Positions 1-64,000 of a stretch of 64,000 nucleotides of DNA are shown here, in pieces. Location: NCBI GenBank assembly GCA_965644295.1, contig CBFFRP010000442.1:1-64000 (forward strand), in the 5' to 3' direction. The translations under genes were made by a program, and so were the position numbers. The stretch is from Paraphysomonas bandaiensis. Lineage: Eukaryota; Protista; Chrysophyceae. The notes under the pieces are model-generated. The model worked only from the letters and a program-made list of their open reading frames with translations, was not told the origin of the DNA and did no database searches. Each line of letters opens with the position of its first letter. Positions within the stretch are counted from its first letter, which is position 1.

Positions 1-181
1 AAAGTATGAAGTACTTTAGAGGAGAAAAGGTATATTATATATTAAGGACAACTGATGTAAACTTGTCAATGTGTGATGACAATGAATGGATATGCATGCA
101 TGTGACATACTATCCATTCATTCATAATACGTAGTGCGTATGTGATAGGAAAACTACGGAAGCGAAGTTTACACTTCAACT
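1..181 (-). repeat. 3' LTR (window edge removes 4 bp)
   Basis: Exact match to 2508-2688; abuts the polypurine tract; contains a 12-bp hairpin AATGAATGGATA/TATCCATTCATT (81-122). Confidence 0.85.
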
Positions 182-2490
182 CTCCCCCTAAAACTAAGCG
201 TACGTATGTAATGAACAACATGAAAACTAGGTACTAAGCTAGATACTGAAAATAGAATAGATACTGAAAATAGATACTGAAAACCCGAAAAGAAAACCAT
301 GATGGTATAATGGATGCATGGGAAAACAAAAGGGAAAGTATCCAATAATAGAATATATATACCATAACTATAAGATATAGTGTGTGCAGAGGACCAGATG
401 GGGCATACCATCTACGAGTCATACACTCCCACTAATATAATATATAGGTAATGACATATGTATATATAATATATGTATATATATATATACTGATATTATG
501 AACACAACGGTCATCGTATCGTAGAACCACTATAGTTCTGAAGAAGTCAAACACAAACTTCAAAGCAAATCAATCCACGCTATAGCAAGACACGAAGTTC
601 ATACGCAGTAGATGAAGGATTGAATCGAATATATTATGCTTTTAATATTGCCTGAAATGGTTAGACAAACAAAATATATAGAATAATATCATAGATACCG
701 TTTTAATTTAATGCTCATATCGTAAGTATGATACATCAGAATATAAGATAGATAATGCATAACAGGTGAATCTTAATGATTATAATCAATATAGTATTGT
801 ATACCTGTCACCTTGAAATGCTTGAAAATCATGAACAGCATAATATGGAAATGCTTTCTGTTGAATGTCTACATGATGACAACAATGAAAGAACAGATGA
901 AACATATTAAATCACTGGACTATAGGACCAGGTAAAATACAAACGCTGAACTGATGATTGCATATATCGCATGAAAGTGCGCAATGCAGATTAAGATAAT
1001 CAGTGCCTCTATAATAGTAGGGCAGCAGAGTTAAAACTCTGATTGTGAGGCTGTTCTACCTGTGGAACAAAGCCAGCACTATTCCATACTAGTGGAAATA
1101 AAAGAGATATATATGCCTGCCTTTTATAATGATAAGGGGCTAAAATATGATATGCCTGCCATAAATAGGGGGCAATAAACTATACTCTTTCCTGGGGCTG
1201 TTGCGATGATGTTTCCGTCGTATTGAAGGAACGACCTTCAGTCTGAGGGGTCATATCGAAAGCCGGCTGTAACGCGATTTCTGAGGTAGCTGGCTCGTTG
1301 GCTGCTCCAACAGATTTCTCGTCATGCACAATAACATCGGGTTCGGAACTAGGTTTAGAGGGGTCATTCCCGTCGGTATCATCCTCGTGGTTAAGTTCAT
1401 CGTCGGATTTATCATAAATCCGCTCCCGTGCTTGGAAAGGTAAAAGAATGCTGAATGAATTGAACATCCGTAGTATCTAGAACCATATAACTATACATGT
1501 CCTGAGATATCACAATATTGGGAGGGGATACTGCTCTCAACCATAATATATACTGGACGGAAGAGATCAGCACTCAATAATTCATCAGATAGATAAATAT
1601 AAAGACATAAGTCCTGATTGAAGTGCTCTACTGTAAGCCGATATACATGATACGCCAAACAGAGCAACAACAAATGGTGTATAACCATTATATCTGATAC
1701 ATCACCAGAGAAAGAAGCAGACGAAGATAATAATCCATATAATATATATATGCTGCTGATGAACAGAGCAACATCCTCTGGGAACACATATTGGAATACA
1801 AGCTGGTGCATAGTGAAACCCTTGTGGATAAGATAAAGCAATCATCATCGTCGAACTCTTTATAAATAACTACTCTATTTGAATAAAGAGAAGAGAATCC
1901 ATGCTCTCAAACACATCTGCTGTGCGAGGCTAACATATGACTCATATGTGATCTCTTTCTGCAGGGTTGACTCCCTGAGAAGGCGAATAGTAGTCATCGA
2001 AAGAATATTCACAGCCATCAACATGAAGTCTAACCACTCCTGGTGTATCACCGGACAAAGCGTCTCAAGGTGTCAAAATCAGCACACATGGTGGAGACAA
2101 GTCATCAAAATCAGACTGGCTGGAATGGACATGTGCATTAGTATATACACTGTCATCTCCTTAAAGTCATATAATAAACACTGCAGGAGCTCAAACAAGG
2201 AACAGACAGACTGTCGATTTGTTTTCAGTGCCCAAAAAAATGCATATTCTTCAGAAATATTCTCTTAAAAAAAACGATTTTCCGAGTTTTAACAAAAAAG
2301 GTACATATTTTCCGGAAATTGATTCCAAAACCCCCGGATTTTCGAGTTTTCGAGAAACAGCAGAGTTCAAAGGAAGCACATCGTGTATTTCGGGTGTGTA
2401 CAGATGACAGGCTTGTTTCATATGTTGATGCCGTCATTCCACCAGTGATGTGGAGGCGAACAAACAATTAAATAAGGTTGGTTATCGTAA

Positions 2491-2503
2491 CCATCTGCTA
2501 CCA
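2491..2503 (-). promoter_or_regulatory. Primer-binding site, initiator tRNA-Met-like
   Basis: TGGTAGCAGA is complementary to the 3' CCA end of eukaryotic tRNA-iMet and lies immediately inside the 5' LTR. Confidence 0.7.
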
Positions 2504-2688
2504 AGTTAAAGTATGAAGTACTTTAGAGGAGAAAAGGTATATTATATATTAAGGACAACTGATGTAAACTTGTCAATGTGTGATGACAATGAATGGATAT
2601 GCATGCATGTGACATACTATCCATTCATTCATAATACGTAGTGCGTATGTGATAGGAAAACTACGGAAGCGAAGTTTACACTTCAACT
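2504..2688 (-). repeat. 5' LTR
   Basis: AGTT...AACT bounded; directly followed on the minus strand by a TGG-starting PBS. Confidence 0.85.
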
Positions 2689-2877
2689 AATTTAAAAAAA
2701 TTAAAACAGTAAAAGGAATTTTTTAAAACTATTTTGTTTATTGTTTGTTGCGTGTGTGTATTCAACTATTTATTAACCTTCATCTGCTTTTTCTTTTTGA
2801 CATCTTTCATGGCCTTTTTAAAATTATCTCTTTAAACCATTTTGCTTTTTAATAATTTTTTAATTGGTAATAACGTA

Positions 2878-3090
2878 AAAATTATTTTGAATAGAATAAA
2901 TTATTTTGATAAATTATTTTGATAAATTATTTTGAAAAAATATTTTGAATAGAATAAATTATTTTGAATAAATATTTTTGATAAATTATTTTGAAAAAAT
3001 ATTTTGAATAGAATAAATTATTTTGAAAAAATATTTTGAATAGAATAAATTATTTTGATAAATTATTTTGAAAAAATATTTTGAATAGAA
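2878..3090. repeat. Tandem array of ~12-19 bp AT-rich units (AAATTATTTTGA[ATAGAAT])
   Basis: Seen directly; lies in the terminal region of the innermost element A. Confidence 0.85.
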
Positions 3091-3568
3091 ACTGGCATTA
3101 TGGCACTGGCTTTTTATAACATAAACTATATAATAAATTTTACATCATCACGATCATCATCATCACCACCATCATCATCACCATCATCAACACCATCACC
3201 ATTACTACACCATTACAACTCTGGCATTTTGGCACTGGCTTTTTATAACATAAACTATATAATAAATTTTATTTTATAACTTTTTCTAATTTTCATAAAA
3301 GCCAAAATGCCAGAAAGCCAAAATGCCAAAACTATATTTTTATTTTATTATAAGATAATTATTTAATATTATATAAAGTAATTAATTTTTATTTAAAGTA
3401 TAGTATTATTAATATTATTATATAAGATAATTATTATATTTAAAGATAGAGTGAAAAGGAAAGAGTAATAAAACGAAGTTTTATTACGATACGAGAGCCC
3501 TTCTGGCTCAGGAAGAATGCCTAAGCGGCTTAGAGCGACCCCTCGGCCCTTCGTCCTCTCTGTGTGTG

Positions 3569-3623
3569 TTGCTCTCAAAGCTTTATTAATCAGTTTGTTT
3601 ACTTGGGCTTGATTCTTCGGCAT
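3569..3623 (-). pseudogene. Truncated copy of the small basic viral ORF (MPKNQAQVNKLINKALRA), cut by terminus A
   Basis: 17 of the first 18 residues match 5330-5503; homology stops at the CTCTCTGTGTGTG end at 3568. Confidence 0.75.
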
Positions 3624-3658
3624 ATATAATAAGTGTATATATTTTTTTACAGGATAAT

Positions 3659-4180
3659 AGGGAGTGAAATACGGCATGTCTATATATAGTGTTAAACAGG
3701 TCTGTTGTTCCGTCTATCTGTTGTAATTGTTCGGTGTTTAAGTCAGGGTTGGTATATCGTTTGGTTAATAGGGTCGGTTGATCGTTTGGTTGATAGGGTC
3801 GGTTGATCGCTGGGGTTAATATGTATAGTATTATTTTATTTTGATTGCATTTTTTTTGACATTTTTGTTGAAAATATTTATTTCTGATATTTATTTTTTA
3901 GAAAAAAGTTTTTTTTAAAGAAAAATGTTGTAAAAAATGTAGTGTATACTGTTGCAAAATTTGTGAAAATAAGATTTTTTTTGCATTTTTTATTGTGAAA
4001 GGTGACACGACATTTTTTATGTAAAAAAGTGTATAAAAAAATGTAATGTATAATATTGGAAGCACTTGTACGTGATACACAGCGATACCATAGGGGTAAG
4101 GGTCAGTATAAATTAATAGTTTTTATGGTCACGGTTAACACGGCTAGGGTCGAAGACCCCCCCCCCTCTCTCTGTGTGTG
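3659..4180. repeat. Terminal repeat (putative TIR) of element B
   Basis: ~500 bp highly similar to 6013-6510 in the same orientation; ends GGGTC-GAA-GACCC hairpin, C-run, CTCTCTCTGTGTGTG. Confidence 0.85.
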
Positions 4181-4711
4181 TGATTGCATGGCTATAATAT
4201 CAGTTTGTATATCAGATATATCAGCCGCGTTGCCATTTATAGCATTGGCATTTACACTTATATCAGATTGCATGGCTATAATATCAGTTTGTATATCAGA
4301 TATATCAGATTGCAAGGCTGCGATATCATTAGTATTAATCAATATATCAGCCGTGTTGTTACTTACATCAGTATATATGGCTAATATATCGCTTTCAATC
4401 GCCAATATATCGCCCTCTATATTTGCTATATCATTATCATTATTCGTTATCTGTGTTTGAATATTATCACTTACATTATTCAAATAGCTTAATTCTATGT
4501 CTGATATCTGCACGCCATCAGTATATATATAGGCCCCTGAGTTCATAATTATGTCTGTGTCTATGGTTATGTTGTTGGTCTCTATGTTCTGTAAGTATAT
4601 GTTATTAGCGTTCAGGTTGTCTGCTGATAGCTCGCCAGTATACAGCTCGTCTAAATCTAGGCTCTTCAGTCCGTTTATAGTGGAATACTGTACGGTATTT
4701 ATTTGGTTCAT
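4181..4711 (-). pseudogene. Viral fiber/coiled-coil structural protein, 3'-truncated by terminus B
   Basis: ELSYLNNVSDNIQTQI resembles a motif common in viral fiber proteins; heptad repeats (ISDIQTDIIAMQS x2). The frame runs into the terminal repeat at 4180, so the HTQREGGG tail is chimeric. Confidence 0.65.
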
Positions 4712-4822
4712 TATATATTATGGTACATATTTTTTTGCTTGATAAAATAAGTACATTGTACTACATTGTACAGATAAGTTATACAGTGTGATATAGACAC
4801 TGTATAAATAAAAAAATAGGTT

Positions 4823-5294
4823 TATATTGTCCAGTGCGTAAAATCATTATGATTTACCATATTTTCTTTAAATGGTTCACCGTTTATATCATATAATCTG
4901 AATCGTATTTTTTTCGGACTACAACTATTATCAAAACCTTAAACCTGTTGTTTTTATTTTTACATGGCGGTAAAGCCCCGCTCCCATCAGAATACATGCA
5001 ACATAATAAAAAATGGTCTGATCCTTCGGCTAAATTATCCGCATACAAACCCATTTTTTTAAAATCAGCCCTACGAAAACTCATTTTTTCATCATCATCC
5101 TGAGGAATTGCAGATATATTCAAAGTTTCAATATTCATACAAAACCCGATGCATTCAACTTCATAATAATCACAATCATCACAAGACAGAACTGGTAAAA
5201 TTAATGTACAATCGTGAGCGCTTTCATTCATAGCATTTATAGACGTAAAATTATAAATAAAACTTTGGTTTCTGGGGAAATCCATCATAAACAT
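4823..5294 (-). pseudogene. Penton/minor-capsid-like paralog with a frameshift
   Basis: Aligns to 5545-5979 (FxYNxTS, DCDY..EC..F.MN, ADNLA). After a frameshift near 4935 it continues PKKIRFRLYDINGEPFK, matching PKKVRFRLYDLKYKPLK of the paralog. Confidence 0.6.
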
Positions 5295-5329
5295 TATATA
5301 ATATATGTTATATAATAATTTAAAATTAA

Positions 5330-5503
5330 TTAAAGCTTTTTCTTAATTCTCTTTTTCACTGATGTAGCCTTTTTGTTTATCTTCTTGGCTACTTCTTTCC
5401 GCTTGTTCTCTGCGTGCTTTGTTACGTCTTGTTTAGCTTTGTTTACTGATGCTCTAAGAGCTTTGTTAATCATTTTGTTAACTTGTGCTTGATTCTTCGG
5501 CAT
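5330..5503 (-). CDS. 57-aa Lys-rich basic protein (possible virion DNA-binding protein)
   Basis: Translated by hand: MPKNQAQVNKMINKALRASVNKAKQDVTKHAENKRKEVAKKINKKATSVKKRIKKKL*. Below the ORF-track cutoff; its N-terminus is conserved in the copy at 3623 despite several synonymous changes. Confidence 0.7.
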   Translation of the reverse strand: MPKNQAQVNKMINKALRASVNKAKQDVTKHAENKRKEVAKKINKKATSVKKRIKKKL

Positions 5504-5544
5504 ATATAATAAGTGTATATATTATTTTTCAGGCATCATATTAT

Positions 5545-5979
5545 TTATTCATCGTTAAAATTATAGATTGGTGTGAATTTAATCGTTAAATCCCATTGTA
5601 TTTGTTTACCTTTTTTCGCTATGTTTTTTAAAGGTTTATATTTCAAGTCATATAATCTAAAGCGTACTTTTTTCGGTTTGTTTTCAATTATGAAGCCTTC
5701 TTTTTCTGTGTTTGGTGATCCGCCTTTTCTATCAAATACTACTAAAGGACACTGATTTTTTAAAAGTCCTTGTCTTTTTTCAGGTATGGCTAAATTATCA
5801 GCAACCAATATTACATATTCTGTTTTATCTAATTTCTTTACAGCGTCATAATTCATATAAAAATTAGTGCATTCGGCTTTAAAATAATCACAATCAGAAG
5901 GGATATATAAATATATGGTACTGTCCTCAGGATTATCTGAAGATGTAATATTATAAGTAAACGGTTTTAATGACATCAT
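5545..5979 (-). CDS. Putative single jelly-roll minor capsid (penton-like) protein
   Basis: Beta-rich 144 aa; C-terminal VRFRLYD...L...QWDLTIKF pattern resembles PLV/Polinton penton C-termini; has a paralog at 4823-5294. Confidence 0.55.
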   Translation of the reverse strand: MMSLKPFTYNITSSDNPEDSTIYLYIPSDCDYFKAECTNFYMNYDAVKKLDKTEYVILVADNLAIPEKRQGLLKNQCPLVVFDRKGGSPNTEKEGFIIENKPKKVRFRLYDLKYKPLKNIAKKGKQIQWDLTIKFTPIYNFNDE

Positions 5980-6012
5980 TATAATATAACTATATTATTA
6001 TATATGTAAAAC

Positions 6013-6510
6013 AGGGAGTAAAATACGGCATGTCTATATATAGTGTTAAACAGGTCTGTTGTTCCGTCTATCTGTTGTAATTGTTCGGTGTTTAAGTCAG
6101 GGTTGGTCTATCGTTTGGTTAATAGGGTCGGTTGATCGCTGGGGTTAATATGTATAGTATTATTTTATTTTGATTGCATTTTTTTTGACACTTTTTTTTG
6201 AAATATATTATATACAAACTTTTTTTGTTAAAAAATATTTTTTTTAATAAAAAATGTTGTAAAAAATGTAGGGTATACTGTTGCAATATTTACTATAATA
6301 ACATTTTTTATTACATTTTTTATTGTGAATAGGTAAACAGCATTTTTTATGTAAAAAAGTGTATAAAAAAATGTAATGTATAATATTGGAAGCACTTGTA
6401 CGTGATACACAGCGATACCATAGGGGTAAGGGTCAGTATAAATTAATAGTTTTCATGGTCACGGTTAACACGGCTAGGGTCGAAGACCCCCCCCCCTCTC
6501 TCTGTGTGTG
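6013..6510. repeat. Terminal repeat (putative TIR) of element C, at the host junction
   Basis: Second copy of 3659-4180; host sequence begins at 6511. Confidence 0.85.
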
Positions 6511-6595
6511 TTAGATTGTGAAGAAAACAGCTATGAAATAGCTACGTAAGCTTAATCTATTAGCCTGGTCTAGTAGATGTATACCTACTAAGTAG

Positions 6596-9500
6596 TTAAT
6601 GATGATGAATCGGTGAGCGGGAAAATGTGCTAGCATTTCCATTGGTACGACTTCCGTTCGTCATTGCAGCGTCATCGAAGTTTTCTCTTGTGTAAGCGCC
6701 CATGTGGTCCGATTCGTTTAGAGTCAATGTAGGTTTGTCACTTGGAGTACTTGATCCCCAATACATCGCATATAAAATGCCTATGTACACAAATATGCTG
6801 GTGTACCACACCGGCTACAATACAATAGTGTTAGATAACAACTAGGATAAATACTAAAGCGAGTCGAAGGTCATTAACAGCAAAAGGCATTGCACAAAAC
6901 ACAAATACCTCACGAAATATATGGAGAACATTGGCGCTTCCAGAAGCAGCAATCGGTATAGCAAGGGTGATGCCCATCAGCGCTTCGCCGGTAATAAGTC
7001 CCCCTGAACATAATATCAAACCACAAAGCAGTTCCATCGGAGTGCGAACAAAGTAATTGTATACCTGCAAACAACACTCCCTCGCTCGCTTCATTGGAAG
7101 TATCAGTATTCGTCATAAGAGAGACAAGAGCACCCGCCCTAATACCAGTATATTATCGTAAAGTAGCATATATACACCCAAATGATAAAAAGTGAGGAGT
7201 ATGTAAACAGCGTTTCAAAATAACGATAACTTGCTTTGTCAATGACGGCATATAAACATCGTTCATACGTACATTATAGGCACTCCTGTAGCCAAAGGCA
7301 AGTCTATTGCATTAAATTATTCACAGTATATAGAGAAAATGCATTGAAGAACACAGCAGATTTTAATCAGGCCGACACTTACAAAATCCAACGGCAAATC
7401 CCAACACCGGCATAGCAAACGGAATTTTATAGTGTGCAAGCATACGATCAATAGATATTACTAGAACAGCAACGGCGCCTCCTGTGGCTACCCATCCCCA
7501 TGGTAGACCCCCTAGGCGCAAGCAAAAGCGTTATAAAAAAGTTCACAAACATGGGTCGAGTATTGTGTCAGGGGCTTCTGTGTAAAAAAATTCTATTTTA
7601 CACATTCAATCACTTTATGCTGATACCTAATATGACTCCCCGGCTGACACTGTCCATCAATGACGCTTGTGGTGCAGGTAAATCCCCATCGGTCCCAAAG
7701 CCATAAGCGTCGTTGAGAAGATTCAGGATGGGTGGCATCACAACCGCTGAAGACAACACTCCCAAAATCAACATAACCTAAAAGAACTCGATGAAACAAT
7801 TCCCTAGAGAGCATCGCACCCAAAATCCAACAATATAAATACCATGAGTACTATACCAGCGATATGTACCTGTTGCTTCCACGGGGTTGCTCCTATAATA
7901 TGACCTGTTTTCAAATCCTACGTCCGCTGTAGATCAACTACGACAGTGAATACCTTATGCTTCCAATACTCACCTGCATATTATCCCCACTGATAGACCC
8001 AGCGCAGGCAATCATGGCACTCACGTATATTGTGGTTGGTGGACCTATTCCATCCGTCCCTGTATTCAAAGCAAACAAGATAAATACAAAACGTGTACAC
8101 AACAAGTTACCCTGCTATCTATCGAAACAGTACATATAATAATAACAACATGACGACATTACCGAGGTAGATTCTCAGCACGAGGGCCGTTACTAGTACC
8201 ACACAGACGGTCACGCCTGAAATGGGATTGTTGCTGCTTCCAACAAGACCAGCCATATACGCAGCGATCGCTGACGCAAAGAAGCCGAATACAACCACAA
8301 AGAAGGACAACAATATGGTGTATCCCCAATCCTTCATGAATAAGGAAACGACAATGTAAAACGGAACGATACAGAAGAATATAATGACAGCGCACAATGG
8401 CAGAGGCAAATCACGTTCAGTGCGCTTTAGGTCATCAACTCCACTGCTTGCCATTCTGAAAGCCTGTCAAAAACGGTTACCACGAAAATCATAAGTGCGA
8501 CGGCATATAACCCACACTAAAATGTGCATATAAATATCCTAGCATATATATACATATACATCATGATTGTACCTTGATTCCAGCTTCAATTCCTTTCCAG
8601 AGAGCTACTCTCAGAGATATAAGGGCGTATATGCCACCCACCAGCATAGCCCCCACTCCAAGGTACCTGATGAAGTCATATTACAACAGATCAAAAAGCA
8701 CGAGTACCGGTTTCGAATACAACAGCAGTTTCCTGTCTACAATATGTATGTAGTTGACAATTGAAGCATTCAAATGTTATGCTGACCTTGTCACCTCCTC
8801 ATAAGCAGAGTGCGCGGCAGACCCAGCGCCGCTACCATCTTGCCCCACTGTAATAATTCTACTACCTGCAGACATACATATAAAATACTTCCCCGCAAAC
8901 GGCATTAAGGGCCGATGGAAACGCATACAACCATTCAATATATAAGAAACATAAAGTAAATATGAAGATAACAAATGCCCAAAATAAAATTGTGGTATTT
9001 CAAGCCGAAGATCACCTGTGCCGATTGGAATTGCTATGAGCCAATTACTTATACCACCCAGCAGGAATACTGCAGCTATTTTCCATCCAACGATGTAACC
9101 TACCCCCACCAGAGCAGCGGATATGTTCGTTTCGAGACGAAAAACAGCGTCGTTAATTCTCCCACCAAACCCAAGTTGATTGGCTGCCAAGTTCGTGGAC
9201 TCAAGAATTTTAACAAGACCACCAACACCAGCTGCTTTGGCCACGTGTAATGCACTTGAACCACCTTCTTCGCCTGCAAGGAAATTACGATAAGAACATT
9301 ATCGTACCCAGAAAAACACACATTAAACGGTCAGACCGTTGGATGTGGAATTGAAGTATTTTCAAAAAATACAATTCGAAAATATTCCCCTACCTGCTAG
9401 AAGCACATTAGCACATGCCACACCCTCTGGGAAGGCTAGTGGTGGATCAATATCCAAAATAAGAGCCCGCCTTATCGGTATGCTGAACATAATACCAAGC

Positions 9501-10111
9501 ATTCCTGTGTGTATATTTTCATCAGCACAAAACACTGGTATCATTAGAGTCATAAATACTTCCATATATATAAGCACTACTAACAACATTTTAATATGAC
9601 CCACCTCCACACATTGCGATGATAACAGTCTCGGCATAATGGAAGGAGCTCCAGCCCTCTAGATCTCCGTCGTCATCATCACTATCATTCATGATAACCA
9701 ATGCAGGGAATGTGAATATAACACCGGCAGCAAGAGACTCGCCCGCAGAGGCAGCCGTTTGAACTAAATTATTCTCCAAAATACCTATACAACGATTAAA
9801 TTCAACGTAACGCAGATGATAAGTGCTCTATATGACTTGCCTACATCTTTACCATACACTGTCCTGAGCAGAGACATCGATATGATAGCAGCGGGTATGG
9901 ATGCAGACACTGTGAGTCCAGCAAACAGACCCAAGTATACATTAGCAGCACCAAGAAGTATAGCAAGGATGACAGATAACACAACAGCTCGTATAGTTAT
10001 CTCTTTAGGATTAGTTGAGTTGATCTCACTGCCTCGAGGATCATCACCAGCACCAGACTCCACGCTTAGAAGAGAGGTTATGGAACCCCTTGTTGCCTCG
10101 GTAGGATCCAT
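6596..10111 (-). CDS. OPT/YSL-family oligopeptide or metal-chelate transporter, multi-exon
   Basis: Motifs [77 protein letters not shown] spread over GT-AG exons. Confidence 0.9.
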
Positions 10112-10270
10112 GGAAGAAATATGATCCCAGGGGAAGAGTTTCAAACTGATGCGATACTCAGATCCACCGCACCCCTCTATACACAACTATATATACACAC
10201 ATCATACCATATCCTCCACATGACAACATCAGGCACATGTACCACAAAATAGATACGTACTTCCCTACCT

Positions 10271-10363
10271 ACACATACATACATACATACATACATACAT
10301 ACATACATACATACATACATACATACATACATACATACATACATACATACATACATACATACA

Positions 10364-10395
<32 letters not shown>

Positions 10396-10522
10396 CACAT
10401 ACATACATGCATACATACATACATACATACATACATACATACATACATACATACATACATACATACATACATACATACATACATACATACATGCATTCAT
10501 ACCTGCATACTTACATAAATAC

Positions 10523-10553
<31 letters not shown>

Positions 10554-11051
10554 CATACATACATACATACATACATACATACATACATACATACATACAT
10601 ACATACATACATACATACATACATACATACATACATACATACATACATACATACATACATACATACATACATACATACATACATACATACATACATACAT
10701 ACATACATACATACATACATACATACATACATACATACATACATACATACATACATACATACATACATACATACATACATACATACATACATACATACAT
10801 ACATACATACATACATACATACATACATACATACATACATACATACATACATACATACATACATACATACATACATACATACATACATACATACATACAT
10901 ACATACATACATACATACATACATACATACATACATACATACATACATACATACATACATACATACATACATACATACATACATACATACATACATACAT
11001 ACATACATACATACATACATACATACATACATACATACATACATACATACA

Positions 11052-11081
<30 letters not shown>
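10271..11081. repeat. (ACAT)n microsatellite, ~800 bp
   Basis: Seen directly; lies between the divergent OPT and F-box/ankyrin-like starts. Confidence 0.97.
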
Positions 11082-11082
<1 letters not shown>

Positions 11083-11195
11083 CTGGACTATCTAGCTATG
11101 CGTCATCTCACTGTCGTCGTCGTATGTTGTGCATGTATGTACATACACTCTCTGCTCTGTTAGCCTCATAATCTCATCGCATTATCAGTGTTGAC

Positions 11196-13241
11196 ATGTC
11201 GCATGTATCTGATCTTAACGATGATGTTCTTCGTCTCATCATCTCTATGATCCCACACTCAGCTCTCCTTCCTGTGATGGTGACTTGCAAGAGACTTCAC
11301 GATATAGTCTACACTGATATCACGAGAGACAAGAGCAGAGAGAGACTTGAGTCACATGCATCGCACTACTGTATGACCAACTCAATGGTCTCATGGGCTC
11401 TGTCTATGGGCTGCCCAGAGGGTCTGCTTTCATATAGCTGTGCACTACACGGCAGACTACAGCAGCTCATACATCTCAAGCATACCTCCCTTCACAAGGA
11501 CACAACCACAGAGGAACCACTACACCAATCGGATATACGGAACGTTTTTGATGTACAGGGTAGACAGGTTAAGTTGTGGCTTCCTCCATGTCCATGGGAT
11601 GAAGATACTAGCCGTGCTGCTGCTTATGGTGGACACTTGGATGTTCTGCAGTGGCTTCGTTCACAGGACCCTCCATGCCCATGGTATGCAGCTGTTTGCC
11701 TTGCTGCTGCTGCAGAATGTGGACACTTGGATGTTCTGCAGTGGCTTCGTTCACAGGATCCTCCCTGTCCATGGGATGAAAGTGCTTGCATTGCGGCTGC
11801 AGAATGTGGACACTTGGATGTTCTGCAGTGGCTTCGTTCACAGGACCCTCCATGTCCATGGGATGAAGATACTAGCCGTGCTGCTGCAGAATGTGGACAC
11901 TTGGATGTTCTGCAGTGGCTTCGTTCACAGGACCCTCCATGTCCATGGGATGAAAGTGCTTGCCGTGCTGCTGCTTATGGTGGACACTTGGATGTTCTGC
12001 AGTGGCTTCGTTCACAGGACCCTCCATGTCCATGGGATGCATGGACTTGCCGTGCTGCTGCTTATGGTGGACACTTGGATGTTCTTCAGTGGCTTCGTTC
12101 ACAGGACCCTCCATGTCCATGGGATGAAAGTGCTTGCCGTGCTGCTGCAGAATGTGGACACTTGGATGTTCTGCAGTGGCTTCATTCACAGGACCCTCCA
12201 TGTCCATGGGATGAAGGTGCTTGCAGTGCTGCTGCAGAATGTGGACACTTGGATGTTCTTCAGTGGCTTCGTTCACAAGACCCTCCATGTCCATGGGATG
12301 CAGGTGCTTGCCGTGCTGCTGCAGAATGTGGACACTTGGATGTTCTGCAGTGGCTTCGTTCACAGGACCCTCCATGTCCATGGGAGGTATGGACTTGCCG
12401 TGCTGCTGCAGACCGTGGGCACTTGGATATTCTGCAGTGGCTTCGTTCACAGGACCCTCCATGGCCATGGGATGAATATGCTTGCCGTATTTCTGCTACT
12501 TTTGGACACTTGGATGTTCTGCAGTGGCTTCGTTCACAGGACCCTCCATGTCCATGGGATGTAGATACTAGCCGTGCTGCTACAGAATGTGGACACTTGG
12601 ATGTTCTGCAGTGGCTTCGTTCACAGGACCCTCCATGTCCATGGGATGAAGATACTTGCCTTGTTGCTGCAGACCGTGGACAGTTGGATGTTCTGCAGTG
12701 GCTTCGTTCACAGGACCCTCCCTGTCCATGGGATGCAGGTGCTTGCCTTGCTGCTGCTGCAGACCGTGGACACTTGGATGTTCTACAGTGGCTTCGTGCA
12801 CAGGACCCTCCATGTCCATGGGATGAAGATGCTTGCCTTGTTGCTGCTTATGGTGGACACTTGGATGTTCTGCAGTGGCTTCGTGCACAGGATCCTCCAT
12901 GTCCATGGGATGAAGATACTAGCCGTGCTGCTGCAGAATGTGGACACTTGGATGTTCTGCAGTGGCTTCGTTCACAGGACCCTCCATGTCTATGGGATAA
13001 AGATACTAGCCGTGCTGCTGCAGAATGTGGACACTTGGATGTTCTGCAGTGGCTTCGTTCACAGGACCCTCCATGTCCATGGGATGAAGATACTAGCCGT
13101 GCTGCTGCTTATGGTGGACACTTGGATATTCTGCAGTGGCTTCGTGCACAGGACCCTCCATGTCCATGGGATGAAAGTGCTTGCCGTGCTGCTGCAAAGC
13201 GTTGGCTTAAGAATACAGTAGAGTGGAACAGTGTTACTTAA
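11196..13241 (+). CDS. F-box-like plus ankyrin-like (CPWD-type) repeat protein, intronless
   Basis: N-terminal SDLNDDVLRLIISMIP...VCKRL-like F-box; 18 full and 1 partial 29-aa repeats CPWDxxxxxAAAxxGHLDVLQWLRSQDPP. Confidence 0.88.
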   Translation: MSHVSDLNDDVLRLIISMIPHSALLPVMVTCKRLHDIVYTDITRDKSRERLESHASHYCMTNSMVSWALSMGCPEGLLSYSCALHGRLQQLIHLKHTSLHKDTTTEEPLHQSDIRNVFDVQGRQVKLWLPPCPWDEDTSRAAAYGGHLDVLQWLRSQDPPCPWYAAVCLAAAAECGHLDVLQWLRSQDPPCPWDESACIAAAECGHLDVLQWLRSQDPPCPWDEDTSRAAAECGHLDVLQWLRSQDPPCPWDESACRAAAYGGHLDVLQWLRSQDPPCPWDAWTCRAAAYGGHLDVLQWLRSQDPPCPWDESACRAAAECGHLDVLQWLHSQDPPCPWDEGACSAAAECGHLDVLQWLRSQDPPCPWDAGACRAAAECGHLDVLQWLRSQDPPCPWEVWTCRAAADRGHLDILQWLRSQDPPWPWDEYACRISATFGHLDVLQWLRSQDPPCPWDVDTSRAATECGHLDVLQWLRSQDPPCPWDEDTCLVAADRGQLDVLQWLRSQDPPCPWDAGACLAAAADRGHLDVLQWLRAQDPPCPWDEDACLVAAYGGHLDVLQWLRAQDPPCPWDEDTSRAAAECGHLDVLQWLRSQDPPCLWDKDTSRAAAECGHLDVLQWLRSQDPPCPWDEDTSRAAAYGGHLDILQWLRAQDPPCPWDESACRAAAKRWLKNTVEWNSVT

Positions 13242-15393
13242 TTAATGAAATAGTAATGGAAATTTACATGAATGAATTAACAATAGAAATTATCTTAGTG
13301 CAACTGAAATATATTGACTGTAGGAGACAATATGACAATCTTATCGAAGTTTGACATTATATGAGAAGTTTTAACTTAACAACAGAAAGGTAAACTTATA
13401 CTCAATGCTGAGAATTATAAATTATAATCAATATTTCTTATCATTCATCAATTTCATGTTGTCTCTACGTCTCTACTACCACTCATTTCTCGTACGATCT
13501 TACTTCGTCACTATATTCCGTTTTACCACTATATACTATATACTTATTGTCATTCATTCTCATAGTACGATTAACAAGAGTACAACTGTATACTACTGTA
13601 ATTTAAATACCTTATAACTACAGCTTTGAATTAATTGCTCTCATATAGCAGAACTCAACACCCCTTCTCAATTCAAAGCTGTAGATAGACTCTTGACATC
13701 ACAAGACATAACTGATAACTGACGGTTACGCAACCACCGAAACCAAACAGGACAAACAGGTGGACGTATGACTCCGACATTTCAGCTAGTCTCACTTTAC
13801 AGTCAACTGATCATCTACGTCGTTTGAGCGAATTGTCTCTAATAACCACAACAGATGATTTCTGATCCTCTCCCAGACACCTCGTCCTGTGCTTCTCGTA
13901 AGTCACACCACACAAAGATTTCGCTGATCATCAGTCCCAACGTAGTACAATATAGCAGGACCATCAGGATCTGCGTGTTCCCGAACCCAATGGTACTTGA
14001 TCTCGATGTGTTTTGAACGCTTATGAAATACCAGATTCAATATTAAGTTACAAGCACTGTGGTTCTCCACGAATAATGGTGTGGGTTTGCGTAGACGAAG
14101 TCCTAAAATTCGATCAACACCCCCCGAAGCCATGCCAGTTCTTGCATGTCAGCATACATAGCCTGATACTCGCTTTGCATTGATGACGTTGAGACTGTAG
14201 CCTGTAATAATGTGGACTGCCAGATAAGTGGTCCACCAGCAGCAAACATATATATCCAGTCGTAGATCGACGTGACACCACATCGCCAGCAGTATGCATC
14301 TGTAAAGATATATATGCATGTCGAAGTGCTTATGCACAAACAGACTTGTGGGTTTGCTCCCAATAAATGCATATAATAAGGTATGAATAAACACTTATTA
14401 TTACTGGTAAAGCACCTAACGTGGTCAAAGATATCCGCTAGATAACGCCGCGCAGTATTCCCTATAAGAATAAAGATCGCTGTTAAGTCAGTGTCAAGTA
14501 ACTTAAAAAACAATGAAGTGCAAGAAATAAAATATAGAATGATAAAACTGAAAAACAGCTAACTAAATTGAGTAACCTGATACCGTATTGGCTGATACAT
14601 AGCGTCTACAATACGCTCTTTAAAGGTCCTAACTCCTGCTGCTCATCTCTGTATTCAGAGCACCATCATGAATACGCAACTCACAGAGGTATTGGGCTGT
14701 ATACATCCATAGTTCTGCACTTAACTTGAGACATTTATGTTCAGGATGAACCAGCAACATCTGAAAATCACTTGTTACGCTGTTCTGAGGGTGATGCAGA
14801 GAGAATTGTGTGTACATCGTGTTAATGCTACCTATAAGTCTCTTTCCATTGCCCTTACTGCCTCTTCTTCATAGCACCACAGGTGCAGCCGGCTGGCTTT
14901 ACATGTATTGCAGGTAGAGATACTGGGTGACGCAGTTTTAGTGGCGTGATGTTTTTAGTAGCCTCGTGTATACCCTTCAGTGTTAATGGCTTGTTGTAAT
15001 TCTGTGACTCGTAGCTAGATCCTTGTACTTCCCAGTAACTAAAAATGTCTGGTGTTGTTTGCTGTCCTTCTTCAGAATCTGTTGTTGACTCTCTTCTTGT
15101 TGCTGAATGCCTTATTTTGCTACTACAAATTGCTACTATATAAACCCCCAGGGTTACATGCTTACCAATGAACCGAATACCCTTCTGTACTGTACCCGTA
15201 ACGTACTGTAATAGGTGAGTCATTAAATAACATAGCACCCAGTATACCGCGATAACGATAATTATCTAATAATACAGTAGAATGGAACAGTATTACATGA
15301 ATTAATGAAATAGTAGTAGAAATAAATCATGAATGAATTAATAATAGAATTTATCTTAGTGCAACTGAAATATATTGACTGTATTAGACATTA
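13212..15393 (+). repeat. ~120-bp diverged direct duplication of the 3' end of the ankyrin-like gene (13212-13331 and ~15271-15393)
   Basis: Shared AATACAGTAGARTGGAACAGT...TATCTTAGTGCAACTGAAATATATTGACTGTA. Confidence 0.8.
13900..14420 (-). mobile_element. Degenerate Ty1/copia pol remnant (RT end and RNase H)
   Basis: Frameshifted fragments RRSTTGY, SSMQSEYQAM, FHKRSKHIEIKYHWVRE; a further RT-like piece HLLQYVTGTVQKGI near 15170-15230. Confidence 0.85.
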
Positions 15394-15396
15394 TAG

Positions 15397-15500
15397 CAGG
15401 GCTTGGTAACCGTAAATGGCCCATTAATGGTAGTCCGGTTCCCGGCAATTATAATAGCCTTACCATTAGTGCCATTACCATTAACGGGTACCAGGCCCTG
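15397..15500. mobile_element. 104-bp MITE with hAT-like CAGGG termini
   Basis: TIRs CAGGGCTTGGTAACCGTAAATGG vs reverse complement CAGGGCCTGGTACCCGTTAATGG (20/23). No clean TSD. Confidence 0.7.
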
Positions 15501-15690
15501 TATTAGAAAATGACAGTGTATTATATGATTGACTATATACTCTATGGATTATAGATGTGGTGATGACATGATTGTTGTGAGGTGTTTGTTTTCTATTTTA
15601 ATAAATTGATTATCCCCATTTAGTCTTTTTTTTTTGACCTGAACTGGATTCAACAGAACGTTCATAAGCACCGGGCCAATATAGAAGTAT

Positions 15691-15934
15691 TGAATGTCTG
15701 ACTATTAGCAATAGGCCAGACTAGTCTTCGTCTAACTACTTATCTGGTGTTGGTTCTTGACGCCCACTGTTAATAATAAGACTTTCACACATAGCAATAG
15801 GCGTGTATGAGTCAGAACTAAAGTAGCAAAACAATTTAACTAACTATTGCTTAACTCTGATATCCTACTAATTTAGCGCTACGTATGCTGCTTATGCGTC
15901 ACCGCAAGCACCAAGGCGCAACCACTTTCGCTCT
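15691..15934 (-). mobile_element. Dispersed repeat, probable non-LTR retroelement 3' end (copy 1)
   Basis: Same left boundary and conserved ~75-bp core as 55221-55409. Confidence 0.55.
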
Positions 15935-16589
15935 CTGTCCTAAAGGTGAACTAGCCCGGATGCTTGACTTCAGTAGACAGCCCAATACCCCAGATGCCGT
16001 TGCGGTTCAGGGCTGCGTAATAATTAATAGCAAGGTACCTTAGATTTGCGCAGATCACTTATGTTGTTTTTGCTCTACTGAAAGCCTTTCTACACAATTA
16101 GTAGTGGAGTAAATATGCTTCAAGCAGTGGTACTTAGTTGGTTTGGTCGTGCGTAGTCGTTTTCGTTCATGATGAGCTTGGAATTTTCTCGTCAGTTAGT
16201 CGACACCATCATCTTCATTTTTCTCTTCTTCATCAGTTCTGTCCCACAGAAAACGCTTGAGCTGCGCGTTCTCAAGTGCAGTGAGAGTGTCCTCCAATCC
16301 ACTTTGGACTTAACACCACAGCATTTTCGATGCAATACAATGTATAGTCCACATCCGCACCAAGAAAGTGGACAATGAATGTACACTATATTGTGTTATT
16401 GAGCCCTTTGAACTGTTTTAAGAGTCATGGAGCCTGCAGTAGCCGATGCAAAGTCAGAGCTTACTCTAGAAGATCTGATGCAGTATATGCGTGAGCAACG
16501 TGAGTATATGGAACAACGTTTTCATCAGCAACAGGCGTTCAATGAGCATGTTCAACGGAGTCTTGAGAAGGCTAGTACGAGGGTAATAT

Positions 16590-17196
16590 ATACATACATA
16601 CATACATACATACATACATACATACATACATACATACATACATACATACATACATACATACATACATACATACATACATACATACATACATACATACATA
16701 CATACATACATACATACATACATACATAGTACATACATACATACATACATACATACATACATACATACATACATACATACATACATACATACATACATAC
16801 ATACATACATACATACATACATACATACATACATACATACATACATACATAGTACATACATACATACATACATACATACATACATACATACATACATACA
16901 TACATAGTACATACATACATACATACATACATACATACATACATACATACATACATACATACATACATACATACATACATACATACATACATACATACAT
17001 ACATACATACATACATACATACATACATACATACATACATACATACATACATACATACATACATACATACATACATACATACATACATACATACATACAT
17101 ACATACATACATACATACATACATACATACATACATACATACATACATACATACATACATACATACATACATACATACATACATACATGCATACAT
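16590..17196. repeat. (ACAT)n microsatellite with rare AGT interruptions
   Basis: Seen directly; upstream of the C2 gene. Confidence 0.97.
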
Positions 17197-17421
17197 ACTT
17201 ACATAACGCATAAAAGTAACCGCCGGGTGGTGTTTTTGTGTATGTATGTGTGTGTGTTTGTTGTGTGGGTCTGTATGTGGATTCCCATTTCATCGTACGT
17301 CTCGCAGTTGTTGCTTCACACCCTGTCGGCCGACTGTTTGAGCACTGCCTTATCGAGTCAACAGGAAGTCGTCCTGTGTAATAGACAGTAGCGATCGTAG
17401 TGTGTTGATGTAATAGTGTGT

Positions 17422-19952
17422 ATGGCTCCAACAACTCTCTCGCCTCTATCCAGACAAGGGAGCCGATCACCTGACCGCTCGATGAGTGGATCTCCTAATA
17501 GTCATCTCTCACATACAAATAAACTAGATTTCTCAGCTGAACGTGAGCAACTGTCTGTTAAACTGAGGAGTTTAGGTGAGCAGATTGCTGATATTCAGGC
17601 CAAAAGAAAGAAGCTGTCTCCGCTGTCCAAGTACAGTGTGGTCTCTCCAACTAAAAGCAATAATTCTAAAGACACAAAAAAGTCATCAAAGAAAATGCTT
17701 CATCATCCGAAATTAGAATATGTTGTTGCTGAAGCTGCGTTCTCTCCTTACTTAACACGACCTGAGGCTAGCTATAGCGAAAGGACACTCTCTGTACCGG
17801 GGAAGATAAAGGAAGCACGGTTTGCTGGAAAGGAGCCTACTCGGGAAACAATTCCGGTCAATATGAAGAAAGCTAAAAAAGTATTCATGGATGAAATAGT
17901 AAATTTCAAACCACGATTTGAGGTGGGTCTTTTCAAGCTTTCGGGTATTATTTATTACACTAACGTTATTTACAGTTCCATGAGAAGACGAAAAATCTTC
18001 CATTGCAATATTTTGAACCCCCTCCCGATCTATTTATCCCCGGTGTTCATGCTAAGCCTCGAAAAACTGTGTTTCCTAATAAATACCAGCCCTTAAAGGG
18101 ACACACGGGGAAGTTGAGTCACATTGAGGCGTTTCTGTCTTACGATCCTAATGACCCCTCCCTTCGCCCACAAACAACTCCTCTGGAGCAGCCACGCCTG
18201 TCGCAGCAGGAGTGCGAGAAACTCCTCAAACAGCTAGAGAAGGAGGCGAACCGCCCCGGAACTTCTCCACAGAGTGGATCTAAGTTATTACGCTCGAGTA
18301 GTGGTGTTCTCAAAGCCCATGCCGGCAGAGGCGGACCTGACAAATATCGCAAAGAGAAACGATACAAGAAAGCCATCCAAGGACTGATAAGCTACATGTC
18401 TACAGCAGCAGATGATGAACAAGGCAATGCCGATGACACAATTGACCTTTCGGGCATGTACTTTGATAATGCGGAAGACGAACTCAACCCTGACATCGCA
18501 GCGAAACGCCCCCCACAATTTCCTTTTGATGAAGTCACTGTGCGAATCAAGAAAGTTGTAATAAAGAACTTGAAGTCACCATTTGTGTTTGGAAAGAAAG
18601 ACCCGTACGTGCAGTTTAAATATGGAAAACGCTGGACCGGTAGGACGCCTACGTCCTACCTGGCAGCGAACCCGTGTAAGTGGGTATTCAAAAGTGACGA
18701 CAGGAGTATGTGGTTTGATTCCACATCCGAGATTGTGAACAACGGCTTGAAGTTGAAGGCAACAGTGTTCAATGAAAATAAATTGCGAGCACATGTTGAG
18801 TATGGGACATGCAAGGTAGATATTGCACAAGCGATGATGGGCAAGACACTGGAGGAGGAGTTCACTGTAACTGCGCCTATCACTACATATGACAGTACAG
18901 TATCTGGGAGAATTATGGTTGTGTTAGATATGATCGAGCGGCAAACAGAAGTTCACTCTCGAATAGAAAATACTCCCGCGACTACCGTGCTGGAAAACCA
19001 AAACGAGGACAAAGATGAGTATTGTGATGATTATGATGACGACAGCAAAGACGAAGTTCGTGGAGATGCCAAGATGCAGCATGATGTCAAATCAGATTCA
19101 CGTAGTAGCCACGATCATAAATCAGAAGGAAAGACTTCTGATATGGAACATGCCGATGACAAATATACAGACGATGATTTTCTAAATGATACAGTTTCTG
19201 ATACAAAGAATTCTAATGAAAACTTGCCAGAGGAAGTTGCCGGTGATGAAGAAAGCGCTCGTTATGGAGGTGATGAGTTTGATGATTCGTCTGCGAAGGT
19301 GTCTGCCAGTAAGGATTGTGACGAAGGGGAAGGAGATGAATATGTTGATGATTATGAAGATTCGTATGTGGGTAGCTCCGGAGCGAAATCTGATGAAGCA
19401 AAAAGGTCAAGGGAAGAGAAATTAGGTGAAGGAAGTATCGGTGAGTATGCAGATGATTTTCAGGACTCCGATTTAAATGCTTCAGAAGTAATGGCTCCAA
19501 CATCGAGTGAACCTGAAAATGCTGCACATGAATCTATTATTGAAGGTAATGACGAGGAAGCCTTGAACTCTTATGCTGATGACTTTAATGATGATGCTGC
19601 ATGCCTTGGGGGCGATTTGGAGTTTTCAACTGATGCTGAGGATGCAAAGACATCTACTGTTGTCGGAGGTTCTGTCGCACCAATGAGTAATATATCTGAA
19701 AACGCGGAAGAGTGTTCTAAAGATGGGAAAACTGGAGTAGACTACGAAGCGAGTGTCTTTTATGACGTCAGCGCGGAAGAAAATGACGTACAGCCTGTAG
19801 GGGAAAGTCTTGGATCTCCAAGTGTTCTCGGTGAAAGTAGCGTGATGGGTACACATATCGTGGGAGAGATAGATGCCAAGAAAAGCTCTGATGAAGATTA
19901 CATTTACGAAGATGATGAGGATGGATCATATCTTTCTGAGAGCAAGGCTTGA
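17422..19952 (+). CDS. C2-domain protein with a long acidic disordered tail
   Basis: Intron 17923-17975 joins ORF 17416 to ORF 18003 in frame; C2 motifs VRIKKVVIKNLK, KKDPYVQF, LKATVFNEN. A possible extra 5' exon at 16427-16582 could not be confidently joined. Confidence 0.75.
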
Positions 19953-21571
19953 ATAAGCCCTTAGCATGAGTAAATCAAGTCGTGTGTGAGTGTTTTGTGT
20001 GTAGTATGTCGCGGTGTATGTTAGGTAGATAGCATGTTGTGACCAAGTACGCGTAGTGCTGTTGTAAAGATATTCGTTTTTACTGCTGCACTATGATATG
20101 CAAATGTGGGGATAATCACTGTGGTGACGTCAGTGGGTCTCTTTTGTTCATCACGTTATAATTAATATAGCAGCGCAATTCAATGGACACTTTACGTTAC
20201 TACGTTACCTATTTTACCAATTTATAGGGAGACACGCATCAGCATTACTGGTGTTGCAGCAATACAGAGTATAGAGCTATATACTTCATACGAACGCAGG
20301 TATAGTGAATGCTATTCGTATTCGACTAGAGTTAGTTTGGTTATCGTAGATCAGCAACACACACAAGACAAGAAATTAAAGTTTCCTTTATTCTTTCAAC
20401 TCAATGCAATATTTTCTTTTGTTTCTGTGTCTGTACCACATGCTTAATATGCCACATACCAAGTACGTTACTTGCTGGCGCTTACGGATGATTCTAACGC
20501 ATTATTATAGAAAAGAATCTTCTTATTCTTATTTGCATTCTTTCTAAATAAACATCCGTAAATATATTTGCCCCATTCCGACAGTGTGGTCATAATGTAG
20601 ACCCGCTGGTATACCGCATATAACACCAAGATTTTGTCGCTGATTTTATGTAGTTATCCACCCGTTCACCATCTTCGCTGACCATGTAGTATTCGCACGT
20701 AGATTCTGTGTGAGTCACCCTACTCCATCATTCGTGGTCACAAAGATTCAGCGGGATTTCTCGTAGCTATGCACTCTGCAGGTTGCAGGTTTTTGCGCAG
20801 ATGCTAGCAAGGCATGTTCACCTATGCATCCCCTAACGATGATCACGCGGTATAGGCCTCGTATGGCATTGGCTGATATCCCTCCTCCCCATTATTGTGC
20901 GGGGCTTCCTCGTGGTCATGTGTGGGCTATGCAAGTGTAGTGTGGATATCAGAGACGAGGACCTGCACTGTACTCTTGTCTGTGTGTGCCCCTCTGCTCC
21001 TTATTTCTGTTTGTTAATAAGGTCAGATAGTGGATGCGGGCCCGGATACTGTACACTGATCTCTGTGGTGAGATATACATGGACCGGGACAGACCGATGC
21101 ATCATATGCATGCCATGCACTGTCTGTGTATATATAGAGCAGACATGTGCATACATGCACACACATCACTGCAGTGTTGTATTGACATTTATGGGAAATG
21201 GGGATCTGAATCTGAAAATCCCATATATTTAGCCAATTGTGTCATAGGAATAGCATTTTTATAATAGTGAGTACAGAAAATCCATAGTTTTTTCTTTGTC
21301 CATTGACCATTCAGAACTCTGTATGCTCATATGATTGGACAGCGTTGAATCCTGTGTGGTGTATGCGGGAGTGTCCAGTTGTCGTGTGTATGTGTCTATA
21401 TAGAGCGAGGTGTATGTATGTATACACACAGCTGAGAGCTCCACACACTCACCATACAAGCAAGTCATCAATAACTTCACAGCAATGCACCGTCTAACAT
21501 CGAGACTGTGTGTATAGGCTTCTCTTCCATTGATTGACTTGATTCAATAGTCTCTCCACTGTACAGGGAGG

Positions 21572-24228
21572 ATGAGTATGCAGAGTTGGGTCATGAGTTT
21601 AGTAACGGTCGTTGTCGGTACGTTGAGATGACTGGAATCATATTCACTTTAAAGCAATGCTCTTATTCGATGTTGCATGCAGCTTTATGTGCAGTGTTGG
21701 CAGCCTTCGGATTCAGAGGGCGCGTTTCAAGTGAGCAGATCGACTCATGTGTATATATATGTATACTATACGTGTATATGTATACGGCTGTATATGCATG
21801 TATCTATACGCATATATAGTCTATATAGAGCTGCATACGTGCATAGATACACCTGCATGACCATTGATTCTCCTGTGCAGCCATTGGAGTCGATCTTGGC
21901 ACCACTTATTCGGTTGTTGGTGTTCGATTTGGAGGCCATGTAAAGATAATTGAGGATGAGTCTCATCGAGTGCTCTTCCCGTCTGTTGTGTCGTATCTTG
22001 ATAGCGGAGGTTAGTCCATGTAGCGGAATGATTACGCCATGTCATTGGCTGTACACAGATGTTATTGTCGGGTATGAAGCATTAGCTAGACTGAAGTCTC
22101 ATCCGGAGGCCACTATTTTCAACTCAAAGAGATTTATTGGCCGAAAGTGAGTGTGTTTCAGCCTGCTGTTGGTTTACTTTGTGGGTACCGTGAGCATAGT
22201 ATCATAGTTTCTGAATGCTCGATGACACAGTATGTGTGTGGCCAATGCTGTTTTTGTCGCCATATTTCAGTTTATTAATGTGTCTACGCAGCTGGGAAGA
22301 TCAAAGTATACAGGAGTACGGCCAGAACCACCCTTACACGATCGCAAGATGCAACACAAGTGTGTCGAATTATAGTACTGTAGCTTTCCAAGTACCGACC
22401 AAATCAAGAGATAGTTCTGACAGAGTTTTCAAGCTTGTATCCCCTGAAGACGTTGGTGCAGAAATTTTGAAGCATCTATTACAAATTACAGCGAGATATC
22501 TTGGCCATAACCAGGTGTCGTGGTGTATCACTTTAATTGATTGGATGGCTGCGTAATGAGTGTTTTTTTCGTGGTACACCGAATTTTTTTGTGCATCGCA
22601 TCATCTTGTCAATAATTATTTTGCCTCTCCAGCTCATAATTGCTTTTATTCAGGTTAACAAGGCCGTTATTGCTGTTCCTGCCAAATTTACCAGCGAGCA
22701 ACGAGCGGCCACAGGAGCTGCATACAAAGCAGCAGGACTGAAGGTAAAACTCGTGGATTGTACGTGATACTTTCGTCTGTGGTAAATTGTCATATACTAA
22801 GGTCTTTCGTTATATTGGCTGGTGAACTGATATGTGTGGCTGTGTTAGGTGGTGCGAGTTATTGAGGAGCCCACTGCTGCAGCCGTGGCCTATGACCTTC
22901 ACAAGAAAAGCAACGTGCACCACATATTGGTATATGACTTTGGAGGAGGAACTTTAGATGTTTCTTTGTTATATGTGGCCAAGGGATCTGTGCAGGTATG
23001 TACACCTTGTGCTGTGTGCTAAAATAGTGTCGCACACATGTGTGCCGATATGTACGATTTGCTGCGCTATGAGTGAATATATCATAACTTGTGTCGCAGG
23101 TTTATGCGACGGATGGGGATGATGAGCTTGGTGGTAGTGACCTGGATATGTGCCTCTACAACATCATAACTGAGAAGGTAAGAGATTAAAATGAGATAAA
23201 CTATGTCGTTCGCCGGTGTTTTGTCACATAGTACAACATCCGATGAAATATGAATTGTTGTAGTGTGTTGAACTGTAGTGCAGTTGGTTGTGTTGTACCT
23301 CTGTATTACGAATATGTGTCACTTCAAACAGATTTTGTCTCACAGCATTATTTCATGCTAAATTCTACACTATATGTTAGCATTGACATTCTGAATTTGT
23401 TGCAGGTGTTTGCTCTGACCAACAGGGAGGTGCATATTCCAAGTCTTTCGGATGGCCATCACGGTGACATGACAGAACTCTGTGTCCCCGCCACTGTGCG
23501 GCAAAAATCTGAACAGGTGAGATTGTCCACAAAAATATTGGCCTGTGCCCGACATCTATATATATATATATACGTGATGAGTGTATGTAGGTAAAGAAAG
23601 ATTTAACGACTCATGAATCTGCGAATTTTTCGTGCAAAGTTCCTGAAAAAGACCACAACAATGTCGTTCAGTTTACACTTTCTCGGAGTGAATTCGAAGG
23701 TAACACAACTGTTGGAGTTGATATTTGTTTCACTGTGTACAGTAAAATAGTATAGTATATTTTCTTGTGGTTTTTCTTATGTGTTTATTGCAGACGGATG
23801 CCAACATTTGTTTGAGAGAAGTATGAGCCCTGTGTCAAGGCTACTGGACGATTTGGGTACGATTGTTTTAGATGTGGAATGATGTTGCCATGTAGATCGT
23901 TTTGATTCGATTTTGATCGCATATAATCCGTTACGCTGTGTTCATAATATGCGTGTTGACAGGAATGTCTAGAAGTGATGTCGACGAGATTGTTTTGGTT
24001 GGGGGCACCACTAGGATTCCTTTAGTTAAGCAGCAATTGAGGTACCGCTTACTAATATTGTATGTGGTGTCGTGTTCTTGTATCGTATGTGTACCTACCT
24101 TACATGCAGCTGAAATCTTGAAATTGCTGACCCCTTAATGCAGAGATTTCTTCGAAAGAGACGATTTGAATGATAAGATTGATCCTGATGTAACAGTTGC
24201 GCATGGAGCAGCCTCTATACTTGATTAG
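21572..24228 (+). CDS. Hsp70 family, signal peptide plus ATPase domain only (HSPA13/STCH-like)
   Basis: [52 protein letters not shown]; stops at [16 protein letters not shown] with no substrate-binding domain. Confidence 0.85.
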
Positions 24229-25876
24229 AAATGTATTCTACTTTTACTTACGTATTTGTGGATAAATGTATCATGGATAAAAACAAGGGTCTATGTTATT
24301 CATTTAGCGGTCACTATGATTTTTCTGCAGCGCAGCGTATCTTACAATACATATACTGTCTATTCACATACCTATCGAAAGGTGTTTTCCGAAAGCGAAA
24401 ACAGCTCTTGATTATTTAGACTTGATGTGGCATGTATATATGTATATTCCTTAGTATGGCAATTACACGAAAATCTAGTAAATAGTTTTGCGCTCTACAA
24501 CCTATAGAGCAGAATTAGTTTCAGGAGAGTAAGTAATGAATATTTTGGTGATTTAATCGGTGCTCCAGTTTTAGATCTACCACATTCACTTGAAATAGTG
24601 CTTTCAACTTTCGACAGTACGTTGTACCATCATTCACTCTCTCGAGGTGTTTGCTTCACCACACTTTAGACTTCATGATGCAGAAAGTCAGTATTTCATG
24701 CTTATCTAGTACACGAAAAAAACCATGAAGATGCTATATATATACAGAGAGAATAGAAATCTGGTTGGAATATGAAATAACCTACAAGCGAGGGCACAAC
24801 AACGTACCCTTGCATCACAGAAGTTGGAATATTTTCTACTATAATATATGATGTATATAATATACACGTTATACGTTATCAATTTTGAAATCAAAATTTC
24901 ATAGGCCTTCTACCTTCGAGATGTATAAGACAGTACAGGCCCATGTGGCACTCTGATCATAACTTATAATTATAATTAAATAATATTATATAGATGATCA
25001 GTGAGACGGTCAGAGGGCTTGATTTTCCAGAAATAGAAACTTTACTTTTTATCAGTAGTGTAGTGTCAACACATGTAAGTTAAAACTTACGCAAAGCAGC
25101 GTGTCACGCACTCCTCGCCGTTAAGGAAAGACAGGCAAAGCTCTGAACATAATAGAACTGCTCACAAAACATGATGTATGCTACCAACAGAGAATTATGA
25201 TTTTACTTTAGAATCACTTGGTTCTGGGTTACTACCAATTATGGAAAAATCCTGATGCTGTCCATATACTTATTGAAAACATAATATCTAACGGACGAAA
25301 CTGCACATTAGCTAGAGTGAAGAGTCTGGTAATACGTTTTAATTTGATATATGAGGCATAAATTTGTTTGGAGAGAAATATGCAACATGCGCATTCTTAT
25401 AAGATTGTTTACATGCAAAATGAAAATTACACAACAACTTATCATTTCTGAAGGAGAAGAGGGGTAAAGACGTTGTTGTAGCTAGTCGACAACACAGTTG
25501 GTTGTGTCCGTATTAATCAATATATATTCCGTATTAATAAACAATGGGTAGTTGAATTGCTCGATAGATATACACGTTCTATTTTACTTAGTTTTGAAAC
25601 TGTGATTTTGTACTCCACATTACGAGCTTCGACTAAAGCTCCCTTAATTATTATCACGTGAACCTGAAATACTTTCATCTATTACTGCAGCAGTGTACAT
25701 CATTTGTTCAAAGATAGAATTGCTCCAATATTAGATTCAACTGCTTTCTCAACAATCACTATTCCTCATATACATCACAAAACATGAGACATTTTCTAAC
25801 TCTATTGCAAATTGCAATATCTGATGCATCTAATCACATTACTGAAAACGTTGACTTACATCAGGTGTGTAACATG

Positions 25877-28800
25877 CTACCCCGATTCAGACCACTCCAT
25901 CCTGCACGCCAAGTACATATCCTCGCCTTGTCTACTGGTAAGCAAATACTCCTCATCAAGTGGTCCTTTGTGATTCGCCACGTCGATGAGCCTCATAGAT
26001 AGTTCTGCCAGTATCGAGTCGCCTCTCAAGCGATTGTCGTGCATTACTTTCACAATCAGTACTGAATTGACAGGATCATGAACAACAAAGTTGAACGACT
26101 CATCGAACGACGGGTCATGGTGATCCTAAAAATCACAATAAATATGATATATAAATCTCCCAACCAACACTACATAATCATGTACTATATCTGTGCCAGA
26201 CACATACGAAATGTAGAAAACGAACTTTAAATTCGGTTTTCGTTTAGAGTGAATTGCAATGTGAACCAAAGTACTTGCGACATGCCACATAAATACCTTT
26301 TGAACAGCAGTTTCCTTTTTTACGCTCCCCACACTGAATATGACATACGGCCGCACAGAAGAAGAAAGCATAGTGTGGACTTTAAAGTTCCTTCCTCGAA
26401 TGCAACTTATAGTAAGCACCCCCGTACGGTTTCCAGCACCTGTAAACACAACACAAATCACTAACAGAGCACCACAAAGAAACACGGGATTTAATCATTT
26501 CCATTTTTCGATTTAAAGTCATACCTCTAAAACTGGATTGTTTAGATGGTGATAACTTCTTCGAAATGCGATGAGGGGATTTTACGTACTCTTCAGTAGT
26601 TGCTGAGGAATCAACAGCTGAAACGCTATGCTGCAAGTTCGCTCGAGCAGACGCAGCAGCTGCTTTTAATCCAGTTACCTAAATATTTAAATTTCGTTAA
26701 GCACGAAACAACGCACAAATATATATATATATGAGCATCAAGCTCTTCTAACCTGGTTGACAACACCTTGCACAGTAGTTGCGCGCTTCAAAGACTTTCC
26801 ATTCGGAGGATTATCTCCAATATCAGCGTCAACAACTTCAGCCTCCAAAATATCACTTGTCAGGGCACTTGGCGAAAAATCAAAAATAACATCTTTTGCT
26901 TGTTCAGCATCTTTCTCATCTCTCTTTTGAGCAGCAGATTTCTTCAGTGGACAGTATTCACACTCTAGCTGAATGGTACCAGTCGAAGTCTCCAGCAAAT
27001 CTAAATCCAGTTCTGTCACTTCAAAGTTTGGAAGGGAATCGAGCTGAACAGTAACTTTTCCTAAGAAATCGCTAGCAGTGCCGATGTCGTAGTCATAGAT
27101 CATCAACTCAACAAACTGAGTTTCTTTATCAAAGACCATGATATCAAAATTTTCGTTCCTGTGTTACAGTACAATGTTGCTCACACATGCTACGACTTCA
27201 ATCAAGAGTACTTACCACACGGGATTTAATGACTTCTTGACAACCGCTGTTTTTTGTACAGTATCCATAAACCGTACTTCACAAAAAGGATCAGACGATG
27301 TCAAATCTGCGACTTTCAATTTCTTTGCACTGATTACGCGTAAATGCAACAAACCAACAGGAGAGATGTTAGTCAGTGCTTTCACATCCACATCTGGCAC
27401 CATGGGGATGACGAACTTTGATGGATACAATGCGATGGTTGTGAGAATTGATCGAATTATATTGTTCACAGCAGCTGCAAATGAGTGACAATGCGTTAAG
27501 TGGCACGCTAAAGTGAGAATGGGTTTTATGCTCTACATTGCACACGAATAATGCAAAAACAAACGATAATACTATCAAGAGACATGTGCATTTAATGTAA
27601 CGATTGGAAGCTTACCAGCAACATTGTATTCAGCGGCACCAATATTCATAACATCCAATGCGCCCACTTTAAATGAGAAATCCACAAATGGTTTTTGCAT
27701 GCACGTAACAGTGATTGCACCGAAACAAGGAAATCGCGGGATTAAGGGAGTCAACTCAACTCGAAGTATGGCTGAGATGCGGATATCACTCAGCTCAATT
27801 GTCAGCGGGAAACCCTTTTGTCCTACTTCCAATGCCACCTGATATCCATAATAATTGCTTTTCATAAATTATAAAAAGAGTTTTACCTCAGGGTTCCCGG
27901 CCCACTTCAGTTCTAAATCTAGCCTCACACAGTTTTCTTCGGTACGGTGATTTCTGATTCCAACAATAACTGGTGCAATGGTACCCAGTGTAATTCTCGA
28001 AAAGCACAGAGAGGATATATATCCCGGTTTATACGAATCTAGTATTGGTTGCACAGTTTCCATAATAACAGCTTCTGTTGACTCAGACACCGAAGACCAC
28101 AACTTCGTCAACAAATCGTTAAGCCATTGCACGCGCTGAACGTCTGAGTGTTTGATCCAAGACGGCATCTCTTCAGCAACATACTTAAGTATCTGCGCAG
28201 ACGATTAAAATGAAATCCGACTATTACAGCACTTCTCATTCTCATATAACTATAAGTACACCCCAAGCTGCTTATAAAATCTTACATTAACATCACTGAC
28301 AATCCCAATCGCAGCTTTCCTGTCTTGTCTGTCTTTGTCGGCTTTCAAATATGACACATACATCAATGATAGTGGCAAATAATACAACGGAGAAATGCCA
28401 ATAGACTGTAGTGTAATTGGTAATGCAACAATACCCATCAGAAACAATGGATTATATCCAAAAGGTGAGGAATACTCAGAGGACAGCTTCGCTGCCACAA
28501 CATTACGCTCCAATGCCTCTTCACTAGCCGCAAGAACTGGGGGGATGTCACCCTCTTGTGCATGAAGACTGATGAAATGTAAATACATAAAAGCGAAAAT
28601 ATGAACCACGCCTTAAAAGTAGTACCATAAATATAAAATATAATACAATATAGAAGCTCAACGTCATGAATAGTTGAAATATAAATAATAATGGTGACTA
28701 CTTGTACTACCTATACAACGCCAGTCGCTCGTCCGCCAGTGCATGTCGCTGCCTCGTTGCCTCCTGTGCTTGCTTTTCCTGCACCCACCTATACTTACCG

Positions 28801-31717
28801 GTCAGAATATAGTCGACGACGTTTATACAATAAAAATATTTACAGGAATGAGAGCATATAATGAAACACAATATTTGTGCAAAGTAACGATACAGTATTG
28901 CACAGCTCGCAGTATTCGCACCTCGGAACATCATCAATGACACTCGACAACACCATTTTGAGAAGCAATAGCGAATGCTCCAATATCACCATGAGAATGA
29001 ATCTGCACGAGAATAAGCGTCAACTACAATGCTATGATAAAAAGTAGTGCTAAATCAGAAGGCCCTCAATATAGAAAGCAATTGACAATACAGCTATTGG
29101 TAGTGTATTATCTCACAAACGAATATATAAAACAACACTGACAGAATATCAGTGCGGGTACGTACTTTGCTTGATCAGACTGAAATAGCGACTCATAATC
29201 GCTTGGAATAACGGTATTGAGATTGTCAGAGACAATGCACAATAAAAAACAATTGCTTAACACAGCAGCAAAATTTAATATGGTCAGACAAGTGAACCAC
29301 CCTCCAATTGTTGACCTGAGAAGTTCAAATACCATATCAGTCGTACTGATGTCACATCCATTAATAAGCAAATATAAAATCCGCAACAAGACTACAACGG
29401 CGGTGAGAAATTTACGTGATGTAAATTACCTGTCGGTAAGGGGCGGGCGACGACTACGGGAAAGTTTCACAAAATCTACTTTGGCTTCCATCATATTGTT
29501 CAAAAGAGCAAGCGCGGGTGCAATGGGAAACACCACAGCAAACATCGTCACGTAACCAAACTGCAAACAATTGAAGGAAACATAAATTTAGCTGTTGCGA
29601 ATCCCATAGGAGGAATTACAGCAAAATGTGATTATCAAACAAAAATTCGTAGATGGCCGCTGCATACAGACGGCTATGCAATGCTACAACTATCCCATGT
29701 ATCAGCAGACAAAGTGCACCTGCAATATTAGCTCCAGGTAGTCTGCTCTGAGGTTATACTCATCTCTCTCAAGTTCCTTGATTACACGGGATTTCCAAGT
29801 TCTGTTGTTGATAGTATTAGTATTTCTGTTAATGCAAATAGATGGCATACGCACAACACGATGTCTACAGTAATATCATTTCCATTACTTGTTAGCAGTC
29901 TCGTTATCAACGAGAGGGTCTAAACTTTCTCCTTCACATATTGACGCCGTGTCTGGACCATCTTTACTCTGAAATAAAGCCAATGGTAAGAGTTTTTCGA
30001 ATAATCAATTTACGAGCAAATATCACACACAACAGTACAAGTGACGGAGAATGTGAAATATTACCCTGTTCGTAAGTTTCCCATAATGCTTTAGACCAAG
30101 CTTGACAAGGGCAGGTGTAAAGAGCTCAAGAATATTATCCACAATCTGCCAAGAAAGTAACTATAGATGTAGAATACTACTCCATGTGATTTAATATAGC
30201 AAAAATTACATTGGCGCAATGCAAATTTAAGTTGAGGGCAAATCATTCATACAAACGCTCAGACGCACCGCATTTGTTATGAGCATTGAAGCCAAGAGTG
30301 TTCTAAGTCTCTCCTGGTCTCTAAGGTAAAATGCCACGTATATAAGTGCACAGTAGCGGTTAACAAACTGAAAAGCAAACTGCTTGATGATTAAATGATG
30401 TTCTTTCTCCGCCTAAAAGTCCAGTCAGCTCATACGTCAAGTCAAATAAAAAGTAGACATAAACATATAAGCAAGTCAGCTCTAGCTGCACGACATACAT
30501 TCACTGAAACTTACAGGTGTACTATGGCATTCGTAGTTATTTAGCTGCACCACAATCAAGTCATACGCAAACCCAGCCACCACCGGGAGAAGTGAATACA
30601 CAACAGTAGGCCAATATCCAAGTATTGATGAGCCATAAATCTCATTCGCGGTGTCCATCAGATGGATGAAGTATACCATAACGCGCACAAGAGACAATAT
30701 CATGATAACGATTGCTGGTATGGTTACCGCAAACCGGAACAGCTTGTTAGGCTGAGGAATACCCAAACTCTGAATATATCATCTTAGACATACACTATTC
30801 ACAGTGCTAAACTGTGCCTACACACAGATACAACTCCAGGCATATGCATAATCACGCTATAGTCTTTGAAATACGGGCATAAAATAATTACACACCAAGA
30901 AAGTGCTTACACAACAATACAAGTTTGCACGATATTACCTTCGCGATTTGCTTCTGCTGCTCTTCGTGGTCAGCATTGTAGACCCCCCAACTGTAGGCCA
31001 AGGCTGAATTTCGCCTTTTCCAATACTCGAGAAATACTGTGCTCCACACGGCAATTAGTATCATAAAGTAAGGGCTATAAGGATCGTCTACATGACCCGT
31101 ATATAGTTGATGGCAAAACAATACAGCGCCAGCAAGAGCAGGTGTGATTAAAAATTTGCTGTAGAATGATAGCCACGCAAAGTAGAGGGATATTTGAGAG
31201 CCGAAGTAATCATTCAAGGCCTGTAAATCCAGACCATCTGTGGCTGTATTGCCCAACATACTAATCTGTACCATTCACAGACAAAATAGTCAATTAGGAG
31301 ATATGATGGAGCGGATAATTACAGGACACATACCTTCTCGGGCTGATGCATGACCCAAATATCTCCATGCTTAATTCCAGAGCGCTCAATGATTTTATGT
31401 GAGCGGTACACAATACGTGTAATATCAGCATGTGAAGAATTTCCCATCGAACGCACAGGAAAATTGTACTGAATAGCTAATTTAGTGTGCAGCTTTGGCG
31501 ACAGAGTCAAAACAAGAGCGTGTTTATTGTTTTGTTTGAGGGCATATTTCGGTATGAATCCTCGTTTCTTCAGCTCATAAGAGACTGTCTTCATATCACC
31601 CTCAACTCCGCTGATGAGAATATACGGAAGAGAGTGAACTCTGTTGTCAGGGGAGAGAGATGAGACCGACCCATCGCTGCTGTTGTTATGCTCCGCATAC
31701 TTCTTAAGTAACTCCAT
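25877..31717 (-). CDS. Anoctamin (TMEM16, ANO8/10-like) fused to an extended-synaptotagmin module (hairpin-SMP-C2-C2)
   Basis: ANO motifs DYFGSQISLYFAWL, FQFVNRY, DYLELILQFGYVTMF, LEHSLLLLK. Phase-consistent introns lead into MPSWIKHSDVQRVQWLN (SMP), SSDPFCEV...LNPVW (C2A) and a second C2 ending EWSESG*. Confidence 0.82.
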
Positions 31718-31989
31718 AGGAATATATAGAGAGATAGAGGAGACAGAGGGGTCAGAGTAACATCACTCACAGTCAAGGAGAGGGATCTTATCTGTATATC
31801 AGGAGAGCAGAGGAGGGAGGGCGGGTTGTATGCGGTATGATATGAGCGAGGAGATCATAGTGCACACAGGAGTACACAGCAGCCTACACACACTGTATGA
31901 TCATACATACAGACGTACACTACAGCAGTACAGTAGACTCATGTGCAATGTTGAGCTTGCTTTTTTCTGCTACTATGACAACAGTACTG

Positions 31990-32352
31990 TAGCACAGTAC
32001 AGATAGTACTGTAGTACATCCATATATCTAGAGTAGGGCAGTACGGTAGCACAGTACAGATAGTACAGTACAGCAGTACATGCCCATATATCTAGAGTAC
32101 AGTAGTATGGTAGCACAGTACAGATAGTACAGTACAGCAGTACATCCCATATATCTAGAGTAGGGCAATATGGTAGCACAGTACAGATAGTACAGTACAG
32201 CAGTACATCCCATATATCTAGAGTAGGGCAGTATGGTAGCACAGTACAGATAGTACAGTACAGCAGTACATCCCATATATCTAGAGTAGGGCAGTATGGT
32301 AGCACAGTACAGATAGTACAGTACAGCAGTACATCCCCATATATCTAGAGTA
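31990..32352. repeat. Minisatellite, 63-bp unit, ~6 copies
   Basis: CTAGAGTAGGGC recurs at 32155, 32218 and 32281; lies between divergent gene starts. Confidence 0.92.
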
Positions 32353-32476
32353 CAGCAGGAGCAGATCTGCGGCTCTGATGTGTGAGATGCTCATCCAGCT
32401 TGCTTCTATCTGTATATTCCACAGCAGACAGCAGCAGATCACACACATATACACACACATCTCCCGCCCAGTGAGT

Positions 32477-34907
32477 ATGAATAGCCCCTCCAAGATATTC
32501 AATGACCCCATACATGGCCACATAGAGATCAGCAGCCTGTGTGTGCGTATCATCGACACTCCTGAGTTCCAGCGACTGCGTGACATCAGCCAGTTAGGGG
32601 GGGTCTACTATGTGTTCCCAGGAGCTGCCAGTAAACGATTCGAGCACTGTATTGGAGTATCTCATCTAGCTAAAACATTTGTTTGCAAGTTAAGGGAGGA
32701 ACAACCGGAGCTCAAGATAACAGATGCGGATGTTCTCTGTGTGGAGGTGGCTGGACTGTGTCATGATCTTGGGCATGGACCATTCTCTCATCTCTATGAT
32801 GGAAAGTTCCTCAAAGCAGTCAATCCTCAAACAGATTTTGTTCATGAGCATGCTAGTGTCGGTATATTGGACCTTCTTATACGCGAAAACTCACTTGAAG
32901 CTGAATTTGAAAAGCATAATTTGACCTCAGATGGTGCATGGAAATGTTCGCCTCGCTGTTATCGCACTCTAATTGTATCACAGATATTCATTTCATCAAA
33001 GAATTGATTCTTGGTGACGAAGCTGAGGCTCCCGAGGGATTTACATGGAAAGGTCGAGGAGACAAAACTTTTCTATATGACATCGTTGCCAATAAGAGAA
33101 ATGGTATTGATGTCGACAAGGTAAGGGCACTTTATGTTTGTCTATGTCAATGAATTTTGTATAATAATGCTAATGAAATTTGCGTTTTTTAAGCATATTA
33201 TAAATGACAACTGCACGAAATGTATTGTTTATGTTATACTGATGTTTAATTGTGGATATGTCCAGTTTGATTATTTTGCCCGCGATTGTCACGTGCTTGG
33301 TTTAACTAAGAGCTTCGACTGTTTACGTCTTATGCGATTTGCAAGGTATTTAGTCTGCAATTATTTCAATGTGGCATCTTGGTTGTAACCATAGTCCCGT
33401 AGAGTGCACACGATACACCGGTCAGCAAGCGGTGACTTTGTCGATAGTGCGGCGAATACTGTAGAAATCGAAGACACAAGTGGACATACGGCGACTGAGA
33501 TATGTTACCACATTAAGGAAGCGTGGAATCTGTTTGAGGTATTAGTTGCTGAATAAAATTTCATTTTTCAGAGAAGTTTATACTTCAGTGTATTATTTCA
33601 GTGCATGTATTGTGTGGGCAACTAGTATTCGCCATGTAATGTTATGTATATTGGTGCGAAATCCACCTAATGATACATGTGTAGCTCTTTCACACAAGAT
33701 ATGCGCTTCACAAACGGGCGTATCAGCACAAGGTTGCTTGTGCCGTTGAGCTAATGATAACCGAAGCATTGGTGGCTGCGAACAATCATGTAACAATACC
33801 TGGTATGGTGAAAATGTACTAGGCTCTCTCTCGTTGTTACACTTGCATTGGCAGGACTTAACGGTACACCGCGTCGCATGTCTGATTGTCCGCTTGATAT
33901 GCACGCCTATTGGAAATTGGGAGAGTATCTTATTAGACAGATAGAGAACTCCACTGATGATGTAAGTGTGAATTGCTTGCTGCATAAACTTTTCGTGTAT
34001 ATATGTCGTTCTGTATATATGTCGTGGATAACCAAATTGCTCTGATAATTCTGTCCACAGAAACTCCAGGAATCACGTGATATAATGCGTAGATTGCGCA
34101 AGCGAGATATATTTGCGCACATTGGTGAAATCTTGCTTACTCCTTCTCAGAAACACCTAGCAAAGGATGGGGGTGTTAAGGCTAAGGCTGATTTACTTGA
34201 AATTATATATGCTCAATCTCCTCCAGGTGGTGAGTGTGAGATAACAGAAAAGGACGTTATTTGTGTAGTTGTGAAGATGGGATATGGAAAAGGAGGGAAA
34301 AACCCTGTGATGGTAAGTCTCACCTCTGGTATTGTGTTGTTGATGACTGCGCTGATAAAGTTAATATCTAAGCTAACAATAGTATCTTTATAATTCGAAC
34401 GAGAAGTTTTCCCAGTGTAAGAGTAACGTTGTTTTTAGGATTTAACAGCATTTTATAGACCGGAGAAGAGACACAGTACTGAATGTGATGAGAGTAGCCA
34501 GTTTGCAGTTGGCATTTTACCACCAGGTTTGCGTTTCTTGTTGTGCTTTTGTCATATTGCTCTTCGAATATATTAGTTTTGTACTAATATATATTCTTCA
34601 ATTACTTCGAATAGCGTCAGTTAGTCGGTTAATTCCAACCGAATTTGAAGAACTCTATCTCCGTGTGTACACAAGATACAAACACCATCGAGAAACCGTA
34701 ACGAAAGCATTTGATAAGGTATGAACCGAACGTGTGTAGTTATTTCTACCCACACCTATGCAAATTATGTACATATCAACTTCCTAACCTTTGTATAATT
34801 ATGTTTCAATGCAGTGGTGCGACTTAATGGAATCTTCATCAAATGCTCCGTTTACACTGTCGCCGACTAAATCTCCACGAAAGAAGAGGAAGACAGCTGC
34901 TGATTAA
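32477..34907 (+). CDS. SAMHD1: SAMHD1-like HD-domain dNTP triphosphohydrolase (no SAM domain)
   Basis: [78 protein letters not shown]. Confidence 0.9.
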
Positions 34908-36130
34908 TGACTATAAGATTAAACAGTTTAAAGCATGTCATTATCAATGGATTGTTGAGTCTTTGCTAGAAGGAGCACCACTTTGGTGTGTTGCGTTCCG
35001 AGACAGCGTGTCTGTTATTTGTTTTGACAACATCTGTAGTAGTCGTTGTCAACAATAACTTCGTATCTAATTAATTGAACGATGTACATCTGTATTGTGG
35101 TGTGGTCGCTTGTGATTTCTGTAAACTCACTTTGATTATCTGTAAACTCGCCCATTGCTAATAGTATGGCTTTCAATATCTACATGCTACGCTTGCGCCC
35201 ACATTCTTCCACAGTTTCACACCCTTGTCTGATCCGTTGACCTCGTCGCTCACTTTTCTCTGACCCTTCTCCTTCAGCGACCTCATCACTTTCTACCTCT
35301 ACTATTGAGGTTTTCTTAATTCACTAACCTCGGCACGATCTTAACCACTGCAGATACCTTAAAATTTTCCATCACATACCTAACTCCCATGAACTGTTTT
35401 ATTTTTCATTGGGATAGTTCTTTCTACCTCTTACCGACTGGAGTTATATCTGTGCTCTTCACCTTAAACTTTTGATACAACTCAACAGTTTGACCAATCT
35501 CTGACGGTATTACGATATCTAATTGCACTAGCAGGAGTGACGAAGCCAAAGAGAGATAGGCAGCAAGATATTAGAAAAAAAAAGCTGGGCTGCAAAACAA
35601 TTGTCAATTAATTGACGCAGGGTGTAGTCAATTAATTATAATTACAATTTTTACTTTCTGTCCCAATTAATTGAATTGTGCAGTTAATTGATAAAAACCT
35701 ACGCACTCAAGTAGCTATACATTAGCCGCCAACATAGCTTGCTCAACTGTAACTTAATTCCAGAGGTGACGATTCATAAGCATAAGTAGCTCTAAACACA
35801 GAGGAAAGAGCAAGCCTTGAGGATGTTGGGTCCTCTGGGCAGTCTATGTAATTCATACTTCTTTTTCATTGCATTTCTATGACTTATACAATTCCCACTA
35901 ACGATGACAGTTTTAAAGTCAAGCAGGGTTTTGGTTGACTTACGAGTTTATTGTGTATTAATATTACGAATTCCAAACCCAACATAGCACTCTTACAGAA
36001 GCCAACCATTTTACGACCACAATACATTGCGTTTAGATCTCTGTAGGAATAAACACAATAGCGCACAGCGAATATATTGTAGTATTTATATCTCCCACGT
36101 TTCACACGGATCATTTGCATCCAATCACAC

Positions 36131-36900
36131 TCAGGACTTTCCTCCATTGTTACTACCCTTCGACTCTTCATACAGGTCCCAACAAGGTTTGCAGATGGTT
36201 CGTTTTAAGCATCCCAAAATCATTTTTCTTCCGAAAGGAATAAAAGAAGCTGAGTACCATATTGCTGCAAGGATCTCAATTAAGAGTAAGAACAGCACTA
36301 AAGCGATATGTTGTTTCTAGAATACAGACATTGAGTCAGTCACAAATTTGATTACTAAGATTGCATAAATACATACCGACACAGCTACAGCGAGCACCAC
36401 GATAAGCATTATCAAATAAAATGCGGTTGAGAATCGCCGGGTAGGGTGCCACATCTTTATACACTGTGATTTAGGGCCTAACAGAAACCCAGTTGCGCAA
36501 AGAGCGATAACGTTACCAATAACATAAAGAATGACAAAGGTACGAATATTTTTATCCGTCGGCCCACCGATTAACGTCAATGTGCCCTATACACTATAAG
36601 AGACTGGCTCATATACGAGACATACACTTACTATGAATGAGAGCAAATATCCGAAACCAGCGCACACACAGAACCCCCCAACCCTCTGAAGACACACGCA
36701 GTCAACACATACACTAACCGTTACACATAACTCACCTGTTTGAAACTGAGTTTAGGGCAGCACTTAGCGCACGCAGGCTCATCTTGAAAGGTGGGCACCA
36801 TATTCTTAGCAGACTCCGTCATCTTCTGAGACGTGGTCTTCCTGCCCATAAGGTCACCCCATGAACCACTATCCCTATCATTACCACCAAACAGAGACAT
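36131..36900 (-). CDS. SFT2: SFT2/Got1-family vesicle transport protein
   Basis: LSFKQR.GGF, FVILYVIGNVIAL..TGFLLGPKSQCIKM, WYSASFIPFGR; 4 TM segments. Confidence 0.85.
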
Positions 36901-36984
36901 AACCAGATAAACCACTAACAAGCCAAACCAACTAACTCTACCAAACCAACATACATACATGCCACAAAGGACACAACCTGCCTA

Positions 36985-37845
36985 TACATACATACATACA
37001 TACATACATACATACATACATACATACATACATACATACATACATACATACATACATACATACATACATACATACATACATACATACATACATACATACA
37101 TACATACATACATACATACATACATACATACATACATACATACATACATACATACATACATACATACATACATACATACATACATACATACATACATACA
37201 TACATACATAGCTACATACATACATAGCTACATACATACATAGCTACATACATACATACATACATACATACATACATACATACATACATACATACATACA
37301 TACATACATACATACATACATACATACATACATACATACATACATACATACATACATACATACATACATACATACATACATACATACATACATACATACA
37401 TACATACATACATACATACATACATACATACATACATACATACATACATACATACATACATACATACATACATACATACATACATACATACATACATACA
37501 TACATACATAGCTACATACATACATAGCTACATACATACATACATACATACATACATACATACATACATACATACATACATACATACATACATACATACA
37601 TACATACATACATACATAGCTACATACATACATACATAGCTACATACATACATACATAGCTACATACATACATACATAGCTACATACATACATACATACA
37701 TACATACATACATACATACATACATACATACATACATACATACATACATACATACATACATACATACATACATACATACATACATACATACATACATACA
37801 TACATACATACATACATACATACATACATACATACTTACATACAT
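36985..37845. repeat. (ACAT)n microsatellite with periodic AGCT interruptions
   Basis: Seen directly; between divergent SFT2 and Tim21-like starts. Confidence 0.97.
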
Positions 37846-37925
37846 GCATTCATCTTAGTCGGATGGTATCATTATTAATTGGGCGTATTTATTATTATAG
37901 CTCGTCGAATATATCATCTTTGTAA

Positions 37926-38701
37926 ATGTCGCGGTTGCTGTTGTCTGCTCGACGTGGATTAGTGCGACCTCTCATACAGGGGCGTATGCGTCCTCTTGCT
38001 GCTGAGCCTGTACGATTGTTCAGCACTGATAAGAATAAAGACGACAAGGATAAAGACAGCCCCCTGACAACATATAAGCCACAGCTGATGCAAGCTGCTG
38101 TTGTTGGTGGTGTGGCATTAACTCTATACGGTAATTGATATGTAGTGAATTGTATTGTTTTTATATAGTGGTTTCAGGTTTAAGTAGCTTCATGTGGGAC
38201 ATTACCTATGGGCTCATGAGCATGACTCCTATACAGAGTGGATATTACGGGTTTGTTACAGGTATTGCAACTAGTGGGACCGGTCTAGGTCTTGTGTATT
38301 ATGGCAAGCAACACCAGTCCGTTGATGTCAATTCTGCTATCCGCAACAGTATCTCTGTTCTAAACTCGAACGAGGATATTAGAAGCGTTATGGGGGGATC
38401 AGTGAAGTGCGGCGAGTTGGCTTCGTTTCGACACTCTTATGGATATTGGACTGTTTCTGGATTTCGTCCGAAGTGGATTCCGGCAAAGGCGGACCTTCTG
38501 TTTAATATCTACAGCGAGCGGACAGAAGGGGTCGTAAGTGTAGAGGCTGTGCAGAGAGGTGTTCAAGCCAATCTGGAGTTTGTAGGAGTGGACGTTTTCA
38601 ACGATCATTCTTCGAGGATACTTGTAAAGGGGAATGCAAGCGGATTTGAAAACCACGACGCTCTGTGCGCACTGGTGTCCTTCAAGAGCAGGGTCGAGTA
38701 G
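37926..38701 (+). CDS. Mitochondrial inner-membrane protein, Tim21/Coa1-like
   Basis: Arg-rich presequence MSRLLLSARRGLVRP; TM segments; LNSNEDIRSVMG...LLFNIYS..EGVVSVEA resembles the Tim21/Coa1 fold; one intron ~38131-38178. Confidence 0.6.
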
Positions 38702-39347
38702 GTGTCACCAGACATTGATATAGGTATTCCTACGTTGTCACTTGTGTGATAACAGTACACTGGTTGGAAAAAAGTAATGTTAGAACTGTTAGTCACATAC
38801 ACGGAATGTATAGAAAGTTTATAATAATGCTGTCATATTCATAGTTCAAAACCATATCTGCATTGCGATTCACAATCGTTAGTGTGCGGTATAGTTTATA
38901 GTGGTTTATAGTTAATATGTGCATAGTGACACAATGTAGTGCAAAATATTTAGGATTACCTCTACTATGCACACTAATACACACAAAACGACGACGAAAC
39001 CAAAACAGATGAAGTTATTTTCTGAAACAAACATTGTGGACTCAATGTATAGCTTAGATACGTTGAATAATTATTTTTGATTATTTTGTTCCCCTTGTTA
39101 TTGTACCGCATGGCTCAATGTACCCCCTATGTTATACACCTTAGTGTCGGAAACTCTTCAAGGTAGACTATGGGCACCACGATCCACGGTCTTCAAGCAG
39201 ACAGAGTCTCTCTCTGTCAGTAAATAGGAGTAAGGGTGCATCGTTCAATGCAGTTCACATACATGTACAGGGCCTTTCTTTAGTATATCCCTGTACGTGT
39301 ATGTGTATAGCACTTTTGGGATTTTGACGTGTTGCCAAGATTTGTGA

Positions 39348-40379
39348 TACATTTGATGCAAATATCCTGGTTTTTGAAAATCAATTTAAGAGAGACTACT
39401 ACTACTTTGATTTTATTTTAAATAAGAATAGAAATGAGTTATAATATTCAATAAATTAAGAAGAAGAATATGTTAAGAATGAAAAGAGGGGCTTTTCCGT
39501 GTGCCAATTGGCTGTGATTCGTAAAGCCTTTGGACAACAAGATCAAGGACATAACTTGCTTGCTTACTTGTCCACACTCTGTTCTACTACACTCATGACT
39601 TGCTCACTGCTACTCTCCCTTCCTAAATTGTTACACCTTATAGACGTATGACATGAGGTTGGTTGTCCAAGTATTGGACATTATCAGAAACTTACATCTT
39701 TTCAACGGCAAACCTCCCGGCACCAAGAGAATGTGGGAGCATATCACCAATAACATTGGCGTATCTGATAAGAGTGTATCAGAAATTCTCCTCAATCTAG
39801 TAGCTGAGGAACTCTTAATTAAGACTAAACATGACTTCATAAAGAAAAACAAAAATGGGACCGATTTCCATGTATTTTACGAGTCCTACAGCCTCACAGC
39901 AAAGAGAATGATTCTGCTGTAAGCTAGTAAAAATGTGGGCAGAATCAACGAAAGTAGGGGCAGGATCAGCGCGCTTGAATGTGGATGGGGCAGGGGAAGC
40001 AGCCCTTGTTGGAACATTCCTTCTTAATTAAGACTTCCTCAGCTACTAGATTGACGAGGACTTCGGATACACTCTTATCAGATCCTGATAATGTCCAATA
40101 CTTGGACAACCAACCTCATGCCATACGTCTATATGGAGTAACGATTTAGGAAGGGAGAGTAGCAATGAAGAACATACCTGTAAAACATCCATCTTCGATA
40201 TTGATTGTGAAGAATAATGAGCAAGTCATGAGTGTAGAGCAGAGTGTGGACAAGAAGCAAGCAAGTTGTGTCCTCGATCTTGTTGTCCACAGGCTCTACG
40301 AATCACAGCCAATTGCCACACGGAAAAGCCCCTCTTTCTAAATTGCTTTTCAAAAACCAGGATATTTGCATCAAATGTA
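39348..40379. repeat. Diverged inverted duplication of a degraded gene (arms ~39348-39824 and ~40022-40379)
   Basis: Several blocks of 30-120 bp match as reverse complements, with arm-specific indels. Confidence 0.85.
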
Positions 40380-40687
40380 CAGTATTCAGTACCACAGTTG
40401 GAACCGAGCCATGAAAAACACCCGAAATCTATCAAACCCCTAAAGTCCCTATATATAGTGTACCTATATAGTGATGTACTGATCTACAATCACTTTGGTA
40501 CTCTGCTGTATATAAGTGTGTGATGTACCCCTGTATTCGCAGTGCATATGTACATCTTTATCTATACTATGTATATGTATGCGTGTATGTGTATGTGTAT
40601 GTATGTGTATGTGAGAGGTGTGTGGCGTCAATTCTGTTACTTTAAAGACAGCACAGCGCCCGTATATCAGTTCAGCGGGTCTGAATA

Positions 40688-41612
40688 ATGACTTCCTTTC
40701 GTCCCATGCGAGCAGATGATTTGTTTAAGTTCAATCATATCAATCTTGACCCTCTGACAGGTACACACACCTACACACACATGCCTGTAGCTTTATAACC
40801 CTGTGGCTGTATAACTACAGAGAGAACACTCTAACTGCACCTACACACACATGCCTGTAGCTTTATAACCCTGTGGCTGTATAACTACAGAGAGAACACT
40901 CTAACTGCAGCTATACATGCACGCAGAACTAACCATATTACGCTGTATACACACACATGCCACTATGTGTATGAGTGTATGAATCTGACTCTTATTTTGG
41001 CAGAGACTTACAACACCTCCTTCTACTTGCAGTATCTGAGCACGTGGCCCGGGTACTGCTCTGTGTTTGAGGGTACGTCCCCTCATACAATATCGTATCA
41101 TATCATAGCATGTGATCTCTGCTGATATGGTATGTTGATGGTATAACCGTTGCTGTGTATGTGCAGATCCATCGGGGCGGTTGATGGGATATATTCTTGG
41201 TAAAGCTGAGGGAGAAGATAAATTATGGCATGGACATGTCACCGCTGTCACAGTGTCTCCTGAGTTTAGGAGACTTGGAGTGGCAAAGAAGTTAATGCGG
41301 GAGTTAGAAGAGATATCTGAGCTCGTTTATAATGCTTATTTTGTGGATTTATTTGTGAGAGCTTCGAACGCATTGGCAATACAGATGTATCATAATATGG
41401 GGTATGTGGTATATCGCCGTGTGTTGGGGTATTATAGTGGAGTTGATGAAGAAGATGCTTTTGGTGAGTATCAAAATCTTTGTGGTTCACCCGTGTTCAT
41501 GAGTAATTTATTTTGTCTCGTAGATATGCGTAAAGCCCTGCCCAGGGATACAAACAAAGAGTCAGTTGTGCCGCTTCCACATCCCATTACACCTGATCAA
41601 TTAGAATGGTAG
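40688..41612 (+). CDS. NAA20: NatB catalytic subunit, N-terminal acetyltransferase
   Basis: DDLFKFNHINLDPLTETY, GYILGKAEG, WHGHVTAVTVSPEFRRLG, YFVDLFVRASN, EDAFDMRKAL. Confidence 0.93.
40768..40909. repeat. Exact 70-bp tandem duplication in NAA20 intron 1
   Basis: CACCTACACACACATGCCTGTAGC...CTAACTGCA appears twice. Confidence 0.9.
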
Positions 41613-43122
41613 TATATGTGCAAATCATATTTGGATGCCTGCTATGACTTCAATTTCATGGTAATAAGAATTTCCGAAATCTATATCGGGTTGATTGCTA
41701 AGTGGCCAATTATTATTAAACTAGGGATAGGGAACAATATCTAGTATTCCACAACATAGTGATAACGTGAATGGTGCACTATATGATGCCAGCGATGTTT
41801 GTGAGTATATGATATCATTACACTTTGACTGCTATATTACATAATAACGTCTGCTCTTGATCAGTTACGACAGCTTCTTGGTTAGGGTATAGTGTAGAGA
41901 TGACTGCGTCTGTGGCCAGTACAAAACTGCGTTTATTGGCTTGTTGTCTACGATGCGCTCTATATAAGCAACACTACTTTCCAGGATTAGCTCAAAACTA
42001 TACGTCGAACCAGTATATACGATCTTAGATATATCACGATGGGAACGATCTTACATATAATGCAGTCAATATATAATATATCAGTTTCACTACTATTATT
42101 TCTATCATTTCAATAGCTCATTTAATACTGTTAATCACTACTACAGTATTATTCAAGGCTTAGTAACGATAATAAATCAAATACGTTACAACAACATCAT
42201 ACAACGATGTGGAAAACTTATTAGCAGCATATGGTAATTAGTACTAGCATGTTAACATGATACAGTGTCGCTGTATTTAACGGGAAATATGGATCTATAT
42301 TTCTCTCACCCAGTAATACTTGATCTCAATGTGCTTCGATCACCCGTGCGAGCTAAGCTACCTCCAAAGGGAGGATTCTTCTGCTATGGGTTTTGACGCT
42401 ACGCCTTTTATGCCGATATTTTACTGCTTTTAATGCTAAATCATGCTCACTTTGGCTATCCAGGAGAAAGGTTCGCACAGACGGAGTTCCAGTTCGAAAC
42501 GGGAGACTCTCACTTCAGGCATTACTTCCAGCGTGCTATTATACTTACACCTTTCAACGTGTTCATAACCAGTATTGTGTCATGTGTCATCTACATACAC
42601 ACAATAAATCTTTTGTAGACTACAATCTCAGACATAAATTTTCACTGAAAATAAAGGAATGTCCTGCTTGGGGCTATATCGGCTTCTAAGCAATGAAAAA
42701 ACCATGTTACCCAGTAAGAAGGTTATACAATGGTGTTCACAGTTCACAGCAACAATATGATCGTTGTAGAAAAGATAAATCGTTGAACTATATTTATTAT
42801 TAGTATTATACACATTCGAATGAAGAGGGGTGACGGATTTCATACTCCAACTGTAATAGTATCATTAATCAGCAGCTAAAGAATACATATATGTATTCTA
42901 AGATCACTTGATCACCAAAGCCACAATACTACTTACCTACTGCTTTACATTAACCTCAAACACCCACGGTTTTCTTATTATATCAAGGTTCCTTATAGAT
43001 CGACAAGCACCTCATTCATTACACTTTGCCAACTAACATCATTCTTCAAACCATTGTATACGATCTACCATACCACACAAAAGAGACCACGTCGCATACC
43101 TTAACTTCACTCCGTACGACTG

Positions 43123-46100
43123 CTACAGCGAACCATACTCCCCGACGTCCTTCAGACGAGAAAAGGGGCAAGCCTTGTTCGATAGGTAAGCGAACTCAAA
43201 GTCTTCCAAATGAAAGAAACGATGACAGCTCTGAGAAATCGCAATCTCGATCTCAGGCAGCATATTCCTGGAAGATAAATTACATATTGCAAGGTTGTAC
43301 AAATGAATACACTGAATATACAGATAGTACACGTTTAAGGCACAACATATACAACGTCGAGGTCCACTACTGAAAACTCAATAACAACTTACTTGTAGAA
43401 AGTCGCCCGTTTATTCTGTGAGGATGGACGGCATACAAATACCTCTGACCTCTTCATACCGTGCAAAAGTGTGGCCGTGTCCACAGTAACAGGGACGTAT
43501 GACATCGCATTCATCTGATATCAAGCAAGTTACACACCAGTTTAGCACAAATCATAGAAACAAGCTGTGACGGAAACAAGAATAAAAACATCCTAATATA
43601 CCATACACAAGCAGTGGTGAAAGAACTCACTTGAGTTTCCAACGTCCGATTTAGGCACATTGGGAAGAGTTCTTCACTTGGTATGCCACCTCTCAGCTCT
43701 GTTGAACTTCCCATCATATCTTCCGTACTATCCAGGCTGCCGAATTGCATCATATCTGCATCTCCCATCTTTCCTTCATTCCACCCAGACTTGTCAGGAG
43801 AACCCACGGGGCGATTTCTCCCTGATGCAGGATTGGTGCGGATCAATTCGATAGCCTCCTCGTCGCTGATAGACGGCTCAGGAACAAACTCAACCAGAGG
43901 AAGAATATCAAAATTAATAAACGAGCGCACAAACGGATGTCCACAGTTTGTGCACACATCACCCTTGGCAAACTTGTTCGTAAAAGGGTTTAAGAGCGGA
44001 TTTGTTGAACTGCAACGGTAGCACACGGGTAAATGCTCCGGCTCATCTCTGACAGGCTTCGCCTGAACAATGAGCATATCACGCTCTACTTCTTCTTGCC
44101 ATCGCGGCGGAATCTGAAGCTTGCTTAACCTATCGTAAGTGTGACGTGCCAGTTTGAATGCTCCTAAGAGCATTGACTGGCGCGCAAGGGTATATAACGT
44201 GGCAGCTTTAGATATGCCATAAGGAATAGTTTCCGAGCTACCGAGGGAGTTGATGATGAACCGGGAGACCTGAAACAGCAGCTCAGGAGGATGACTGGTA
44301 AAAGGATCCGTCACATATGAGTTTATATTAGCATACGCAAAGTACAGATCTGCGTTGTGCTCGCATTCAAGTTGGTATCGGGTATCAGTGCCATCGCTCA
44401 ATTCCTTTGCCAATAGCCAATAAAAATAGGACGAATCCTTGAACCTCGACTCGACAACAGAGTTAAAAGTTAATTCTTCTAATATTTTCCGAGACAAATC
44501 CTGACGTCCCGCTTTCTTGTACGCCTGCATAGCGTCTTCGCAGCGGTCTTGCATAATAAGCCAGTCTGCATAAGGCAAAAACACAGACGAGTCAAACTTT
44601 CCTTCGTGGTCATCGGCTAATTTAGCAGCTTCAACCCACATTTGGCGCTTCACGAAAAGAGACATTAATTTCGAAATATCTCCAAGTTTGGTGTAGGCCT
44701 CCCTGGCCATAGCATCTTCATTCGCTTGAGAGAGTACCTCACCGCAGAATGATAAGACGTCGGTCTGGTCTGCTGGGGCTGCCCTGACCACGTCAATCAA
44801 TGCAGTCTGCCATCCGGTTTCCGGAGCAGCCTCAGATATGATTTTTGCGGCCTGCATATAAGATCCCATAGAAGAATATATTTCTGCAGCCCCCTTCCAG
44901 TCGTTAATCTCTTCAAGCCATTTTGCCTGCTGCTGCACTAGAGCACTATGATCAAACGCTGCAGCTTTATCGCTAGACGACAAACTTTGTGCAAACATTT
45001 TCGCATCATTCCACATACGGAGATCGGTAAAGAGGCGTATCGCAGCATCAACCCTTCCGGCACGGGCATATACTTTAGCCGCCTCATGATGGTGCCCCTG
45101 ATAGGCCAGTATCTCAGCGTGCCAAGAAGGGTCTAAAAAGGACTTTGTGGTGATAGATGTAGTAGGTGCGGGGGTGGGGTTACTGGCTACTGCATGGCGG
45201 CCTCGTCTTGGCGCCGACCCGGCACTGGAGTCTTTTGCAGGTGCTTGGGGTTCCTTAGACGCTTTCGCCCCATCGCCAACGTCCCTCTCAATTTCTTCTA
45301 TCAAATGTAAAAATTTTGAGTCCTTCAATCGGGCAAATGCTGCCTTCGCAATATCAAGGTGATTCGCACGAAGAGACCTAAGAGCAAGCACCTTCCAGTC
45401 TCCCTCCGTTGCTCCCAGACATGCGACATGATACGCAGCCTTGTAGTCATCTTTCTCAATGAGCTTCATCATATTTCCCCCTTGAGGAACATCCATGCCA
45501 AGCATATTATTGTTGTACAGACAATAAATTTTCTGTCCACTAAATCCAATTGCTATTCCAGACAGGTGCTGCTCCTGTGGCTCCTGAGAAGACTGGTTCT
45601 TATATGTTCCCGCCGCCTGTGTACCGTCCGTCGCTTCGTCAGATCTCGCGGATATACCGGATACAACGAACATTGAAGACTCCCCACTGTAGCACAGCAT
45701 TTCATCGACCTCGGCGTTAAAACATACTGACACAGCACCATCCGCCTGAAATAGTGTGTCTCTTGTTTTGAGATCGATTACTAGCAGCTTCTTTTCAGAA
45801 TCAACGACTGCAAGCTTATCCCGATTCAAACTGAGATCAGCGCACCGCACAGGGTTGGAGCTACGCCATAGCTCTAATGGGAAAGGGTTATCTACAAACA
45901 CCTTATATGTAACACCATTATAGAGAGATACGAGTACAGCCTCTCTGCCATCTGGGCCTCCGTTCATTTTGACATAACAAATTGACGATTCCAACATCCA
46001 AGAGCGCTGCAATTGGCCATCGAAACTGTAGAGTTGTATAACATTGCTGCTACAAAATAATATTGACTGTGACGTAACCAACATGTGTTCGCATGGTATG

Positions 46101-47642
46101 TTCGCGGATTGTTGAATCCTTTCTCTGCGCAGGCGGAAGTGCATATCGAGTGTCTCTTCAGGATTGGACTCATATATGCATACTTTATCCGACAGTTGTA
46201 CGGCAAGCTTGTTTTTGTACAAAGACAGACGCTGGACATAGTCGCGGCACTTGATTCGCACCTTGCGATCGGATATCAAGTGGTGTACTACAACCTCAGT
46301 GAGATTCTCTCGAAATGCATAGCGATCCTTGTATAGAGTATGAACTACATCAAATTTCATCTGCAGCAGACTGATGCCGCCAGAATCACACCCAACTACA
46401 ACTTTATCAGAGTCACCGTGTGATGCACATCCCCATATCCAGGAGTCACGCGAACATAGTTCCGACAATCTTAATCCATCTCGACTGTACAAATTAACCT
46501 TTTTATTCGAACCGCCAATCACCTAAGAAACAATATCATATTACATACATTGGATTTCCTTATTATGACGTACCATATAGTTTGTACGGTTACCCCCTAA
46601 GTTGGCAATGCTAAGAGCACAAGGATAAAAACGGAGTGGTCGCTCGCCTTGAATACGATGGGCAGTGGAATTTATCCTGTGTACAAGTAAACACAATCAG
46701 TGGACAATATCTATCGGCGTTGTAAGAGTGGGCTCACTACATGTCCTACAACCTCGGTATACAAGTGTAAATTATCGTACCTATACAGAGAAAGTGTTTT
46801 ATCCCAGCATCCTACCACCAGTAGATCATTATCCCCTCCTCCGGAAGGCGAAGAGTTTCCCGCCCCCGGCTTTTGTGACCCAGATGCATTCCCCATAGAT
46901 GGAACAAACTCAAGGCACCATACTGGTGCACGGCGCTCGATGTGATGTAGTTCATCCGATTGTGCATTACGGATACTAACCCATCCGTTCATCATGCCCA
47001 ACGCCAATATAGAACCATCGGAGCTCCAGGCAGCACAGAGAATCTTTGAGTGAACCTTTTCTTTGACAACTTGTTTCTGTTCAGGAGTCCACATACCGAA
47101 ATCAACCTGCGAACACACGCACAGAGACATGAGTGGCCGGTATATATATATATATACGTGTGCTGTATATGCGTACCTCTGAGCAGGACGCCAATTGCAT
47201 CGTGACTGGATTGTACTTGACGCTCTGTATGGATGCGGTGTGGTTGTATTTGAGCATTCCCTGTCCCGTTATCTTCCATATGACGACTATCTTATCAGCA
47301 CCTCCTACACACACAGTCACGTATATACAGTCACACACATATACAGACATCAACCTGAAGCAAACTTGGATCCATCAAAACTGAAATCAACGCAGTAGAC
47401 AGTGTCTTTATGTCCGCGCAGAGACTCGAGCAGGTCGCCCGTCTCTGCATTATACAGCAGCACTCTGTTGCCTACAGCCACTATAACTCGTGTGCCATCT
47501 ACACACATACAACTGTATTAAGGGTACACGGAGGGTAGAGGATGCGAGGGGAGTGACCTGGAGATATCGCCACGTCGTTGATAGGGTTACGCACACCGTC
47601 TCTGTCGGGCACCTGATCGCTCCACAGGACAGATGTGTTCAT
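43123..47642 (-). CDS. IFT122: Intraflagellar transport protein 122
   Basis: WD40 start (VAVGNRVLLYN, SLRGHKDTVY), LYKDRYAFRENLTEVVV, KVRIKCRDYV, CYRCSSTNPLLN, CTNCGHPFVRSF, ILPLVEFVPE. Confidence 0.95.
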
Positions 47643-48203
47643 CACAGTGACGGAGAGGTGAGTATACTCTGGTCTAGTCTCGTCTCGTCTCGTCTCGTCT
47701 AGGATCGTATATTCACAGCACTGCTCCCGATAGTCTACAAGATCACTAGTTTAAATATACACATACACACATACATACATGATGAGGTCGTGTACAGCAG
47801 TATACATACATACATACACATATAGAGGCTACAGTCTACAGGCTGTTCCATAACTAACGAACCCCCATACAAACAACACACACATATACGTTTTATAGTG
47901 GAGGGATACGGCTCGTAGTCTGATGTATTCCTGCACAGAGATTCAAATATCGAATGAGGTGTACGGTATATGGCTGTATATAGCTGTATATTGATCAGGC
48001 TTTTGATTGGCTGTAGGGCGGAAGATGTAGCTCTGTAGGTATGAGCCGTATACACACATATAGTACACATATACACATATACACACACTCACATATAAAG
48101 AGCTGCAGCTACACGTATAGCTCTCTCTATATAGTTACCTGTCGCTGCTGATCGCTAGTGGAGCTACTGTCTGGGCATTACTCTGTCTGAATTATTGATT
48201 AAC

Positions 48204-49010
48204 ATGAATGTGGCCCTGACAGAGCGGAGGACTGAAGAGATAAGCTACAATGGGACGAGCATAAGTCTGTTGCTTGATATGGGGGTGGGGATTGGTGGTG
48301 ACAAGTGGCCAGCTGCAGGTTACTTTCCTTCATATGCATGACATTACCTTTCACTGATTGTGATGCTGTTTGTAGACTTATTTTGTAAGTTGATAGCGAG
48401 TGATTCATGGAAACAGACATTCTCGAAGCTGTTTTCCGGTAAACGCTGCATTGAATTGGGGTCCGGCACAGGTCCAGATATTCTACACAGCTAAAACTTT
48501 GTATTAAGTATTGCTTATATACAGGAATAGTTGGCATTTTAGTGGACAAGTTATATAATCCGTCGGAGGTTGTAATTACGGACTTGGAAGATCACATGTC
48601 TCATATAAAGCACAACACCAGCCTGAACAGCTGTAAAACGGTGTCTCTTGTAACCTACGATTGGATGGAACCTCTTGATATAGGATTCTTTGATGTTATA
48701 CTGGTGTTTGAGTGGTGAGTGGGATGATGTTGTGCGCACGTATTTATTTAATATCGTGGTGATATGTAGCGTATATCGGGAAGAGTTATACTTACCCCTG
48801 ATTGAATCATTGAAATCTCTCTCCCATCCTGGTACAGTTATTATGTTAGGACTCACGAGGTTATTCGCCAAACCTCTCTTCTTCAAGCTACTTCGCTCAA
48901 ATGGTTTTTATTATAGTATGGTGCCACAACAGGCACTTCCATCAGATTACTCATCAGAATCCTCTGGAAGTGATGTGGGACTATTTATGTGTACACTCGA
49001 TGCAACGTAA
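48204..49010 (+). CDS. Protein-lysine methyltransferase, METTL21/Methyltransf_16 family
   Basis: GIGGDKWPAA, CIELGSGTGIVG, VVITDL, YDW, FDVILVFECVY across exons. Confidence 0.82.
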
Positions 49011-49187
49011 CATTGACTACTAATAATCTTTCATCTACTCCTAGTGTTTTTTTCACTATTGTTTAATCGTCATCGAAGATCAGTCATGTAGTGCACCTAG
49101 CAACGCCATACTCACTTTCCACCCCTATTAACGATTACTAACGGAGCTTCTCGTGACCATGCATCCATGCATGACTTAGCGTAAACC

Positions 49188-49983
49188 TAGCATGGCATTG
49201 ACTGAGCCCCTCCTTCCCCAGAACACGCGAGGTTTCAGGTAATCATGTATAGATCACGCAATAATAAGATAATTAGTAGCGCAAGATAGTCTTTCCAGCG
49301 CATCCGAGAATGGGCCCGGGAGTCCCGCACTCTACAGCTCTACAGTCTACAGAGCATGAAAGATGTGAGAATGTGGGGTGGGGACCTGAAGCTGCTGTTA
49401 GAGAAGGAGAGTGGTCAAGGGACTCTCGAGGAGAGTAAAGCGTGGATTGAAGAGTTTAAGCGCTCTCTTCGATTCGATCTCCCTTACGATGATCAAGCCA
49501 GAAGGAAGAGGTTCTTCACGGAGAAGGTGCAGCCGGTTTTTGAGAGTCTGCCAGCGGATAAACGCACTCTTCTGGGCTATGTGACGGCTGTGCACAAAGC
49601 CGTGGCGACGATTAGGGATTCGTGGGAGATGGTTAGTCCGTTTGACATCTTTGTGACTTCGCGTGTCAGTCTCGGAAAGGCTATCTGCTGCCTCCCGCGC
49701 GTCACAAAGATGTCAAACGGACTAACCATCTCCCACGAATCCCTAATCGTCGCCACGGCTTTGTGCACAGCTGTCACGTAGCCCAGAAGAGTGCGTTTAT
49801 CCGCTGACAGACTCTCAAAAACCGGCTGCACCTTCTCCGTGAAGAACCTCTTCCTTCCTGCAGATCGATTCGGTCTGCAGCCATTATATAGCATGGCATT
49901 GACTGAGCCCCCTCCTTCCCCAGAACACGCGAGGTTTCAGGTAATCATGTATAGATCACGCAATTAGTAGCGCAAGATAGTCT
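49188..49983. mobile_element. Rearranged TE-like remnant: ~100-bp direct repeats flanking a 157-bp inverted duplication
   Basis: Direct repeats 49188-49292 and 49889-49983; arms 49501-49657 and 49701-49857 differ at 3 positions. Confidence 0.6.
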
Positions 49984-50224
49984 GCAGCCACAGCCTGTGA
50001 TAATTACAGTGTTTCAATAGTTTTTCCTTTTCAAGTTGATTATGTTACTTTTAATTCGTACCATGATTTTATTTAAAACCAAACGGAGCAGTAAGATGAA
50101 TATTAGAATATTATTTACAATTTTACTTTCGAATATTCTTTTATGACCAAGTAATCCATATTGAGTTCATAGACATGTATAAATAGTCAATGCACACTGG
50201 TATAAATAGATTATGGTAAACGAC

Positions 50225-50842
50225 CTACGCTATATCTTTAACAAAATGTGCTACGAGTACTTCGTCGTCACTGTTATAATTCCCATCAGGGAGCACTTTA
50301 TCAAGAGGGACAGGTGTTTCTTTCTTTAAGACAAAACCCAGACGTTTATATAAACCAACTGCTAGATACATTTCTGATAATGTGCTCAATACAATTCGTT
50401 TCATCCCCTTCGATTTGGCATAATCTTCTAGTACGGAATACAGCATAGTTCCAATTCCCTTCCCACGGCCCACCTTGCTCACGCTCATACGTACCAGTTC
50501 ACATACATTATTCTCATTCATTCCTTTGGATGGGTCATGCATATCCTCATCGGATTCGTCGTATGTGGACATAATAACACCCACGTGGCCCACCACCTTA
50601 TCTGCACTATCAACAGCAACCCAAAACATTCTACATTTTTGAGAGCTCTCAGTCATATAGCTCTCGAATATATCGAACATATCGCCATCTGGACCAAGTT
50701 TGCTGTTTATAAACCAGTTCTGGCACGCTGATGCAACAGCAGAGATGCCGCCCATATAACTGTGCGATAAACCGTCCACAAACAGGTCCTGCACTTCTCT
50801 CTGATATCGAGACTCAAATGGAACCACTCTGATATCACTCAT
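50225..50842 (-). CDS. GNAT acetyltransferase (NAT8/camello-like), intronless
   Basis: FWVAVD..VVGHVGV, CELVRMSV..GRGKGIG, AVGLYKRLGF. Confidence 0.85.
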   Translation of the reverse strand: MSDIRVVPFESRYQREVQDLFVDGLSHSYMGGISAVASACQNWFINSKLGPDGDMFDIFESYMTESSQKCRMFWVAVDSADKVVGHVGVIMSTYDESDEDMHDPSKGMNENNVCELVRMSVSKVGRGKGIGTMLYSVLEDYAKSKGMKRIVLSTLSEMYLAVGLYKRLGFVLKKETPVPLDKVLPDGNYNSDDEVLVAHFVKDIA

Positions 50843-51251
50843 TGCTAGTAGACAGTGAAGGCAGTACCTTTATATTGAGATAATGCTCATCTAGTGCATT
50901 GCACTATGCATCGCTGTGCATGCTTGTCATGTGCACTGCATACTGCACTCGTATATCCACTGCGGTGGGTATACGGCGGTATACTGCGTATATCTGAGTA
51001 TATCACGTATATGTACATGTCTGTATCCTGACTACGAAGGAATCCTACGTACAGCTATACAGTGTAGATTCCTACCTGGATATACTGTACGTAGGAATTC
51101 CTACAGTTCTTTTTTCCGCCATTATGTCCAGATGGATGCCAGATGTGTGTGTCATTCCGCCGCTATGATGCATGCATATGACACACAATAAAGTCATCAT
51201 AGACAACATCCATATAGCCACAGGCAGAGTTAGAGATAAGATTAGGAGCAG

Positions 51252-52115
51252 ATGATTAACGCGGTCAATGCAGGGAACTGCGTCACACTCCTTGTGTTGT
51301 GTTGTGCATGTTGGTGCGGCACCTCAAGCACTTATGCTATTCAGAATTACTTCGGAACTGATTCGTCTTGTTCGCCAAGTTCGCAATGGCAAATTCAAGG
51401 AAGAGCGACAAACTATTGCTTTGAAAATGGAGCAAACAGTTATGTCCTCCTTTGTGATGAAGAAGAAGGTGTAATAACAAGAATAAACTACGACGGGCAT
51501 GATTGCGTTCCATCGTCGATAGCAGATAACGCAACCGATGCACTCGGGGTGTGCGTCAGTGCTGAAGTTGACGACCACAGAATGTTGTCTTGCTCATCAA
51601 GCCTGGACCCGTGGAGCGACGTCGAACAGGATGCCGCTACAGCTTTATATTTTGATGACGAAGATAGCACCTGCTCTGAGTCGGTGTTGACGTATATTGT
51701 GGATATTATTGGTGTATGTCATAATTATTATAACTCCGATGGAACTATCATCAGCAACAGCAATGAAGCGACATCTTGTACTAGTGACTCTGCAACAGTG
51801 AAACATTATTATGGGGGAGACTGCAAGACATTTGTTGATGCAGAGACATACGACCTACCAACTGGTTGTGGATACTTCCCCCCTCCACGCGATAGTTTTG
51901 CTTATATTGATGGGTACACCACGTTTCTTTGCAACGACAGCAGTAGCAGCGAGGATGATGATTTAGGTATGATAGCTATAGGATTCATTGTTGGTGCGAG
52001 TGTTTTGGTTGTTGGTGTTGCTGTTTCTGGGATCGCGTATTGGTTTGGTTGCTGTGGTTTCTTTTGGAAGCAGAAGGAAGCAGATTCCCAATTGGACGGC
52101 AAGCTGCTGGAATGA
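51252..52115 (+). CDS. Cys-rich type I membrane (surface) protein
   Basis: Signal peptide; Cys-rich ectodomain with two similar halves (YF..DSxCS); C-terminal TM; short tail ending in LL. Confidence 0.75.
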   Translation: MINAVNAGNCVTLLVLCCACWCGTSSTYAIQNYFGTDSSCSPSSQWQIQGRATNYCFENGANSYVLLCDEEEGVITRINYDGHDCVPSSIADNATDALGVCVSAEVDDHRMLSCSSSLDPWSDVEQDAATALYFDDEDSTCSESVLTYIVDIIGVCHNYYNSDGTIISNSNEATSCTSDSATVKHYYGGDCKTFVDAETYDLPTGCGYFPPPRDSFAYIDGYTTFLCNDSSSSEDDDLGMIAIGFIVGASVLVVGVAVSGIAYWFGCCGFFWKQKEADSQLDGKLLE

Positions 52116-52654
52116 AAAACTAGTAGAATAGCAAAACTACGCAGACTCAGTTCGGTTCTATGTTTTTTGCTTGCTTTTTCGAGTACGAGCATGAGCTTCT
52201 TCAAGCTAAACGATATATAACAACACCTTTGAATTGAATTGCTTCAGTAGTTGTAATTTATTGGTTCTAGCTGTAAATGGCATTCTCGAGCAAACATCTC
52301 GTATCTCGTATATATAAGCACCTTTAACAAATATCGGCGGAGTAATATACTAGAGTAGTATTCTTCGCAACATGAGCTTGTACAGTTGCACAGTTCATCT
52401 AGTTACTAAATGTAGCTAGTCTGAAATGATAGCTTCTCAAATAAAGAATTAATCTTAGTAATAGTAAAACAATATTGTAATTATTAGAGTGAAAGTATGA
52501 AAGAGCGAATAGTCATACAAAACATACTATCATGTACAACGGAATAGTTAGAAGTGTAACTGATAATGACGATCATGTATCTTCAACAGATACTATCTTT
52601 AATTCAGTTCATGATATACTTCATTGAACATCATAACTCACAGAAACTATCATA

Positions 52655-53450
52655 TATATATGATCAACAGTCAGTAGGTTTTCGGCAATGTGCTCTCGGA
52701 TAAAATGATATCGAATTGCGATATGTTTTGTACGGCGATGATGAGTAGGATTGTAATGTAACATAATTGAACTGTACCTCTGTTGTCGCACCGAATTGTC
52801 GTGGAAAATGGAATTTTGTATCTGATTTCTGACAATAAAGATCGTAGCCATAATAATGCATCCTGAGCTGCTGACGATAAAGCCAAATATTCTGCTTTAG
52901 TTGACAGTAGTGTCACTGTTTTCTGTAATCGAGATTGCCATGATATTAGACAATTACCTATATAGAATGTGAATGCAGTGGTGGACCGTCGAGTGAGATG
53001 ACATCGTCCCAGTCACTATCGCAGTATCCTGATAAAGTTATGTTGGGTTTAGAGTACGTCAATCCTTGCTTGACAGTTTCTTTCAAGTGCCTATGAACAT
53101 GTCACGCAGCATGGCAAGTAGTTAGATTAGGCATATAAGAGAATCGAGCAAGAGTGTTGACTGCATATGCAATGTCTGGGCGAGTACACACAGCTGGATA
53201 CATTAGAGAGCCGATGCGCTCTTTGTAAGGAAAGTTTTGGACATAACTTTGACTCGCGTTTGAAAGATGTTGATCTAGTGAATCCCATTTCTACCATGCA
53301 ACACGTACAGCATTTAAGCCCTGCTTGCTTTAGGCCATATAGATACTTTTAAGTAATTTGAGTACTTTTCCTTCAGGAATGTCCATGCCAGGGGGGGGAT
53401 GCATGTAGATGTCCTCCTCGAGGTCAGCATTTATATAATAAGCTGTTGTA
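52655..53450 (-). mobile_element. Degenerate Ty1/copia RT-RNase H remnant
   Basis: IYMHPPPG, SIYGLKQAG, GYCDSDW, RRSTT, STKAEYLALS, HHRRTKHIAIRYHFIREH, with frameshifts. Confidence 0.88.
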
Positions 53451-54060
53451 AAATCCTTGAAAGTGTCTCTCTTTGCCCGTCAATAACTTTACATCCAAAT
53501 TATGAATGTCGATGATCAATTAGTATGAACTGCAGCCCAGAGCAAGCCTGATCGATGGATAGTCTCGGCTGTCTGTTTGGTTGTGTGTATGAAGAGTGTC
53601 AGTTAAGAGAAAAATACCCGCCATACTAACATGCATACAGCAGTGTACATACTTCCTATCAGTGTGTCGCATGGGACATACATGTACTGTACATATACTG
53701 CACGTATCCTGTACATACAGGTACAACTACTGCAAATCAGAACATTCTATTGGCGGATTTGTATTTTTTCTTCTTCACTTCTTTTTGTTTGTTGAGATTC
53801 ACACGCACATACATACACATACACACACACATACACATACATACACATACATACATACGCACATACATACGCACAGCACCTGTCCAAGTCCATGATACGA
53901 TAGATGAGATAGATGAGATAGACGAGATAGTGTCAGGTAGAGTGAACACTCACTGCTCAAGATGACGTCGTCTGATCTGATTTTCATGCAGAATTGATCG
54001 AGTGTGATGCGAGGACGTCCACAGCGACCCCGAATCACTCATACGCATACAGACAGTCGT

Positions 54061-54600
54061 ATGGACGAAGTCACACTGCCCCCATTGAAGAAAAGGAATA
54101 TCGTGCTTGAGGTAAAGCGCTCCAGACAGTGTGGTGTGCTTCCAGTGAATGCACGACACAAGCGGGAGGTTAATTTGGTGTTGGAGGCTTTGCCGGGTCT
54201 GCCCAATGAGACGAGCGGCTTCCCCAGTATGGCCACTGAAAGGGCGATTCTTAAGGCTATCGATAATATCCCTGAAATGGACGTCAAAAGGAGCTACAAA
54301 GTTTATACCGTTCAGGAGCGTAGGGCTGGACTCATTGCCAGGGTAATCGATGGCAAGAGCGCTGAATATGTTCTCAGGGAGTACGGTGTCTCTATCCGCA
54401 CCCAGGGACGGGACATGAAAACCATCAGGGAGTTGCATGGACTCAACACGAAGGAGTTCAATACGTTTCGGAGTGATCCCACAAACCACTCTATGCTGCG
54501 GGAGGCCATCATGGAACTGGATTACTCCCCATCCGGTCCCAATGGTTCGCTCCACTCCAATATGAATCGCGATATCTTGGCAATGAAACCTCCAGGATAA
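54061..54600 (+). CDS. HTH (psq/CENP-B-like) protein, possibly a truncated pogo-type transposase
   Basis: YTVQERRAGLIARVIDGKSAEYVLREYGVSIRT resembles an HTH_psq pattern; no DDE domain follows. Confidence 0.45.
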   Translation: MDEVTLPPLKKRNIVLEVKRSRQCGVLPVNARHKREVNLVLEALPGLPNETSGFPSMATERAILKAIDNIPEMDVKRSYKVYTVQERRAGLIARVIDGKSAEYVLREYGVSIRTQGRDMKTIRELHGLNTKEFNTFRSDPTNHSMLREAIMELDYSPSGPNGSLHSNMNRDILAMKPPG

Positions 54601-55220
54601 AGCTGGATATAAGAGAGCTGCATTTGGAATTGGAGAAGGGTGAGAGGAGATTGATATGTCGGTTACAGATCGATAACCAATGGATGTGGCAACTTGTTTT
54701 TTGAATCGAATTCTTGCTAGTCCCTTATATTTTATTTTGACACTAAGTGATCTTTTATTTTCTCTTGGCCCTACTGGTTGGTTCTTTATATTTTTCTGCT
54801 ATTTTACAGAATAGTAACCACTTCACTCTATGCAAAAGGCAATGCATACATACCATATATCAGCAGTACATATTCGTATCTACTCTAACTATCGTATGTC
54901 TGCGTTTACGTAACATCGTTTTATTTTGACTTGTTAATGTGTTTTTTTGAATTGTGGAATTTAATTACAGATTGGATTAATGTAATAAATTTCAACACTG
55001 ATGACTACATACCTCTTGTTGGCTAAACTAATCCAGCTTCTACGAAATAACCTAAGTCGGAATTCTGAACAAATTTCAATGGGTGCTATATTTAAATTAA
55101 TCGTAATAATTTTACTAAACATTCAACAGAACAAACATATGTTTTGAAATGAGTTCATCTATACTCCTATACTACTCGACGTCAATAACATGTGTGTAGC
55201 AAAATTGGGTATGACAAGTA

Positions 55221-55409
55221 GTGAATGTCTGATTATTTAGCAATAGGCGTTGAGACCTTGCATCAATTAGTGGCTAGAAGAATGCTAGTCATACTAGTTA
55301 GACCACTACCCGTAACTAATCAATACAAACTCTTTTATCCTACTATTTAACGCTACGAAAGCTGCTTGTGCGTCGCCGCAAGCACCAAGGTGCAACCACT
55401 TCCGTTCTA
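55221..55409 (-). mobile_element. Short non-LTR retroelement insertion with a 13-bp TSD (copy 2)
   Basis: GGTATGACAAGTA at 55208-55220 and 55410-55422; homologous to 15691-15934. Confidence 0.7.
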
Positions 55410-56641
55410 GGTATGACAAGTATGGGTGATTTAGGAGGTTGTTATGGCTGAAGAATAAGATGAAGTGATGTAGGTTGTAGTATGAGATGAGATGTAGATG
55501 GTAGTTATGATTAGATTAGAAGATACGAGTATTAAGGCCAGATATAGGGTTGGAGTGTACCGTGACTATCCGTATATACGGATGTAACGGACGTTTATGG
55601 TAACCCGTACAGTATTATGATGGTATACGTAGGTATTCTGTAGGATGATATAGGAGTAGATAGCAGGATGTTAAGGGATTTCTATATGATTATTTCTGGA
55701 AGTAGAAAACTAGCTATTTATGGCTGGGAAACCACTTCTAGAATTAACTATGGGGATATAGGTAGAAGGATATGGAGTTTTAGATATAATAGTGAAAGTT
55801 GATATTGTAGTTGAGTTGAAAGTTAAGAAGTAGCGAAGTAAAGAGTAAGAAGAGGAAGTTAAGTGAAGAGTGTTGTGAGAAGACTATCCTACCCCACATC
55901 ACCTGTGCACATGGACAGGGATGATAAGACCAGCAATGTTAGTCATGATAGCGAAGCTCAATCACCCGTAGTCGTTACATGTGTGTGGAAATCAAAAATT
56001 GGAACTATAAATACTGAGGTAGTCAGGTTCGTTCTCGCATTCATCCATCATCCAGTGCAAGCTGCTGTTGAGCTCCCGCTGTTCCTAAGATTTCAGAATC
56101 GCTTATTTCAGAAATGTAATGAACGATGCAGCACAGGAATGCATAGAGAAATTAGTGTGCTGGTGTGATGTGCGATGATAATATATCCCTCATATTTCAC
56201 ACATAATGAACAATAATAGCAATGAACAGCCAATCCTACAGAGCTCTTTGATTACGACTCATAATGCTAATCTGGCTGAGTAGCAGCCACACGATGTAAG
56301 GGGCAAGGGGGTTACTGCCACTACAATGACATCACGATGATACACTTCTGCGAAGCTCTTACTAAATATATCGACACTATCAAAAGTTGGGAGCTATATT
56401 TATATTATTAATCATTTCGCGACATGCATGGCACTGCGACGCTTGGTGTCAGCGCTAGATACCTACAATCAAGTCGTGAACAGTACGAGTGTGGTCGCAT
56501 ATTAGCGAAAGATATCGGTCACACTGTGCAAAAAAAACTACCATTCAAGACTACAACGCATGTTTTGAATAAAAGAGCATTGGTTTCAGGACATTCTCGT
56601 CATGAATTCTGTACGCTTCATGTTGGTACATCGCGTTGTTA

Positions 56642-58122
56642 TCAGACAGATCCGTACACCCCTTCTGGTATATGATACGGATTAGTGCACAGTCCATGGT
56701 CACTGCACTGCGCATCCTTGCCAAGATGATGCTTTGGCTCGCCGGTAACAGAATCAACACTTCCTCCCTCGTCAGACATTGAGCGATGTCTAAGATATAA
56801 ATGACGCTCCACCTTGTGCTCCAAGCCGTCACGCTTCTGGTAGTCCACCTGATAGCATGTGACATGAAGATGAGAACAACTAAAAATACCATCTACACTT
56901 ACGTGAACGAATGCCCGCTCCACTACATCATATTCCTCAATTCTGTGCTGTAAAGCAAGTGCAATGTCATGGCTTTCACGTACAGTCATCTCAGCAGGAA
57001 GTACTATTTCCATTTCGACATCTGTGATAACGAATCCATGTAAGACGAAAAATATTACCGCAGACAAGGGGCAAACTCATTCACCCAATAATATACAGCC
57101 AACATGACGAGGAAATCTAAGACTTACTGAAAGCCGCTCCAAAGTGGTAAGCTCTGGTTACATCGACGGTGATACGAGGGTCGTGGTTTTCGGCGAGCTC
57201 GTTCATCGAATTGATAAACTCATCGGGGGCAGTATGTCCCACTATTTTCTACAGTCCATATATTATCAGATCAACTTAGAGCATTTACGTAATAGTAACT
57301 CAGATCTACCTTCACTTGATCCATAATAACATCGTGCCAACGATATATAATGACCGCCGATATTGCGATTGCCCCCACAGGATCTATCCACCACCTCAGA
57401 GGGTACTGAATAGATATATAAGCTGTCAAAATAGCCATAGTGTTACTCATGACATCATTCAAGTGGTCCTCAGCTAATGCATCTAGAGTGTCTGATGAGA
57501 GGTTGTTTTTGCTATTCACATGACGGCAGTAAATAAAGAGAATAACCTTGAGACCGGTCCCGACACCTGTTCGGAATTAAAGAACACTAACAAATCCAAC
57601 CGAACAACTGTATACCTAATATTGCAAACATTATGACTCCATAATGCAACTCGGGTATGGCCCCTCGAAAAACCCCATCAATAAGCTCCATAAATGAAAC
57701 TAAATCAAATATAAAACAGCGATTAGAAACATAACAAGGCTTACATTGCACGACTTCAATACTGGCCATAATCATGACAGCTGCACAACACAACACTCCC
57801 AATGCCTCGAGTCTGGATCGTCCTATCGGATAATTGGAGTGATGTATCTGTACGCTGCTCTCAGTGGTCGATAAGACAGCTTGAGAGATGAGATCCACTA
57901 CAGTGACATGACCTGTTAGTAGCTATCTATATAACATAACTGCATTGATGTACCCGCCGAGTCAACCAGAGCCGCTGCTACAGCCTTACTATACGAGAAC
58001 ACAAACACATAGAGCTTAACGAAGAAGAGGAACCAGTTGACCACCCATGAGGCCTGCGTGGCGATTACAACTGAATCGTATCGACTAACACTCTCCTGAG
58101 GCTCTATCGGCTCATACTTCAT
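56642..58122 (-). CDS. Cation diffusion facilitator, Mn-CDF/MTP8-11-like
   Basis: AVAAALVDSAVDLIS, YPIGRSRLEALG, ALAEDHLNDV, WIDPVGAI, HDIALALQ..IE, VERAFVHVDY. Confidence 0.9.
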
Positions 58123-58710
58123 GATCAATGATGATAAGATGACTCGCTATATCCTCACTGCTATATGGTTCGAGCGGGAACTCTATCGGGGATATATAGA
58201 GAGATAGACGGATGTATGGATGTTAATGCGGTTAGTTATATGGTGGATGCGTGTATGTCACCTATACATACATACATATACATACATACACATACATATC
58301 TAATCCACTGTACTGTACTATACAGTCCGTATACGTATACTATACAATGCGAATGGCATGGAGCAGCACTGGTACACGACGTATAAACACCCTCTGCTTA
58401 CATCACTCCAACTAACCAATCAACATTCTTTCAAGATGCAAACACTCTTATGATTGGTTTATAATTCAACTGAACTGTCCAACATCTTTATACACACTGT
58501 AGTATTATGTGTAGTGGGTAGTGGGAGATACTGTACTGCTGTACATGTACATCAGTATAGTATAAGTGTAGTACAGTACAGTAGCAGAGTAGTGTGTAGG
58601 TACGAAGCACTGTATGTACACCCAGAGAGTGAAACAGCAGCAATACATACGCCACTTCTGCGAACTCTAAGCATATAGATAGAGAGGTACAGATACAGGC
58701 TATCTGCAAT

Positions 58711-60341
58711 ATGGACCCCTCCGGTGTTCGTACGGATCAAGTAGCTGTTGAGTCTGAGTGTGAGGAGGTGGCTCATAGTGTGGGAGGGATGACTCTGGAT
58801 GATAGTCATAACAATGAGACTGTTCATAAGAAAAAACACAACAAGAGCGATACTGAGGACTCTAAAGGCAATCGTAATGATCATAGCGATGATCAGAATA
58901 AGAAAAAAAAGAAAAAGAAGAAGAAGAAGAAGAGGGCGGATGATACATCACAATCAGAAGGAGAGGGAGATGAGACTGATAGAAGACACAGAAAACATAA
59001 GAAGAGAAAGAAGAAGAAGAGGGCAGAGGATACATCACAATCAGAAGGAGAGGGAGATGATAGTGATAGAAGACACAGAAAGCATAAGAAAAAGAAAAAG
59101 AGGAAGAAGAAGGACCGGAGTGGTGATGAGACTGCAGAGGATAGCCAAACGGAGAACGAAGCTAATGCTGCGGCTAGGAAACGCCCTGATGGTCCTGTTC
59201 TTGAGAAACGCGCCGCTCGGCGACCTGGAAACAAATTGGAACCTGAGGAATGGACACGAGAAGACCTCATGGAGAAGCTGTCGAGGTTTGGCACCTACGA
59301 GATCGATCGCTCAACTGGATGTGGTACTGTGCGTGTGGAGGGTAAGCGGCTCTTGCAGGATGAAGTCGCGATCCTTGTTGAGCTGTTCAGACGGAATACT
59401 GAGATACAGGTGATCACTTTCAAGAAATGTTTCATGACTGACGAAACTCTGGCATCGCTCTGTGAAGAGGCGTTTTTTGGACTACGCCATGTGAAACGAT
59501 TGGCTCTTCCTCAGAATGCACTCACAAGGGAGTCCACACATATGATCATCAAGACGTTTGCAAGCCGAGTGCGGGGCTTACAGAGTCTTGATTTACGGGA
59601 TAACATCATGAATGCAGAAGACAGTCGGTTGCTTTTCAAGGCTTTTCCCGCCATTCAATATTTGAATGGAGTGAATTTAACCCCTTTGAAGCAAGATAGT
59701 GAGGACAAAAGTTACTCAGCTGCGGACAAGAAAATGACTATCACAGAGATATCAATTATATGCTGTATACTGGAGCGCTATATATATCTTGACACTATAG
59801 ACCTTTCCAAAAACTTTATAAACTCGGAATGTCTTCACATGCTTGCCGCCACCCTGGAGCCTTTGCGCAACATAAAGAATATTAATCTGCGATTAAACCC
59901 TCTCACTAATGATGGTGAAGACAATACCGGAGTGCTAGCTATTATGCGTATGCTAAAAAAAAATAAATGCATATTGTACATGGATATCACCGGGTGCAAG
60001 GTCCCTACCAAGATTGCTGATGATATCGAAAGATCGCTTATGGTTAATCGTAGTGTGGAGGCGTCAGTTCGAGGTATGTGGCAGATGGTAGCTGCTTTCT
60101 GTTCTAATAGTAGTGAGTAGGCAATCGCTTCATGCTGTACATAGAGAACAGAATAGCAGCAGGTGCTCCACCGCCACCCCGCACATACTTTCATGGATGG
60201 ACTCCGAGCCTGAAGTTGGATGACACATTTCTGAATTCAAAACAGAATGCAGCCAAAAATATGGATGTCGTTGTGGAGGGCGATCATATTATTCTTCCGA
60301 GAGGTATAGGAGGGAAGAGAGCGGGGGCAAGTAGAAGCTGA
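58711..60341 (+). CDS. RNI-like LRR protein with Lys-rich N-terminus
   Basis: LQSLDLRDN, LDTIDLSKNFI, INLRLNPL; duplicated KKKRAxDTSQSEGEGD..DRRHRKHKK block; intron ~60074-60143. Confidence 0.8.
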
Positions 60342-60749
60342 TGTACACCTTTGCTGTGTGTTTTGTAAAATTATTGAACTATGTAATATACTTGTTATGT
60401 GTTAATTGATATAATTCTTCGTCCGAATGACTTCTGTTACAACTCAATGGTTTCAGCATTCATGTTTCATGTCTAGTTAAATTTACACACCAAGACTACA
60501 GTACTTCGTCGTTGATTAATTGCGAATTAGAGTTCAACAATGATGAGATAGGCTAAGTTATTTTCACCTCGTCAGAATTAATTCTATCGTTTCCATAGGT
60601 CTTACACTCCCTATTTAGGCACAATCAAAAGCTAATTAAGATAGTTAACAATAACAGAAAAATCAAAACTACCAATAAGATCACTGGAGCTACATGTAAA
60701 CAAATCTCTATATCCTATATCCACACCTTTCGAATATAGTTTGATGCTC

Positions 60750-61651
60750 TCACTTGGATGGACTTCTGTCCATTTCACTTTCTACCGTTGCGCAATTAGG
60801 AGGACGGTATAAAATAGGATTATTGGCAACCGAGCTCGAGGAGAGCTCTGAGCCAGTTGTCGATTGCTCCAGGTGTCCTCGCCCTTGAAACCCCAAGAGG
60901 TACCTTTTATTTTCACCTGATTGCAGAAGCTCTGCCTCCGCCTTCAGTTGAAGCAAGTGCCCCACATATGATGGACATAGTGCGGGACATATGCACGGGG
61001 CGAAGATACAAGCAAAGCAGCAAACAAGAGTAGAACTAGCACCATAATACGCACAAGGAGCGCACAGTTCATCCATAAGGTCGTTACCCTTAATTCTATA
61101 CTGATAGCGAATTAGATTGCGTAAACTGCATGGCGTAAGGCAGCAGCATGCCATCTCCCATGGCATCCCGAGGCCTGTGAGGGCCACATCACCAATTGTA
61201 CAAGGCGTACAACACGTAGCATTAATACATTCTTTACAATCACACACACCCAAAGGGTTCTGGAAGGCATTGCTGTTGAACACAGTTCCAGCGCCTGGCG
61301 GGTTCCCGTAATGTCTAGTGGTCTGCAGGAGTTGATTGGCGGAGCAGCAAGGGCACAAACAGGCCAGCATGCAGTCGTCCCGTGCATCTCCAGGTATACC
61401 ATAAGCTGTTCTTATGAGCCACCTGATAACACAGATAACACCCCACATACACCACTATCACGATCATGTACAGACCTTGAAGGTACGTGTCCTAAACAGC
61501 ATGCGTTAAAGCAGCGGGAAGACCCGTCCAGATTAGTGCGAGCCTGCGCCACAGCTAACACCGGGCAACAGTACGAGAACACGCAGTCTGCATAGCCCCC
61601 TGTCTCTGTTAAGGAGATAACAAAGTTATCGTGATCCCGTATACTCGACAT
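60750..61651 (-). CDS. Tandem PLAC8-domain Cys-rich protein
   Basis: Two PLAC8 units (CCPVLAVAQAR...IRTAYGIPG..DDC..CLCPCC; CCTPC...IRYQYRIKG); one short intron. Confidence 0.85.
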
Positions 61652-62065
61652 GCAGGGATGTTATGCCACTAATCACACTCACACCAACCCTCCTCGTATC
61701 TAGATACTCTCAGCATGTACAGGACCATACCATACATATGTATGCAGGAGTTCCTATGCATGTACAGCACTGTATGTACGTATGTACGTATGTATGTGGA
61801 GCACTCTGTATGTATTTAGGTACAATAGGTAGGTAGTGAGGTATGTACTGTGTGTATGTACATATATTACAGTACACCAGTACAAGTGTGCAGCAGTACA
61901 TGTACAGAGTACAGTGTACAGTGTACAGTGTAGTGTAGTGTGGTATGCTAATGTTGGAGTGTACTGCTGTATGTGCGTATAGGAGGGTAGTACAGTACAG
62001 CTACCTGCACAGTGCAGGCGTCTGTCAAGAGACGGTGTTTAATCCGACAGATCTCCCTCACTGAT

Positions 62066-63611
62066 ATGACGTGGGCTCTAGCAAAGCTATGCAAGGTGTT
62101 GGCAGTGTGTATGTCTCTGCGCAACAGTCTGAAGCTGCTCAAGGGCATGTCCCTGTCGTCCGCGTCTCTGTCGCAGGAGGGGCGAGGAGTGCTCATGTTC
62201 TGGACCATCTGCGGGGTGTTCATTGTATTCGAGCAGTATTTGGAGTATTTCATCCGGTGGTTTCCCATGTATTACTATGCGAAGTCCCTCTTCATCGTGC
62301 TCATGGCTGTGCCGAGATTGAGATTCACTCACTATGTCTTCAATAACGCCCTCGTGCCCTCTATGGAGTACATCCACAAGTCCTTCGGGAGCATTCATGA
62401 GATGAGCACTGCTGATTTCTTGCTTTTAATTCCAATCAATATCGCGTTATTGATGTTTCCTGCGCATATGGAGGGGGCCAACATAAGCGATGAGAAGGCC
62501 TATGGGGAGGTCTCTTGTGATTATAATGACGAAGGGGACACTGATATAGATCTGAGTATTAATTTAGATAATGACGATATAGTATCAGAGGTAGATCATG
62601 ATGATGGTGCTAAACTTACTGAGAACGACAACACGAAAGTCCAAACTCCTGGTGCGCATTTGACTCCTGATCGAGCCAGTAAAACTCCAGATAGCAATAA
62701 TCAGAATGAGCGGAGTGAGAACATAATGACGACCCCTGTATCCGCATCTAAACGAGGGCTGTATAGAAATAGTACAGATATCGTAGTTGGTAGTATGAGA
62801 CAGGTGTGTGGCTATCGTACATGTTTATATCCATATCGTTTGCTTCCGTTTGTACTGATTGCGCTTTATGTTTCTACAGTTGCTCACTGGCGATTCAGAC
62901 TCAAAGATGAGCGACTCTGTCTTTAATTTTGATTTACACTCTCCTAACCCCAACTCTCAGTATCGATTAAGACATTCCATGACTCCAGGCTCGCATGCCT
63001 CCCGATCGCCAGACAGCAGCTCCAGGTCCAACGTAGTCGGGGGATTGGATGGGGATAGAGAAAAACACGTCACTCAGCGAAAGCCCAGCATATATAAACC
63101 AACAGATCTGTCTAATAGATCTCAGTCTGGAGCGACATCACTTCGTAGTGATGCGGTAAAGTCGTCCCACCGAATATTGCGTAATTCATCGCGGATATCA
63201 TCGAGGGACAGAGACATTTCGGTGGCTCGTGAAAATTGTTCTAAAGATTCAATGCCACTGCAACCACCTATCGCAGAGAGCAAGTTATCAGATATATCCA
63301 CTGAGGCATCTAGTCGTCCTTCTCTGCGTTCGAGATTGCACACTGCTGCGGGTGCATTGAGTCAAAAAGCAGCAAAGATGTCAAGTAGAAGTAGAAGTAG
63401 AGGGCGGGTCGGCAGTCGGACTTCCTCCAGGGATCAAACCATCCTCAGTGAGAATCGACTGGACAGAATCGATGATTCCCATTATTTAACCTCAGTCAGT
63501 GTTGATGAAGCAGCAACTTCGAAACTGTCTACCAGAAGACGAAGCGCCAAATTAAGTTCAACATCGACTGGCAGTGCCAGACAGACAAGCAACTCGTCTA
63601 AGAAACGGTAG
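62066..63611 (+). CDS. TB2/DP1/HVA22 (REEP-like) protein with a long disordered tail
   Basis: LMFWTICG...EQYLEYFIRWFPMYYYAK; intron ~62804-62879. Confidence 0.8.
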
Positions 63612-64000
63612 CTTGTGAATTTGATTGTAGAGACAAGTTCCGCTTCCTTTTATGGCTGTAATTGTGCAGGATAAGTTGTATTTAATACACGGCGGATAAT
63701 TACGCGGAATATATCAGTGAATGGTGATATTCTTCAGAAAATATCGTGTAGCGAATTAATACGCTTTCGCAATATTGTAATTAAGTATATAATTTTTTTG
63801 TGGACAAATACACTACCTCTCTGTGGATTTAGAATAGCCCTGTGAAGTTTACAGTTTTAAGAACTTTGCAGGAGAAATGAGAATTTGATTTCCCAAAGCG
63901 AATCGGATACATTTGTCAGGGTATGAAATCATCACACTGCTGTAAGTATATAGTCCATGCTACCGAAATCATTTTTATTCCTTCAATCATACTGCAATGT

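Follow-up and report, generated by a model that had tools for sequence, protein, structure and literature searches.

The 64,000-nt window of the Paraphysomonas bandaiensis genome analysed here carries, on the minus strand from 31717 to 25877, a gene of 19 exons and 18 GT-AG introns with one open reading frame of 1,271 amino acids (Table 1). The encoded protein begins with a TMEM16 (anoctamin) module and continues, through a linker, into a hairpin-SMP-C2-C2 module of the extended synaptotagmin (E-Syt) type. The outer limits given in the preliminary description proved to be the exact ends of the coding sequence: an ATG at 31717, preceded by an in-frame stop, and a TAG at 25879 to 25877. Three introns at the junction of the two modules had also been described as GT-AG and in frame; our reading of the minus strand and their identical removal in spliced contigs bear this out.

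Table 1. Features of the TMEM16–E-Syt gene (window positions)
Feature	Position	Strand	Extent	Basis and remarks
Whole CDS	25877..31717	-	1271 codons + TAG; introns 48-171 nt	Spliced-contig joints; frame and stop check
Junction intron 1	28789-28921	-	133 nt	GT-AG; after TM10 and ...DDVP motif; joint in X1, X2, X4
Junction intron 2	28569-28710	-	142 nt	GT-AG; spliced out in X1, X2, X4, X5
Junction intron 3	28193-28285	-	93 nt	GT-AG; sequence and spliced contigs
TMEM16/anoctamin domain	28761..31214	-	aa 146-581	Exons 2-11
Putative TMEM16 Ca2+ site codons	29474..30139	-		Alignment to TMEM16K
D373	30139-30137	-		Ca2+ site codon
N374		-		Ca2+ site codon
E377	30127-30125	-		Ca2+ site codon
D444	29743-29741	-		Ca2+ site codon
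E447	29734-29732	-		Ca2+ site codon
N472/N473		-		Ca2+ site codons
E476	29488-29486	-		Ca2+ site codon
D480	29476-29474	-		Ca2+ site codon
Exon 11, cytosolic helix after TM10	28711..28788	-	aa 572-598	Aligns to TMEM16K post-TM10 helix
Exon 12: acidic linker, amphipathic helix, hydrophobic hairpin	28286..28568	-	aa 598-692	
Hydrophobic helical hairpin	28307..28450	-	aa 638-685	AF2 model; hydropathy of homologous linkers
SMP lipid-transfer domain	27398..28144	-	aa 709-894	Exons 13-15
C2A	27026..27355	-	aa 909-999	Five predicted Asp Ca2+ ligands: D925, D930, D977, D979, D985
C2A-C2B spacer	26526..27007	-	137 aa (aa 1006-1142)	Ser/Ala/Lys/Asp-rich by composition
C2B and tail	25880..26439	-	~aa 1143-1255	Aligns to E-Syt2 C2B

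Transcript evidence across the junction

Contigs from four runs of four studies (X1, X2, X4, and X5, the last a polyA marine metatranscriptome) were placed on 25850-31800. X1, X2, and X4 each yielded one spliced contig across this interval (4,074, 4,354, and 4,172 nt, respectively) with every intron removed. At the junction, the contig joints lay at 28192/28286, 28568/28711, and 28785/28919 (28788/28922 when the cut is moved by +3), and the joint 28568/28711 was present in the X5 contig as well. The 1,082 nt of contig lying between mapped pieces equaled the summed length of exons 3 to 11. When these joints were applied, the reading remained stop-free through the whole coding sequence, with the junction peptide ...IDDVP(AG/G = R)WVQEKQ...LALY(AG/T = S)LHAQEGD...SDVN/ILKYVAEEMPSW. 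A public MMETSP peptide, P0177, was collinear with the gene model and identical at 1,260 of 1,263 positions.

The decisive intron is that at 28569-28710, which holds the sole stop and the sole alternative start. If it were retained, the TMEM16 reading frame would stop at TAG 28710-28708 (ending ...LALYR-stop), and an in-frame ATG sits near 28590 within the same intron. The preliminary description had named transcripts ending between 28900 and 28600 as the observation that would separate the two halves. The contigs gave no sign of such an end, because those of X1, X2, and X4 are spliced across that interval; contigs as such show neither transcript starts nor ends. Over 29000-28100, the spliced contigs join both halves in one mRNA. 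Depth in X5 was greater over the 3' part, which is expected from polyA bias and also fits a standalone E-Syt isoform.

Domains of the two halves and their linker

On P0177, the Anoctamin profile PF04547 matched over profile positions 2-460 of 460 (E 1.6e-104; 350.8 bits vs a cut-off of 28), and it also matched translations of single exons at 30891-31274, 30485-30766, 29429-29566, and 29111-29389. By sequence alignment, the nearest solved relative of this half was TMEM16K/ANO10 (5OC9; E 1e-46), followed by fungal scramblases (E 1e-34), TMEM16A (1e-28), and Ist2 (9e-10). TMEM16K residues N444, E448, D497, E500, E529, and D533 align with D373 (N374), E377, D444, E447, E476, and D480, such that the predicted Ca2+ ligands of helices 6, 7, and 8 were all present. 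E377, E447, N472, N473, E476, and D480 were invariant in an alignment of 18 fusion homologues. In a structure model of the post-TM10 region, a helix spanned residues 572-602. These comparisons show a TMEM16 module predicted to be complete, with a cytosolic N-domain, a ten-helix membrane domain, a two-Ca2+ site, and the post-TM10 helix.

The TMEM16 module is separated from the E-Syt module by a linker of approximately 40 residues. In an AF2 model of P0177:540-1010, the hairpin consisted of a 17-residue helix (638-654; model 99-115), a 3-residue turn, and a second helix (658-685; model 119-146) running into a basic stretch. P638 and P648 were invariant in the aligned fusion homologues, and hydropathy placed hydrophobic segments at the equivalent place in all homologous linkers. 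All fusion homologues also shared the linker motifs F-G/S-Y/F-N-P, the hairpin, and K-D-R-x-D-R-x-A-A-I-G-I-V-S-D-P.

The SMP profile PF17047 scored 52.1 bits on P0177 (cut-off 27), where two C2 matches followed it and the profile search returned no Pfam domain in the spacer between C2A and C2B. At the level of single exons, SMP_LBD (PF17047) matched at 27872-28168 and 27578-27865, and C2 matched at 27215-27469 and 26741-27139. The match to human E-Syt2 (4P42) had an E value of 3.9e-37 by sequence, and structure prediction agreed with the assignment made earlier: Foldseek searches of the model matched 4P42 with E values of 5e-22 and 5e-19 (the latter over 283 aligned columns; rmsd 4.7 Å). An SMP homodimer model gave an ipSAE of 0.56 vs 0.31 for the best control; three runs agreed on at least 90% of contacts, and the partner pLDDT was at least 77. 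This lies above the mark for calling a homodimer, which in calibration 21 of 30 solved homodimers and none of 23 solved monomers attained, but the score may reflect prior exposure of the predictor to the solved 4P42 complex. From the loop residue alignment, none of the five acidic Asp ligands is found in C2B, and few Lys or Arg residues were seen there. The E-Syt module thus shown is, by prediction, complete: hairpin, SMP, Ca2+-type C2A, spacer, and a C2B without ligands.

Conservation of the fusion and comparison with known systems

A search for the architecture recovered Anoctamin, SMP, and C2 in multiple homologues, including those of Tribonema and Cladosiphon. Clustered at 50% identity, the fusion proteins fell into at least 20 groups, with TMEM16 upstream in 20 of the 150 best SMP-exon representatives. 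Pfam Anoctamin, SMP_LBD, and C2 were found together in P0015, P0017, P0062, P0165, P0181, and others, and P0164 is an intronless fusion reading frame of 1,346 codons (L001:6001-10041). Named carriers are Tribonema minus, T. gayanum, and Cladosiphon okamuranus; the T. minus protein KAG5191948.1 is a predicted protein with the fusion layout that stands unremarked in public databases. Two further collinear fusion paralogues lie in the P. bandaiensis genome, giving three copies, and both have lost part of the TMEM16 Ca2+ site (D444, E447, and N472/N473). Given these losses, Ca2+-gated scrambling is probably gone in some family members. Five different queries of the same genome turned up no standalone SMP of the E-Syt type. 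A full-text literature search found no published description of a TMEM16–E-Syt fusion, consistent with the earlier statement that the architecture had not been characterised.

These data bear directly on whether the locus holds two adjacent genes, a TMEM16 gene ending at TAG 28710-28708 and an E-Syt gene starting from the ATG near 28590, with read-through or chimeric assembly mimicking a fusion. The unspliced decisive intron does stop the TMEM16 frame and supply the in-frame ATG, and, with transcript ends not visible in the contigs, a minor internal promoter could yield a standalone E-Syt isoform. However, this intron was spliced at canonical GT-AG sites in four runs from four studies, the X5 metatranscriptome included; orthologues have the same junction, one of them within a single intronless frame; and the linker is kept across the at least 20 clusters, with the layout repeated in both paralogues. 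A pair of separate genes is therefore already largely refuted, and we consider it very improbable. The in-frame fusion proposed in the preliminary description stood, with one spliced mRNA, a stop-free frame, and a layout kept in other algae, and we are nearly certain that the locus encodes a single fused product.

The fusion resembles several known systems in part. The ER lipid scramblase TMEM16K/anoctamin-10 (5OC9, 6R65) aligns over residues 141-596, with all Ca2+ ligands matched and the post-TM10 helix shared; however, TMEM16K ends soon after this helix, whereas the fusion protein adds approximately 670 residues, a whole E-Syt module. E-Syts, tricalbins, and plant SYT1 (compared through the E-Syt2 SMP-C2A-C2B structure 4P42) share the order of hairpin, SMP, Ca2+-type C2A, and Ca2+-independent C2B. 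In contrast to these proteins, the fusion has no third C2, its hairpin follows the ten-helix TMEM16 rather than standing at the N terminus, and 137 residues separate the C2A and C2B that are packed together in E-Syt2. The ATG9-ATG2 and XK-VPS13A pairs each match a scramblase to a lipid transfer protein, so that one-leaflet transfer is re-equilibrated. Those are separate proteins with bridge-like carriers, whereas the fusion is covalent and has an SMP domain of the shuttle or tube type. Ist2, a TMEM16-type ER-plasma membrane (PM) tether of yeast, recruits the lipid carriers Osh6/7 through a disordered tail (PMC8282664, PMC13286939). The logic of the fusion is similar, with a long C-terminal part that would reach another membrane and a predicted lipid-transfer activity both attached to a TMEM16 body, but Ist2 binds a separate ORP carrier noncovalently, whereas the SMP carrier is in the same chain here, and Ist2 reportedly has no scramblase activity (PMC7387695), whereas the predicted Ca2+ site of the fusion is intact. 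Membership among Ist2-type tethers was rejected: Ist2 chains matched at E 9e-10 vs 1e-46 for TMEM16K, and the tail is a folded SMP-C2-C2 rather than a disordered one with a terminal polybasic PM-binding motif.

Proposed coupling of scrambling and lipid transfer

Lipid transfer proteins load and unload the cytosolic leaflet only, and transfer in bulk therefore requires a scramblase, an argument made for ATG2-ATG9 and VPS13-XK, whose carriers are bridge-like; we know of no scramblase partner established for the E-Syt/tricalbin shuttles. The reviews consulted treat TMEM16 (Ist2) and the E-Syts as independent ER-PM tethers. From conserved residues and family knowledge, we infer that the fusion functions as a Ca2+-regulated scramblase and lipid shuttle tether. 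Coupling of these two functions in one polypeptide appears to be the best explanation overall, and we hold it to be somewhat more likely than not.

The TMEM16 C terminus would be cytosolic, as suggested by the families, and the hairpin would consequently be a re-entrant one, embedded from the cytosolic side in the membrane that holds the TMEM16 half, with the SMP and C2 domains facing the cytosol. Similarity to TMEM16K, an ER scramblase and the nearest solved relative, makes the ER the most likely host membrane. TMEM16 proteins assemble as homodimers, and the SMP domains of E-Syts also pair; a single two-fold complex could therefore serve both dimers. A rise in Ca2+ would set off phospholipid scrambling across the donor membrane at the TMEM16 groove, and Ca2+-bound C2A may free or dock the SMP dimer, while C2B, at the far end of the long spacer, would hold the opposite membrane (the plasma membrane or another organelle). 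As glycerolipids are moved from or to the cytosolic leaflet, the scramblase, acting in cis, would immediately restore the balance between leaflets.

Three other functional readings of a genuine fusion were weighed against this coupling. The TMEM16 half may act as a membrane anchor and dimerisation platform, with scrambling and transfer uncoupled, as in Ist2, which works as a tether and is reported without scramblase activity (PMC7387695). The protein would in that case amount to an E-Syt whose anchor is unusually large. The degenerate Ca2+ sites of both paralogues fit this idea, as does the continued presence of the hairpin, the usual E-Syt anchor. We regard it as unlikely: the nearest relatives are the active scramblases TMEM16K, nhTMEM16, and afTMEM16, not Ist2, and the Ca2+ ligands are invariant in this gene and its 18 aligned homologues, a pattern that points to selection on Ca2+-gated activity. 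Somewhat less likely still is action at another contact, either where the ER meets the chloroplast ER or the outer envelope of the plastid in algae with complex plastids, or through a plasma-membrane TMEM16 with the C2 domains binding in cis. The named carriers are photosynthetic ochrophytes (Xanthophyceae and Phaeophyceae) and C2B has no demonstrated PI(4,5)P2 site, but E-Syts, tricalbins, and plant SYTs act, from family knowledge, at ER-PM contacts, and the closest TMEM16 is ER resident. Finally, the TMEM16 half could be a Ca2+-activated ion channel, the fusion coupling ion flux to a contact-site tether. The Pfam family spans channels and scramblases, which sequence alone cannot tell apart; however, scramblases are closer (1e-46 and 1e-34) than TMEM16A (1e-28), and dedicated TMEM16 channels are, to our knowledge, a derived animal feature, making a channel improbable.

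Within the coupled scramblase and shuttle reading, a bolder and tentative possibility is that ochrophytes have E-Syt-type shuttling solely as a covalent part of TMEM16 proteins. In these, the SMP dimer would sit under the TMEM16 dimer and exchange lipid directly with the scramblase-fed leaflet, and the family would be split into a Ca2+-competent form (the gene described here) and two Ca2+-site-degenerate paralogues, possibly for different contacts, including the complex plastid. If true, this would be the first scramblase coupling for a shuttle-type rather than a bridge-type lipid transfer protein.

The fusion stands out for the intact predicted Ca2+ sites in both halves, its conserved linker, its three copies, and the lack of a detected standalone E-Syt. 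Conserved natural fusions are regarded as Rosetta-stone evidence of the classic kind, here for scrambling and transfer working together, and this one raises the testable idea that TMEM16K or Ist2 cooperates with E-Syts in yeast and animals. The protein offers a natural test of the coupling between lipid flipping and intermembrane shuttling: both activities may be measured on the one chain, and they may be uncoupled by point mutation or by splitting it.

Transcripts and gene model

The preliminary description held that a TMEM16 scramblase is joined in frame, through three junction introns, to an extended-synaptotagmin (E-Syt; SMP-C2-C2) module. In the minus-strand reading, all three introns were found exactly as proposed, and each is removed in spliced contigs. 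Sixteen public runs contain the window stretch wholly or partly, and four were aligned to 25850-31800. Three of these (X1, X2, and X4, representing three studies and two organism labels) yielded one contig each (4074, 4354, or 4172 nt) that covers the full 25850-31800 with every intron out. Joints in these contigs include 28192/28286, 28568/28711, and 28788/28922, and 28568/28711 was found too in a contig from a polyA marine metatranscriptome (X5). Every skipped piece reads CT..AC on the plus strand, as GT-AG introns of a gene on the minus strand do; two joints were set from contig coordinates, the 1082 nt between mapped pieces equaling the summed exons 3 to 11. Single contigs therefore cross the interval for which RNA reads had been called for (29000-28100), with all three introns spliced. 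A minor internal transcript start may also exist; contigs do not reveal transcript ends.

The gene model comprises 19 exons and 18 introns of 48 to 171 nt, with an ORF of 1271 codons running from ATG 31717 to TAG 25879-25877 and an in-frame stop 5' of the ATG. Intron 28569-28710 decides between one gene and two, because its retention gives an immediate TAG (28710-28708) in the TMEM16 frame and it also contains an in-frame ATG. Given its removal in the contigs, we consider it highly improbable that the locus represents two genes or a chimeric assembly. Database searches used exons singly, and single translated exons returned Pfam matches to Anoctamin, SMP_LBD, and C2; the spliced model was assembled solely in a local script, to check frame and stops. 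P0177, a public MMETSP peptide of the gene found by cluster look-up (1271 aa, "type:complete," from a 4172-nt contig), stood in for the spliced product in whole-protein analyses, and residue numbers follow it. All exon translations align collinearly to P0177 and match it at 1260 of 1263 residues (99.8%). Between the transcript of organism B (X4) and the window there are 11 single-base differences across ~4 kb of exon, three of which change an amino acid (D15E, Q355L, and N1089S); with so few differences, organisms A and B are strains or very close species.

A candidate subfamily lacking C2 domains (peptides P0001 and P0173) was rejected. P0173 (MMETSP Transcript_3345) is a second transcript model of the fusion gene and carries a frameshift: it leaves P0177 after residue 943 with a 16-residue frameshifted tail, and the remainder of its transcript was called separately as P0178, a 310-aa peptide from M962. 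This split is why protein databases seem to contain a C2-less isoform. For P0172, which is 991 aa long, there is a sibling of 1269 aa, P0181.

Upstream, a 63-bp minisatellite (6.0 copies, 93% matches) occupies 31982-32352, within the 0.66-kb spacer between the fusion ATG and a plus-strand ORF at 32378. If collinear with the genome, the X2 contig, the longest of the transcript contigs, would extend to ~31985, at the minisatellite edge. The adjoining plus-strand ORFs at 32378-33153 carry an HD-domain motif and, by eye, resemble SAMHD1-type dNTP triphosphohydrolases.

Domain anatomy and nearest structures

The nearest structure to the TMEM16 half was the endoplasmic reticulum (ER) scramblase TMEM16K (5OC9; E = 1e-46; residues 141-596 aligned), followed by fungal scramblases (~1e-34), TMEM16F (~1e-33), TMEM16A (~1e-28), and Ist2 (9e-10). 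The Ca2+ ligands of TMEM16K (N444, E448, D497, E500, E529, and D533) align to D373 (with N374 adjacent), E377, D444, E447, E476, and D480, respectively. The C-terminal half matched human E-Syt2 SMP-C2A-C2B (4P42; E = 3.9e-37), the second C2 aligning with E-Syt2 C2B. All five aspartate ligands are present in C2A (D925, D930, D977, D979, and D985); C2B lacks them, both in the fusion protein and in its homologues.

Structure prediction, also named as a check in the preliminary description, placed an SMP barrel and a C2 sandwich after the hairpin (AlphaFold2, residues 540-1010, 23 homologues, mean pLDDT of 75). Foldseek with this model returned 4P42 on top (E = 5e-22 and 5e-19), then the SMP proteins Mmm1 and Mdm12, and then C2 domains. 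At 17 residues, hairpin helix 1 of the model falls short of the length needed to span a bilayer. Together, these data show one mRNA and one ORF for the fusion gene, along with its domain identities and conserved ligands.

Features of the fusion protein (P0177 residues), its junction introns (window positions), and its paralogues
Feature	Position	Strand	Details
Anoctamin domain	146-581		Pfam E 1.6e-104, whole profile
TM10	542-566		AlphaFold2 model
Post-TM10 helix	572-602		AlphaFold2 model
Amphipathic helix	610-630		AlphaFold2 model
Helical hairpin	638-654 and 658-685		AlphaFold2 model
SMP_LBD	709-894		Pfam
C2 domains, two	909-999 and about 1143-1255		Pfam
Spacer between C2 domains	137 aa		Ser/Ala/Lys/Asp-rich by composition
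Junction intron 1	28921-28789	-	GT..AG; exon end ATT GAT GAT GTT CCG AG, resumes G TGG GTG CAG
Junction intron 2	28710-28569	-	Exon end TTG TAT AG, resumes T CTT CAT GCA
Junction intron 3	28285-28193	-	Exon end GAT GTT AAT, resumes ATA CTT AAG
Paralogue 1	C397 ~54300-59000	+	L002:1853-6487; TMEM16-hairpin-SMP-C2-C2
Paralogue 2	C354 ~43300-47900	-	L003:2759-7365; TMEM16-hairpin-SMP-C2-C2

Homologues and paralogues

A phmmer search with the first SMP exon scanned 1.84 billion representatives and gave 759 matches. When the 150 best matches were scanned with a local TMEM16 profile, 20 of them, concentrated among the top-ranked ones, had a TMEM16 domain preceding the SMP, and Pfam confirmed Anoctamin, SMP_LBD, and C2 in full-length members (1150 to 1420 aa). 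Members with a named source come from Tribonema minus, Tribonema gayanum, and the brown alga Cladosiphon okamuranus; the T. minus protein (KAG5191948.1) is annotated merely as a chloride-channel-domain protein. No named model diatom was listed among 8000 scored candidates of a word-based search, a result that carries no weight.

All members share a conserved linker from the post-TM10 helix to the SMP start. A variable acidic stretch follows the helix, then F-G/S-Y/F-N-P, a hairpin with conserved prolines, and the motif K-D-R-x-D-R-x-A-A-I-G-I-V-S-D-P. Across an 18-member alignment, E377, E447, N472, N473, E476, and D480 of the TMEM16 half are invariant, as are P638, P648, and G686 in the hairpin region and D930-P931 in C2A.

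An intronless fusion ORF of 1346 codons lies at L001:6001-10041 (JAANTA011482278.1 of GCA_024449835.1, an assembly whose record numbering exceeds eleven million). In such intronless single ORFs, the fusion is therefore evident without inferring any splicing. The intronless group (P0017 and P0161-P0164) comes from records of GCA_024449895.1 and GCA_024449835.1. Over the junction region, P0017 and the representative of a sister cluster share 88% identity, and one member of that cluster is filed as the foraminifer Bolivina argentea in EukProt; the group may be a rhizarian gene or algal contamination of the records. A quick tree (hairpin plus SMP N-half, 149 columns) gave two supported fused clades, one holding the window gene (SH-aLRT 89) and the other Tribonema, Cladosiphon, and the intronless group (SH-aLRT 99). 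With so short an alignment, the tree fits a single origin as well as separate ones.

Within the 62.6-Mb assembly, we found about a dozen TMEM16 loci and, with five SMP queries (PF17047, PF25669, the gene's own SMP, plant SYT, and a close SMP homologue), SMP-like sequence at three places only: the fusion gene, C397 at ~57.0-57.8 kb, and C354 at ~44.4-45.2 kb. PF17047 alone found just the window gene, and protein queries were needed to reveal the other two, each of which directly follows TMEM16 exons in the same orientation. In tblastn with P0177, both loci were collinear from residue 23 to ~1240 (25 to 30% identity); the genome therefore has three paralogous fusions. Both share the linker motifs, Anoctamin and two C2 matches, and few introns. 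No standalone E-Syt was detected with these five queries, within the sensitivity of exon-wise six-frame searches.

The window gene retains the full TMEM16 Ca2+ site, whereas in both paralogues the TM7 ligands D444 and E447 are replaced by Ser and N472/N473 are lost. They look like versions with a degenerate Ca2+ site, perhaps Ist2-like.

Proposed mechanism and novelty

From what is known of the two families, both termini of the TMEM16 half would lie in the cytosol, so that the hairpin could insert into the cytosol-facing leaflet of the membrane that holds the TMEM16 half, with SMP and C2 exposed to the cytosol; on this view the fusion is topologically sound. TMEM16 proteins form dimers, as do the SMPs of E-Syts; on this basis we propose a two-fold complex, most likely in the ER. 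A two-copy SMP model scored 0.56 versus 0.31 for the best control, a value that speaks to likeness, not binding, and may simply reproduce the solved complex 4P42. At least 90% of contacts were common to the three runs, with partner pLDDT of at least 77; the score lies above the dimer-score mark, which 21 of 30 solved homodimers and 0 of 23 solved monomers reached. In the complex, Ca2+ would have two effects, opening of the scramblase groove and, via C2A, activation of the SMP shuttle; C2B, carried on the long spacer, would keep hold of the partner membrane. Acting in cis, the scramblase would replenish the donor or acceptor leaflet.

The TMEM16 part could instead be a mere anchor, a reading favored for the two paralogues; for the window gene the invariant Ca2+ site speaks against it, and overall we regard it as unlikely. 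It is rather doubtful that the protein serves another contact site, such as the plastid-associated ER of these algae, and quite improbable that the TMEM16 half is an ion channel in place of a scramblase. The proposed scramblase-shuttle design recalls Ist2, whose long tail holds Osh6/7, carriers that are separate proteins (PMC8282664, PMC13286939).

The architecture had been put forward as not known to be characterized, and a full-text literature search, with most subscription journals outside its scope, found no description of a TMEM16-E-Syt fusion. The literature found treats TMEM16/Ist2 and E-Syts only as separate tethers; predicted proteins with the fusion layout are already in public databases, unremarked. 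We therefore rate the fusion as an uncharacterized, conserved combination of two well-known modules.
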